DNA from: Proteromonas lacertae
Taxonomy: Eukaryota
Direction: 5' to 3'
Length of the DNA stretch: 64,000 bases
Assembly: GCA_002245135.1 (NCBI GenBank)
Contig: NGBS01000011.1
Span: forward strand, 62,001-126,000
Of the stretch, positions 1 through 64,000 are shown one piece after another; positions within the stretch are counted from its first letter, which is position 1; every line of letters starts with the position of its first letter. Below the pieces are notes generated by a model. It saw only the letters and a program-made list of their open reading frames with translations. It searched no databases and had not been told where the DNA came from. The translations under genes were made by a program, and so were the position numbers.

Positions 1-409
1 TTCATTAAAGAAATTAATGATGAGTTTAATATCAGATCCACCTTCAGAAATTACAAATCTATTAAATGAATTTACACAATTAACAATGAGAGAAATCAAT
101 ATGAAATTGAATGAAATATTAAAGAATAGATGTTTATTGAAAGATAAATATGATGTAAATAAACTAAGATTCTATGTAAAAGTGAAGAATAGTAACTTTT
201 TAAATGATTTATTGATGAAGTTTAACAATAATGATATGAGATTAAGCTGTAATGAGAAATGTGAATGTTATGAAATAGAATTGAATGGTATTAAAAATAA
301 TAATGAAGAAGTGAAAGTTGTTATAAATGATATTAAAAAGATGAGTGGAGTTGTTGATGTTAGAGATAATAGAAGTATGTTGTTGAATTTTGTTGAAGAT
401 TTTTTGTAG
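1..409 (+). CDS. 3' part of a hypothetical protein (probably starts before the window)
   Basis: Frame is open from the window edge to TAG at 407-409; no recognisable motif. Confidence 0.6.
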   Translation, partial: SLKKLMMSLISDPPSEITNLLNEFTQLTMREINMKLNEILKNRCLLKDKYDVNKLRFYVKVKNSNFLNDLLMKFNNNDMRLSCNEKCECYEIELNGIKNNNEEVKVVINDIKKMSGVVDVRDNRSMLLNFVEDFL

Positions 410-554
410 ATTTATTATTAAATATTTATTTATTTAGTAAATGTTTTCATTGAATGGTAATTTAATTTGAATAGAAATACAAAAACAAAAATATTTAACA
501 AAAAGATTAAATTACTATAAATATATATATTTCTATAATTATTCCATCTATTTT

Positions 555-1833
555 CTAATTTCTAATCTCCTGTTCTGGATCTGGCTGTTCACTAGACATA
601 GTACAATTCAATAATTTTGAACTATCAGCATTACTACTTCTCTTTCTAGCAGGATTTAAAGGAGAATTAACAAATGAACAATTTGATAAATGACTATGAC
701 TTCTAGCAGCATTTGAACTCATCCCTTTGTTACACATATTCGTATAACTACTACCTATTTTCTTCAGTCTATGAATACTAGGATTACAAGCTGCACTCGA
801 GCTTAAAAATTGTATTTGCAGTTGATTTAATATCTCTACTAATCGTTTTTCTTGTTGATCTGTAGTTTCACAACAATATTCATAATAAAAAGGATTTGGA
901 TAATTATTAAATGATCTTTTTAAGACTGTACAACACGTCTCAGGAGGTAGCATACCATTATTATTACGTAAATATTCTACAATTTGTGGCATTTCTTTAA
1001 TTCTTCTATTTATGGTGCCCCAATAATTATCTAATGTGTGTTTGGAGAGTTGAAGTCGAAAAAGCGTTAAACTTTCAAATATTTCATTTACATCAGCTAA
1101 AAGATCGATAAAACGTGAAAATAACATATATCCTTTATTCTCCCTATTAAAATATATAAAAAATATATATATTAATTTTTATACTCAGCATATTGTTGAT
1201 AATAATCCATATAAAAATCACTTGCACTTAATCCCATAAAAACTAAATAATCTCTATACAAATCCATTGATATTTTATTTACATCAGTCATACCGAGAAA
1301 TGCAAATGAACACATTATTATCATATCTGTTGGAAGTAACATATGTGAAGAGACTAAAAATAAAAAAGAATGCCAGGATAGGTAATGCTCTTTGGTTTTG
1401 TAGGATGAATATATAGCTTTTCCATACCCGCTATCACAACTTATTTTTAAATATCTGAACCAATCGTCGATAGATACAGAGTAATTGTTGAAACTAAGTA
1501 AAAATAAAAAATAATAGTATACTATCTGCAACATCGAATATATATTTCCTGTAGTCTGCAAACTTCGTAAGTATTGTCTAAATATTATATTCATTAACCA
1601 TACAATAAAAACACTCACATACCCAAGCATCTTTCGCTGTTAGATGAAAAAGTAATCTATATGGCGTTTTATATAATGTTTTATATTGTTCAGTCAGTAT
1701 TGTAGAAGCATTTCTCTAGCCAATATAAAAATACACCTTATATACTATTTCCTGCTCTTGAGCTATTGACTCAACGACTAAATTGAGTACATAATATAAA
1801 TGTTATACTATCATGGCTATCACCCTCATCCAT
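555..1833 (-). CDS. Multi-exon hypothetical protein, distant member of the degenerate EF-hand family at 16.8-27.9 kb
   Basis: ORFs 555-1127 and 1172-1630 joined by short introns; likely start MDEGDSHD; VSIDDWFRYL...LSWHSFLFLV...KISMDLYRDYL parallels family motif spacing. Confidence 0.55.
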
Positions 1834-2234
1834 TGATTTAGTTAAAAAATGAAAATCAAAACGATTTTTTTCACAAACCAATTTTGACTTTTTTTGTTTT
1901 TAATGAAACAATTCATAATGACCTGAAACATGGTTTAGTATTTATATTTTATGTGTTTTATTAAGTCTCATACGTTTATATATTCAAGGTTAGGTGAAAT
2001 GACAAAATATTTCTATCAAGTTGATATTCCATTGTTTATATTCTATCAACATATTATAAATCTGAAAAGTGAGTGACAATTTATATGATGATTGAGTATT
2101 ACTCAGATTTTGCTGTTTATACCTTCATTTAAGGTATTATAAGGAATTTATGAATTATACAAAAAGTAATTATTTGGAATAAAATAAAATCTTTATAATA
2201 TATCTCAATTGTATAATATAGTTTTATAATTTTC

Positions 2235-3048
2235 TCATTTAATGTTCGAGAATTCTATGGATAACTCTATTCTTTCTTTTTCTCCTATTCCATCAAGGTT
2301 TATTATATCAATTGAAGAAAATGTTTTTAAGAATGATTTCAATTCTGATTTGTCAATATTTTCTTTAACAGATATTGATAATTCATCTAAACATTCAAAT
2401 ACTTCCTTGTTTTCTATCATTAATCTCAGTTCTTCTTCATTTAATTGATTTCCTGATAGATTTATCTTCATTAATGGTTTGTATTGTCTTAATCTTTTTA
2501 TCAACATTTTCAAACCATTTTCACTCATTCCAATATCTATTTATAAAATAAATAATAGTATTCGATGATATACTTAATAGATTCAATAATATTTGATCAT
2601 GAAAAATATCTATAAATATAAATTTAGTTAAGAATTGGCATATAGTCTTTATTCCTTCATCTAATATAGTTATTAAATATTGAAATATGGTTTATACTCC
2701 CTGATATATTATATCACCTGAGAAGGATTGACTTTGAATTATCTCCTCTAAATCTCTCATATAATAATATCTTTCAATTATCATCATATTACACCCGATC
2801 ACATGTAAATGAGATGGATTAGTAAAAAATGAATTACATTTAATCGACAAGGACTGCTTTTCTGAGAATTTTAGGGTAGCTTTCCCATTTATTCCATCAA
2901 TATTTATGATTTTCATCATTTTATAATCAGTTTCATGTTGTACAACCAAATCCACTTCATAATTGCCCTTTTCTACTCTTCTTTTGATCTATAATAATAT
3001 TGTTAATAAATACTTCCGTATTACATGGTAATATTGAGCGTAATACAT
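2235..3048 (-). CDS. Multi-exon protein with a C-terminal RNI-like leucine-rich repeat
   Basis: LMKINLSGNQLNEEEL LRR motif; exons 2235-2528 and 2692-2955 with short introns. Confidence 0.55.
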
Positions 3049-3250
3049 TATCTACAAATGATTTTTAGCAAAACATATTTCAAACCTGTTTGATATTTTA
3101 AAATATATAGTCGTTTTAAGAGTCAGTTATTTTTTTCTAAAATATGATCGTATAGTTATAAAAAGGATAAATGTTTGTTATTGTACAAATTAATGACAAA
3201 TTAAAAGAAAAACCATAAAAAAATATATTTATAATAAGATTTTTGATTCA

Positions 3251-4750
3251 TCACTCTTCCTGTGATTTATCTTTCTGTTGTTTTTCTAGAATTGACGATG
3301 ATTGAAAGAAGGGGTATTGTTTTGGTTTGTAGTATTTTTTTACTATTGACTTTTTTATTTTTAATGTTTTTGATGAACAATCTTTTGATTCTAATTCTTT
3401 GTTGATGTACTCTTTTCCATAATATTCGAGTCTTCTCATTTTCTCTTCATCATCTATATATTGATTCAATATATTTACTGTTACGTAATTTAAACTACAT
3501 TTATTATGTATTTCCCATAACATAGGCAATCCATAAGCTGTTTTTATGGTATTCATATTTTCTATATTATGAAGTGATTTACCTATTAATCTCATCACCT
3601 CGCAATCGGGTTTGGCTTTATATTTCTCACATAATTTCAATAATAATTCATTTCTTATTTTATTAACTATTTCAGGATAATTACTATAATATACAATTAT
3701 TACATTTATCAAAATTATTCATTATATAAATTCCTATTTCCTTCATCTTATAATCCTCAATATCAAGCAATGAATTAATAAGATTGTTCATCTTTTCTTC
3801 ATTCAATTCTGATATTAATGATATATCTTCTTCTTTTATAATAACCTCATTTTCATCATAATAATATTTCATAACTACATTCTGAATATTTTCATCTTCT
3901 ACATTATATAAATCAATATATTTTATTGATTCATTATTATGCAAATCTATATCTAGAGATTTATAAACTCTTTGAAAATCATCATTTAAATCATCTATCT
4001 TCACTTTGTCATTATGAAAATGATTATTAATTAAACATTGAAACGAATTTGACATTTCAGAATCATAATTTTTCTCATTTATTCTATATGAATACCACTT
4101 TAATAATCTACTCAATAACCATGTCTCATTTCTTATTACCAAATTTGAAAATGATAAAATATCCTCTAAATTATTTTGCTCTAATTGTAATAGCCATTTA
4201 TCTATAATATATATATATATATATTACAAATATGTTGTATATACCATTATACATGTATTTGTATCCTCTCTTTTCAAATTCACTTATTTTAAACTCAGTT
4301 AGTTCTGATAAAACATAAGGAAAAACGTTCATTATATGAATTAAACTAACTAACAAATTATCATCTACATTTTCTTTAATAAATTCTTCGCATTTCTTCT
4401 CTATTACCTCTTCATTGTAACATATACAAAACATTAAAACATCACATACATTTGACTTAGTCAATTCAATTTCACCTCCACTGTAGTACTTTTCTAATTC
4501 AAAAAATCCCATTTTATTACATTCTTCAAACAATACCAACTCATTCCCCAATTTTTCATCTTCTAATAACTTTCTTAATACATTATTGCCGGTCATTAGT
4601 ATTGACTTAACAGAATGTATTTCATCATTGTTAATTCTCACTTTGACATCACCAAAACCATTCTCAACTAACTTTCTACCCAGACTAATATTAATAAAAT
4701 AAAAATGATTGATACCCACATTCTCTTAACTGATTGTTTGTTATCTTCAT
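3251..4750 (-). CDS. BTB/POZ-BACK-like domain protein
   Basis: GFGDVKVRINNDEIHSVKSIL...YYSGGEIELTKSNVCDVLMFCICYNEEVIEKKCEEFI; paralog of 41515-43576; the junction near 3690 is not cleanly resolved. Confidence 0.75.
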
Positions 4751-4796
4751 AATAGAGGAGATAATTTAAAAACAAGTTTCTGAACTTTAATAAAAA

Positions 4797-7700
4797 ATGA
4801 TTCGTTTCATTTTGAAAAGAAGATTTATGAATATCATAATCCCCATCATTTTTTTGATCAAATTATTATATGCAGATGAATCTATAGTGTATAATGGTGT
4901 ATATGTATGTAAAAACACTCTTCAAGATAGTCAATTAAGCCATTTCTTGTCGTCGATAGTCAATGACTCATTCATTTTTCAAAACACTACATTTTATATT
5001 AAGGATATAAGTTGTCAGAACAGATGTAATGAAATGGCTCACACATTAGAAAGTTTAACTATAGAAGAAGGGGTAGATTATAATCCATATGTAATAGGAT
5101 ATTGGAATAATGTAACATTTCTATCATGTTTAAGTCCAACATTAAAGTTTTTAGGTTTGCATTTGTTTAATTTATGTCCTTTAACAAGCATTTGTGAATA
5201 TAACATATACACATCATATCATCCACAGAATCTTATACTTAATTTAATAAATATCGTAGTAGATTACCCTCCCTTGTCACTAATTTATAATAATTTAACT
5301 AATTTAAATCCCCTTCTGTATATTAGCAAGAATTTTTTCGCAGATTTGTTATTAAGAGAAAATATTCATATAATTAACAATGTAAATGATTATTCTGTAC
5401 TACGGCAGAATAGTAACATTAATCAATCAAACGGAATTATTTACATATTAAATGAAGAAAATTATGGGTTAAATGATTTTATTGAGTTTATTATATCACT
5501 TGAATCAGAGCCTGTAGTGTTTTTAGCTGGATATTTTAATAGTAATTTAAAGAATAATTTAAACAAATTCAATAAGTTTTACATTATTTCTCCTTATTTT
5601 TCATTTATAAATGAAGAAATAAATGATGAAATGAAAGTGGTAATACAAAATGTAAATCCAACATTTGAAGTAGCCACATTGTATATATATATTAATATAT
5701 GTTAATAGTTTTACATATTTATTGTATATTAATATGATAAATAATCAATCATCATCATCATTTTTCCCTCTGTATTATATTGACTTAACAATTGGAAAAT
5801 CATTCCAATCTCCATTTGGTGAAATTTATATGGATAAAGATCATTTCTTTGTATTACCAACATTCATATCCAATTCTTCATTTGAAATCATAAACAAAGA
5901 AATTATACCTTTAAAGTCTTCATATTCATATTTATATAATGTAAGTGAAATGATAAATTACTCAAATCGATTATTAATATGTAATTTTAAGCAGTATAAT
6001 CCAATCAATTATCGGAAAATGAAATATATAATAATTGTAAGTGATAATGAAGATGAGAAAATATTATTTCAAATGTTTTATGCAATTGTTTTAGTTGATA
6101 ATATAGATGAAAGCGATATGTCAGTATTATTCTACAGAAGTGTTAAAAATATTCCATATTATTTATATTCAGAAACATATGTTGGATGTATTATATCATA
6201 CTTGAATTATGAAAATAGAAATAAAATTGCATTATTAAATCATGCTGCTGTATGTTTATTTAATGTAAATACATTTGAAGGCTCTGCTTGTTCACCATTC
6301 ATTGTAAATGTATAATGAATTATTTTATTTTATTAATGTTTTTATAAATAGGTTGGTAAAAGTATAAATACTCTAGTTTCTCATTTTATTTCAATAATTG
6401 AAAAAAGAATATTAAATGATGAAGAATACTCTATAATTGGTTTAAAGAGTGATAATGACACTATGTCTGAATTAATGGATTTTAATTTTGGTTCAATTAT
6501 AATCAATAATGGATATAAATATAGCAATTGCTCTTATAATGATGAATTTACTGTTACATATTTCAATTCATCAACAATTATAGTTTCATTTATGTCAAAA
6601 GAAGACAATATTCAATTTATTAACAATTTTGGTCCATTTACTCAATACGAATGGAGTTTATACATTTTAGAATGGGAATTAAAAGATTCTATAAACAATC
6701 CAAAGTCAGAAGGGATTTTTACACTTTCAGAGTATTTTCAATATGAAAATGGAATATTTAACGATTTCTCTTTGAACAATATAAATGTAGAATATATTAC
6801 CACTGCATTTGTGTGTTCTAGGATAATCTTTCATGAATATGTATAGATATATATATACATTATTATTATTATTATATTTATAATTAGATTGAAATTCATA
6901 ATCAGGGAAGTATTGATAGTTACAAATTTAAGAATGATATAGTCAAAGATATATATTCTAATCAATATACAAAATCAAATGTTGTGAGAGTGGAAAATGG
7001 TAAATTTTTATTATATTCAAATTCTATTTCTTCAAGAATTATGTCTTATTACAACGTGAAAGACAATAAAATGACATTGTGTGGTTGGAAAAGTGAATCA
7101 ATTGATTATGATTCAGTTCATTTAATTGGTTTTTTATATGATATTTGTAGAAAAGAATATATTGATTATATTGATTATTTAAACTCATTAATATGGGTAT
7201 TAAATTCTGAATATGATGGAATAAAGTATATATTGTTATTGCCTTATTAATTTATAGTAATATTCCAGTTCTTATTCATATTATTTCATTTGTTTCATCC
7301 GATTGTAAAAGTAGTCGTTACAGATCATCAAGCAGAAAGTTTGTCTTAAATGATATGGAAAATTTATTAATGATTATAACACCATATTATCCCAATTTAG
7401 TAGATTTTATAAAATTAAATGCTAACAATGTAATTATCAGTTTGATTAATGAAAATAGTGGAGATTTATGTCTATCAAACATGTTTGTGTATGGAATTAC
7501 TCCATATCAACAAATATATCCGTTTTTCTATTATATTTTATTTAAAATAAGATATATTATCTTCTATGGAAATAGTGATAATCATCTAAGTTATATTCAT
7601 AAAGAATTAATAAGTAGTTATTGTGTAGCTTATATGATGAAATGCATATTTTTTGAAGCAATTGATAATAATGAAGATATAACGACAAACCCAGTTGTTA

Positions 7701-10700
7701 ATTACATTGAAGATTATGAAAATGAGATTACAGATTCAAATTTGTTTATTATTACTTCGTTTTCAATGTTTAGTGATGATAATATTTCTCATTTTTATAC
7801 TCAAATGAATGATTATTCACAGATTAATAATTATACTTTGAATTTTTTCGATTTATTGATGAATAGAAGAAAGTTTGTTAAAAACAGCTTGTATTCATTA
7901 AAGAATATAGATATACATTATGTTGAATCAATTTCAGCAGCTGAATACTATAATATGCTAAATTCATATATATCATTTAATTTAGATGAAATTATTCCTA
8001 TTGTTTATAATATATGGAATGCTTTAAGTAATTTTAAAGAAGCCTACGAATATACTATGTCAAATGATTTCCCTCTGTTATGGACAAAGTTAAGAAGCAT
8101 TATTTCTGATTATAATCACATAAACAATAAAATTAACTTCTTAGCTGATAATTATGTATATCAGAAGGTAAGAATTGTGAAAATGAATCGTATTACTAAT
8201 GAATATGATATTGTATTTTATTTAACTACACCAATCTTTAATGAAATATCAAATAATCTGATTTTTAATATCAATAAAGATTGTCATTCAATTTGTGAAA
8301 TTTACAGTCAATATGAAGCAAAATTGACCAATAAGAAAGGAGTATCAGTTTTGCTTGTCTCGACTATGAATGAAAATAATTATAATAAATCGATATATAG
8401 TCGAATTTCTCAATTGTTAAGTATAAATGAAATAGAAGTAACAACAAATAAATATTTAATTCCTTTCTATTATAATGCTATGAATACTTCAGATACTGAA
8501 ATAAATAATATTATCTCATTCATGAAGTCATTAAAAGTGAATTATAATATTACAATAAAACATATTTTTGGTGTATTTTCTGATTCAATTTATGAAGAAA
8601 ATGTGTTGAAGCATAATAGAGATGTTTTGTTTTGGTCTCCAATATTACATTCAGGTTTAGATTATAGTAAAAATATGTATATTTATATTATACTATCTTT
8701 CTTTTATAGAATCAATTGTGGCTTTTCATTTAGACAAATCATTCAAGAACCACTTTCCTATTTAATGAAATATTCGACCAAAATAGTGATTATATATTCA
8801 AATTATGAAATTGAAAAATTATTCATAGAAATGTTGCAACTATATATAAAAGTATTTGATAATGACAGTAAACAGGAAATATTAGCCAAAATTGCTCTAA
8901 AGAATGAAGAATTTGAAGAATTAGATAATATATTAATAGATTTTTATTACAAATATCCAAATGATAAAATAATTATATTGAATCTACTACAAGATCCACA
9001 ATCATCTCATTTTTTCCAATATTTTACATCACATCATTTAATTGAAGATTTTATAAACAAATTTCTAATTTTATCATTCGGTTCTACTCCATTATTTGAT
9101 TCTAACTTGTTTATTGGTCAATATGATGTAGTACAAATGTCAATGGAAGAAATAATAAAAGCAAATCCATACTTTTACAGTTTAAAAGAAGAGTTAATGA
9201 CAATTTTACCATTTTATTACTCAAATAATATGAGAATTTTTTGGAACACTTACATCTCATTAATACTATTTTCAGAATTACTGAATTTGCCTGATATTAA
9301 TAATATTTCTTCAGTATTAAACGAATTACCAGGAAAATATATTTATTTTGATAAATTTATTGGAAATGTAAAAATGAATGAATATTCAATGATAATGAGA
9401 TCTTTCAGATTGATGAAATATCACGATCCAAAATTGGCATATAGTTCAGAAGTTGTTTCATTTATTAATTATACTTCATCACCTATACTTATAGATTATG
9501 TGAAAGATAATTCAAAAATTGTGTATATGGGAGTATATATCAAGAATAGTAGTATATATAAACTTTGATTATTTTTATACTTGTAATAGATGCTGAATAT
9601 GATCCTTCTATTATATCAGCAGTATTGGATGCTTTTTCTTCAATTTTATATTTCTTTAATGATTTTGATATTACATTAATTCCAATAGTGTTTAAGACAA
9701 AAGATGAAATATTTAATAATAGTAATAGAAATATCAAACATACACTGTTTTCATCAACATATCTTTTTTTTTTTGTTTCAATACATAACTATTATTGTTT
9801 TTCTTAATTAATTGTACTAGAAAAGAAAATGATTGGCTAGTTAATAAACTTGTAAATGATTATAACAATACAAATAGAATTTTCCATGTTTTTAATGAAG
9901 AAAGTATGTTATGTTTAAAGAATGTGTTTTATTATTCACCAACTCATTATTTAGTAGCAAATGTTGCATCTGCATATCTCCATAGTGTTATCATGACTAA
10001 TATCTATCTATTATACTATGAAACAAATGAAATGTATTTAGATACGATTGTTGAAATATTCTATTTGTATGGTTTGAATCTAGTTGGTGTATCAAAAATA
10101 CCAATGAATAAAGAAAATTATAACTGTACAATTCAGTCAATATTTTTTAAGTTTAACTCAGGTGGATTATTCTATTGTTTAGGTTCAGATGATATTATTC
10201 CATTCCTTAATTCACTAATTCTATCAATTCAATTTGATTATCAATATTCATTTTATTTACAAGGATTGAATTTAGAAAGTATAACTGAAGAAATTACATC
10301 TAAAAGTAAATATAAATTGAATGTATTTTTTCATCATGTAACACCTCATTTGTATTATTTCGATCAAATTATACTAATCAAAACAGTAAATGAAGTATTT
10401 GTTTCGCAGATTTTATTCTTTATTCTAACAGTATTTAAGAATATACCAAACAGTATTGATGATACAGGTGTATTTTTAAACAAATACTATAATATATATT
10501 CTAATAAAACAATCAATATTTATTATCATAATATTCATATTAAAATGAGCAGAGGCCATTATTTATATCAACAATTATATTTATATAAAATGTGTTTAAA
10601 TGGTAAAAATGAGAATAAAATCTCTGCCATATTAAAGAATCCTGATTCATTTTTAATTAACAATCCCAATATGTACAACTATAAACCAATGTGTGATTTT

Positions 10701-13700
10701 CCAGCGTATAATGATAGAGAAACATATAATATAGCATTATCCTTTTCAATTACAGGAACTGATAGAGAAAGAGATATTAACATGTTTTTAGTTGCATATA
10801 GAACATTGGTATATTTAAACGAACTTTTCGATGTTGTAATAGATGGAGTAATAAATAAAATATATTATGTTATTTATGATTTGAAATCTGATGAAAAATA
10901 CTGTGAAGAAGTATTAAAGAAGATAGTTAGTAAGAATATCACGTATATTTTTGGTTTTGCTCATTACTGTTTTCAGTACTTAGTATATTATCCAAATCTA
11001 GTAGTTTACTATCCAAAATTACTTCCAGAATTTAGATATAATAATTATTTACCTCCCAACGTAATTAGTTTTGGTGGAAAAATAAAACAGTTATTATATC
11101 CATTTCCCTATTTCACAACACAGTTTCATAGTTTCAATTTTGTGATTGTTTATACAAATTCTACGATGATGTCTAAATATATTCCATCGATTGAAAAATA
11201 TCTAAGTATTTATTCATTTGATATTTATACAGTATGTGTTAATGAGAGTAATATATTTATGAATGATTATATTAATAAAATATTACAAAGAATCTATTTG
11301 AATGAAACAAAATTATACTCAATATTATTATATATGTCATTCACTCAAACAAAATTGTTTTTAAATTCATTTAATCAGTATTATGATAAATATAAAAACC
11401 ATATAAAAATATATCTTATTAATTCAGGTGATAAATATTTGACAATTATTAAACCAAAGTATAAATGCTATTCAATTTCATTTTATTTTTCAAATGTTGA
11501 TAGTCAAGCAAATGAAATATATAATGCAATTGTTAATATAATTACTCCAGAATCTTCTTCCTATGGTTATTCAGTTGCTTCATTTGATTCAATATTCTCC
11601 TTTGTTTTAGTAGTAAGGAAAATTCATTCATTTGATCCACAAAAGGTATTTCAATTCTATAAAGATAATCGTGAAAATACCTTTTCATTTACATCTGGAA
11701 AGGAAAGTTTAAACGAGTATAATTTCTTAACAAAACATTCATATATTGGTGCTTATTATCCTGAAGAAGATAAATTTAAAATTGAATTTGACACAAATAT
11801 AATGATCAATTATTATCCAGTAAAATATGATTATGATAATCAGATGGTTGAAATTAGATATGAATCAACAACAAATGAAAATGTTACTGAAGTTCGTTAT
11901 AGAAGAATGTTTACAATTCTTTTTTTATGCGATTGTAAAAGTAATATGTATTGTAATAATTTATATGAATTATTAAAAACAGGAATGTTTATCTACAATA
12001 ATGATAGAGAAAGTGATAATAAATATTGTATGTTTTTGAAAAAGGTAATGAGTGAAGAAAACGAGGAATCTATTCTATTGATTAAAGATCATTTAAGCAA
12101 AGGATATTTAACTGCTTTATTCATATCTGCAAGTGAAGAATATCTAAAGAGATTAGCAGAATATTCAATAATAGGTTCAAACGTTAATATAAATCCTAAT
12201 TTCTTTGTATTCTTTTTAACTCCAGAACTAAAAGCTTCAATGGAAGGTATTTCATATAAAAATGTAGTTTATGCAAGTGGTAATGTATTTACTTTTTTAA
12301 GACACACAATAACTCATGTAATATTGGAATCAATCAAATTCAATGATAAGATTTCAATAATCTATTTTAATTCATCATTTTATAATTATTGTTCCACAGA
12401 AATAGAAAAGATGTTTAGTTTATATTATCCATTAACAATGGTATATAAATTAGATATAATGAAAATTATAAATAGAGAATATAATGAAATGAATATTCAA
12501 GATGTAAAAGTGATATTAACAGTTATACCTATGGATATGGAGAGATTAATTCGTAGTTTAAATTACTATAATGTTTCAAGATCAATACCTATTATAGCTT
12601 TATATTATCAATACGAAATAATGAAAAAAGAACCGAAAATATTTTATATAAGAACTTATACTAAAGATATAAATAAGAATTGGAATAAGGAATTGAAATA
12701 TATTTTTAATACTTCAATGTTGGTGTCAGATGGAATTGATGTAGATGTTACAATGATTGACATTTGGGCAACTTTATATCGTTCATTTTACATATTAAAA
12801 TCACATTTGAATAATAGTAGAAGTAGTTTAGTTTCATTAGATAAAAGTAATATATTTACACCAACAATTACATATAATGATAATAAAAATAATGAAAAAG
12901 TAAATTATTTAAATCAAGATTATTATTTATTTTTTTATCATGAATTGAATGATGAAAATGTTATTCAATCATATGGTTTTGATATACCACAAGATTTATA
13001 TATCGATGATGCTTCAATGATGTGTGGTTGGGTATGCAATAATGAATATTTTAATCATTTAAATAATTTTGATAATTATATTTCATCAATAAAAGTTGGA
13101 ATTTTGTATAATCCATATAATCCAGATTTAGTTCAATATTCCAGTTTTTTACTACATACTATTTTATACGATATATTAATATCAGATTCGGTGAATGGAT
13201 ATAAAATCCAACCATACATTTGTAGTAACCCAAATTATGTTGAATGTGATGAAATACTAGAATATTATGAAAAGAAGAATATTAATTTCATTTTCGGTGG
13301 ATTTTTTAGTGTATGTTTAACAAAAATGTTAGAATATTTTTCCAAAAATGAAGAATCAAAATTGTTAGTGTTTTATACTGGTGAAATAGATGATTATTAT
13401 TGTGATAGACATATTATTCAAATGGGTCCAACTCCATCTCAAATTATCAACTTGTTATTATTGACAGAATATAATGCTGATATACCATTTAGTATAGTTA
13501 CTTCTTCCAAGAATCAATATCCAAGAAAAGTAGCTAATTATTTTGAAGATACATTTCTTCGTTTAGGATTTGAAGTTGAAGTAATTGATATTGATCAATT
13601 AAATGATGAGATTTCATTTAGTTTTGTTAATCCGATAATTGTTGTTGCTTTAAATAGGGATGAACAGTTGGAATCATTTCATTCACTTATTAAACGTAGG

Positions 13701-16453
13701 AGTCACAATTACAATAGAAATGTTGAGATTTTTACAAATTCAAAGTTTATTTATATTGCCTGTGGTGAAGAAATGGTTTCAAGATTTGGATATTCTAATA
13801 GTGAAATATTAATTACTTTTCCGCCAAATTCATATTTTATAGATAGTTTTTTCCACCAGCTAACAGTAATCACAAAAGGTACTTCAACATTTGATGTAGA
13901 AATAAACAAAGATATAACAATGATCTATTCTACTCTTTTAGGTGGAATATATTATATTCCAAGTACAAGTGAAATGGTTTATACATCTTTTGAAATATGG
14001 AAAGAAGTTACAACAAAATTAGATACATTTGATGTGGAAGAAATAAGAAGAAGTTTATATAATTATGGATATTTCGGTGCAACAGGTCCAATTACCATAT
14101 TGAGCAATAATTTTGTTTCAAGAAGAATGTTTTATGGAAAATATAATTCGTATTTAAAAATGATTGAAGTAATTTCATCACCAACTTCACAAATTTTACC
14201 TCATAATATAAGAGAAAAACCTTTCATATGTGATTGTCAATCAAAACAAGAATGTTCAGTGGATGATTATAAAGAAAAGTATTATCAAGTAATAATTGTG
14301 TATGATGAGAAAGAAATAAAAGCATCAATTATCTTGGCTGTCGTTACATTATTATCTCAAATAAACGAAGAAAATAATAAATATATGGAGTTTAACAATT
14401 ACAACAGAATTATGGTATCACATATAATAATCATTAGAAATGGAATAATACCAGAAGAAGAATATAACAATTATATAGTAGATGAAAGAACAGTTGCATT
14501 ATTAGGATGTATGTCTATCCAATGCAAAGAAATCGTTACACCAATTGCTGATAAATACAAAATACCATTTTTTTATATAGGAAAGTATTATCCAACCTAT
14601 TCTCCATATACTTTTTATTTTGGTATAAATATTGATACATCTATAATTTCATTAATCAAATATTTAAAGTCAATTGGATTAAATACCATAATAGTTATTG
14701 AGAATAGAGATGATATAAAACTAGATAATATTGAAAATGATTTCATTCCATATACAGATATAATTTCAAGATTAACTTCTCATTCTGAAAGATATGATTT
14801 TGATTTAATAATAAATGGTTACTATTATGTAGAGATTAATGAAACATATTCTAACTTGAATTATGTTATGTCTCATTTAGAGGCAATAAATGACAGTATA
14901 GTATTAATTAATTTCCTTAATGGAGAGAATCTGAATCAGTTTCTAGGTAAATATTATACTTCAAAAATCAAAACAAATATAGTTACAAATATATTTATGT
15001 CATTTAATTCTTATGATATTGATGAAAACATTCGTCATTATTTAGAAGGGAATTTAGTTATGCAAATGTATACTGCTGATCCATCTTCATTAACTTCAAT
15101 GATTTCTGTATTTGAGTTTCACAATTCTTTTGGGAATTTATTAAGAATATCTGATCCAATGGTTTCGCTTATGATCAGTATTGATTGTTTGTTCTTTTCG
15201 TTAAAAGAGATGTTGAAAATTGATATAGATTCTTATTCTCATAATGAAATACGTAAAGTTGGAGAATATGTAAGATTTTTAGCATATAAATATGATAGTG
15301 GAAATAATTGTATAATTATTTATATTCTAATCTTTCATTAGATAAATATTTCTTTCAAACATCAAATATTTTATATCATGAATTAAGTCTTGCATTAATT
15401 ACAAATCCATTTGGTTATAGAATTATTGAATCATATGCTCCAGTTGATGAGAATATGAATCATTATGATTATGGTCCAGCAGATATTATTTACAAAATTG
15501 AAACAGTTACAAAAGCAATAATCATTTCTGCAGTTGCAATATTCTTTATAATAATGTTAACAACAATGATTTATTTAATAAAAACAAGAGAAAACAAAAT
15601 ATATAAAACAGTTGGATATAAATATGCATTGATATTAATAATCATGAATATGTTTATCAATGTTTTACCAATTATATTCATTATTCAGCCTATTACAAAA
15701 TATGTGTGTTACCTTCGATATTATTTATTAAGTTACTTTTTATTAACGTTATTGTCCTTATTATACAATCGTGCAGCAGTAATAGCGAAAGTAACAGGCA
15801 ATCGAACTTATTTTAGAGTAAGATTGAGTGAAACACAACAAATATTGAGCATTATGTATCCAATTTTGTTGTTTACTATTATAACAATAATATTTCGCAT
15901 TATTAATGGCTCTGAAGTAACAAGAAGGTTAGATCACAGCAGTTTATTTGCAAATGTTTATTTAGAATATTGTACAACATTAACATATGAATTTGGAATA
16001 ATGACTTGCTGTTTATATATTTATGTATTGTATGGCTTCAAACTAGGATGGGATATAAGGTATGTTGGTAATGGTTATTTCTGCTCAACTATTATTACTA
16101 TTAATTTTGTTTTAATTATTGCCGGAGTTATTTTAATACCAACATTTAGTATAATTGGTGGAATGGATAAAGAAAAAAGCTTGATATGGGTTTGGGTTTG
16201 TTTAGTTTTTTCAGTAGCTATTTGGTTTTGCATATTTGGGCGTATATATTAATAAAATTTTATTTAATAGAATTAATTTATTACATTAAAAAAGATGATA
16301 GTAGTAAAACAACTTTTTCTGAAGCATTATCATATCTTTTTTTTTCAATTTACTTATGTAGTTATGTCTATTTAATTAATATTTAATCCAGTCGAATATT
16401 CTTCAAGATTTTCAATGAATAGCATAGAATTCAAAACTAATGATTCAGATTAA
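4797..16453 (+). CDS. Giant class C (GABA-B/mGluR-like) GPCR-like receptor: signal peptide, ~9 tandem periplasmic-binding-protein type I (UrtA/AmiC-like) modules, 7TM domain
   Basis: Consecutive + strand ORFs joined by short GT-AG introns; hydrophobic N-terminus; module 8 IKVGILYN...KIQPYI...INFIFGGFFSVC...LLVFYTG...CDRHIIQMGPTPSQII resembles UrtA/AmiC; 15308-16252 has class C-type TMs (IKTRENKIYK, VCYLRYYLL, YLEYC, GWDIRYV). Confidence 0.8.
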
Positions 16454-16830
16454 TGTGTAATATATCTTAACACCCGTTTTTATTTATTATTTTACATTAT
16501 ATTGACAATATCCATCACAAAAACTTAATAGAGAGATGAAATTGATGCTAAAATAAAAATGATCAAAAGAATAATCAAATATTAGCATATATTACTAAGA
16601 ACTGCTTGAATTTACTGATATATTCAAAGATCTAACGCACATTTTTAGAATTAAAGAAATGAATTCTATTCTTTCTTTTCTGGAATTATTATATAAATTT
16701 CATCACTTATTGATAAACTATTATCTAGTACCCAACATAAACTTAATGAATATAAAACAGTATTATATATAAATGTAAATGAAACGAAATGAAAGTATAA
16801 CGTATATAATTTTATATAATAAATAGTATA

Positions 16831-17931
16831 TTACGAAGAATTACTGGTATTGGATGTAATATTGTTTTGATCTACACTTTCTTTATCTAGAGAGATAAAT
16901 GAATCACATCTCCCTTTATTGACTTTATGATGTTTTTCTTTTTCTTCATTATCTGTGGGATATGATATAGCAACATCATATAGAACACTATAATTTGAAA
17001 TAAATTTATAAGAATCAGGATTTAGTTCATGTAATAGATTTCTATAATCTGATTCATATGGACATGATTTATGAGTGAATAATACTCGACTTAAATGTTC
17101 ACATTTCGTTTCTACTAACTTTGAACCAAGAATCTGCAAATCTAAGTCTTTGAATATTCTTATTCTATTTGTTATTTCTAAGTATAATTCTGATGTAATA
17201 ACATCTTTTATCAGGGCCTTTTTAATGTTACATAAAAACGATTTAAAATATGAATTGTCTTTCAATAACATACACACATTATCTATATACACTCCACCAC
17301 TACCACGTATAACACTAGATATAAAATATGTATAACATATACTCTTCATTGAATGAAAGTATTGTTTCTTCATCCCTATAATAGGATAAGAATTGAATCA
17401 ACTGATTTAATGATATTTCATAATTGGGATTTGTACCACATATAGACAATAACACTATTCATAATACAATAATGAATAATACATTTCACTAAATTTTCAA
17501 AAGTGCAGAAACCAAACACGTATATGAATATCAAAAAGGTATTAAAATCAACTTTTAAACCTAATATAGTAATTGTATAAATGTTATACCATAAACTTTA
17601 AAAAATTTGTCAAATACTGGTGAACTGTTTAAGCCAAGCTTAGAAATGAAATCATTAGCTTTGATATAAGAATGTGTCTGGTTTGAACTCCACATGAACA
17701 GGTATTTTTTCTGAAAGTATGAGATATCGAGGTAGTTTACTACAGTAAATATAATCATTCTATACAACATAAAATATATGCTATATTGAGAGAAGTTGAG
17801 TTGATATGCAGCTGTGGATTGGTCACATTATGGTACATGCTTTTTTTCTTGTAAAACTTCATAGCCAGCTTCTATATTTTTAAATAAAGAAAATATTTTA
17901 CCATTTTTTTTATTTCTTCTATTTCATCCAT
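16831..17931 (-). CDS. Degenerate EF-hand (calcineurin B/NCS-like) family, copy A
   Basis: Spliced MDEIEEIKKM|KLAMKFYKKK...IKANDFISKLGLNSSPVFDKFFKVYG|LKVDFNTFLIFIYVF...EISLNQLIQFL; ~25-30 nt introns. Confidence 0.65.
17037..17853. repeat. 817 bp near-identical direct repeat of 18681-19497
   Basis: Offset 1644; one mismatch noticed (17336 C vs 18980 T). Confidence 0.9.
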
Positions 17932-18836
17932 TGCAATATCAAAAAATTTTATTACTACTAAAAACCAATTTCTTTATCGTTACTAAAGAACATTAGAAAA
18001 AAAGCATAGGAATAGTAGGAAAATAAATTATAAATCAAATAACTAACATAATATACTAGATTATATCACTCTAGTAGACATTTCTAATAATTTTTCTAAA
18101 CATAAGAATATTGGTGATAATTTATGGCTTATACCTCAACCATATTCTACAAATAACAGTGCACAAGCGAATCCATCACCTAACCTACGAAATCCAAATA
18201 TAATTATACCCTTTGTTGGTTTAAATTTTATCAATCAACAAGTTAATATTCTTAGAAACAAATAATCTTAATTTTAATAACTTCAACCAACTTTTGTTAT
18301 TTTTGCTTTAATTTAGTCACATAACACAAGGCTATTACATTATTATTTATTTATGATTACTTCTTAATCATTTCCCTACACACAATAGAAGTAAAAATTC
18401 AAAAAATTAAAAATAAGATAAAATAGAAGAAGGTAAATCGAAAAAAATCTAGAATCTATATACATACATTACATAGAATTGCATGAATTTAACGATATAT
18501 TCATATCACTAACATTCATTTTGTTAAGTGAAATAAAAGAGTTATTTTCACAACTTTTTTCTTTATAATCTTTATAACTTTTCATTCTTTCTTCTTTTAT
18601 AGGATATAACCTACAAATATCATTTAAAATGTTAAATATGGAGATAATCTGTCCAGAATTTGGATTAATTACATTTAATTGATTTCTATAATCTGATTCA
18701 TATGGACATGATTTATGAGTGAATAATACTCGACTTAAATGTTCACATTTCGTTTCTACTAACTTTGAACCAAGAATCTGCAAATCTAAGTCTTTGAATA
18801 TTCTTATTCTATTTGTTATTTCTAAGTATAATTCTG
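17850..18836. repeat. ~987 bp near-identical direct repeat of 24606-25592
   Basis: Offset 6756, consistent at both ends. Confidence 0.9.
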
Positions 18837-19583
18837 ATGTAATAACATCTTTTATCAGGGCCTTTTTAATGTTACATAAAAACGATTTAAAATATGAATT
18901 GTCTTTCAATAACATACACACATTATCTATATACACTCCACCACTACCACGTATAACACTAGATATAAAATATGTATAATATATACTCTTCATTGAATGA
19001 AAGTATTGTTTCTTCATCCCTATAATAGGATAAGAATTGAATCAACTGATTTAATGATATTTCATAATTGGGATTTGTACCACATATAGACAATAACACT
19101 ATTCATAATACAATAATGAATAATACATTTCACTAAATTTTCAAAAGTGCAGAAACCAAACACGTATATGAATATCAAAAAGGTATTAAAATCAACTTTT
19201 AAACCTAATATAGTAATTGTATAAATGTTATACCATAAACTTTAAAAAATTTGTCAAATACTGGTGAACTGTTTAAGCCAAGCTTAGAAATGAAATCATT
19301 AGCTTTGATATAAGAATGTGTCTGGTTTGAACTCCACATGAACAGGTATTTTTTCTGAAAGTATGAGATATCGAGGTAGTTTACTACAGTAAATATAATC
19401 ATTCTATACAACATAAAATATATGCTATATTGAGAGAAGTTGAGTTGATATGCAGCTGTGGATTGGTCACATTATGGTACATGCTTTTTTTCTTGTACAC
19501 TATAAGAATTCTAATCTATTTTGCAAATAGGACTTATATACTTGACCCAAGCTGGGCTCGTTGAATTTTGACTTTAACACCAT
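18469..19583 (-). CDS. EF-hand family copy B: chimera (3' end from copy C, middle from copy A) with a putative transposon-derived first exon
   Basis: Identity blocks with A and C; ATG 19583 MVLKSKFNEPSLGQ, 26-nt GT-AG intron, then IRILIVYKKKSMYHN in the copy A frame. Confidence 0.6.
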
Positions 19584-20292
19584 TTTCTTTTCGTTTTTTA
19601 ATTGTCTTTAAGTTTGAATAAAAAGCCAATACTCTACACATCTATTAATTACATGTTGAAGTTTGTATTTAGCTATAAATTAAAAATATCAAATTTTAAT
19701 GCTTTTTAGATAGACTTTTAATAGAAATTCCAACTCGACAGAACCAACAATATTTCTAAATTAAGTAATATTTCATAACTAAATTCGCTTGCTATTAGTA
19801 AACTATCAAACACTGGGCAATCACTTTGTACCGAAGACTTAATAGAGTTCTTGAATTATTTTTATAGATAATATATAAATTGTAAATCTATGTGAGTAAA
19901 GCTAAGAAAATATCTCCTTGTATATAAATGAAATTTCAAAATTTGAAGATCTATTCTAATTAGTTGTTATATAGTTACATCTAATGTTAAAACGTATAAT
20001 TATATAATTTATATTGTGTTGTATGCAGCATCTAAGTAGTATTGTAGAAAAAGTGATAAGCAACCTATATTACAAATAACTTCAGATTGAATATTCATTT
20101 ATTTGATTTATAATAGAGAAATTAATACACATTCATTAGTATATGAAGAGAAAAGTGAGAAAATAAAAAAAGTAAAAGAAGTAAAAATACATGTAATTGT
20201 CATCTTTTAATGTAATTTAATTATAATTTCAAATATTGTAATTTGTAATTTTAACATTTTTATTATCTTTAAACATGACTATATTTGCTAAT

Positions 20293-21700
20293 TAATATCG
20301 TAAAGGCTTGAATGTTTCTTTTAAATGTAAATTCTTTATTGTTTTTATTGAGTTTAATTGCTTCAATAACTTATTTACTTTATCTTGAGATATAGAATTC
20401 TTCAGAAAGAAATAGTATAAGTATAAAAATAATTTTTCTTTATCATTATCGCCATTTCTACCTTCATATTCACTATCTCTATCATCATATAATACTGAAT
20501 CATCTAATATTTCATCGTTATTATCTTCATCATATACATTATTATTTCTATTAGAAATGTCATTCTTTGTTATAATATTAAGAATATTATAATCTTCATC
20601 ATTAGTATTATCATCATTGTCACAACTATCTGTTTCATCTTATTCGTTACTTATATTATTATTATCTACACCTATTCTTTTATTATTGTGTGTATCTTCT
20701 TATTAATTACTTTTTCTCTTCTTTTTCTTTTTCCTCTATTCATTACACTATCAATATTTATTTCATCTAGTGAAATATAATGAACTTTATCTTCTACAGG
20801 TATTGAATAATGTACTTACCTTTTCTATATTCTTCATTAATTGTTTCTTTAATTTTCAAAAACTCTATAACAGATGATTTATTGTTTCTACTTGCTCTTG
20901 TAACATACCCTTTACTTTGTATTGTATAATTATATGACAATATTCTATCAATTATAACTTGTGTTAAATAATAAGGAAAATCAAATATTCCATATCTTCC
21001 ACTGATTTTTTACTAGTATAATTTCTTTTGAATTAAAATGGATTGATAGAATCTATATCATTAATACTACTTACCATTTTTTTATCACAATTGATTGTTT
21101 TTCCCTTTATTACATTAAAACTTTTATAGAATTGAGGATAATATAATTTCTCTATTATAACCTCTTCATTTACTTTCTTTATAATTTCTCTATCCAACTT
21201 TCCAAAATCTCTGTATTTATAATTAATTCTTTTATAACAATCAATTAACTTATAAAACAATGGTATATTTCTTTCTACATTTGTAGTAATTACTTTACTG
21301 AAATATATAAAAGCTAGAAATAGAAAGTTATCAATTACTTTATCCATTATTACATCTTTTTCATTATTATAGAAAAGAAAATCTTCATTTTTATTATTTA
21401 AATTTTGTCTTAAGTAATATTGAACCACTTTTGTAGATATGAATTGATTATTTTAATTATAATAACATTAAATCTTAACAATGTAATGATGATGGATGGT
21501 TTGTCTGTTTAAAAATATATATTTACTTTCTTATTATTGTATATATTAATTAATTCATCAATATTTGTGAATTATTCATAAAAAACTACCTCATAATATT
21601 TTTGAGTATTTTCATTGAAATTATAAATAGTATCATCAACTACTAACACGTTATAAGAATTAATATAATAAACATCATCATGTATTATATTAGAGTATAA
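20293..21700 (-). pseudogene. Decayed coding sequence inside the element, possibly a transposase remnant
   Basis: Broken frames; acidic tract followed by KLFLYLYYFFLKNSISQDKVNKLLKQLN, reminiscent of EnSpm transposase N-termini; ORF 21033-21428; no DDE core seen. Confidence 0.35.
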
Positions 21701-22639
21701 TTGATCCTCTTTTATTCTTTTTTATTCTTTTTTATTTTTTCATTATAAAGTAATATAATATATATCTATATAATAATAATAATAATAACAGTAATAGTAA
21801 TAATCTTTATAACTTACTGTTATAATAAGCCAAAGGGGGGAAAAATCGTTATCCTGACAAATAGTCAGTGGCTTAGGTATCTATTATTACATTTATAATG
21901 GATGAGTATTAGTCACCATTATCTGTTTCTATTATAATAACCATACATCAAATGTATAGGAAGCTTTTATTTTACCTGTATATCAGTTTATAATAACACT
22001 AATTCAAATAATCATTAGCTAATGATACTTTTGCATATAACATATTCGGTGTTATCTTAGTTGTTGTAATATCCAACCTAAATAAGAAACAAATCCAATT
22101 CGAACATTTACTACTGAATTAATAGTATAAACACGTGGAAGTTTGTAATATTCTCTTAGGTTCATCATATTCTCTCTTCTCTTCACTTCCTATATTCATA
22201 ATTTGCATAACCAAGTCGAAAAATTACTCACTATACTCATTCTACTCACATGATAGTAATTTGTTGTAACATTAGTATAAATACAATCACATATAAAATA
22301 ATTCCTTGAATCTATTGAAATTTGATTTTTTAGACAATAACTTTTATAGCAAATAGATTAATTTGCATATTTACTTTCTCTTAACCACCTTTCACTTCAC
22401 ATTTTTACTTGGATATTTATTTCAACCATCTTTATGTGAATCAAACATCAAATTGACATGTACACTATATATTATTACCTATTCACTATAATAAAAATAA
22501 TCTAAACTTATACATTCATTTAATTTCTCAAAACTGGAAGTCTGAAACGAATATAATTTTTGAAATACACTTTAATTCTTTTTTCTTCTGTTGTGTTATG
22601 AGTATATATAGTATATAATTTTATATAGAATATAACAAT

Positions 22640-24100
22640 GGTAGCACAAGTGTTGTTATTACAGATAAATAATAGACAAAACAATACAAAGAGCAGGAAT
22701 TGATTATAATTGTTGAAGGAAGTATAATATTATCATATATGTTAATTAGATTAAAGTTTTAATAATTAAAAATCAAAGATATTATAACTAAGGGAAGAAT
22801 TAAGAACATTTGAAGAAAAAAATACAACTATCAGCTTTGATTTAGTCTGTCTTACTAAAGCTCATCAACTACATATACAAACTCTTACCTTGCTAATACA
22901 TTTGGCACTTTTGATATACAACATATTATTGAAGTTATAAGTAGTAGGAAATTCAACTATTTCTGTTAATTTAGCATATTGGTATTATAGCAATTATCAT
23001 ATATATAATCATTAATAGGTTATCTAAATTAGGTGTCAGACTAGGATAATTAGAATATAAACCAAGTTTACCATCAACGATTAATCCAACAAATACAAAT
23101 AAGTATAATTGTTATTATAATATAAAATAGTAAAGTCTGATGATGAAGAAGCTAAGATGAATTAGTATATTTTTTATAATTATTTTTGTTAGGATGAATT
23201 ATTAGGTATGTTTATTCAACAATTGGTGTAATTTCTGGTGTTGCCAAAACAGTAACTGTAGAAAAGACATATATCGTGATTACAACAATTCATTCGATGA
23301 GAACACCAAAATTAAGTATGATGATAAGAATATTCTGATTTTATTTTATTTATTTATAGTAATTAAAAAACTTGGAAGCTTCTAAATCATATTATTTATT
23401 GAATCAAGTTAATGATAATCCTATATTTAAGAAGTATTTGATCTATTATTTACTCTATTAGTTTTTACTCCATTATATGAAAATAACATTTGGTGGATTT
23501 GTATATAGTGGTATTATTGAGTTAGTATATCCAGTATTATTTTAATTATTTTATAATAGGTAAATGAATATATTCTTATAAGTATATTAGTATATTATTC
23601 TTATTTATATATTGTTAGTAGAGTATTGAATATAATTTCAATAATTCAAAGTATATTCTTATTTATATATTATCATTAGATGAATTGCATTAGAATTCCA
23701 GGTGAAGAACAGTAGAAACATCCAGTTTATATATTATATTTTATAATTAGAAAAAGTATAACTATTTTAGTATATTATATTTTATTATGGCTGTTTAGCA
23801 TTGTACTAATCGATGAAAAGCAGAGAACATCAGCAACGTGCATGTTAAGCTATACTGGTATGTTTTAATTTGTTATTATGTTTATAGATATTATAGATGA
23901 TTATATAAGTATTATAGTTATTTTTATATTTTAATAGTTATTTTATTAGAATAGCAACAGAATTCCAGGGGAGAAGAATATTGATTCAGTAATTTATCTA
24001 TAATATATGTTATACAGTGTATTTATGGGGTTTAGCTATTCAGATTAACATAATAGTACAGCATATAGTGCTGGCATGAAAAATATTTTGATATCTTCTT
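22640..24100 (+). pseudogene. Decayed fragments of a putative-Ig (He_PIG-like) surface protein inside the element
   Basis: STIGVISGVAKTVTVEKTYIVITT near 23215, intron-like AT tracts, many stops. Confidence 0.45.
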
Positions 24101-24607
24101 AATTAGAAGCAATTAGTCAAAAATAGCAATATGACTCTATTTAACTACACACACATACATCAAAAATCACATAATATCACGATTACATTCAATTACCTAG
24201 TCAAAATTAATATTGTCCTTTCTGGAATACTCCTATAATATACATATCGTATATAGGTAGTGATTACGTATAAAATTTATTAACATATTTCAGTCCCTAT
24301 TAGCCAAATACGTGGTATTTAAAATCAGTACAGTTCGAGATGTATTATAGTTTTTAAAGCTAATAAATTATATAAATCAAATAAAAATATATCAATGTTA
24401 TTATTTATGTTTGTTGTTATTCAATTATAATGTAAAATATCAAAAACAGACGAATGACATGAAAGAGGTAATTATGAAACTAAGTATACTATGATAAAGC
24501 TCAAAGCATGATACATCGTTTGACAAATTTTTACTATTTTATTCCTTATAGTTATTGAGAAAAATCTATTTAAAGTCACAAAAAGCACTTAGAAAATTCT
24601 TATCGTG

Positions 24608-24687
24608 TAAAACTTCATAGCCAGCTTCTATATTTTTAAATAAAGAAAATATTTTACCATTTTTTTTATTTCTTCTATTTCATCCAT
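24608..24687 (-). pseudogene. Orphaned original 5' exon and intron of copy B, separated by the transposon
   Basis: Identical to the copy A 5' end (MDEIEEIKKM|KLAMKF). Confidence 0.8.
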
Positions 24688-25224
24688 TGCAATATCAAAA
24701 AATTTTATTACTACTAAAAACCAATTTCTTTATCGTTACTAAAGAACATTAGAAAAAAAGCATAGGAATAGTAGGAAAATAAATTATAAATCAAATAACT
24801 AACATAATATACTAGATTATATCACTCTAGTAGACATTTCTAATAATTTTTCTAAACATAAGAATATTGGTGATAATTTATGGCTTATACCTCAACCATA
24901 TTCTACAAATAACAGTGCACAAGCGAATCCATCACCTAACCTACGAAATCCAAATATAATTATACCCTTTGTTGGTTTAAATTTTATCAATCAACAAGTT
25001 AATATTCTTAGAAACAAATAATCTTAATTTTAATAACTTCAACCAACTTTTGTTATTTTTGCTTTAATTTAGTCACATAACACAAGGCTATTACATTATT
25101 ATTTATTTATGATTACTTCTTAATCATTTCCCTACACACAATAGAAGTAAAAATTCAAAAAATTAAAAATAAGATAAAATAGAAGAAGGTAAATCGAAAA
25201 AAATCTAGAATCTATATACATACA

Positions 25225-26329
25225 TTACATAGAATTGCATGAATTTAACGATATATTCATATCACTAACATTCATTTTGTTAAGTGAAATAAAAGAGTTA
25301 TTTTCACAACTTTTTTCTTTATAATCTTTATAACTTTTCATTCTTTCTTCTTTTATAGGATATAACCTACAAATATCATTTAAAATGTTAAATATGGAGA
25401 TAATCTGTCCAGAATTTGGATTAATTACATTTAATTGATTTCTATAATCTGATTCATATGGACATGATTTATGAGTGAATAATACTCGACTTAAATGTTC
25501 ACATTTCGTTTCTACTAACTTTGAACCAAGAATCTGCAAATCTAAGTCTTTGAATATTCTTATTCTATTTGTTATTTCTAAGTATAATTCTGCTGAGATT
25601 ATCTCTTTTACAAGTGTATATTTTATATTGCATAAAAATGATTTAAAATATGAATTATCATTTAACAACTCACACACTTCATCAATATAAATACCACCAC
25701 CACCACTTATAGCACTAGATATAATATAAGTATAACATATACTCTTCACTGAATGAAATAGAAATACAATCACTTTGAAAATATGAGAGAAATTTTACCA
25801 ATTGATTGAGTAGTATTTCAGCACTTGGATTTATACCACATGCGCATAACAATACTATACATAAAAAGGATAATTGAAATACATCTCACTAAATGTTCAA
25901 CAGGACTAAACGCAAACCCATACAAAAATATAAAAAACACATTAAAATCTATTCGTGAATCTATCATAATAGTTATAAGAATTTATACTATTTATTTTGA
26001 AAAATTTGTCAAATAGTAAAGAATTGTTAAATCCAAGCTTATATATAAAATCATGAGCTTTGATGTAAGGATATGCTTGATTTGAACTCCACATAGACAG
26101 GAATTTGTTTTGTAATAGAGATAATTCATGGTAGTTTACTAAAGTAAATATATTCATATATACAACATAAAATATAGGCTATGTTGAGTGAAGTTGAGTT
26201 GATAAGCAGCTGCGGTTTCAGATTATTAAGGAAACTGGTTCTTCTACGGTAATACTTCATAGCTAACTTCTATATTTTATTATAATAAATAAATATTACC
26301 ATTTCATTAATCACTTCTACGTCATTCAT
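25225..26329 (-). CDS. EF-hand family copy C
   Basis: MNDVEVINEM start; same exon pattern; ORFs 25225-25773 and 25942-26157. Confidence 0.7.
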
Positions 26330-26860
26330 AAGATTATAATAGAAAAAAACTTTAAAATAAATCTCAAACCTATTATATGCGGTTTGAGGTTAAATTAAAA
26401 AAATAGAAGAAAGATATGATTAAGAGATTATTATATTATTAACACCTTACACTATGTAGTGCACCAAATTTAGTCATTTCAGTTTTAAATGTAACAGTAC
26501 AAATATATCTTAACCTTAATAGGACAGCAGTTATTGATGTTTTGCAGTTGATTCGTGAGCTACGATGATAAAATTGTTATAAGTATTTTAAATGATATTT
26601 ACATCGATTATCACATTTATATCCATCTAACTGCTGTATTACTAAAACATCTACGTTTCAGTTCAATAAATATTATGTTTTTATACTAGATTTATTATAA
26701 TTTACCTTATTAATGTGTACATCATCAAATTTTTACATTTATTTATAGATATTACCAAACACACAAATTATATAAAGATCTAACTTAAAATCAATATAAG
26801 TAAAATGAAAATGTAAATAGTAAAAGAAGAAATTAACCTAATATAAATGTCACATATACA

Positions 26861-27925
26861 CTACGATGAATTGCTGGCATGGGATACAATATTTCTATTC
26901 CTCTCTCTTGTATTTTCTTTGTTGAGAGAGATAAATGAACCACTATTTTCTCTATTCTCTTTATAGCTTTTCTTTTTATCTTCTTCTATTGGATACAACC
27001 TACAAATATCACATAAAACGTTAAATATGGAGATAATCTGTCTAGAGTCAGGATTTTGTTCATTTAATAAATTTCTATAATCTGATTCATATGGACATGA
27101 TTTATGAGTAAATAATACTCTATTTAAATGTTCACATTTCGTTTCTACTCGGTTAATACCTAGAACATGTAAATCTAAGTCTTTAAAAATTCTAACTCGA
27201 TTAGTAATTTCTAAGTATAACTCTGTTGAGATTATCTCTTTTACAAGATTCTTTTTAATATCATATAAGAAGGATGTGGAGTATGAGTTACTCTTTAATA
27301 TTTCACATATATTATCTACATATATCCCATTCTGTCCAGTAGTATCTGAAATTGTGAATGTTGCTATCCCATCTGTTTGAAAATAGGAAAGAAACCGTAT
27401 CAATTGATTGTTTGATATTCCAACATTAGGATTAATACCACATGCACACAACAATACTATGAATTAGAAAAAAAAGTTATACATCTTACCAAATGTTCAA
27501 AAGGAGCGAAGACAAACCCATAAATAAATATAAGAAACACATTAAAATCTACTTTTGAATCTAGCATATTAAATACAATAACTTATACCGTATATATTGA
27601 AAAAATTGTCAAAGAACACTGAACTGTTTAAACCAAGTTTGCAAACAAAATCATTAGCGTTAATATATGGGTTCGTTTGATTTGACCACATTCTCAAGTA
27701 TTTGTATTGAAATAACGATACTTCACGGTAGTTCACTATAATAAGTGCATATATATATACAACATAAAATATAGGCTATGTTGAGTGAAGTTGAGTTTAA
27801 AAGTAACTGGGGTTTGACACAATTAAGGAAGTTCCTCCTTCTACAGTAATATTTCAAGGCAGATTTCTATAAATAGTGATAATAATATGCAATACCATCT
27901 TATCGATTTTTTCTGCATCATCCAT
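26861..27925 (-). CDS. EF-hand family copy D
   Basis: MDDAEKIDKM start; shares ELYLEITNR...VETKCEHL..VLFTHKSCPYESDYRN. Confidence 0.7.
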
Positions 27926-28079
27926 AGGTTCTTAATAAAGAAATATATTTATTCAAACCAAATTGTTTTTTCTATTACTTAACGAAAGAACAGCATGAAA
28001 AAATGCAAGAATAATTGATAAACAAGCTGGGCACAAGAACAATTTACAAGCCCTTTATATTTTATAAGATAAACAGCTG

Positions 28080-30397
28080 TTACAAATCAATTCTTAGTTT
28101 AAGTATATTTTTAACCTCTTCCTTATTTAGACCGCAACTATCATCGATCAATGACACATCATTAGTGGTTCTTACACACAAAACATGAGCTATACTGTTC
28201 AATTTGTTAAAAGTGCTTCTGATTGTACCTTCATCTATTATCATGTTATTTAATCCATTTAATAACACACGAACTTGATTCTCAAAACATAAAGCACCAA
28301 ATTCCGTAAATTGCTTAAGAATAACTATCTTGTATATCTTTTCACATGTATATTCAGCTACCAGTTGTATCATCATAACATGCACATTTGGATTCAATAT
28401 TTTACTGGCTCTATGGAATTATATAAAAATCTAATAATTACATATATATTTATACTTTTTAAACAATTCTAACCTGTTCAAATCTTGTATTAAAGGAGAA
28501 GCAAAGTCTTCTTTGGCAATTTTCAAATCATAGTCTTCTTCATCAATCTTATAATTATAATTGACCAATTTATTCTTTATAACCTTCTTAACTATTCTAT
28601 AAACATTATATGCTTCTAATAATCTCTTTTTAACACATTCAGTAAGTGAAATCTATAGAATAATAATAACAAAAATAAAAATGAAAAGAAATACATTCAC
28701 TTTATTACTTATATTCTTTACTCTTTCAACTAATTCTTCCACTCTGTTGATTTCATTTTCATTTTCACATTTCATCTTCATTATTTCATTCAAATATTCA
28801 GCAAATGAATTCATATTCTCATTACAATAATCAGCACTATTACAAATCCTTATTAAATCTTCATTTATCTCTAATTTATTATCTGTTAAATCAATAAATG
28901 CATTTGTTAAGATTTCATCTGTGTCTTTACTACTTCCATAATTTAAAGGGCATAACATTGAATCTAGATAGTAAAAAATATCCGTTTCAATTTCAAAAAT
29001 TAAAAATTCAGTTATTTCATAAGAAAGTGATTTGATATTTAAATTTCTAACCGTTTCAAAATCTATTTATACAAAAATACATGAATGTATATATTTGTAC
29101 TTGTTTGTATTATAAAGAACAATTCTTCAGAAGTTGAATAAATTGGAACTTCATTTTCTCCAATTATATTTGACTGTAAATATTGCGACTTCAATATAGA
29201 TAATGAAATAAAATATTTCATATTGAAAGTAATTATTTCTATTATTTGATTATATTCTTTAATTACAGTATGATCAGCTTCAAGTCTATATAATAATAAA
29301 ACAAATATTACATTTCATTAAATAAATCATAACATTGTTGATAATTACCAAGTATAGTGATATGATCAGATAACTGAACATCACAGATATTAAGATCAGA
29401 TTTTACTTCATCTAATTTACTATTTAAATAATAATAATAATAATATATATATATATTTATACGGTTTAACCCTTAGTGTTGAAACAATATCATTTTTACT
29501 ATTTTTATTCTGTTTATATAAACTTTCTAAATAATTCTTTATTTTATCATTCCAAGATGAATAATCAGTCATTGACCAATACAAATTAATCAAATCGCTT
29601 GTAAAAATAGAAAAATTGTTAAATAATTCAATGAAAATGTTTTGTGTGATTATTTCACCTAATTTCCAGCTTTGAATTCTTTCATAAAATATTAAAACTC
29701 TTTGAAACATTTCATTAATGGATTTTAAATACATTGAATGCTCTTCCTCGTTGTTATTATTGTCAAGCCTATTCGAGCCTTGACTGATTTTTGAAACTGT
29801 TTCTCTGTATGTAGTGAAGGTTTTGATTGTGATTAGATGCTCTGTGTTTAATATATTGTATATACTTTCATTGGTAACTTTGATCATGGATTGTTCGAGA
29901 TTTAATCCACGAATTATTACTAATTAATAAATAAATATAACTAATACCCCATAAATCTGATATTGCTATATCAATTTCATCATTTCCTAAATCATTAATA
30001 TATACTGGTAGTTGTGTAGTTACAGTCTCTTGTAGTCTTTCTGTACAAAACGAAAAAATCTATAATTCTATATATAAAAGGATTATACTGACTGTTCATT
30101 TTCTAATTCAATATCTTCTTCTTCTGATAAATTTGTTGTTATAGGTTTGCCTTTTCTTTGAGGACAATCCTCTAAATGATTCTTTAAACCCATTCTTGAA
30201 AAACACAAATTACAAAATTCACAATGCAAAGAATATTTCTTTACTCTTTGCTTGTTAGCAATCATCTGTTTCATCTTTAAATACGAATCAAAGCATTTTG
30301 AATGTTGTTCTTCTGCTAAATGTACATAAAAGCTCTGTAGTAAATTATTAAATCCATCATCATTGTTTTTATCATCTTCTTCAGCAGATACAGACAT
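28080..30397 (-). CDS. COG4: Conserved oligomeric Golgi complex subunit 4
   Basis: C-terminal KQFTEFGALCFENQVRVL...IRSTFNKLNSIAHVL...LNKEEVKNILKLRIDL; upstream ORFs linked by short introns. Confidence 0.75.
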
Positions 30398-30513
30398 TTT
30401 TAAAAATCATAAAACGATCAAATATTCATTTATTGTTCCAATTTTTAAAAAAGGATGATAGAATAAAGAAAACAAATGATAAAAATTAAATAGAATATTA
30501 GAAATATTTAAAA

Positions 30514-32429
30514 CTAATGTTTAGATGTTTTGTATTTCTTCATTAGTTCTTCATAATCTGGATATTTGTTGTTTCTGTAAGAAGGAATATCTGAATCAAT
30601 TGTTATACCATCAGAAGAATGATCTGATAATGAACTATCTATAGGACTATTTGTTGAGTAATAGTTTAAAGAAGGATCGGGTGAATATAAATCCTGTTGT
30701 TTCTGTTTATGTTGTTGCTTATGCTGGTGATTCTGTTGTTTGTTTGATTGATACTGGTAAATCTTAGCAGGAGATGGTTTTGGAGGCATAACAGGAGGTT
30801 TATCATATAACATCATTAATGGAGAAGATGTAGTAGTGGTTGTGGTTGTAGTTGTGTTGGTAGATAAATCAACAGTAGATGTTGATAAATCAATGTTGTT
30901 ATTCATCTGCCTTTGTTGTTGATTATTATTGCTATTATATCTACCTAAAGGTTGATATGGATGTAATAAAGGTGTTGATGAATTAGATGAAGTGATATTT
31001 ACTGTTGTTGACTGAGGAAGTGTATTATTATTTACAGGAATAGCAGCTGGAGATGGTATAGTAGTGGTAGTAGTAATTATTTGTTGTTTTAATTGATTTT
31101 TGTACTTTGTAACTTTTGATTTTAATACTTCAATTTTACTTTCATATTCATATTTCATTCTTTCTATTTTGGCATTATAAGACGCTTCAATTCCACTTAC
31201 TGCTTCTGGCTGTGATTGATGTTTTTGAATAATCTCTAACCTTTGAGTTATAGCTTTTGTTTTTTCATTTAACAATTTAATTTCGTTTGTTAATTGTGAA
31301 TTTTCTGTTGAAATCTGTTCAAAATCTGAATTTAGTTTATCAAACTGTTGTTTTGATAAATTCAATTCATCTGTAAGATTATATATATCTTGTTCTTTAT
31401 TATGTAATTCTATTTGAAGTTGTTCAATTTCTGCTGATTTGTCATGTTCAAAATTGAATTGAGTTTGATATCTTTTCAAATCTTCAGCCATCTTTTCATT
31501 ATCATTTATCAACTCTAAATTATTACTTTTTAAATCTTCAATCTGTTTCGTATATCTTTTATTCTGCTCACACTTCTTCTTTATGAATTCATCTTTCTTT
31601 ATTAATGTTGAATTTAATTCTAAACACTTTTGATCAATATCATCTAAGTTTCTTTTCAAATAATCTATTTCTTTTTCTTTCTCAGTTATAAGTTTTTGAT
31701 GTAATAAATTTGATTGCCTTAACTGCTTTTTCAATTGATCTACTTCATCTTTTAATAAAGTATTCTTCTCTGATAAATGAGCACTTTCGTACTGATTGTC
31801 GTTGAGATTTGAATGAATTTGTTCCATTATTCCTTCATGTGACTTTTGTTGGATTTCTAATTCCTGTTGAAGTTTTTTGTTCAAATCTGCTAGTTCATTG
31901 AGTTTTTTCTTAAGTGATTCATTCTCTTTTTTAATTTCTTTGTTTTGTTGTTTGTCTTTTTTGGTCATTTCCATATGTTCATCAAATGCATTCTATTACA
32001 TAGATTTAAAGACATTATACTTGTAGTTTTTCCATATCACTCTTGAATTGGTTATATCCCTCTTTGAATCCTTCTTCATATCTATTTACAGCATTTGATT
32101 TCAACTCTGTGGAGATATCCTAATAAAATATATATCCAATTAACTATACATCTTTTTCTTTTTCTAAATCCTTTACTCTTTTGGTTAGCATATTGATTTG
32201 ATTTATAAACATATCATTAGCTAAAATTCAATAAATAAATAACAAAGCAATACATGAATCAGAAACTAAGGGAGTTTGGTTATAGTATTCATCTATTTAT
32301 TATATAATAAATATCAAATATACTTCTTGAAGGAGTACAAGGTCTCATTGGTCTTCTACTATAATCAGGCGTTTGAGATCTACCTCTAGGTAGCACCTTT
32401 CGCATTTCATGCATTTGTGCATAACTCAT
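30514..32429 (-). CDS. Coiled-coil protein with a low-complexity T/P/Q/S tail
   Basis: 486-aa ORF with heptad pattern plus small upstream exons from MSYAQMHEM. Confidence 0.7.
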
Positions 32430-32579
32430 CTGTCTATTATCAGCTTGAAATTCAAAAACAAACTATAAAAATAGACGTTATGTTTTAAATTCAAATTTCA
32501 AAAATTCAAATCTATTATGAAAAATACACTTCTATTCATCAATAAACAAAAATTTAACAACTACAACGTTTAATTATCT

Positions 32580-33527
32580 TTATTCAGTAGCTAATCGATA
32601 TAATTCTTCACATTTATTAACGATATTCATATAAATCTCTTCAACTCCATCATCCTTTATTTCTACAAGAATATTTTCATTTATTTCTTTGTGTTCATCA
32701 ATCATTAATGCTTTAATCGATTCTAAAGCAGGATTAAAAGTAGGTTGATCTAATGGAGGATATAACACGCAACAATAGTCTGTCACACCATTAACAATAT
32801 CAGCACACACTTTTACTAAGGAAGTACAATTTTCATATATATTATTCTTATTTATTACTTTCACTATTTCTTTAACATATTTTTTTATATCTGTTATTAA
32901 CATTAAAGATTGTTTAATTATTTCGATTTCTAGTTCTTCTATTTCAATTTCTTCATCTGGTTCTTTTATTAGATCATTAAATTCGTAATAACTATCATCT
33001 ATTAATTTCAATTGATTCTTAATGGCTGTTACTAAACCATCTTTTATATTTTGAGGTAAATTCTTCAATTTTTCACAATATTCTTTACATACACCGAATG
33101 ATTGAGTGGTTAGATCTTTTGAATCACTTTTGATACTTTCAATATAATCTAATATCATTTTTTGTATACTTGATAATATCAATAATGCAGAATCTATAAT
33201 TACCGATTTGAAACAGGCACAATATGACATTTCTATAAGAACTCTTACTGATGATACAAGTTTTTGTAATACTTTCATTATCTCTTCACATAAACTCTTC
33301 AATCCAGCTAGATCTGCATCAGGTGAATAAATTAGATATAATTTTGTTAGTTCATTCACTATTACAACACCTTGATTTATATATAACCTTCTTAATTCCA
33401 CATAATCGTTATCATTGTAAACTTCTTTACTCATTCCCACATTTTCATATATAGCACCACATAGTTTATCGATAGTTCCATTGAAACCTTCTAAATAGTT
33501 TATCAATGCGAGTTTATTGTCATTCAT
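32580..33527 (-). CDS. CCNDBP1: GCIP / cyclin-D1-binding protein 1 family
   Basis: NELTKLYLIY, FGVCKEYCEKLKNLP, LIDDSYYEF, VTDYCCVLYPPLD motifs. Confidence 0.7.
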   Translation of the reverse strand: MNDNKLALINYLEGFNGTIDKLCGAIYENVGMSKEVYNDNDYVELRRLYINQGVVIVNELTKLYLIYSPDADLAGLKSLCEEIMKVLQKLVSSVRVLIEMSYCACFKSVIIDSALLILSSIQKMILDYIESIKSDSKDLTTQSFGVCKEYCEKLKNLPQNIKDGLVTAIKNQLKLIDDSYYEFNDLIKEPDEEIEIEELEIEIIKQSLMLITDIKKYVKEIVKVINKNNIYENCTSLVKVCADIVNGVTDYCCVLYPPLDQPTFNPALESIKALMIDEHKEINENILVEIKDDGVEEIYMNIVNKCEELYRLATE

Positions 33528-33606
33528 TTTTTGTCCAAATTTTTAGTAAAATTTTACCCGTTTTATTATCAAACCAAAATCAAACATATTTAGTTAAAAA
33601 ACACAA

Positions 33607-35701
33607 TTATTCATCATCCTCTTCATCCATTTCTATTTTTACATCCCCACTTATATTCCTACAACTCTTACCAAATTCATTAAAAGACGTTTCTTTAGCA
33701 ATTCTACTTCCAAATTGAATTGCTCTTTTTTCAAGGTTAAAAATACCATCCAAACCTAGCATTACTCCAATTTTTCTTAATATCATTTTATCTCCATAAC
33801 CTTTAGGCAAATTCATATCAACAATTTCTTCAACTTGTGCAGATTTTGAAAAATGAATGACATTCTCATCTAAATAAGGAAATCGAATTTCAACTCCATT
33901 ATCACTCATGCATCTATCATCTCTTCCCAAATTCCTCTTCCATAATCGATTTATATCTAATTCAACTTCACTTTTCATTACTTCTTTTCCTTCTTTTTCA
34001 TATTTCATTCTATGTCTTAAATACCCATAAAACAATTCATCTGCTCCTAATCCATCAATTAATACTTTTGCTTCACTTTTATACTCAATTCTGTTCTTTT
34101 CATTATTCTTTCTTTTTTCTTCCTCTTCTTTTTCTTCAGCTTCTTTATAAGCAACTTCATTTCCGACTTTGTGATATTTACAGTAATTTTTAGCTAAACT
34201 TTCAACTGAAATTATATTATTAGCTTCTTCAAGACTACACACATTTAAGTACATTTTGGATATATCTTTTCCTTGTAATAATAATTCAGCTTTCTTATGT
34301 AAACCAATACAACATTTCTTACACGATTTTATTGAACAATTTATATTACCTACTCTTTTACATTTTGGTTGAGTACAAAGAATATTCTTTTCGACTCTTT
34401 TATTTCTCTTTTCTATTTCTTCAATTGAAAATAAAGGAATTGGTAACAAATGTAATAAAACTGTTGAAAATGATGAAATATTCTCTTCTTCTTTTTCTAT
34501 TTCTTCAGTTTCTTTCACATTTAAATCTGTTAAAGATAAAAATCCATTTCTACTACTGCTGTAATGTAATGCACTTCCTATTGTAAAATCCATATTACTA
34601 TTCTGAGGCTATTTATATATATAAATAAAATAAATATCATATTAATATTATATACAAAACATAATTCTAGTATATGATTCTTATTCATAATTACATCTTT
34701 TTCATATGATTTATTAATATACAGCAACCTAAATTCTCTTTTTGGAAATAACATTTTCAATTTATTAAAACTATTAATTGCTGTTAATCTATCAGGACTT
34801 CGGTGATCTTTATCAAAACATATATTTAATAAATCAATTGGTTCATTTATGGGAAGTATATAGTGAATTAAAACTGTTAGAATTGTACAATCAATTCCTC
34901 CAGAAAATAAAACAGCAACTCGACTAGGCTTGAATTTATTATTAATTGGCTTATTATATGGTATATTATTTACTCTATTAAACACAGATTTGTATAATAA
35001 TTCTAATAAAATGATTGGATATGGCTTATCTAATGAAATTAAAGGATTTATAGTTGGATTTACATTCCATTGAATATATTCAATCTTACTTTCATTTAAA
35101 TTCAATTTATAAATACAATTTGGATTTAATTCTTCCCATTCTCCTAGTTTTCTATCAGCTACACTACTTATTATTATTGAATTTGATTTGATTTGAGAGA
35201 GAGGAGGTGAAATTAATAAACTTCTTCTTCCTATTCTATCTCTTCCAAAATAAATACAATTATCTGATTTCTATTGACATAATACATAAAATTATATACC
35301 TTATAATATGTAAATGCAAATTCGCCTTGTAATAGTGAGAATGTTTCAATGATATTTGAGGAGGTTTGAAGTGTATTTGACAATATTTGTGTATCATTAC
35401 TAGAATTATCAATCTATCATATTATATAAACATATCTAATCAATAATACTTCTAGCCCATCATAAATTTCACCGTTCCATAACAATACATTTCCATTACT
35501 ATCTTTTAATGGCTGTGTAACAACCTCAATCCCTCTCAAATGCAATATTGCACCAACCATTATTATTATATCATTCACTTCTTCTATATTACAAGTATCT
35601 GGCCCTCTATTCTTTATTAAATCCACTATATGTTTAAAAATCTCACTCTTATTTTTAAAACCATAAGCAAATTCTCCCAAAAATGTCAATATACCACACA
35701 T
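33607..35701 (-). CDS. ASNSD1: Asparagine synthetase domain-containing protein 1
   Basis: MCGI N-terminus, RGPD, LHLRG, WNGEIY, VAVLFSGGIDC, SPDR, GLGADELFYGY, RNLGRDDR, KRAIQFGSR. Confidence 0.93.
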
Positions 35702-35819
35702 TTTGAAAAATGAAAAAATAAACTCGATTATTGATTTGATATTTTTATGTCCCTTCATAATAAATTTAAAAATTGATATGCTATATATTTACATATATAT
35801 ATATATGCTATTTCTTGTT

Positions 35820-38397
35820 TTATATCTCTTCATTTATTTCAATATGTATTATTTTGGGTGATGAAGCAACACCACTATTTGCAAATCTATCTTCCTCTTC
35901 GTCATTATAAGTAACAGGAGAATTCATATCATCAACATCAAACGGTAATGGAATATCTTTAGTAGCTCTGAATAAACCACAGTTATTAAGTTGTTCATTC
36001 TCTAAACGAAATACATTCCAAATTACTCTTCGAACAATCTCCATCACAGCTAAAGAAGTTTCTAGTAATATTTTATTCATTTTAATCTATTCAAATAATA
36101 ATAAAATAACATTTAACAAATATAATACATCAAATATTCTCTCAAGCCAAGTTAATCTCAACAAAATATCAATAACACATGCTATAATATACACATATGG
36201 TTTAAACATTCTATTGGATGGAACAATTTTCAATTTATTTCCATTGTATTCAAATAATCCCCAATCTTCGTGTAGATCCCAATATATAGCATAAGATGTT
36301 GATATTATAGCAGATATAGCCCAAGGTATTTTATGATGAGTAATGGCAATTTCTGCAGTTATAAATAGCAATGTATATTTTATAGCATTTCGAATATGAA
36401 CAAAAATACTATTTTATTAGGATTATATATATATATATACTGTGAGTCATGATAACGTCTTAAGCATTGTAATAATCTTGATAAATATGGTAATGCCATA
36501 GTAAAGTATATTATTACACCGAAATAAGTTGAGCATTCTCCTGTGTCATTTGCATGAGTAAATAACTCTATAAATATTAAAATAACAATATAAGAACAAC
36601 AATACTGGAAGGAATGATACATAACAAATAAGCAATATCAGTAAAGAATCGACGGTTACTTGTAAACTAATAATAATAACAATAATATATATTATATTAT
36701 ACTTGATCACCTAAGAAGAAATCTTGATAATGAACATCCACAAATGGAGCTCTTACAATATTCCATATAGTTTTAAACAGGTATTTTCTTGTTTTACCAA
36801 GCTAAAATATGATAATAAAACAAAATAATATATAAATACAAATGTTTTATATGGAAAAACCAACATTATAATGAAAATAATTAACAGAATAATTGGATTC
36901 CAATAGGATGGAATAGGATAATGTTCAATCAACTAATTCACATAATAAATAACAAAAAAAAATATTAATATACAGGAACAGACCATTGCTCAGTATAATC
37001 CATCTCAATTAAAATTGACAATGTAAAAACAGTAAGAAAAATAACAGAAAAACCAGCAGCATATAATAAACAAGTCAAATAATTCAAAGCAGAATCAACA
37101 TTTGCATCAAATATAAAAGTCACATTAATGCCTTTTTTATGACAAACATATAAATCCACACCCCATCCCCTATATTTTAAATTAATAATTATATATATAC
37201 CACATGAATAATATTCCTAATAGAATACACCGATAAATTGGAAAAGTATTTTCAAAATATCTCATATCATCCCATTTTGGATGCTAATAAATAATAAATA
37301 AATAATAACCAAATATACACTTAATCCAACACTTAATAGAATAAGCATCAATGGAATTAAAAATCCAGATTAAAACAACTATAATTAAAGATTGATAATT
37401 AAAAAATGAATTTCAAAATAAAAAGATATATAAACACCAATTCCAAAAGCATCTCCATATGATATTTTCACTGGAATTTGCCTTAATTTCTTCAGATTAC
37501 TTCTATCACCCTTATAAAACGCTTTTGCCCACAAATTCTCAGTTTTATTTATTATACTTTCCAATACTGGTCTTCTACAAAACCATAGATTATGAATCAA
37601 TGAAATAACTGTACATCTAGATCTGAAACGGATTAATTTGTCATGTTTTTTCAACACTTTACTAAAGCCCATTTCATTTAAAACTGCAAAGTTTTGTAAG
37701 TATCTCAAACCTCTATATAGTTCTTTAAATGCATCTTGTAATTTTCGTGTTGATTTATGTTTTTGATAAAATGTCATATTTGTTGTTAAGAATATATCTA
37801 CTTGCCTGGAAAGTTGATTTAAATTATTTTCATATTCTTTTATTTTGCTAACATACCATACATTTACTTTATTTATTTCGTTGGTGATTTTGTCAAAGAA
37901 TTCTTTTTCTATAGGCTTTATATCATCTTCTAATCCTTCTGGTGGATGAAGTGTGAATTTTATTTCACCTTTTTCATTTTCATAGGAGAGATTCACTGCT
38001 GATGTGCTATAAAACTTAATATAAACTTCAAATTTCTCGTAACCATGATCTGCTCCAGTAAATAAGATATTATCTAAACAATTAATTTATGTAATATAAT
38101 ACTTGTTGTATCTGGTAATGCTAGTGTAGAAAATTTTACTTGTCTCAATGCAGTCGATAATAATTCAGATCCTTTATAAACATAACCTGAGTAGGGAGCT
38201 CGATTTTGAAATATTCTCTCTACAACAACTATATATATCATAATATACTGTCTGGTGGTAATGATTTCACTTTTCTTTTAAGAAACTTCTTAAGTAGTTT
38301 ATAATCAATAAACTAAACGCAAGAAGGCTCATGATAATACTTTATATCTCCATTCCGGTACAAGATGCGTAGCCAAGTGTCTTCCAAATTTTACCAT
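35820..38397 (-). CDS. XPR1: SPX-EXS phosphate exporter (XPR1/PHO1/SYG1 family)
   Basis: MVKFGRHL...[64 protein letters not shown]. Confidence 0.93.
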
Positions 38398-38533
38398 TTT
38401 TAGTTAGTGAAAGATACTGTTATTTTGAATAAAAAAGCGATTTTGTTATAATTTCGAAACGACTCTATTTCTAAAAATATGCAAAACAACATATTAACAA
38501 TAATAATCAAACATATATATATAATTAATTATC

Positions 38534-39903
38534 CTACCACTCTTCAATATCATTATTACTGCCATTCTTATTCATTCTTTCCACTCTCATTCTATTAATA
38601 AACTCATTCATCATATTAATTGATGGTTCAAGTAATTTCACTCCATCTCTACACACATCACTTACAGTTAAAGCATTTACAGCATCAAATTGATCAATTT
38701 CTTTTGGATTAATAGCTACACAAATCTTCCCAGTCTTAGGATGGACACAGAAAGGAGCTTTCAGCAAGTGGTTTCTTAATTTACTCACATTAATATCCAA
38801 CCTTGCATAAGTAAAATCAAATAAAGATCTATAGTATTGATTAGTTGCATAAATATTTTTATCTTTCTTTGCTTTAATTCGTTCAAAACATTCATCTTTA
38901 TCTATTAAATTTGATTGTAAATCTTGTAGTATGCTTTCTATCTCTTTTTTCAATTTATCATCATCTTTATAATAATCTAAATAATTCTTAAATATTTTAT
39001 CATCACCTACAATTTCATTCATTCCATAATCTTTAAATTGCTTTTCCAATATTCCTTGAACTTGAGATAAAAATGGATGAAGTTTTAATTCTTTATCTTT
39101 TCCTCTTTCCACATTGAAGAATTCAGCCACTGAAGCACGTTGTTCATCACTTAATAATCTAGCTCGTTCATCACAAACCCAAATATGAATACCTCTTCTT
39201 CCACTGAAAATGTAGAATATATCATTAAAACCAAAAACCTCAGATAAACCAGTTTCGAGTACTTTTAATGCTGTATTGATATAACTCCAACATTGACTAC
39301 AAATTTCTGCTTCTTTGCAGCAAGATCTTACATCATCATAATCTGTAAGATCTATATCAAAAACTAACTCCCTTTGTTCTGGTTTGAATTTTTGACTGGA
39401 AATTGATTGACGATTTTTCGGAGGATAGTTATAAATTGCACCAATATCTATCTTTTGTGGATTTGCATTTGATATGTGTTTTTTCATTTCATCAGAATTT
39501 GAAAAACTTAAAAATCTCATATATATATCATTAGTGGTTGTCACTGACAATTCTCGGTTTTTGAGAGATTCTTCATTTCCATAAGATAACCAATTACAGA
39601 GTGTGTCGTATGGATAATATTTTTGATAATACACTAACATATTATCAACTAAAGAATCTACATCCACTCTTGCGATTTTGGCATTTCGATCTTCTTCAGC
39701 ATTGTTTAATAATCTCTTTTCTATTTATTATATATTAGGTAAATATAATTTAAATTAGTAATAAATATTATATAAATACCTTTTGTTGATTCTTCATTAT
39801 CAGAATTCATATCTTCTTCCATTTCAATTTTATTAGTAAGCCTATGAATACATAAAAATGCTATTCATATATACACTTTTGTTTTATTTGCTTCAGATGA
39901 CAT
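38534..39903 (-). CDS. PRIM1: DNA primase small (catalytic) subunit
   Basis: KIDIGAIY, RELVFDIDLTDYDDVR, FSGRRGIHIWVCD, HLLKAPFCVHPKTG. Confidence 0.96.
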
Positions 39904-40168
39904 GAAAATTCAATAAAACAAAATTTCGCGCCAAAATACAATGATGTGTATATAGTGTTGTGCATTAGGTATTTATATTTAGCTATGCTTAAAGATAATT
40001 GTTGTTGTGTTTATTTTACTCTTTTCTAAAAATTAAAAGTATGTATGTTAAATGAGTTGTTATTTGTGTGTAAAAAAGATGTTTGACTTAATAAAATAAA
40101 TAATTATGTGGTATTATAACCTTCAAACACATTTACATAAAACATTTCAAAAAATTTGAATTTTTATT

Positions 40169-41348
40169 ATGCAGAAATTAGAGGTATTAGACACTCGCAA
40201 CACGAAAGAATGTGGTAAATTCTGTTACTACCACTGCGCATGTTGTAGAATGTGTCAAAAGAGAGAGTGTTGGCTGATCATTGTATGTTAATCTGTCTAT
40301 TAATAGAGTCCCATACTATTGTTAGTATTTGGAGGTCTTGTAGTAGAAACCACTGTTAAAATCACTTTTGTTAGAGTGTTAGTCTGGGTTTCTGCCTCTT
40401 TGAATCTAATAATCGTATTTACAACAATGATACCAAGATGGGAATATGTATGGTTATACATTTCAAAATGCTTAAGACACACATTCTGCTTTTACTGTAG
40501 ATACATTCGTAAATACAAGAATGAAGAAAGAATCGGTCGTTATGATCCAGCTCCTAGTATTCATCTAACGAAATGTCCACCATGTTGTCCATGTGCCTTT
40601 TGGCCTACTCCTTATCAATATTGTGGAACAGAATGTGCTTCATGTGTGAATATCATTTTAGATATAATCTTCGTATATAGTTATTAATATTCTATATGAT
40701 AGGCGATTATATGTATAGTATTAGTATTATGGAAAAGAGCATTGAAAGCAGATTATGATGAATGTATGAAACATACAACTGATTGTAACAAAGACCACAT
40801 TGATCATTATGAGAAGGAAGTAACTCAATGGATTATATTCTTGATAATATGTATAGTAGTTGGAGTATAACAATATATAATAATAATAATTATTATTGTT
40901 TTATAAATAGTTTTTCAATTGTTGTGTAGGAAGGAATTTAATATATTATCGTATAGCTCAAGCAGCTCATGGTGATTTATCATTATCAATTGATATTGAA
41001 GAAAGTAATAGAAATTCTGAACCAAGTAGATCAACTGAAATGAATAATGATGTTAATAATGGAGGAGGAATAGAATTGACAAGAATTCCAAATAATAATG
41101 GTAGTTTTCATAATAATAACAATAGTAATCGTCAAAGTATAAATTCAACAAATCAAATAACAATTGAAGTGAAAGAAGATGAAGAAGTTAAACAAGAAGT
41201 GAAACAAGAGGTAAAGGAGGAAGTAAAAAATAAAGAAATAAAAAAGGATGGAGAAGTAAAAGAAGATGTGAAAATAGAAAATACTGAAAGTGAAAAGAAA
41301 GATAATGAAGAATTAAAGCCATCTACAGCTCTAGTTCCACCAGTTTAA
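40169..41348 (+). CDS. Multi-exon Cys-rich membrane protein with a charged C-terminal tail
   Basis: Hydrophobic segments, CPPCCPC tract, short introns. Confidence 0.55.
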
Positions 41349-41514
41349 ATGAATTTAATAATTCATACATTCTCTTTAATGTAATTATTTGCTTTATGAT
41401 AATTTTTATATTTTATTTGTTCATTTCTTATTTCAACTTAAATATAATGCTTTGTTGTAGATTTATTGAAAGTAATTACATTGAAGAAATTCTTCCAAAT
41501 TTCTTTTAGCTAAA

Positions 41515-43576
41515 ATGAAAGTAATTGATAATTAAATTGGTCAAAATGGGTATTAAATTTAGTAATTAATTTTATAGGTTAAGTCGATTACTTGTGGATA
41601 ATGGTTATGGTGATTTGAAAGTAAAAGTGGGAAATGAAGAGATAACCTGTGTAAAGAACATATTAATGAATGCAAATTCAACAATCAAATAGTTATTACT
41701 AGATGATAAGCAGAGTGAAGTATTAGAGTTGTTTGAAAAACGTGAAATACAGTCATTTTTAGAGATAGAAAAGTTCTATAGCGGAGGTTATATGGAATTA
41801 CATGAGAATAACATCTGTGATATATTGAGATTTAGTATATATTATTATGATAATCGAATAATGAGAATCTGTAAGAGATATTTAAAGAATCATTTGAATG
41901 ATGATATTATGATGGAAATATTCGATATGTTATATGAAATAAATATAAATAATGAAGTATTAAATGAATTAGTTAATATGAGTGAGAATTATATTAATAA
42001 GAATGGATTTAAATACTTAAACGATGGTATATACTGCATATATTTATAATAGATGATTTGTTGTTAAAACTGAATTTTAAATCGATTGCTGAGATGGTAT
42101 AAGAATAAATTGTCGGAGAAAGAAGAGAATAAAGAGGACTTGAATGAGTTTATCTCAATATTAAAATCAAAGATTCATTTGAATGAAATAATAGTAGAAG
42201 AATTAGAAGCAGGGAATTTGTCAATACTGAAAGAGTTTAAACTCGAAATAAAAGAATATGTAAATGATCACATATGTATAAAAACAAAAGAAATTAGTAA
42301 TATTGAATTGATGGAAATAATTAACGAATATTATATTGAAGATGAAAACAAAATTGAGGTGAGTGAAAGTGATATGATAATATTATTAAAGAATGAAGTA
42401 AAAATAGAAATGATAAAGCTATTATCATCTAGTGATGATATAAAACTGATTGAAATTATCTTATCTTTAATAATGGAAATGAAAGCTTCTGAGATTATAT
42501 CATCAGATTTGAAGAGTGTATTGTTATTGAAATTATTATGTGAATATAATCTGACTAAAAGAATTAGAGCATCAAAATGTTTGTGTTTATTTGTGGATAA
42601 CTGTGAGTATATCTCTACAATAAAATGTCTTTGTGGAAAAGAGGTGTTATTTGTTATATTGAATAATGAGTATTATCTTAGAAATGAATCTAAACAGTTA
42701 TTAATAAAATATATTATTGAAATGAATTTAAGTAGAAATGAAAAAGATGAAATGGGTAGAATTATAACTAATAATGAGATGTTGAATGAACTGAAATTTA
42801 ATGATATAACATCTTTTTCATATCCTCAGTCACAATATTCATTTCCAGTAGATGAAGATATTGAACTAATTCCTTTATTTGATGGAAAAGAATGTGAGTT
42901 TACAATAAATCCTTCATTACCTGATGGTATAGTATTAGTTAAAGGCAGTGGAATTATTCATGGAAAAGCAGAAGATTCTTTAGAAAATTGTGAGTTTGAA
43001 ATAATATGTAGAAATAATGTAAGTGAAAAAATATGTAAAATATCAATAGCATTCATGTTGGGTTTATTTACAGAAGTAAACAAAAGTGATGGAATATTTA
43101 TATCAAGTAATGGGAAAATAATGAAAAATACAAATGTCTGTTATAGTCATTGCTATATAAATCTAAAAATGAAAAGTGGGATATATCATATCAAATATAA
43201 GTTTAATCAAAATGGGAGTAAATATGATTCAATTGTTTTAGGATTATCAACTACAAATAATTATGCTGGTAAAGATATTCAAAATAGATCAACAACATGC
43301 AATTATTTTGCTGCTAATGGAAGAAGTCAAGATAGTAATAGTTGTAAGTGGTTTCATGTTGGAACAATCGTTAATAAAAACCCACATTTCAATAATCATA
43401 AAGAAGGTTGTATTTATGAAATGATAGTAAATATGTATAACAGAGTGTTATCCATTTCACTTAATGATTAAATTCCTGTTGAATTAATTAAAGATCTGCC
43501 TTCAACGTTATATCCATATGCTATTTGTAAAGCTAATGCTTCTATTGAATTAATGTCAGTGTCTAAACATAATTAA
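41515..43576 (+). pseudogene. BTB + putative-Ig + SPRY-like protein, disrupted
   Basis: In-frame stops TAA 41533, TAG 41690, TAA 43469 and a probable deletion/frameshift near 42085 relative to paralog 3251-4750; FTINPSLPDGIVLVKGSGIIHG Ig-like motif. Confidence 0.7.
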
Positions 43577-43715
43577 ACATTGTTATTATCTTTATACAAT
43601 TATATATTATTGCATTTTGTTATTAACGTCTATTTTGAATTGATAAATGAACAAATAATAATTACTATATAAAGGCATTAAATATCAAACATTTAGCTTG
43701 AATCAGTATTTTGAA

Positions 43716-45341
43716 ATGAGTGAAAATAGGATCAAAGTAGGAAGTTTAGAAAATAAAGAAGGAGTATTTTATTATCGTTATATTTGAATGAATAGATATT
43801 TGGAAATATAGGTAATGAAGCTATAAAGAAAGGCATATCTGCTGGAAATATAAATATCAATACATCTAAAGGTATTTAAATGATTATAATTATGTATTTA
43901 TAGAAGCAGGAATTGCTCAATACTCTGCCAAAACTATAGCGGCAAAAGAAAAGCAAGATGAAATAATACGAAGTGTAGAAGCAGAAAGAAGGGTGAAAAA
44001 ATTAGTAATTCCAACAAATGAAGATGAAATTAAAGCAGCAGTATATTTTTGTGTTAATCTTTTGTTTAATAGTTAAGATCAATAGGTGAGCCAATCACTC
44101 TGTTTGGTGAAAGTGCTGGAGATAGAAGTAATCGTTTAAGAAGATCATTGGTTAGTTTAAACATCACAGATTTAGATCAAAGTCAAATTAAAGCAGCAAT
44201 GTGTCAGAAAACAGAGCATAAAGATGAACAAGTGAAAAACACAGATGAATTCCGTTATCCTGCAGGTCCAGAGTTAATAGAAGCAAGAAAAAGGATATGT
44301 GAATATAGTTTTAAAGAAGTTCCACAACGTTTAAAACAAGCAAAATATCTACAACAGAATTTAGAATTATTCAAAGAAAATTTAAAAGGTATAGAAGATA
44401 GAAGTAATAGACTAACTAAAATGGAAATAATGAGTAGTGAATATGGTGGAAAAAGAAGTTTAAGCTGTATAAGAATCAATAAAAAAAATAATATTTATGT
44501 AACTTCCAGTTGGAGTGGAGAAATAAACGTATGGGATAAAATCAATAACAATAAAATATTAAGTTTAGGAAACGAAGATAATATTCAAATATTTAACATT
44601 GCTTTACATCCACAGTGTGATATAACAAATCAAAATAATATTAAAAATGTAAATATTGCAAGTGGTGATTGTGTAGGAAATATAAAGTTATGGAGTTTAG
44701 ATAATAATAATGGATATATAACTACATTAGAAGGACATTTACAAAGAATTGGTTGTTTGGAATTCCATCCAATAGGTAATTACTTAGGAAGTGTATCTTT
44801 TGATGAATCATTTCGATTATGGGATATTGAAACTCAAAAGGAATTATTAGTTCAAGAAGGTCATTATAAACCAATTCATTCATTATCATTTCAATGTGAT
44901 GGTAGTTTATGTATAACTGGAGATTCAGTTGGTGTTGGAAAAGTATGGGATATAAGAAGTGGTAAATGTATTTATAATTTGATTGGTCATTTGGATTGTA
45001 TAGTAAAATGTGATTGTAGTAAGAATGGTTATTATATTGCAACTTGCAGTAAAGATAATACTTCTAAAATATGGGATATAAGGAATATGAAATGTTTATA
45101 CACTTTGCCTGGGCATTTAGACTTGATTTCTGATATTCGATTTTCACCAATAGATGGTGAATTTTTAGTTACTTCTTCATTTGATAAAACTATAAAAATT
45201 TGGTCAATTAAGACTTTTAAATGTTTAGCTACTTTGAAAGGACATGAGAATAAGATTACAAGTTGTGATTTTGCTAGTGATGAGAATGTTATTGTTTCTT
45301 GTGGTTTAGATAAAACATGGAAGAAATGGCAAGTTTGTTAA
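43716..45341 (+). CDS. PRPF4: U4/U6 snRNP protein Prp4 (WD40)
   Basis: IPTNEDEIKAA|LRSIGEPITLFGE motif; WD repeats LLVQEGH, FHPIGNYLG. Confidence 0.93.
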
Positions 45342-45401
45342 AAATAAAAATTAAAAAATTAAAAATAATAAATAATAAAAGATTCTTTTGTTTTTTTTAT
45401 C

Positions 45402-46113
45402 TTATTGAGAAAATGAAAATTCTGAATATTTTGTGAAGAATAATTGTATATTGAATGAATTATTCTGTAATGATTTGATTGGAATTATTTCTCTACTTCT
45501 TTGTATTGCATTATCATCAAATGTATCAATACACCAAACATTCTTATTTATTTCAATACTTTCATTACTTATATGGTGTACGCATACATTTATGTAGAAT
45601 GAAGTGTCTAAAGAAAATATTGGAATGTACTGAGATGATAAATTGAGTTTCACGAATAATAAATTGAAATATTCATCAATCTACAAAATATTATAAAAAT
45701 ATTGTTCAATACCACTCTTGTATCAGTAATTTCTTGATTTAAATTCATTTGGATTGTTGAAATAAATTCTATATGTTCATTTTGATGAAAAACAATCTCT
45801 AATTTGTCAAATTCGCCCTATATATTTTATAATATTAGTCAATAAACAATACTGATTCAAAAAATGGTTTTGTATTCATTAAAATATCATGAATGTACTG
45901 AATTAGGTCAGGATGAATACACATCCTTAAATAAACTCCAAATTTGTGACATCTTTCAAATATTTCTATTAATGACATATTCAAATCCAATACCTTCGGG
46001 ATATAATTGTGACAAGTACACTAAATTGTGAATATAAACTTCCATAAGGTTTAATATATGTTCAATAATTTCTAAAATTGTATGAAATCAAAAATACCCT
46101 CACTAACTGGCAT
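45402..46113 (-). CDS. MAD2L2: HORMA protein REV7/MAD2L2
   Basis: Spliced MEVYIHNLVYLSQLYPE|EIFERCHKFGVYLRMCIHPDLIQYIHDIL. Confidence 0.8.
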
Positions 46114-46220
46114 AATAATATGAATTTAAGATTTATAGGGTTTTCAAAACAATTTTCAAATAATTCTATCCCCACAAAAATAAGAAAAACAATTAAAACG
46201 ATGATTAATCTTATTTCATT

Positions 46221-47220
<1,000 letters not shown>

Positions 47221-47349
47221 TTTAAATTTTGGATGAAGGAAAACGAATCTATTTCGATCAATTTTGGAACAATCAACAAAATATGCAAAAAAAGTGTTCT
47301 AAACTTATATATTTTCACTTAAATTTATTATGTACATCATAATCTACAG

Positions 47350-48326
47350 TTATTTTATGCTTTCACAGATTTCTTCACATTTTGAAAATAAATACTCTCT
47401 TTTATTCTTCCAGTATCTATCCAATCTGCTTATCTTTATCTTACAATCACCATAATACAATCCACTCTCATATTCACACAACTTTGAAACAGAACAATAA
47501 ATAGTAGTTGAACAGCCTTCTTCTACTGTTTTTTCTACACATCCATAACAACTCATGGGAGAATGTTTAAAATTACGATATAATTGCGTATTAATCACTC
47601 CTGGATGAACTGCATAAAAATGAACATTCTTCTCTCTCAAACTATATTCATAACATATCTGATTGATTTGTAATTTAGAATTACAATATGCTTTAAACCT
47701 ATTAAAACAACAACCAGTAGGTGGAATAGTATAAAATGGATTTGCAAACCAATGGCTAAATGAGGATAGAAATATTACTCTAGAATGTTCTCTTTCTCTT
47801 AATTGATTTAATAATAATTTAGTTAACAAAAATGGACCTAACACATTAACACTGAAATGAATTTCTAAGTTATTCTCTGTATTCTCAAACTTATCATTAC
47901 CTATTATTCCTGCGTTGTTTATTAATATGTCTAATGGATATTCTTTCTCTTCATATGCTAAACAAAACACTCGAATACTGTGTAAACTACTCAAATCTAA
48001 TTTCATTACTTCTATTTCACTGTTATTTGTTAAATATTTTAATTCATTAGCGAGTTTATTACCTTCAGATATGTTACGACATCCTAAAATCAAATGAGCT
48101 TTAGTTTCTGCTAAAACATGAGCTGTTTCTCTTCCAATTCCACTGGTAGCTCCCTATTATATATTTATAAACTTATAATACTGTTATTATTACATAGCGA
48201 TCTTTCAAATTCACATTTTCGTTTTGAATTATCTCATTTCCAGTTGTCTTACTGTTATATGGATGACTATTAAGATTTATTATTTTTTATCAAAATAAAT
48301 ATATCATACGATTGAAAATTTCCCAT
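47350..48326 (-). CDS. Short-chain dehydrogenase/reductase (retinol dehydrogenase-like)
   Basis: GATSGIG, LDLSSL, LINNAG, YCNSK, VHPGVINT; MGNFQS start. Confidence 0.9.
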
Positions 48327-49723
48327 TTTAGATAAATGGTTTATGAAAAAAAGATTAGAAATACCCAAAAGTTTTAAAAATACAAAGAAATTGTATTAAC
48401 ATTAAAAATATTTATAAAAATATCAAAAGTAAATGAAGAACTGTTAGAAGGTGAATGACAGTACTTGAAATCAAACATATAGAATTAATACAGCTGTTAG
48501 TAGGATGTTGTAGTATATGTATTATATAACAGTTTCAATATGCAGCACAAATGATTTCAACTCATTCACAGCACTAAAAAGAGTGTAACGTGTGGAGGAA
48601 TGTATATTTAAAATGTATGTATCTTTAATACAGAAAACAATTATAGCATGTTGTTGTGCGCCGTTGAGCTAAATGAGCCGTTGGGCGTTAAGAAGACTTT
48701 TTTCAAAACTAATATCATATTTATGATGTTGACGATGAGTTATGTTCAAATATATATTTAGTTTGTAATATAGACAACTATTTTGTGCAACATAAAATTG
48801 TTATAATATGTTTCAAAACCTACATAAAACTGTAGTACACATCATATATATGTCAAATATAAAATTAATATATTAGTATTATGTTATAATAAAAAGCAGC
48901 AGTTATACAGGAATTAAGAATTATACCCCTTCTGACTTCATAGTGTTTTCACACAAACATTTTTCAAGCATATTATTTTCTTTTAGTTTTTGTATGATAT
49001 ATATACTTTTTATAGAATGATAAAGAATATAAGAGAAATACATATTAGTCTTCTTATTATTTTTAAGATTATTATTCGAAAGAATAAAAATTGAAGAAGA
49101 TTACTATGTATGTACTATTCAAGAAATTTATCTTTATATATGGTAATAAATAATTTTTTATTATGATTTAGCTTTATATTACAAACACATTTTCAACTAT
49201 CTACTTATATTCACATAATATTCCTTCTAACCTACTCAACTCTTTTGAGCTTCTAAATCGTACATTATACACTCTAATTCCTTCTTCTTTTCTCGAACTA
49301 TTTTAGAAAGAACCATACTTTTTCATATAAACAAACAATTTGCAGTATTTTCATTCATTTTCTTATATTAATAATAACTACATATCTTTTTTAAACCACT
49401 ACATGAAAATCTTTTAGCAAGAGTTAAAAATCACTAATCATCTGTACTAATGGTTTGCTATTATATTATTCTCTATCTCTTTCCTCCTTATATTAATTTA
49501 TATGTAATCCTCATTAGTGATTGACATGTTAAAATATGCAATTAAATAAATAGAATCATTTAATGACAAATTTCTCCAATTAATAATGATTCCATCATTT
49601 AATTACCACATTTAAGACTTGGAACATTCATTTCATCTAATTATTCCTATTAAGAATAAATTAGCATTTATACAACTACTATTCCAGTAAATTTCTATAA
49701 ATCACATATACATAGTATTTAGA

Positions 49724-49795
49724 GTGCTCAAAAAATAACAAGAATCGACACAAACATAAGTTTGATCATTTTCTCAATTTTTATTTTTTGAGCAC
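49724..49795. repeat. 15-bp perfect inverted repeat with a 42-nt spacer
   Basis: GTGCTCAAAAAATAA ... TTATTTTTTGAGCAC. Confidence 0.8.
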
Positions 49796-50129
49796 CTGCC
49801 TCCTATAGGAAGTAAGGGCTCAATATAATAATATATTATGTGTATATGATGATTATATCAAACATTAATTTAAATATATTAGTCTAATTTTCGTAATCTA
49901 GCTATTTCCTTAATTATTTATAATTGATTTATAGTATAATAAAATAATACACATATGTAACACATAATATTTATATGTACCTATTTATACTTTTATCAAA
50001 CATATTTGTAAATATTTCTAATTATAAACATACAAAACACTAACAGATGTATATTTATTTGTTACTCAATGATAATTTAACCTTTGTCTTAAAAATCAAA
50101 TCAAAAATCCATAATAACATCAATGTGTC

Positions 50130-50280
50130 TTTTTTCTCAGTTTGCATAGCTTCTACTATAGCTAAATTTGCACCTTCTTCTACTACTTTACCTTCTTTTA
50201 CTAATACACCATAAAATTACCAGTCATTGAGACAAGCTAAAAATTTGGAATGATTTACTTCAGGTTTTGGAATCATGCTT
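50130..50280 (-). pseudogene. Biotinyl-domain fragment (propionyl-CoA carboxylase alpha-like C-terminus)
   Basis: MIPKPEVNHSKFLAC/MTG/GVLVKEGKVVEEGANLAIVEAMQ with frameshifts; AMK appears as AMQ. Confidence 0.65.
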
Positions 50281-50289
50281 TGATAATTT

Positions 50290-50750
50290 GCTTTCTAAAG
50301 CATTTCTTACATCTATAGTGAAGCTACCTCCATAACCTTCTACTAATCTTTTCATATATTGTACAGCTACCTATTTTAGAAACCTTTGTATGTTTAAAAC
50401 AGAGTTAACTTCTACATCACCACATAATCTCAATACTATTTTTATTTCTTTCCTATTCAATAAACAAGTCTCAATTATCACTTTAACAAGTATATTGGTC
50501 TTATGACATTCCACTACAATAGGAATAATTTCTTTATTTTAATATTTTTAGTCATTTTCTTTTAATGCTACAACAATAACCTTATCTGAGCTATCAGCGT
50601 TATCTTTTATAAATATTTTGGCTTCTTGCAATTTTATCTCTGGAGTTGTTACATCTAGTTGTTACTCTCCTCATTTTTACTTTCTTTCATTATTTTACCA
50701 TCTCTACTGTCTGATTTATCTTCAAGTAGATGGAGCTAAAGGTAAACAAC
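50290..50750 (-). pseudogene. deoC: Deoxyribose-phosphate aldolase fragment
   Basis: TTPEIKLQEAKIFIKDNADSSDKVI and VKVIIETCLL, with frameshifts and stops. Confidence 0.7.
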
Positions 50751-50776
50751 TGTTATTATATCTATTGTACCCTATA

Positions 50777-51190
50777 TTATGAATAATGTGTATATTCATA
50801 ATCATCTCTATATATAGTAACGATAGGCTCCTGTGACGCAAAAACTACTAGTTTTTCAAAAATATGATATTCACACCACATTTCTTCAAGAGAAGTACTA
50901 ACTGTTATATTGGTGGCTATTGATGGCTTTACTATATCCATACAATGTTCAACATAAGCTCCAGGTAAAGGAACACGATAATCTACAAATGGTTCTTTTC
51001 TATCAGGATCTGTATCTACTCTAATAAATACATAATAATTCCCAGCTATATATTCTTCATTACAACAATCTGGTATATCAATAATCCATCGATTATTAAA
51101 ACGCATATGTTGATAAATAGCAAGCATTATCTTACCTTCATAATAATAAGGATAGATATAATGTTCATACTTAGGAGGATTAAATGTCAT
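50777..51190 (-). CDS. Hypothetical protein, possible distant paralog of the 60.4-61.3 kb ORFs
   Basis: Intronless 137-aa ORF; VSTSLEEMWCEYHI motif. Confidence 0.6.
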   Translation of the reverse strand: MTFNPPKYEHYIYPYYYEGKIMLAIYQHMRFNNRWIIDIPDCCNEEYIAGNYYVFIRVDTDPDRKEPFVDYRVPLPGAYVEHCMDIVKPSIATNITVSTSLEEMWCEYHIFEKLVVFASQEPIVTIYRDDYEYTHYS

Positions 51191-51222
51191 AATTAATATT
51201 CAAAAATCCAAAATACCAAGTG

Positions 51223-51330
51223 CATGAACGATTATTGGTTAAAAACAAATAATGGAAACGACATGAATTTTTATTGGTTAAATGCAAATAATAATAACAA
51301 AATGGCATGAATGATTATTGGTTAAAAATC
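51223..51330. promoter_or_regulatory. Three imperfect ~41-bp repeats, each with an ATTGG (CCAAT) box
   Basis: CATGAA...TTATTGGTTAAA three times, just upstream of the 50777-51190 start. Confidence 0.55.
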
Positions 51331-51476
51331 TACAAAAAAAAATATATATATACAAACATACATACATACATACATCTATAAAGAAAACAATAATAATAAA
51401 AATAATAATAATAATAATATATATTAATTAAACATCGAAATTTATAAAAACTATATCGGATTTCATTTCAGTATTA

Positions 51477-52442
51477 TTATCTTCTGAAGATTGATAGTTG
51501 ATTACGACATTTTTCACATGTTTGTGATATTAAAAATGAACAATTATCCCATTCCAGAAAATTTGGTATTGTATAAAAACCTAAACATTTTTTACATTTT
51601 AATTTGACTTCAGTTCTACAGTTTAAACAATTTTTTGCTATTTTAAAAGTTTTATCATCAATTACTAAAAATGAAGTTGATCCAAACCACTTTTTGCATA
51701 CTTCACACTGTTGTTCATTTATATGACTATATATTACTGGCTGAGATAACATTTTCATTTCAAATAAATAATTATTTGTAATATCTACTATAATTTTATT
51801 TCTTTTTAAAATATCAACAATATTTCTTGATAAAATAGTAAAATCATTCCTTGCTTGTGCAGAAATATACATTTCTATATTATTATTACCTAACTGATTT
51901 AAATATTTTGGAATTAAACATTTTCCATTAATCTTATTAAAGAAATGCTTACAGAATATTATTATCATTTCAGGATTACGCAAAAATTCTGCTAAATACG
52001 GAGTTCTATGTTTATTATAGTGATATTTAGTCCAATTTATGTATTTCAAATATTCCCTAAATGAAATCGCCTTCATATATTCAAAATTCGATTTTACTTT
52101 ATGATGTACTGTACTTAAAAATGAAGCATAATCTCTCTCATTATTCTGAATTTGTATATTGATATTTTTATCAATTGTAATTACACTATCTTCATCTGCA
52201 TTTGTATCTACATCTACAACTTCAACTACATTATTATTATTATTAGTATTAGTAGTATTAGTATTATTTTCTGTTTCGCTTTCATTCAAAAAAGGATTTA
52301 ATGATGATGATAACGATGATGTATTATCTAATTCAGGAAGATCCCACATTTCAGGATCACTAAAGTCCATGTAAGATTCTGGATCACTAAATAAAGGTTC
52401 TTCATTAAATAACTCCTCTCTATCTATATCTTGACTTGCCAT
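51477..52442 (-). CDS. Protein with an acidic N-terminus and two tandem C4 zinc-ribbon repeats
   Basis: CEVC...CLNCR and CKKC...CEKCR. Confidence 0.7.
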   Translation of the reverse strand: MASQDIDREELFNEEPLFSDPESYMDFSDPEMWDLPELDNTSSLSSSLNPFLNESETENNTNTTNTNNNNNVVEVVDVDTNADEDSVITIDKNINIQIQNNERDYASFLSTVHHKVKSNFEYMKAISFREYLKYINWTKYHYNKHRTPYLAEFLRNPEMIIIFCKHFFNKINGKCLIPKYLNQLGNNNIEMYISAQARNDFTILSRNIVDILKRNKIIVDITNNYLFEMKMLSQPVIYSHINEQQCEVCKKWFGSTSFLVIDDKTFKIAKNCLNCRTEVKLKCKKCLGFYTIPNFLEWDNCSFLISQTCEKCRNQLSIFRR

Positions 52443-52804
52443 ACAGTTTATTTTCAATGAACTATATATACATTATAGAATTTATAAGATAATTATAAAC
52501 ATGATTATAGTACTATGAATTATGAATTAGATACTCTATGAAAATATATTATAGAATATATAATATACTATAAAATAATAAAAGAAATTATAAGAATTAA
52601 ACAAGAAATCTCTAAATAAATGAGTGTGAGTAAAACAAAAAATTTCAGTTTCACCATAATAATTTATTTTTTTTTATTTTCAAAAACTTGTTTGTAACTG
52701 TAAATTTCATTTCCAATTTTCTCTTTATTTTAGAGAATTTGTCTATTTTAATATTCTTTATAATTAAATTTATATATATAATATTATATATATTCATATT
52801 CATT

Positions 52805-54169
52805 ATGGCTCGTATTAAGAAAGTTTCAAAAAGATCTGCTACAAACAAGAAGTTAGTATATATATATATATATATATTATTTATGATTTATACAAAATAG
52901 GATAAACAAAGAAAAGAGAGTGATAGAAGATTGAATGCAAAAGAGTTTGAAAATATGACTCATCCTTCTCCTCCTCCTCCTTCTCCTCCTCCTCCTACTA
53001 CTACTACTACTGCTACTACTACTACTACTGCTACTAATTCTACAACAACAAATTCAAAATGAGATATTGAGAGTGATAGCGAAGAAGCTATATTAGATGA
53101 TTTTATGAAAGTATATGATAAAGATATAAAGGAGTGGAGAGAAGCAGAAGAAAAAGAAATGTATGAAGCAGGTGAATTTATTCCTTGGAATGATCAGAAA
53201 AGAATCAATGAATTTGTCAACAAGTGCATGACATTATATCTAGAAAACAAATCAGAAGATGAAATTAAAAAAGAAATTAGAAAGATGCTGTTAGATTATA
53301 AATTCAAACGTGGTTATCTGAATGAAATATTACGAAGAGTGGATCAAGCAAAACATGAACATGATCAAATGCAAAAGTTGAAAGAAGCTCCTCATCCTAA
53401 AGAATGTTCAACAAGAACAATATCTAATGAAGAATATGAAAGATTAGTAAAGAGTGCTGAAGAAAGTGCAAAAGCAAGAGAAGAAAAAGAAGATGATGAA
53501 ATACCTGATCCACCAAAGATTAAAAGATTACACTGTGAATTTTATAATTTATGGAATTGAGATAAAAATGATGAAGATACAGAAGAAAAAGTCAGAAAGC
53601 ATATTAAGAAATATCAACCCAAAGATGAAAAAAAGTTGTTAGTTAGATATGATATTTATGGTAGACCTATGGATGAAGTAGATGAAGAATATGATCCAGA
53701 AAAACCAGTTGATACTAGCGATGATGAAGAAGAAGTTATTGGTGATGATTATGATGATGATGATGATGTTTATAGTGATATTATGGAAGAAGAAAATGAT
53801 GATGTAGAATGTAATGAAACACTTAGTAATATGGAAACTGATAGTGATATTATACCTTATACTCAAACATCACCAACCTATTCTCCAACTTCTATAATAG
53901 ATACTGTTTCTAAAAAAGAAGAAGAAGAAGAAGAAGAATTTGTTCCTGGTACTCCTCAAGATGAAGAAATAGAAACTCATGGTGTTAAATATTCAAGTGA
54001 TGAAGAAGAATCTGATCAATCAGATGATGAATGTAGATTAATTATCAAAATCATGAGTAAGAAGATCAAAGACATATTCAAGAACATGAAGATAGGTGCT
54101 TTTAGCGTAAAAGAATATAATCACAGTTATGATGTTTCAATAAATATAAGAAAAAACACCATTAATTAA
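52805..54169 (+). pseudogene. ~440-codon acidic protein with one intron and two in-frame TGA codons
   Basis: MARIKKVSKRS; intron 52856-52900; TGA at 53060 and 53558 with the frame continuing through ORFs 53105 and 53636. Confidence 0.65.
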
Positions 54170-54231
54170 AATATTATTATTATTATTAAAATGATTACTA
54201 TATTATCTTATTATTTGTTTGTTCTTTATTT

Positions 54232-54800
54232 TTAATTATTCATTGCTGATGGAATAACAAATTCTGTCATAACAGGAACAGTAGGATGTATACATTGAGT
54301 TATTGATGTAGGAGAGTTTTCTAATGAGTTTGCTAAAGGTGTAATTTCTTCATCATCTTCTTCTCTAAATTTATCGCCTGCTTGTTTGATTGCTACTAGA
54401 AGTTCTATTCTTCTTAATTCTGACAATAAATGTTCTGTTTGAAATACTAATCCACTAATTTGTTGAGATGGCATTGTATAGAATGGTAAATCATCATCAC
54501 TTCTATATTTACTAAAGAAATCATATAAATTGTTAACAATATTGATTAAATGCGAATCTGTATGACATACACACACTGCTGTATTAATAGATACTTTCTT
54601 ACTTGTTCTAGTTCTCTTTGGTTTAGTTTTTGGTAATTCATTTGTTGTAGTTTGAGTATTATTGTTTTCTATTTTTACTCCTCCATTATCTTGTACTGAA
54701 TCTCTATTAGTCTTTTTAGTATTTGTTCTTCTTCTTTTAATCGGTTTTGTATCAGTGACATTTGTATTTGGTTTTTCTGGTAATTTTGGTGATATAATCT
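54232..54800 (-). CDS. Hypothetical protein with basic NLS-like tracts; start unclear
   Basis: Frame open upstream of ORF 54232-54576 (PIKRRRT, KPKRTRTSKK). Confidence 0.5.
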
Positions 54801-54933
54801 AATATCATTCAAGAAAATGATAAATGAAATTATTTTTAATATTTTATAAATCTAAAAAACAAAAACCTAAAATATAAGATTAGTGAAATATGATTGGCTA
54901 TTTTCTAATTAATATCTTTTCTACTAAACGTCG

Positions 54934-55554
54934 TCAAATATCAAACTGTGTTTGTCTTGTTATAGTTCGTCTTGATCCTATTCTTGGTGGACTCGGCTTG
55001 GAATTGGTAATTGGTTGATGAGGTGAAAAAAAATGCTCTACTAATTCTTCATTATCATTTATCATTGTACTATTACTATGTGTAGTTTCTTCTTCTTCTT
55101 CTTCTCGTGATACATTATGAACAGTATTTTCTTCTGATAATGATTTATTCTTTTTATAATTACGTATAGGACTCATAAAGAAATTAGATAATCTTCTTCC
55201 ATATGATATATGTTGTTGTTGTTGTTGATTATGTAAATTTGATATTGTGGGTGTTGAAGGTGAATAAAGTGAATGTGGTGTTTTAATTCCAAAACATCTC
55301 ATAATCATTGTTTTTAATTTTAATAATACTAATAAAACTACAGAGACAAGTGCAATTATTAATTCTGTTTTCATAGAGTTGATTACATCATTAATTAATG
55401 TTACATTAGATGTCATATTATTCACTAATTGATTAATAAATTGAATTGTGTAATTTTTATCCATATGATGAAAAAATCTATGAATATTATATTTATAGTA
55501 ACAATACATCGAGAAAATTACGAATAAACTTTCATTCATGTTTTTCTTGAACAT
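54934..55554 (-). CDS. Hypothetical single-pass membrane protein
   Basis: LIIALVSVVLLVLL segment followed by a disordered tail. Confidence 0.55.
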   Translation of the reverse strand: MFKKNMNESLFVIFSMYCYYKYNIHRFFHHMDKNYTIQFINQLVNNMTSNVTLINDVINSMKTELIIALVSVVLLVLLKLKTMIMRCFGIKTPHSLYSPSTPTISNLHNQQQQQHISYGRRLSNFFMSPIRNYKKNKSLSEENTVHNVSREEEEEETTHSNSTMINDNEELVEHFFSPHQPITNSKPSPPRIGSRRTITRQTQFDI

Positions 55555-55562
55555 AGTTTCAC

Positions 55563-55979
55563 ATGTTTTTCTTGATCATTTTCATATTATCAGAAAGTGA
55601 AAGAGAAAGAAGAAGATTGAATTGCGAAAACATGAGAAAAATTAAAGCAATGAAAAGAAAACAATTATCAAAAAAGAATTACAATAAGAAATTATTATCA
55701 AAACATTATGATAATGATAATGATGATATTTTACCAGAGAATTATGAATATGATGACAATAATGATGATGAAGATGTAATGGATTATTTTAACAAAAAAT
55801 ATGAAGATTTGATAAAAAGAAAACATGTATATTATGATATACCAGAAAAGAAAAAACAAGCAATTAGAAGTAGAGTTTCAAAGAGAGATATACCTGTTAG
55901 TAAATATAAACCAATAGCATTAACTGATAAACCACCAAGTATAAATGCAATAAAACCAATATATACTAATTTTGACTAA
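55563..55979 (+). CDS. Small basic/acidic hypothetical protein
   Basis: 138-aa ORF, LSESERERRRLNCENMRKIK. Confidence 0.5.
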   Translation: MFFLIIFILSESERERRRLNCENMRKIKAMKRKQLSKKNYNKKLLSKHYDNDNDDILPENYEYDDNNDDEDVMDYFNKKYEDLIKRKHVYYDIPEKKKQAIRSRVSKRDIPVSKYKPIALTDKPPSINAIKPIYTNFD

Positions 55980-56127
55980 ATAATTTCATTTACTATTTTC
56001 TTGTATCTTATTATAGAAAAAAAAATATATTTGTTTTTTAGGGTTTTTAATTTATATTATGTATAGAAGAAAAATAAAAAATGTTAAAATAAAAATACCT
56101 GGTATTAATTTTAAACTCCGAGAGAAA

Positions 56128-58080
56128 ATGTATAATGATTTAAGAAGTACATTAATACCACAAAAAATAAAAATAAATGAAATGAAAAATCCGAAAAGAA
56201 ATTTAGTTCAAGAAATGAAAAATAAAATTAAATAAGCAGCTAATGCACAAGTTGCTTTATATGAAAATGGTAAATATTATGATCCTAAAAATTTAACTGG
56301 CTATAATAAAGGTTTTCCAACTGCACAAGGTATATTAGAGGAAGATGATATTGGTAATCCTATTCAGAATGCTAATCCTACACAAGATGATATTGTTAAT
56401 CCAGGAAGAAATCCTAAATATAATCGGCTGTTAAGTTTTTCAACTGATTCATCATCATCATCAACAACATCCTATCCTTCAACTACTAGAAGAAATTCTA
56501 TAGCATCAAGAATATCATCAAATTTAGAAAATTCAGAATATTATGATGATATAAGAACTAAAGCCAAAAAATTATGGGCTCATATGTTGGATGATGTTCA
56601 AAATAAAATTCATGTAAGAGATAAATGGAATAACTTAATGGAAGGAATTTTAAGAAATGATAGAATAAATTCTAGAAATAAAGTACTAAATGAAGTATTA
56701 AATGAAGAAAAAGAGAATTTTGATTCTGTTTCATCATCAGAAACTAATTATGCTTCTAAATTATTAAATGAAGAACCAATTGTAAGAGATGAATATATAA
56801 CGTATATATTGAGATATCTTAAATTTAATCCAAATGAATGGAATGAATATATAGATTTAGTATTTCCAAATCCTGATAATATTAGTGATGAAGATTATGA
56901 GAGAATTAATAATAGTAATGATGCAAAAATGAATTTAATAAAGTTATTATATTTATATCTACCAACTATTGGTATGAGTATGAATAAGAATGTAATTGAA
57001 ATTGATCAATTAAAAATAGATGAATTAAGAATTGGTGATATTATTGATCGAAATATTGATATATTACTAGAAAATTGTGGATTAGATTATTATAGTAAAC
57101 AAATTAAGATATTATAGAAAGTTATAGTCCTGATACAATTTCACGTAGATCATCTATTAGATCTTCTATTAAATCATATAATGATTTACCACCACCCTCT
57201 GCTCCTAATACACCATCACCTCATAAACCTTCTATATTTTCTCCTGTAAAAAAAGATTCATCAACTGGTTTTAGACCTAGTGATTTACAGGTTGATGGAG
57301 TAAATAGTGAACAAGCACAGATAAATTCACCAGGTGGATTTCCATTATACAATAATGAATTAGTTGATTATTCATCTAATCCAATTAAAGTATCTAATAA
57401 AAGTATTACATCTACTGATCCTATTATGGGTTATCAAAGTAATGAAATAATTAATATTGAAGAAAATGAAGATAATGCAAAAGAAAATGATGATGAATCA
57501 ACAGCAGTTAATCTTGCTAGATTAGAAATTGCTGAATTGAACACTAGATTAATAGAAATAACTAATGATAGAAATGAGATACAACAACAATATGATGAAA
57601 TAAAAAATAAATATGAGAATACTATTGTAGAATATAATGAAAAACTATCTAATGAAAAACATAAAATATCATTTGAATATTTTAATAAATTAACAGAATT
57701 CAGAAATAAAATACAAGAATTAGAACAAAAATTAGGAGAAAAAGAAAACTTATTAGAATATAATCAACAAGAACCTCATCTTAGAGCAATGTATGATGTT
57801 TATAAAAGAAATTTAGCAGAATATATGGAGGAAAATAAAAAATTACAAGATATGATAAAAGATTAAGAAGCTAATAACACTGAAATAATGAATCAATTTT
57901 GGAATATCAATAATAAATATCGTGAAGTTGATGAAAAATACAATCAATTATCTGACATTTATGAAAAATTGGTGAGTTAAAATAAAGATTTACAAACAGC
58001 TAATGATCATTTGAATGAACAACTTATTGAAGCACATGAAGAATTTAGTTTATTACAAGAACAAGTTGTAGAATATAAAA
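56128..58080 (+). pseudogene. Large coiled-coil protein, disrupted and fused by deletion to the capsid-like gene
   Basis: TAA at 56233, 57864 and 57978; frameshift near 57110. Confidence 0.6.
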
Positions 58081-58081
58081 T

Positions 58082-59123
58082 TGGACTAATGATGGATATG
58101 AAATTGCATTAAAGAATACATTTGGAATTCAATCAATTAGAGTATACAATTCAAATGGAGTTAATTTATTCTATGTGTCTGATGATAATTACAGTGATTA
58201 TATTGACTTTATGAGATTACTAACTAGATCACAAACAACTGAAATAAACAATGATCATAAATATTTTGATGGATGTGAGTTGGAATATAATGATGATCTA
58301 CATAAATACATTGTTACTGATTATCATACATTGAATAATACAGATGATAACATATCATATGAACAAATGCTATGGTATGATGGAAAAGAAACAGTTAGAG
58401 TAAAATTATTTTTCAAAAGTGATATTTGTTTCATTGAAAAAATAAAAATCGAAATTAAATTCATGAATATCAAACACTTTACATATGGATATTTAAGATG
58501 TAGAAATAGTTATACTAATCCAATAAATGGTTTTGATGTAAGTGTTTGATATTATGGCTTGTTATAATCAAGATACAGCTTGTAATGAAAATACAATCAA
58601 TTATTGTTGTACACATGAAATAGATATTAATGATTTTCATGTAAACTCTAACAATACAACTACGTCACAAACTGATTATTTAAATTATCAATTTCAAATA
58701 AATTCAAGTTATGGACCTTATTTGAAATTTGTTTTATATCGTAATCTTTATCCTACAGGTTTTCCTATTATATGGTCAGAAGGATCTAATTTTAGATGGA
58801 TGATTAATGATTTTCCTTGGACTGTTGATTATGTTAGAGTTGATCCACAATATGAAAGTTTTCAGAAATTAACTAAAAGATTAAAGAATTGTTATTATAA
58901 TAATAACAGAGAAGATTTATTTATTGAAAATTTCTTTGAATTATTAGATTTCAGTAATGAGAGTTTAATTAATATGTCTAGTAGAAGTGGAAGACCATTA
59001 GATTCTGAATTGAAATTAACTTTTGAAGCACATAATAATACATGGAGTTTCATGCCTAAAAATTCAAGTTTATTGTTAAAAATAGGAAGACAAGGTATTG
59101 AAGCAATTATATATAAAAAATAA
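58082..59123 (+). pseudogene. Probable double jelly-roll major capsid protein, 5'-truncated and frameshifted
   Basis: FGIQSIRVYNSNGVNLFYVSDDNYSDYIDFMRLL and terminal LLLKIGRQGIEAI resemble PLV capsid motifs; beta-rich; adjacent to the ATPase. Confidence 0.5.
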
Positions 59124-59233
59124 ATATTAACAATTAATTAAAAAAATTTGAATTAATCTTTATTATAAAATTTCTTCTACTATTTGTTGTTTTTTTCTCT
59201 ATAAATTTTTCATATTATTATTATTATTATTAT

Positions 59234-59515
59234 ATGATAAAATTAAAAAGAAACAATAATGTTGATATTAATCAGTTGGTTGATAAATCATTAAAGAAAA
59301 AGAAACGAGCAGTCAATAACAAATACAAAGATAGAGAGATATTAGGATTTGATTTCTTCCCAGAACCATTTTGTAATGTGTTTTTACTAGCTAAGAAAAA
59401 CAGTGGTAAAACAACAGTATATTTCTTTGTTTCAACATTTGATACAGATATTATTTATCAAGAAATTAAAGAAACATTGGATAAATATGATATAGAGTAT
59501 GATAATAATGAATAA
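59234..59515 (+). pseudogene. A32/FtsK-like viral packaging ATPase, truncated
   Basis: GFDFFPEPFCNVFLLAKKNSGKTTV (Walker A) followed directly by YFFVST; no Walker B. Confidence 0.7.
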
Positions 59516-59618
59516 TAAAGGGAAATGAGTACAATTTGAAACCCCTATATTTTTGGGTTTTTGTATTCGAAACCCTATATGGTTTTTTTATTCGTTACTT
59601 TTTGTTTTCGAAAATATA

Positions 59619-59690
59619 GTCGTTATGCTTCAAATCTAATTTGCAAAAAATACTCAATTATGTTATTATGCATTGAAAACATCACCAATC
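59619..59690. repeat. 72-bp imperfect direct repeat, copy 1 (copy 2 at 61379-61450)
   Basis: First 33 and last 19 bp identical. Confidence 0.9.
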
Positions 59691-59745
59691 ATTTTTTTAT
59701 TATGCATATACACACCCCCAACACATAGATAATTGATTGAGTTGA

Positions 59746-60310
59746 TTAGTCAAAAACATTAGATCTAATGATTAGTGATTCTTCTTCAGCTTCTTTAATG
59801 ACTTCACTCCGTCTATTTCTGTAGAACTCTATTTTCGGTGGATTGACTGATGAAGGGAAATTGTAGTAAATATTTATACATTGACCTACTACATTTTGAT
59901 GCTTGAAAATATCATCAACAAGGAATGCATGGAGCTTACTTCTGACTGATGCTGTCTGGTCTCCATAAAATTTCATCACATCATGCCATTTGCAACCATT
60001 ATCTCTAATGAACTCCAATTTTCTCTGAAATGTTAATCTTCTGGTGTATAGCAACATCTCTGAACTGAAGCTGAGAGTACCGTTTGCTGTCGTGTACATT
60101 GCATCTAATTTGATAATACATTCATCCAAATAGTTCTGAAATAACTCTTGTTGCTTAATAGCCATCGACTTGTATACATCTACTACCTTTAGTTATAAAT
60201 GGTTGAATGATTGATCTAATGTCTCTTACTTTCTTAATTAGGTCTGGGACAACTATCATCTTAAAATCACTATAGTATAACTCATCATAGGATCTGAGAC
60301 GTTTAGACAT
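59746..60310 (-). CDS. Hypothetical protein with a probable frameshift near 60190
   Basis: MSKRLRSYDEL frame switches to VVDVYKSMAIKQQELF. Confidence 0.5.
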
Positions 60311-60443
60311 GTTAATAATGAAAATTAGTAACAGAGAGTGAAACGGATATACTTTTTATTTTCTTGAAACCTAATTGGATGACTCCTATACGTGTTCCAA
60401 CATGATTGTTCAAAACATATATCTTTATCAACTAACCAGTTAA

Positions 60444-60815
60444 TTGATACAAAATATAAAAAAATATCCGTTTCATATAGATATTATGATTACTCCTAAA
60501 ACTTACATATTAATGGATTTATTAGTGGTACAGATCACAACAAGTGCCTGTACTATACTCATCATACCTCCTGAGACAAATAAGAAGCTTTTAGAAGAAA
60601 ATGTCAAAATCATGTTGTGTGGTCCAGACTATACTATCAATGAACCTCATTTACAAGTCAATGAGGATAAGAAGGAATGGAATGTGATATTTCCCCAGTG
60701 CTTTAGACCACATGTTAGAACAAGTCTAGGTGATCCTTGGGTACAGAAGCATGTCAGCTGGGATGATTTTAGAGAAGATGTAGAGTATGAAGAATTCATG
60801 TGTAAGAAAATATAA
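60444..60815 (+). CDS. Hypothetical protein, paralog of 60787-61308
   Basis: IIPPETNKKLLEENVKIMLCGPDY...RTSLGDPWVQKHV. Confidence 0.6.
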   Translation: MIQNIKKYPFHIDIMITPKTYILMDLLVVQITTSACTILIIPPETNKKLLEENVKIMLCGPDYTINEPHLQVNEDKKEWNVIFPQCFRPHVRTSLGDPWVQKHVSWDDFREDVEYEEFMCKKI

Positions 60816-61308
60816 AATCAAAAAGGAGGATCATTTTGACATTCCGAAGATGGATCCAGGCATGGAAGAATTTGTATGCAATCCTATAGGAAACCATGTT
60901 GGAAATATAAAAGATGTGGTCTTTGACAGCAAAATTGGTTATATGGTTTACAAGTGTAAGAATGATAATTCAGCACCTCTATTCCAATTAACATATCCTG
61001 AAGATGATAAAATCGAAGGAATACAATGCTACCTAAAGATATGTCCTGAAAGTAATAATTTTTTAATGGATAACAATGCAAGAATCACAATACTTGGACC
61101 TCAGTTTCATTTAAAGATTCCATTATTCCAGAGATGCAAAGAGCACAATTCCTATGAGATTATACTTCCAAGAGCTCCAGTTATCTTAGATACAACATTA
61201 CCTTACAATTGGGTTCAACAGCATATCAAAATATGTTGGGAGCCTAGCAAAAGCCATTTGATTGAAGATTTAATTGCTAAAGGTATTATAGTGGATCCTT
61301 GTGCATAA
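60787..61308 (+). CDS. Hypothetical protein, paralog of 60444-60815
   Basis: ICPESNNFLMDNNARITILGPQF...DTTLPYNWVQQHI. Confidence 0.65.
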   Translation: MKNSCVRKYKIKKEDHFDIPKMDPGMEEFVCNPIGNHVGNIKDVVFDSKIGYMVYKCKNDNSAPLFQLTYPEDDKIEGIQCYLKICPESNNFLMDNNARITILGPQFHLKIPLFQRCKEHNSYEIILPRAPVILDTTLPYNWVQQHIKICWEPSKSHLIEDLIAKGIIVDPCA

Positions 61309-61378
61309 ACATGAGAGAAGTAAAAATATATCCGTTTCAGGATAAAAATATTTTTTGGGTTTATATATTTGAAATTTT

Positions 61379-61450
61379 GTCGTTATGCTTCAAATCTAAT
61401 TTGCAAAAAATGCAAAATTATATTATTATCTATTGAAAACATCACCAATC
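61379..61450. repeat. 72-bp imperfect direct repeat, copy 2
   Basis: Matches 59619-59690. Confidence 0.9.
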
Positions 61451-61949
61451 TTTTCGTAATATTATGATGGACTCATATATGCCCTTAGTTTGACTTTCTA
61501 TTATAATTCGATATCTAAATAGATTTCAAAATAAACTAAAAATATCGATACATATATCATGATTACCATATGGTGTGATATGACACCATATAGTGATAAA
61601 AAAACAAAACAAAAAAATAGAGTTCAAGCCAAATCACTTTTGTAACGAATCTATTTTTTCAATTATTAAAATTTCTTATAAGACGTATATTGCTTATCTA
61701 TATAATGCTAATTAATTATGTATATCATAAACACAACACCCTACACAAACACAATCAATCATTTGAACAAATTAGGATCAGAGATTAATAATGGAAGCGG
61801 ACAGTACTCATCATCATCATCTTCCTCTGTGCTCACATCTTCCATTTTTTTTGTTTGATTTCTTTCTTTGAATTGTTCTCTTCTTTTTGAATTTAGGAGT
61901 AGTTGAAGTAGTGCACTTTCTTTTTGTAGATACTATTTTCAGCTAGGTT

Positions 61950-62816
61950 TTCAAACAATGATACTGAGATTCCTTCAAATATCTTTACCCATTGATTTAG
62001 GAATTTACATATGTCATACGTAACTGCACTATCTAAACCAGTACTAACTTTATCTAATAACAATACTCTGGCTGGACCAGCTAATGCCTCACCTAATGTA
62101 ACTCTTTTCTTTTCACCTCCACTAATACCTCGAATCATTTCATCACCTACTACTGTATTTTCGCAGATATTCAATCCCAACTTTTCTATCAACAGTTTGG
62201 TTTTATTACTCACATCAAATTCTAATCTGTAATGGCCTATTTTTAATAAATTACCTTTACCATTCAAACAATGAACTGAAAAGTCTAATGTTTCTTTCAC
62301 AGTCAAATTGCCTAATTGAATGTCATTTTGACCACAGAAACTACACAATTTCTTCCAGTTCAAACTCTCGATTGGCTTACCATCACATTTCACACTTCCT
62401 GTGTGTTTACTAAATGGAATATAACCTGCCAATGCCTTTAAGAACGATGTACTACCAGAAGAAGGAGGGCCAAATACCTAATTGCTTATAAGTATGTTTT
62501 ATACTAATGTTGATGAACCAGACTTGAAGTGATAAGTCACATCCTTAAGAACCACTTGATTTTTCTTACTTGATAAACCTAATCCATCCACTACTTGACT
62601 GTAAACTCCAGTAACAATGTTTGGAATATCATTATACTCTCTTTTCTTCTTCTTTACCTCATAGGTGTAGTTTTTAATAACAATATCAACTTTTGGCAAG
62701 TCTGATAAAAATATCTTTAACTCCCTTGCATATTTCACATACTCTGATTTTTCTATATTTTCGTCATCTGTTATACATACACTAACTGGTAGATGATTAA
62801 CATTACTCATTATCAA
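61950..62816 (-). pseudogene. ABCG/PDR transporter N-terminal NBD, 3'-truncated
   Basis: GPPSSGSTS, IRGISGGEKKRVTLGE, LLDKVSTGLDS; similarity stops at GISVSL with no TM domain. Confidence 0.8.
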
Positions 62817-63435
62817 TTCAGTTAATGTATTGGGTGTTTTTTATTTTACTATCTCCTGTATAATATATAGTTTAACATACATATAATTAATCACATTATT
62901 ACTTTCTATTATAATCACTTCATCCTGAAGGAAAAATAATAAAAATATTTTAGAGTTTTGTTGTAAAAATTATAATTCCCCTATATAATTCCAACATAAA
63001 TGGCACAAACCAAATCCATTAGCAAAATCACTAAAACTAATTATACTCCAAAAATTATATTAGTAAACGTTTGAGAACTATGAATAAAGGTAATAAAGTA
63101 CAAATATCCTGTAAATACACAAATATTCCATAACTACATTAGCTTATTGCACCTTTTTAGCTTAAATTTCAACATATGTACTTCCAAATTACCAATCTCA
63201 ATTATTTAATAGTCTAATAGTGTATTACAAAATAATTTAGATGTTCCAATTCTCTAGGTTATAACATTGTGAATTAAGAATTGATTTAACTGCTTAAAAT
63301 ACGTCATGTTATTTAAACGCTTTAAGGTTAAGTTTTTTTTCAATGTTAAATCTACTTTACCATTACTTCAATATTTCTTAATTTAAGAATTTTCTGAAAA
63401 ATTCTCAAACTTATGTTAGGTTTGAGTTGTTATAA

Positions 63436-64000
63436 TTAAGCCTATTATTAAAATTATTGTATCTACCCTTAAAAAGTATAAAAATACTAATATATTTCAC
63501 TCCATATGAAGAGATAGAATATAATGAAAATGTAGTATTTGAAATAAGTGGAATAAGTACTCAAACAGTAGAAATAAGAGGAAGAGGATCTCAATTACAT
63601 TTAGAATTAGTAGATTTGAGAAAACAAGTAATCAATTTTGGTAAAGTAGAAGTGAATAGTGATAATAATAAGAGTATAGAAATAATCAATCGTAGTTTAT
63701 ACACTTACAATTTCGAAGTAGTAAATGAATCAAATGAAGGAATGTTTGGTGATATAAACTGTGTAAGTATAAGTCCAAAAGGTGAAATAACAATAAAACC
63801 AAAACAAATGATTAGTTTAGATATAAATTTCCATCCAAATCAGAGATTATTAGCATTTGAGAATCATTACAATGTAAAAATCAATGGTGGTGAAGCATTA
63901 TCATTCTTTACAGTAAAAGGCGCTTGTCAAGGTGTAGATGTAGTAATAGAAACCTCGTTATTGCAATTTGGAGCAGTGTGTTTAGGTTCATCAGTAACTC
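63436..64000 (+). CDS. HYDIN: Hydin-like ASH/Ig-domain segment (internal fragment, runs off the window)
   Basis: YFTPYEEIEYNENVVFEISGISTQTVEIRGRG...INFG...ITIKPKQ...FHPNQR...VKGACQG...LQFGAV. Confidence 0.75.

What the first reader, a model, noticed from the sequence alone, without database searches (positions are those of the whole stretch)
4797..16453. Giant GPCR-like receptor with about nine tandem bacterial-type Venus-flytrap modules
Seen: one spliced gene of very roughly 3,700 codons with a degenerate repeat every ~1.15-1.2 kb. The UrtA-like 'EGxxCSxNIxxxG' motif recurs near 5190, 6290, 7460, 8650, 9900, 11050, 12245, 13390 and 14590, and a 7TM region follows. Known: class C GPCRs normally carry a single flytrap, and UrtA/AmiC proteins are bacterial urea/amide binders. 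Inference: a multi-ligand sensor or long ectodomain receptor built by amplifying a PBP module. I do not know this architecture from characterised receptors.
Basis: partly seen in the sequence, partly recalled or inferred. Interest (0 to 1): 0.88.

Follow-up and report, generated by a model that had tools for sequence, protein, structure and literature searches.

The report
Nine-flytrap giant G-protein-coupled receptor
This protist gene is predicted to encode one 3,700-residue cell-surface receptor with nine bacterial-type nutrient-trap domains in a row above a G-protein-coupled membrane domain; same-shaped relatives keep the full set of urea-binding residues and are likely urea sensors, whereas this copy lacks them and likely senses something else.

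Summary
Confirmed, with refinements. The + strand from 4797 to about 16.3-16.5 kb models as one spliced gene of about 3,710-3,760 aa: a signal-like N-terminus, nine UrtA-type (Peripla_BP_5, PBP-I) modules of 336-397 aa, then a class C 7TM (7tm_3, E 8e-10, above cut-off). The one awkward junction is explained by a predicted U12-type AT-AC intron (9759-9817). Modules 3-6, 8 and 9 are well supported; 1, 2 and 7 more weakly. The design is not unique: four unnamed proteins of 3,745-4,080 aa carry nine modules plus 7tm_3 in single reading frames. Three of them keep all eight known urea-binding residues in 5, 7 and 8 of 9 modules and never in the membrane-proximal one; the window protein keeps at most 3 of 8. 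Best reading: an old family of multi-trap class C GPCRs, probably urea sensors at origin, expanded and repurposed in an AT-rich, likely Proteromonas-like gut flagellate (host inferred). No transcript, ligand or G-protein coupling was shown. Ten paper searches found no description of the array; Peripla_BP plus 7tm_3 is listed as an architecture in a 2014 survey. The scan earlier noted a five-flytrap class C GPCR in octopus.

The parts
4797..16453 (+). Predicted gene for a 3,714-3,761 aa receptor; 9-11 exons; 3' end uncertain (16252, 16386, 16422 or 16453)
4797..4889 (+). Start (4797, or the second Met at 4827) and hydrophobic signal-peptide-like stretch
   Evidence: hydropathy 1.95 at 4833-4889; no signal-peptide predictor was run
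4878..6009 (+). Module 1, degenerate PBP-I (weak support)
   Evidence: profile 7-12 bits, near the control range; Atlas lead 0.85 to Peripla_BP_6/ANF clusters
6010..7106 (+). Module 2, degenerate PBP-I (weak to moderate support)
   Evidence: profile 7-15 bits
7107..8329 (+). Module 3
   Evidence: profile 17.1 bits
8330..9508 (+). Module 4
   Evidence: profile 49.7 bits
9509..10715 (+). Module 5, split by two introns
   Evidence: profile 12.8 bits; 3' part 69% identical to P0001
10716..11894 (+). Module 6
   Evidence: profile 63.5 bits; model matches UrtA 8hic at Z 33.0, rmsd 4.1, 367 aligned
11895..13076 (+). Module 7, the most degenerate by profile
   Evidence: Atlas 0.95 to PBP-I clusters; 11.8 bits with the AT-rich family profile against control 7.0; same strand-helix order in the model at lower confidence; not covered by the fold-search rows
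13077..14267 (+). Module 8, best conserved; candidate ligand-binding module
   Evidence: Peripla_BP_5 E 9.6e-9; UrtA 7s6e E 1.1e-7; Z 38.8, rmsd 2.8, 360 aligned; pocket positions E, D, N invariant in 4 of 4 subfamily members
14268..15484 (+). Module 9, membrane-proximal, joined directly to TM1 with no cysteine-rich domain
   Evidence: Peripla_BP_5 E 2.4e-4; continuous with the 7TM in P0002-P0004
15515..16237 (+). Class C-type seven-transmembrane domain
   Evidence: 7tm_3 E 7.9e-10; seven hydropathy peaks, TM3 and ECL2 cysteines kept; subfamily profile hits mGlu3 and GABA-B2 at E 5e-4 and 1e-3
5681..5708 (+). Predicted GT-AG intron, 28 nt
   Evidence: restores frame
6310..6351 (+). Predicted GT-AG intron, 42 nt
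   Evidence: removes in-frame stops
6841..6887 (+). Predicted GT-AG intron, 47 nt
7226..7257 (+). Predicted GT-AG intron, 32 nt
8677..8709 (+). Predicted in-frame GT-AG intron, 33 nt (optional for the frame; its removal restores the module motif)
9552..9589 (+). Predicted GT-AG intron, 38 nt
9759..9817 (+). Predicted U12-type AT-AC intron, 59 nt, with a U12-like donor and a branch-like octamer just before the AC; joins the 5' and 3' halves in frame
   Evidence: the AT-AG variant ending at 9820 keeps the same frame
15310..15341 (+). Predicted GT-AG intron, 32 nt, between module 9 and the 7TM exon
   Evidence: ORF P0001 stops at the same place; P0002-P0004 run through it without a break
16242..16270 (+). 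Predicted GT-AG intron after TM7 (uncertain), followed by a short tail exon and possibly one more intron (16361-16391 or 16332-16391)

Best explanation
The locus is predicted to be one gene for a class C-type GPCR whose ectodomain is a chain of nine UrtA-derived Venus-flytrap domains, and it likely works as a small-molecule sensor that has been repurposed away from urea. Shown by sequence: nine modules in series, a 7tm_3 domain, and four full-length relatives of the same layout, three of which keep the whole urea-binding residue set in most of modules 1-8 but never in module 9. Inferred: the ancestral receptor bound urea (or a like-sized amide) in several distal traps, while the ligand-free module 9, attached straight to TM1 as in GABA-B, passed the conformational change to the 7TM and a heterotrimeric G protein. 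In this AT-rich gut lineage the whole gene was duplicated many times and the pockets diverged. In the window copy module 8, the best conserved, with an acidic E/D/N pocket shared by its subfamily, is the likely binding site for a new small ligand; the degenerate distal modules likely act as a long stalk or as weak, divergent sensors.
For: 7tm_3 above cut-off; seven TM peaks with the TM3/ECL2 cysteines and a basic residue at the TM3 position where relatives have Lys. Module hits tile the ectodomain without overlap. Model of M6-M8 matches UrtA and AmiC best (Z 33-39). 4 of 5 hits have 9-10 Peripla_BP_5 stretches plus 7tm_3 in one frame; 13 of 16 hits are long multi-module proteins, 7 with 7tm_3. 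The 5' half aligns to the first five modules of these relatives far above shuffles (285 vs 125+/-16; 247 vs 63+/-5; 147 vs 71+/-6; 167 vs 65+/-7; 20 shuffles each). Urea residues W120, S122, Y141, Q144, E146, Y190, N246, S274 (PMC10392092, passages) are complete in 8 of 9 modules of P0047, 7 of 9 of P0048, 5 of 9 of P0005, 0 of 9 of P0050 and 0 of 9 of the window protein. An ortholog-like ORF is 68% identical over 1,770 aa. Proteromonas lacertae has 116 class C 7TM, 182 PBP-I and 7 G-alpha entries (PMC12129017 Table S5).
Against: No transcript, ligand, localisation or G-protein data. Modules 1, 2 and 7 are weak by profile. The M8 pocket is not significantly more conserved than the rest of M8 (0.52 vs 0.33, P 0.064, 4 sequences), and in the wider AT-rich family the M8 pocket is less conserved than average (0.16 vs 0.23). 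The TM6 acidic partner of the class C ionic lock is not evident in the window sequence (role recalled). The fold model leaned on an alignment with UrtA-like rows; the single-sequence model was poor (pLDDT 34). The host, and so the presence of G-alpha, is inferred, not shown; no genome was held.
Confidence: 0.6

Rival explanations
1. The ectodomain is a ligand-free structural stalk: a long, likely glycosylated chain of dead flytraps used for adhesion, contact or force sensing, as in adhesion GPCRs.
For: All 9 pockets are degenerate and differ from module to module; 38 N-x-S/T sites in the model; fast divergence among paralogs (21-39% identity).
Against: Module 8 is much better conserved than the rest (77% to P0001, 36% to P0002) and keeps invariant E, D, N at pocket positions in 4 of 4 subfamily members; relatives with intact pockets show the array began as a binding device.
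Confidence: 0.17
2. The protein is a non-binding partner subunit in a heterodimer, like GABA-B2: a paralog binds the ligand and this chain helps trafficking or G-protein coupling.
For: The family's 7TM is closest to GABA-B2 and B1 among solved structures (P0050, E 3e-15 to 7e-9); no cysteine-rich domain; many paralogs are available. Obligate dimers in class C are established knowledge.
Against: No AT-rich paralog examined keeps an intact urea pocket either (0 of 13 proteins); no dimer test was run.
Confidence: 0.1
3. The region is two genes, or a decaying copy broken in module 5.
For: The only GT-AG rescue of the junction is an odd 74-nt intron; the window's only run of 10 or more identical bases lies there; P0001 and P0003 start inside module 5; no relative covering the 5' exons at high identity was found.
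Against: An AT-AC intron with U12-like donor and branch site restores the frame and scores higher than the 74-nt version with 4 of 4 profiles, by about 1-4 bits; shuffles give 3.7 such donor-branch-acceptor sets per 128 kb, so one at this junction in the right phase is unlikely by chance; module 5 straddles the junction; the 3' half has no signal peptide and the 5' half no membrane anchor; the total length matches the single-frame relatives.
Confidence: 0.07
4. The window protein still binds urea through an altered pocket.
For: UrtA is the closest solved structure by sequence and fold; M8 keeps S122, Y141 and N246 equivalents.
Against: W120, Q144 and Y190, each needed for urea binding in UrtA (PMC10392092), are replaced in M8; no module has more than 3 of 8 residues.
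Confidence: 0.06

Closest known systems
GABA-B receptor subunits (class C GPCR)
   Same: PBP-I flytrap joined directly to a 7tm_3 domain with no cysteine-rich domain; closest solved 7TM for the family
   Different: One flytrap of the LIVBP/ANF type, against nine of the UrtA type; heterodimer and G-protein coupling not tested here
UrtA urea-binding protein of the UrtABCDE ABC importer, and AmiC
   Same: Fold and sequence of each module; full binding set in relatives P0005, P0047, P0048
   Different: Single, soluble or lipid-anchored bacterial domains; no tandem copy turned up in the pattern scans of prokaryote genomes; the window's pockets are degenerate
Non-animal class C GPCRs with bacterial-type binding domains (Peripla_BP, OpuAC, Bmp plus 7tm_3; gut-fungal SBP type II receptors)
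   Same: A prokaryote-like solute-binding domain fused to 7tm_3; 'Peripla_BP//7tm_3' is listed in the supplement of PMC3971589; about 100 such receptors in gut fungi (PMC5168858)
   Different: Copy number is not given in the passages seen; gut-fungal ectodomains are 200-1,600 aa and type II, against about 3,430 aa and nine type I modules here
Tandem-flytrap sensors BvgS/EvgS and trypanosome receptor adenylate cyclases
   Same: Flytraps in series, with distal and membrane-proximal domains behaving differently (PMC4352136, abstract)
   Different: Two flytraps, a single membrane helix and a kinase or cyclase output, not nine flytraps on a 7TM (trypanosome paper PMC6027212 seen only as a listing)

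Membership tests
Class C (glutamate-family) GPCR | 7tm_3-type seven-helix domain | tested here: met
   Pfam 39.3 bits against cut-off 33.5; seven hydropathy peaks; profile hits to mGlu3 and GABA-B2
Class C (glutamate-family) GPCR | N-terminal extracellular flytrap (PBP-I) domain on the same chain | tested here: met
   Model needs one short intron; P0002, P0003, P0004 carry modules and 7TM in one frame
Class C (glutamate-family) GPCR | TM3-ECL2 cysteine pair | tested here: met
   Both cysteines align across all 8 sequences with a complete 7TM; the feature itself is recalled
Class C (glutamate-family) GPCR | TM3-TM6 ionic lock and TM7 FxPKxY-like motif | tested here: inconclusive
   Basic TM3 residue kept; TM6 acid not evident; TM7 end depends on the uncertain intron at 16242; motifs recalled
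Class C (glutamate-family) GPCR | Dimer formation and G-protein activation | not testable with these tools
   No functional data; no complex job was sent
mGlu/CaSR/T1R subgroup | Nine-cysteine domain between flytrap and 7TM | tested here: not met
   No cysteine between residues 3367 and 3528 of the model; no NCD3G hit
UrtA urea-binding proteins (TIGR03407) | PBP-I fold of the AmiC/UrtA branch | tested here: met
   M6 and M8 at Z 33-39 to UrtA; TIGR03407 E 7.6e-7 but far below its cut-off (28.4 vs 492.75). Fold search covered 2 of 9 modules
UrtA urea-binding proteins (TIGR03407) | Eight conserved urea-pocket residues | tested here: not met
   At most 3 of 8 in any window module; complete in most modules of P0005, P0047, P0048
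U12-type intron (9759-9817) | AT-AC ends, extended 5' consensus, branch site close to the 3' end | tested here: met
   (consensus recalled; one mismatch each in donor and branch); actual splicing not shown

The most novel reading that the evidence does not exclude
An undescribed, old family of giant 'antenna' GPCRs in microbial eukaryotes: up to eight intact urea traps strung above one ligand-free transducer trap and a class C 7TM, which would be cell-surface urea receptors with many binding sites per chain. The window gene is a member of a gut-flagellate expansion that kept the nine-domain scaffold and rewrote the pockets into a repertoire for other host or gut metabolites.
Probability: 0.5. 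Interest if true: 0.85.

Novelty: new variant of a known kind. Interest (0 to 1): 0.74.

Why it matters
Characterised class C GPCRs carry one flytrap per chain. A nine-trap chain raises a testable question: how does closure of a domain far from the membrane reach the 7TM, and do many sites give cooperativity, avidity or a wide sensing range? The relatives with intact pockets point to a concrete ligand, urea, a major nitrogen source for which I know no eukaryotic cell-surface receptor (recalled; search found none), and single modules can be tested by calorimetry in bacteria. The degenerate AT-rich branch offers a natural series for how a receptor family changes ligands in a gut symbiont lineage close to Blastocystis, which has lost class C GPCRs and G-alpha.

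Tried and rejected
No genome is held for the window, so paralogs and G-protein genes could not be counted in the host. No RNA holder was listed. Word-index searches with module 8 among longer proteins and with the 7TM found nothing (0 of 580 and 0 of 860 candidates); only the full HMMER scan reached relatives. No related locus in JGI metagenome contigs (0 of 259 pattern matches confirmed). A module-junction DNA pattern gave 2 loci in metagenomes, 3 in GTDB genomes and 0 in viral contigs; 4 of the 5 hold one ordinary UrtA gene, 1 holds none, none has two modules in one frame; the pattern fixed one Cys codon, so this negative is weak. Direct self-BLAST found no repeat. The single-sequence fold was unusable. 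The 7TM alone had no PDB sequence hit and its Atlas query did not complete. First guess of a tortoise-type Blastocystis host was dropped: those genomes have 0 class C 7TM, 0 PBP-I and 0 BTB entries, while the window has this gene and a BTB gene. A 74-nt GT-AG intron and a one-base assembly error in the 11-T run were both considered for the module 5 junction and are less likely than the AT-AC intron, though profile scores differ by only a few bits. No Rfam match in the window. No second receptor gene in the window. No complex prediction was sent.
Full report
Gene model. The window is eukaryotic, 20-33% GC per kb, with short introns. Between 4797 and about 16.4 kb the + strand carries long open frames that switch frame at AT-rich GT-AG stretches of 28-47 nt. 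Seven such introns plus one special case give an open model through TM7; the tail is uncertain, so the length is 3,714-3,761 aa and the end 16252, 16386, 16422 or 16453. The special case lies in module 5: the only GT-AG rescue is a 74-nt intron that removes part of a core strand. An AT-AC intron at 9759-9817, with a U12-like donor and a branch-like octamer just upstream of the AC, restores the frame and scores above the 74-nt version with all 4 profiles tried, by about 1-4 bits. Shuffled sequence gives 3.7 such donor-branch-acceptor sets per 128 kb (30 shuffles). U12 introns are documented in Blastocystis ST1 (346; PMC5608401, passages), and U11/U12 25K and RNPC3-type domains are counted in Proteromonas lacertae (PMC12129017 Table S5 rows). 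The U12 consensus itself is recalled. No reads were available to confirm any junction.

7TM. 15308-16249 matches 7tm_3 above the curated cut-off, has seven hydrophobic peaks and keeps the TM3 and ECL2 cysteines. Alone it has no PDB hit; a subfamily profile hits mGlu3 and GABA-B2 weakly, and the relative P0050 hits GABA-B2 and B1 best. There is no nine-cysteine domain. P0002-P0004 run from module 9 into the 7TM without a break, which supports the intron at 15310-15341. A short motif just before TM1 and the ECL2 stretch are shared with the distant full-length relatives, so the membrane part, not only the modules, is homologous.

Modules. Pfam sees 2 of 9 modules and direct module-to-module similarity is faint (13-27% identity; 3 of 36 pairs above z 4 with 100 shuffles each). 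A profile built from relatives tiles the ectodomain with nine non-overlapping hits. Without the four closest relatives the scores are 7.9, 7.4, 17.1, 49.7, 12.8, 63.5, -0.5, 137.2 and 55.6 bits, best control 4.8 of 61; per-module controls reached 8.7-9.2 of 279. So M3-M6, M8 and M9 are solid, M1 and M2 marginal, and M7 needs other evidence: ESM Atlas 0.95 to PBP-I clusters, 11.8 bits against control 7.0 with the AT-rich profile, and the same strand-helix order in an AlphaFold2 model of M6-M8 (mean pLDDT 68.7, lower in M7). M1 gave only an Atlas lead (0.85). The model's best matches are UrtA and AmiC: M8 to 7s6e Z 38.8, rmsd 2.8, 360 aligned; M6 to 8hic Z 33.0, rmsd 4.1, 367 aligned. The alignment used for the model contained UrtA-like rows, so the match is not fully independent.

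A family. A full HMMER scan with M8 gave 16 proteins: 13 long multi-module proteins, 7 of them with 7tm_3, and 3 single-module bacterial-type proteins. P0001 is 68% identical over 1,770 aa and ends where the window's intron 15310 begins. A second search with P0005 gave 5 proteins among 2,149 candidates: P0005, P0047, P0048 and P0050 (3,745-4,080 aa) each hold nine modules by my profile (Pfam counts 9-10 stretches) plus 7tm_3 in one frame; P0049, named by its source as Pfiesteria piscicida, has such modules with ephrin-like repeats and no 7tm_3. In a FastTree tree of 94 sequences (91 of 95 modules, 4 under 280 aa dropped, plus 3 bacterial UrtA) modules tend to group by position: position 7 in 7 proteins (0.94), position 8 in 8 proteins (0.99), position 9 with the window's M9 (0.86), and five same-position pairs between P0005 and P0048 (0.90-0.96). 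I assigned positions of truncated proteins from the C-terminal end; the window's M1-M5 and M7 sit on long unresolved branches, several P0047 modules group with each other instead, and the tree has no tested root. The reading is an old array inherited whole, with some later homogenisation.

Ligand pockets. UrtA binds urea through W120, S122, Y141, Q144, E146, Y190, N246 and S274, and mutation of W120, S122, Q144, Y190 or N246 abolishes or strongly lowers binding (PMC10392092, passages). The numbering maps exactly on the bacterial hit P0013. All eight are present in 8 of 9 modules of P0047, 7 of 9 of P0048 and 5 of 9 of P0005 (its first module is truncated, 6 of 6 visible); module 9 has 1-2 of 8 in all three. 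No module of the 13 AT-rich proteins or of the window protein is complete; the window's best is 3 of 8. In the window's subfamily M8 has invariant E, D and N at three pocket positions in 4 of 4 sequences, but the pocket is not significantly more conserved than M8 overall (P 0.064), and the wider AT-rich family shows no pocket conservation.

Host. Not shown. Low GC and 28-59 nt introns first suggested a reptile-type Blastocystis (PMC12129017, passages and section 5). Its Table S5 argues otherwise: P. lacertae has 116 class C 7TM, 182 PBP-I, 7 G-alpha, 75 RGS and 105 BTB entries, the three tortoise Blastocystis 0, 0, 0, 2 and 0, and the window has a BTB gene. A Proteromonas-like gut flagellate is the likeliest host; another AT-rich protist is not excluded.

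Mechanism. Shown: architecture, family, pocket status. Inferred: ligand closes one or more traps, the change passes down the chain to a ligand-free module 9 and to the 7TM, and a heterotrimeric G protein is activated; urea was the ancestral ligand; the window copy binds another ligand, most likely at M8. I give this 0.6; rivals are a structural or adhesion stalk (0.17), a non-binding dimer partner (0.10), two genes or a broken copy (0.07) and retained urea binding (0.06).

Literature. Ten full-text searches found no description of a multi-UrtA class C GPCR. Known neighbours: 'Peripla_BP//7tm_3' in a supplement figure of PMC3971589, copy number not visible (passages and supplement text; its file 1 could not be searched); gut-fungal class C receptors with type II binding domains (PMC5168858, passages); a GPI-anchored single flytrap in Entamoeba (PMC12965686, abstract and passages); two-flytrap BvgS (PMC4352136, abstract). 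The P. lacertae genome paper, subscription journals and preprint supplements were not seen and may mention the expansion. Earlier scan notes report a five-flytrap class C GPCR in octopus and a four-module protist membrane receptor; I did not test them, and no note matched this sequence or genome.

Verdict. Real, conserved and apparently undescribed: a new variant of class C GPCRs. Interest 0.74, carried largely by the intact-pocket relatives.

Noticed in passing
P0005, P0047, P0048 (proteins): Full-length nine-module receptors with complete urea-binding residue sets in 5-8 modules; better targets for a ligand test than the window gene. Organisms unnamed.
   Followed up: partly
P0049 (EukProt, Pfiesteria piscicida as named by the source): UrtA modules, one intact and flanking ones degenerate, alternate with ephrin-receptor-like Cys-rich repeats ahead of a multi-helix membrane region without a 7tm_3 hit: a second receptor type using the same module.
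   Followed up: partly
window 16332-16391: A second U12-like donor followed by a T run in the same gene's tail; it would give an AT-AG intron and an end at 16422.
   Followed up: partly
window 16.8-19.5 kb and 24.6-27.9 kb (- strand): Four tandem paralogs of an unknown spliced gene; two copies share 843 bp at 99% and 17841-19475 matches 24597-26226 at 90%. No Pfam hit for the two copies scanned.
   Followed up: partly
window 50.8-61.3 kb: A run of closely packed, seemingly intron-poor ORFs with no clear Pfam or PHROG match; one has a Walker-A-like stretch near 59.4 kb. It could be an integrated mobile or viral element; no relative in viral contigs for that ORF.
   Followed up: partly
window 4201-4725 (-) and 41693-43471 (+): BTB-domain gene head to head with the receptor gene, its frame starting about 70 bp from the receptor start; a second, similar-looking gene lies at 41.7-43.5 kb.
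   Followed up: no
window 46221-46941 (-): Spliced pantoate-beta-alanine ligase gene (Pfam E 4.5e-28), a domain also counted in Cafeteria, Proteromonas and most Blastocystis.
   Followed up: no

Follow-up and report, generated by a model that had tools for sequence, protein, structure and literature searches.

A broken capsid gene and a broken packaging ATPase gene in Proteromonas lacertae probably mark the remnant of an integrated Polinton-like virus

What kind of element lies among the nuclear genes of Proteromonas lacertae at positions 50760-61950 of the window, the 64-kb stretch of DNA analysed here? The first-pass annotation had read this interval as the remnant of an endogenous Polinton-like virus. 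Such endogenous viruses are known from hundreds of protist genomes, and members of the group (Polinton-like viruses/Polisuviricotina) have small linear genomes of 14-40 kb with terminal inverted repeats. Our analysis supports that interpretation in substance. The region is likely the inactive remnant of an integrated small Polinton-like DNA virus (Polisuviricotina, in the broad sense) with a double-jelly-roll capsid, because a capsid gene and a packaging gene are both present in broken form and a relative of the capsid has a predicted double-jelly-roll fold. The pieces of these two genes are as follows.

58094..58534, plus strand: major capsid protein pseudogene, piece 1, approximately residues 118-281 of relatives of about 505 aa
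58545..59123, plus strand: major capsid protein pseudogene, piece 2, covering residues ~304-507 in a different frame from piece 1
59234..59515, plus strand: A32-type packaging ATPase pseudogene, 59-70% identical to relatives P0001-P0003

About three quarters of a major capsid protein are encoded by 58094-59123. Piece 1 is 55-58% identical to the relatives P0004 and P0005 (tblastn) and matches the family profile at E 3.8e-34, and piece 2 is 64-72% identical to relatives (profile E 1.4e-77). The intact relatives are 502-507 aa long, are 55-72% identical to the window pieces and were retrieved with best matches at E 2e-84 and 3e-74. Measured against them, the N-terminal ~117 residues are missing; homology begins at 58094, and an ATG first appears in frame at 58211. 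Three internal segments have also been lost, one of them with a shift of frame: 10 codons at 58414/58415 in piece 1, ~22 residues at the frame-shifted junction of the two pieces, and 10-12 codons at 59072/59073 in piece 2. What had been described as one capsid-like ORF (58082-59123) is indeed capsid but occupies two frames (58079-58549 and 58542-59123). Two of the lost segments are conserved above the mean of the protein (top-residue share 0.74 and 0.75 versus 0.50, among 10 long members) and fall in blocks of the P0005 model with pLDDT 92-93, which argues that they are lesions rather than loop variation. An intron at the frame change was considered and rejected: a GT-AG pair could restore the frame, yet ~22 residues of the relatives would still be absent. 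Cryptic introns spliced from a retro-copy were likewise rejected for the in-frame deletions, there being no evident GT...AG at the 10-codon gap at 58414, a weak rejection that was judged from the residues of the relatives and not from their DNA.

Searching 1.84 billion representatives with the capsid gave 22 matches at E<=0.001. Twenty look like members of the family, and the other two (P0029 and P0032) were discarded as repeat proteins; the capsid alignment (A4) used 14 of the 22, the short fragments P0023, P0028, P0030, P0031, P0033 and P0034 being omitted as well. Intact capsids, 30-70% identical to one another, occur in at least nine clusters of public sequencing data, and the cluster members listed (36 rows, 12 clusters) are all Logan proteins on contigs of 7.8 kb or less. 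Neither the viral scans (queries P0002, A1, A2 and P0020) nor the metagenome scans returned a locus with an intact genome of this capsid family.

The fold was predicted for P0005, which is a relative 55-64% identical to the window pieces, so that the model (17-sequence alignment; pLDDT 74.8, pTM 0.77) describes that relative and not the broken protein of the window. An earlier model from a two-sequence alignment (pLDDT 35, best Foldseek E 8.7e-3) was unusable. A Foldseek search of the PDB with the P0005 model gave 177 matches at E<=0.001; the best 26 of the 177 are without exception double-jelly-roll capsid or scaffold proteins, headed by an iridovirus capsid (E 8e-14, TM 0.53). Matches in BFVD include capsids of giant viruses, MELD virus, adintoviruses and virophages, with E 4.6e-10 for a MELD virus protein and E 7.2e-10 for an adintovirus capsid. 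The Atlas recognition score of the capsid is low (1730); its matches there at 0.96-0.97 have 10-15% of their members labelled with Sputnik_MCP, Capsid_N and Capsid_NCLDV. The double jelly roll anticipated in the first-pass annotation is the predicted fold of a close intact relative.

The best fold matches are giant-virus rather than Polinton capsids, which raises the alternative that a giant virus (Nucleocytoviricota), not a small Polinton-like one, left this fragment. The fold matches are headed by capsids of iridovirus, faustovirus, PBCV-1, ascovirus and pithovirus, and several Atlas rows have Nucleocytoviricota as their commonest phylum, among the matches listed. The structural likeness to the best of them (Singapore grouper iridovirus, PBCV-1 Vp54 and faustovirus) amounts to a TM of about 0.5, at only 7-12% identity. 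A capsid Pfam model was matched by none of 17 family members (E<=0.1), and searching PDB sequences with the family profile gave nothing at E<=10. Because a six-frame Pfam scan of 50761-59501 (stops read as X) had no match at E<=0.01, no giant-virus core gene (family B polymerase, primase-helicase, RNA polymerase or late transcription factor) is seen in that interval. Small viruses typically have the capsid gene next to the ATPase gene in a compact block, which also counts against a giant virus. A comparable fold match to PBCV-1 was, moreover, what identified divergent Polinton-like capsids in Bellas et al. 2023 (PMC10120064). We regard a giant-virus origin as highly improbable.

The second hallmark gene begins 110 nt past the capsid stop. 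The Walker A-like AKKNSGKTT of the first-pass annotation is present at 59390-59416, within a 93-aa ORF that holds only the N-terminal third of the ATPase. Seventeen codons are absent immediately after Walker A, homology stops at 59503, ahead of Walker B, and the C-terminal part is found nowhere else in the 64-kb window. The relatives of this protein retain Walker A, Walker B (IFIFDD) and the NRH motif. P0002, which is intact and 70% identical to the window ATPase, maps to Pox_A32 in the Atlas with a score of 0.98, and Pox_A32 stands on 57-98% of members in six of seven Atlas rows, among the matches listed. This mapping agrees with the A32-type packaging ATPase originally proposed, and a cellular ATPase family was rejected. 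A Pfam HMM scan alone missed the ATPase, and a PDB sequence search with it gave no match. Both features of Bamfordvirae, the double-jelly-roll major capsid protein and the A32/FtsK-type ATPase, are thus found, via the relatives P0005 and P0002.

Upstream of the capsid gene lie the following ORFs.

50777..51190, minus strand: orphan ORF, 137 aa, with three copies of TTATTGGTTAAA upstream (51232, 51271 and 51315)
51477..52442, minus strand: orphan ORF, 321 aa, with an acidic N-terminus and four CxxC pairs at the C-terminus (putative zinc binding)
52805..54169, plus strand: acidic orphan ORF with in-frame TGA stops at 53060 and 53558
54232..54798, minus strand: orphan ORF, 188 codons, with the shared motif upstream and no ATG near the start of the frame
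54934..55575, minus strand: orphan ORF, 213 codons from stop to stop, with one hydrophobic stretch
55632..55979, plus strand: orphan ORF, 115 aa, with basic and acidic stretches and the shared motif upstream
56059..58112, plus strand: interrupted long ORF, ~680 codons, with a coiled-coil-like C-terminal part

As first noted, these are orphans: none of 15 element ORFs attains the Pfam curated cut-off and none of 12 tested attains that of NCBIfam. PHROGs gave one weak match for 12 element ORFs, to a PHROG of unknown function (E 0.00096), and none of eight window ORFs has an exact match in the protein collection. Coiled-coil Pfam matches of the 56059-58112 ORF are all below threshold. Relatives were identified for two of ~12 element genes, the capsid and the ATPase. 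The ORFs from ~50.8 kb on are probably accessory and structural genes of the element. They had been called intron-poor, but one of them, the 52805 ORF, needs a predicted 45-nt GT-AG spliceosomal intron (52856-52900) to keep it open. Unspliced, the ORF meets a stop in frame; exon 1 is 51 nt, and beyond the intron the frame stays open for 53 codons. The shared motif, TTTCATT-N(2-8)-TTTTCTTG, lies directly upstream of an ORF at each of its three sites.

54810-54829, minus strand: motif copy
55530-55549, plus strand: motif copy
55984-56003, plus strand: motif copy

These are its only matches in the window, all within 54810..56003, against 0.01 expected, and three were reached in none of 100 shuffles, figures that overstate its significance because the motif was chosen from those same sites. 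By sequence it is likely to be a shared promoter motif and is offered as a candidate. A 36-nt inverted pair (54800-54835/55978-56013) was rejected as terminal repeats, since it is internal and coincides with this motif.

Decay, inferred earlier from stops, frameshifts and deletions, is confirmed. To the two stops in the 52805 ORF are added three in the 56059-58112 ORF (56233, 57864 and 57978), frame changes near 57110 and 58540, and the deletions in the capsid and ATPase genes. The 56059-58112 ORF abuts the truncated capsid gene directly, which suggests a large deletion near 58090. According to Bellas et al. 2023 (PMC10120064), read correction makes many stop codons of such elements disappear, and the breaks might accordingly be assembly artefacts of collapsed similar copies of an intact or near-intact provirus. 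The five isolated stops could be of this sort, as could the frame change near 57110. The hallmark genes, by contrast, have deletions of 10-22 codons and losses on the scale of genes (117 capsid codons and about two thirds of the ATPase), the lost parts are not elsewhere in the window, and base-calling errors do not cause such losses, although chimeric joins might. We judge an intact provirus very unlikely.

On the reading of a dead Polinton-like virus, the ancestor would have built an icosahedral particle from this capsid and used the A32 ATPase to fill it with a linear genome of some 15-30 kb. The virus would have entered the nuclear genome of its host, an AT-rich and probably flagellated protist, and, to judge from one spliceosomal intron and one shared upstream motif, may have been transcribed in the nucleus by the host machinery. 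Its ends and its replication and integration genes would have been lost after integration, with erosion through 30-70-nt deletions, larger deletions and nonsense changes, and the present copy would make no capsid and no motor. Four 30-70-nt deletions and no internal nonsense codon fall in the ~1.3 kb that codes for capsid and ATPase. An unlikely extension is that the element represents a class of small double-jelly-roll viruses that is unclassified and still circulates among gut-dwelling protists of the Opalinata type, and that the host disables the copies: integrated copies would be cut repeatedly and repaired as 30-70-nt microhomology deletions. If true, such host-made deletions would be a recognisable anti-provirus signature.

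The element shares with Polinton-like viruses and Maverick-Polintons/adintoviruses (Polisuviricotina: Aquintoviricetes, Polintoviricetes) a double-jelly-roll capsid, an A32/FtsK-type ATPase and integration in a eukaryote. Unlike them, it has no detected pPolB, rve integrase, tyrosine recombinase, protease, penton or terminal repeats, in line with the absence of polymerase, integrase and terminal inverted repeat in the first-pass annotation. For this copy, six frames with stops read as X gave no match to the protein-primed DNA polymerase B of Polintoviricetes, and none was found to their rve integrase or adenain-type protease. No penton (single-jelly-roll minor capsid) was found by Pfam, PHROGs or NCBIfam, libraries that miss the major capsid too. 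Virophage-type (Virophaviricetes) capsids match at the level of fold only, with none found by sequence. About 11 kb of element is left with no terminal repeat found, and loss by decay is here indistinguishable from original absence. No class can be assigned, because no named family matches the capsid at the level of sequence. Blastocystis MELD virus (Starrett et al. 2021, PMC8502044) is likewise a small dsDNA virus, from a gut stramenopile, and only profiles or structures reveal its virion proteins; it has an Alpha-adintovirus-like PolB and an integrase, both missing from the window element.

The first-pass annotation suggested an undescribed lineage, which is true only in part. The capsid family is apparently already tabulated, and no paper was found that describes its genome. 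Table S3 of Bellas et al. 2023 (PMC10120064) gives a 450-aa representative of a Proteromonas lacertae capsid, identified there, as here, with Foldseek, which matched it to the capsid of PBCV-1 (E 4.9e-9). Compared by eye, it has ordered motifs in common with the window capsid (WMINDF in both; INSSIGPY/INSSYGPY; HTYFDG/HKYFDG; FFEVLNF/FFELLDF), so the lineage has probably been catalogued. The same comparison places the representative clearly further away than P0004/P0005, which suggests that the window copy belongs to another subgroup; clustering there required 25% identity over 30% of length. A row of Table S4, taken without its column heads, appears to give 285 capsid hits in one cluster for this genome, and Proteromonas does not occur in the main text. 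In print, as far as searched, the family thus amounts to supplementary rows and a passing mention, and it escapes Pfam, PHROGs and PDB sequence searches. If that row is read correctly, it may make up about a tenth of the genome of one gut protist (285 hits x 20 kb = 5.7 of 52 Mb). Our verdict on the element is a genuine viral fossil of an ordinary kind, from a family with little description so far; one decayed copy alters little, and its value resides in the capsid family. The capsid profile, a confident fold, the ATPase partner and the candidate promoter motif are tools to find and classify intact copies.

How far the element extends is less firmly drawn. The element is physically joined to host genes within the assembled window, and eukaryotic genes with introns flank it left and right, while GC shows no step in the core. 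The change in gene style described earlier as abrupt is weak: GC is 23.6-25.8% across 50760-59503 versus 24.7% for 1-50000, stop-free frames of at least 100 codons cover 0.76-0.82 of the element versus 0.41-0.83 of five host blocks, and the host also has very long uninterrupted frames (9789-15341). Since the ORFs other than capsid and ATPase stayed orphans, the 11-kb extent (50760-61950) is an inference. To the right of the ATPase the composition changes.

59504..61500, no strand: block of higher GC (31.5%), starting where the ATPase ends
59746-60165, minus strand: ORF
60486-60815, plus strand: ORF
60787-61308, plus strand: ORF
59612-59704 and 61372-61466: 95-nt direct repeat, 86% identity

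GC3 in this block is 0.27-0.34 versus 0.06-0.20, and a six-frame Pfam scan of 59500-63500 found ABC_tran only. The block may be a second insert or may derive from another virus, and it would probably have joined by the same event that cut the ATPase. It is conceivable that only the core (~54-59.5 kb, or the capsid and ATPase alone) is viral, with host orphans at 50.8-54.2 kb and an unrelated mobile element at 59.5-61.5 kb. The 51477-52442 ORF is without relatives (residues 85-321; a PDB sequence search gave no match either), the intron of the 52805 ORF resembles those of the host, the shared upstream motif is limited to three ORFs at 54.8-56.0 kb, the right block deviates in GC3 and has its own direct repeat, and no terminal repeat fixes the ends. 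Nevertheless, all these ORFs are orphan and closely packed, unlike the host ORFs picked for scanning outside the interval, 10 of 15 of which attain the Pfam cut-off. The 52805 ORF is decayed as the core is, broken host-type genes adjoin both ends of the interval, and TTTTCTTGA is confined to it, with four copies inside (including one at 60359, in the right block) and none in the other 52.9 kb. We judge a viral core alone unlikely. Within the right block, the ORFs 60486-60815 and 60787-61308 are paralogues (31% over 67 aa, E 2e-8), and TATCCGTTTC has three copies there, three of its four matches in the window, where 0.08 would be expected.

The 93-residue ORF at 59234-59515 retrieved three relatives of 252-302 aa, 59-70% identical to it, in a search of longer proteins. 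One of these, P0002, was placed among the Pox_A32 packaging ATPases by a protein-family atlas (Atlas score 0.98, recognition 2722), with 10 of the 10 best family-bearing matches in agreement, and this bears out the first-pass annotation, which had proposed 59234-59515 for checking as an A32 gene. PHROGs returned a weak terminase ATPase match for each of the three relatives, and Pfam gave no match for the ATPase at threshold. The relatives contain the Walker A, Walker B (IFIFDD) and NRH motifs, whereas the window copy is without 17 residues right behind Walker A (AKKNSGKTT, 59390-59416) and its homology stops at 59503, ahead of Walker B. The remaining part of the gene was not found elsewhere in the window (best E 0.13). 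Judged by its sequence, this copy cannot encode a working motor.

Immediately upstream, the capsid-like ORF annotated at 58082-59123 does carry capsid homology, but in two frames rather than as one ORF. The second frame retrieved two intact capsid relatives, P0004 (507 aa, 72% identical) and P0005 (502 aa, 64% identical), against which 58094-58534 spans residues about 118-281 and 58545-59111 spans residues 304-507. Searching a capsid profile against 1.84 billion representatives yielded 22 proteins at E<=0.001, two of which were repeat proteins and not family members. The resulting alignment of 17 rows comprised 14 profile matches together with P0004, P0005 and a further member, P0009, leaving out the two repeat proteins and six short fragments. 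None of these 17 family members matched a capsid Pfam model, and a PDB sequence search with the profile gave no match. When a tree was built from the C-terminal domain (13 rows; P0009, P0020, P0024, P0025 and P0027 omitted), the window copy grouped with P0004, P0005 and P0018 at 100/99. The cluster members listed (36 rows, 12 clusters) all came from Logan assemblies of public sequencing data, on contigs of <=7.8 kb.

The double jelly roll that had been anticipated for the capsid was recovered on the relative P0005, whose model contained many beta strands (mean pLDDT 74.8, pTM 0.77). Foldseek with this model gave 177 PDB matches at E<=0.001, the best being the Singapore grouper iridovirus capsid (E 8e-14, TM 0.53), followed by faustovirus, PBCV-1, EhV, ASFV p72 and vaccinia D13. 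Against predicted viral structures (BFVD) the model gave 103 matches at 7-12% identity; capsids of giant viruses, virophages and an adintovirus were among them, as was a MELD virus protein. Atlas agreement on the capsid was weaker: scores were 0.96-0.97 at a recognition of 1730, and 10-15% of members bore capsid families. Tested as a double-jelly-roll virus, the element was positive for both capsid and ATPase; the two genes descend from a viral capsid gene and a packaging ATPase gene, and both are broken.

The stops, frameshifts and deletions read as decay in the first-pass annotation were confirmed in these two genes and beyond them. The first ~117 capsid residues are gone, including four strands predicted in a high-confidence region of the model, and three internal segments are missing as well, of 10 residues (58414), about 22 (frame change, ~58540) and 10-12 (59072). 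Among 10 long family members, the segments lost at 58414 and 59072 occur in 100% and 90%, respectively, and their top-residue shares (0.74 and 0.75) exceed the mean of 0.50; the segment lost at the frame change is less conserved (0.32). The upstream coiled-coil frame extends to 58112, over the start of the capsid homology, and a large deletion is therefore implied there. In-frame stops occur at five positions in the two long ORFs left of the capsid, along with another frame change. Such in-frame stops are often assembly errors, a caution raised by Bellas et al. 2023 (PMC10120064), and assembly error may explain the point lesions of the element (stops, frame change); it could hardly account for the multi-codon and gene-scale losses. 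As a separate observation, the roughly 1.3 kb that code for capsid and ATPase contain four deletions of ~30-70 nt (58414, ~58540, 59072 and 59416); three of the four are in frame, no nonsense codons occur inside the aligned pieces, and the deletion sizes are close to host intron lengths.

The element behaves as a dead Polinton-like provirus would. Going by what is known of such viruses, its ancestor would have been a small icosahedral dsDNA virus with a genome packaged by an A32 motor, which would have reached the nucleus, relied on the host for transcription and splicing, and integrated via an enzyme since lost, with decay following. The element cannot be assigned to Polintoviricetes, as this copy has no polymerase or integrase, nor to virophages or giant viruses. 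That no polymerase, integrase or terminal inverted repeat is visible had already been remarked, and this held: no terminal inverted repeat was found, and a six-frame Pfam scan with stops read as X gave no match in 50761-59501, although the capsid and ATPase, too, go undetected in these scans, so that a very divergent gene could escape. The same scan of 59500-63500 returned the host ABC domain only. About ten further ORFs in the interval had no relatives identified in Pfam, PHROGs or NCBIfam, and a database-wide search with one of these orphans was blank.

The element had been suggested to represent an undescribed virus lineage. Across 462 protist genomes, Bellas et al. 2023 reported >35,000 capsid hits; their Table S4 gives the Proteromonas lacertae genome 285 capsid hits in one cluster, and their Table S3 holds a P. 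lacertae capsid recognised because its fold matched PBCV-1 (E 4.9e-9; PMC10120064). Compared by eye, the Table S3 capsid and the window capsid have motifs in common in the same order. The element is thus probably a decayed member of a family already tabulated there but not yet described. For Proteromonas polinton/Maverick elements, the literature covered, with most subscription papers outside its scope, held only a 2026 preprint whose accessible text names Proteromonas PLVs for comparison only (10.64898/2026.07.28.741278). The genus is absent from the main text of two 2026 classification preprints (10.64898/2026.06.19.733378 and 10.64898/2026.10.13.758929) and of 10.1101/2025.04.19.649669, whose supplements may include such elements. 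Nothing was found on endogenous viruses of Opalinata, most subscription papers again lying outside that scope. As far as the accessible text of Starrett et al. 2021 goes, the Blastocystis MELD virus carries PolB and an integrase (PMC8502044), whereas neither was found in the window element; virus-like particles in Blastocystis have also been reviewed (PMC12835684).

Within the element, TTTCATT-N(2-8)-TTTTCTTG stands upstream of three ORFs and nowhere else in the window (3 found against 0.01 expected, for a motif picked after seeing the sites). The ORF at 52805 requires a 45-nt GT-AG intron, and the core (50760-59503) shows no GC step. Three copies of TTATTGGTTAAA (a CCAAT box on the minus strand) lie at 51222-51328, upstream of ORF 50777-51190, and are absent from the rest of the window. 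Further features of the window are as follows.

Features inside and outside the element
59504-61500: higher-GC block containing two small paralogous orphan ORFs, three TATCCGTTTC motifs and a 95-nt direct repeat (copies 1760 nt apart)
50420-50660 and 50058-50216, minus strand: fragment of deoxyribose-phosphate aldolase (DeoC), decayed and interrupted by in-frame stops (NCBIfam deoC E 1.6e-9; PDB E 4e-5), beside a fragment weakly matching a biotin-lipoyl domain (E 0.003)
61893-62840, minus strand: ABCG/PDR-like gene; similarity stops near 61960, after the first nucleotide-binding domain, at the right edge of the element
16831-17397, 18469-19041, 25225-25794 and 26861-27463, all minus strand: four copies of an unidentified host ORF, near-identical to moderately diverged, a local gene family
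4794-16252, plus strand: very large gene with a class C GPCR 7TM domain (7tm_3 E 7.9e-10) at its end

The higher-GC block begins exactly at the ATPase break and could represent either a small mobile element or part of a second virus. Broken host-type genes adjoin both ends of the interval, the DeoC fragment on the left and the ABCG/PDR-like gene on the right, and because of this the annotated limits of 50760-61950 are plausible, if not proven. No membrane domain for the ABCG/PDR-like gene was detected in 48200-50760 or 59500-63500, and the gene looks cut off at the element's edge. CpG is near zero in 50000-50760 (observed/expected 0.08 versus 0.46 in 1-50000).

The window as a whole is eukaryotic, with a GC content of ~25% and short introns. 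Its host genes encode a primase, PRP4, a class C GPCR, an SPX protein, pantoate ligase, a short-chain dehydrogenase, an ABC transporter and a Hydin-like Ig domain; since the last is among them, the gene content suggests a flagellated host cell. Nearly all flagellar genes are gone from Blastocystis, according to the accessible part of PMC12129017. Going by the gene content and the capsid family, a relative that has kept its flagella, such as Proteromonas, would fit as the host. Two tested copies of the four-copy ORF family had no Pfam match at threshold. In the gene at 4794-16252, several thousand residues with apparently repeated extracellular domains precede the 7TM domain.
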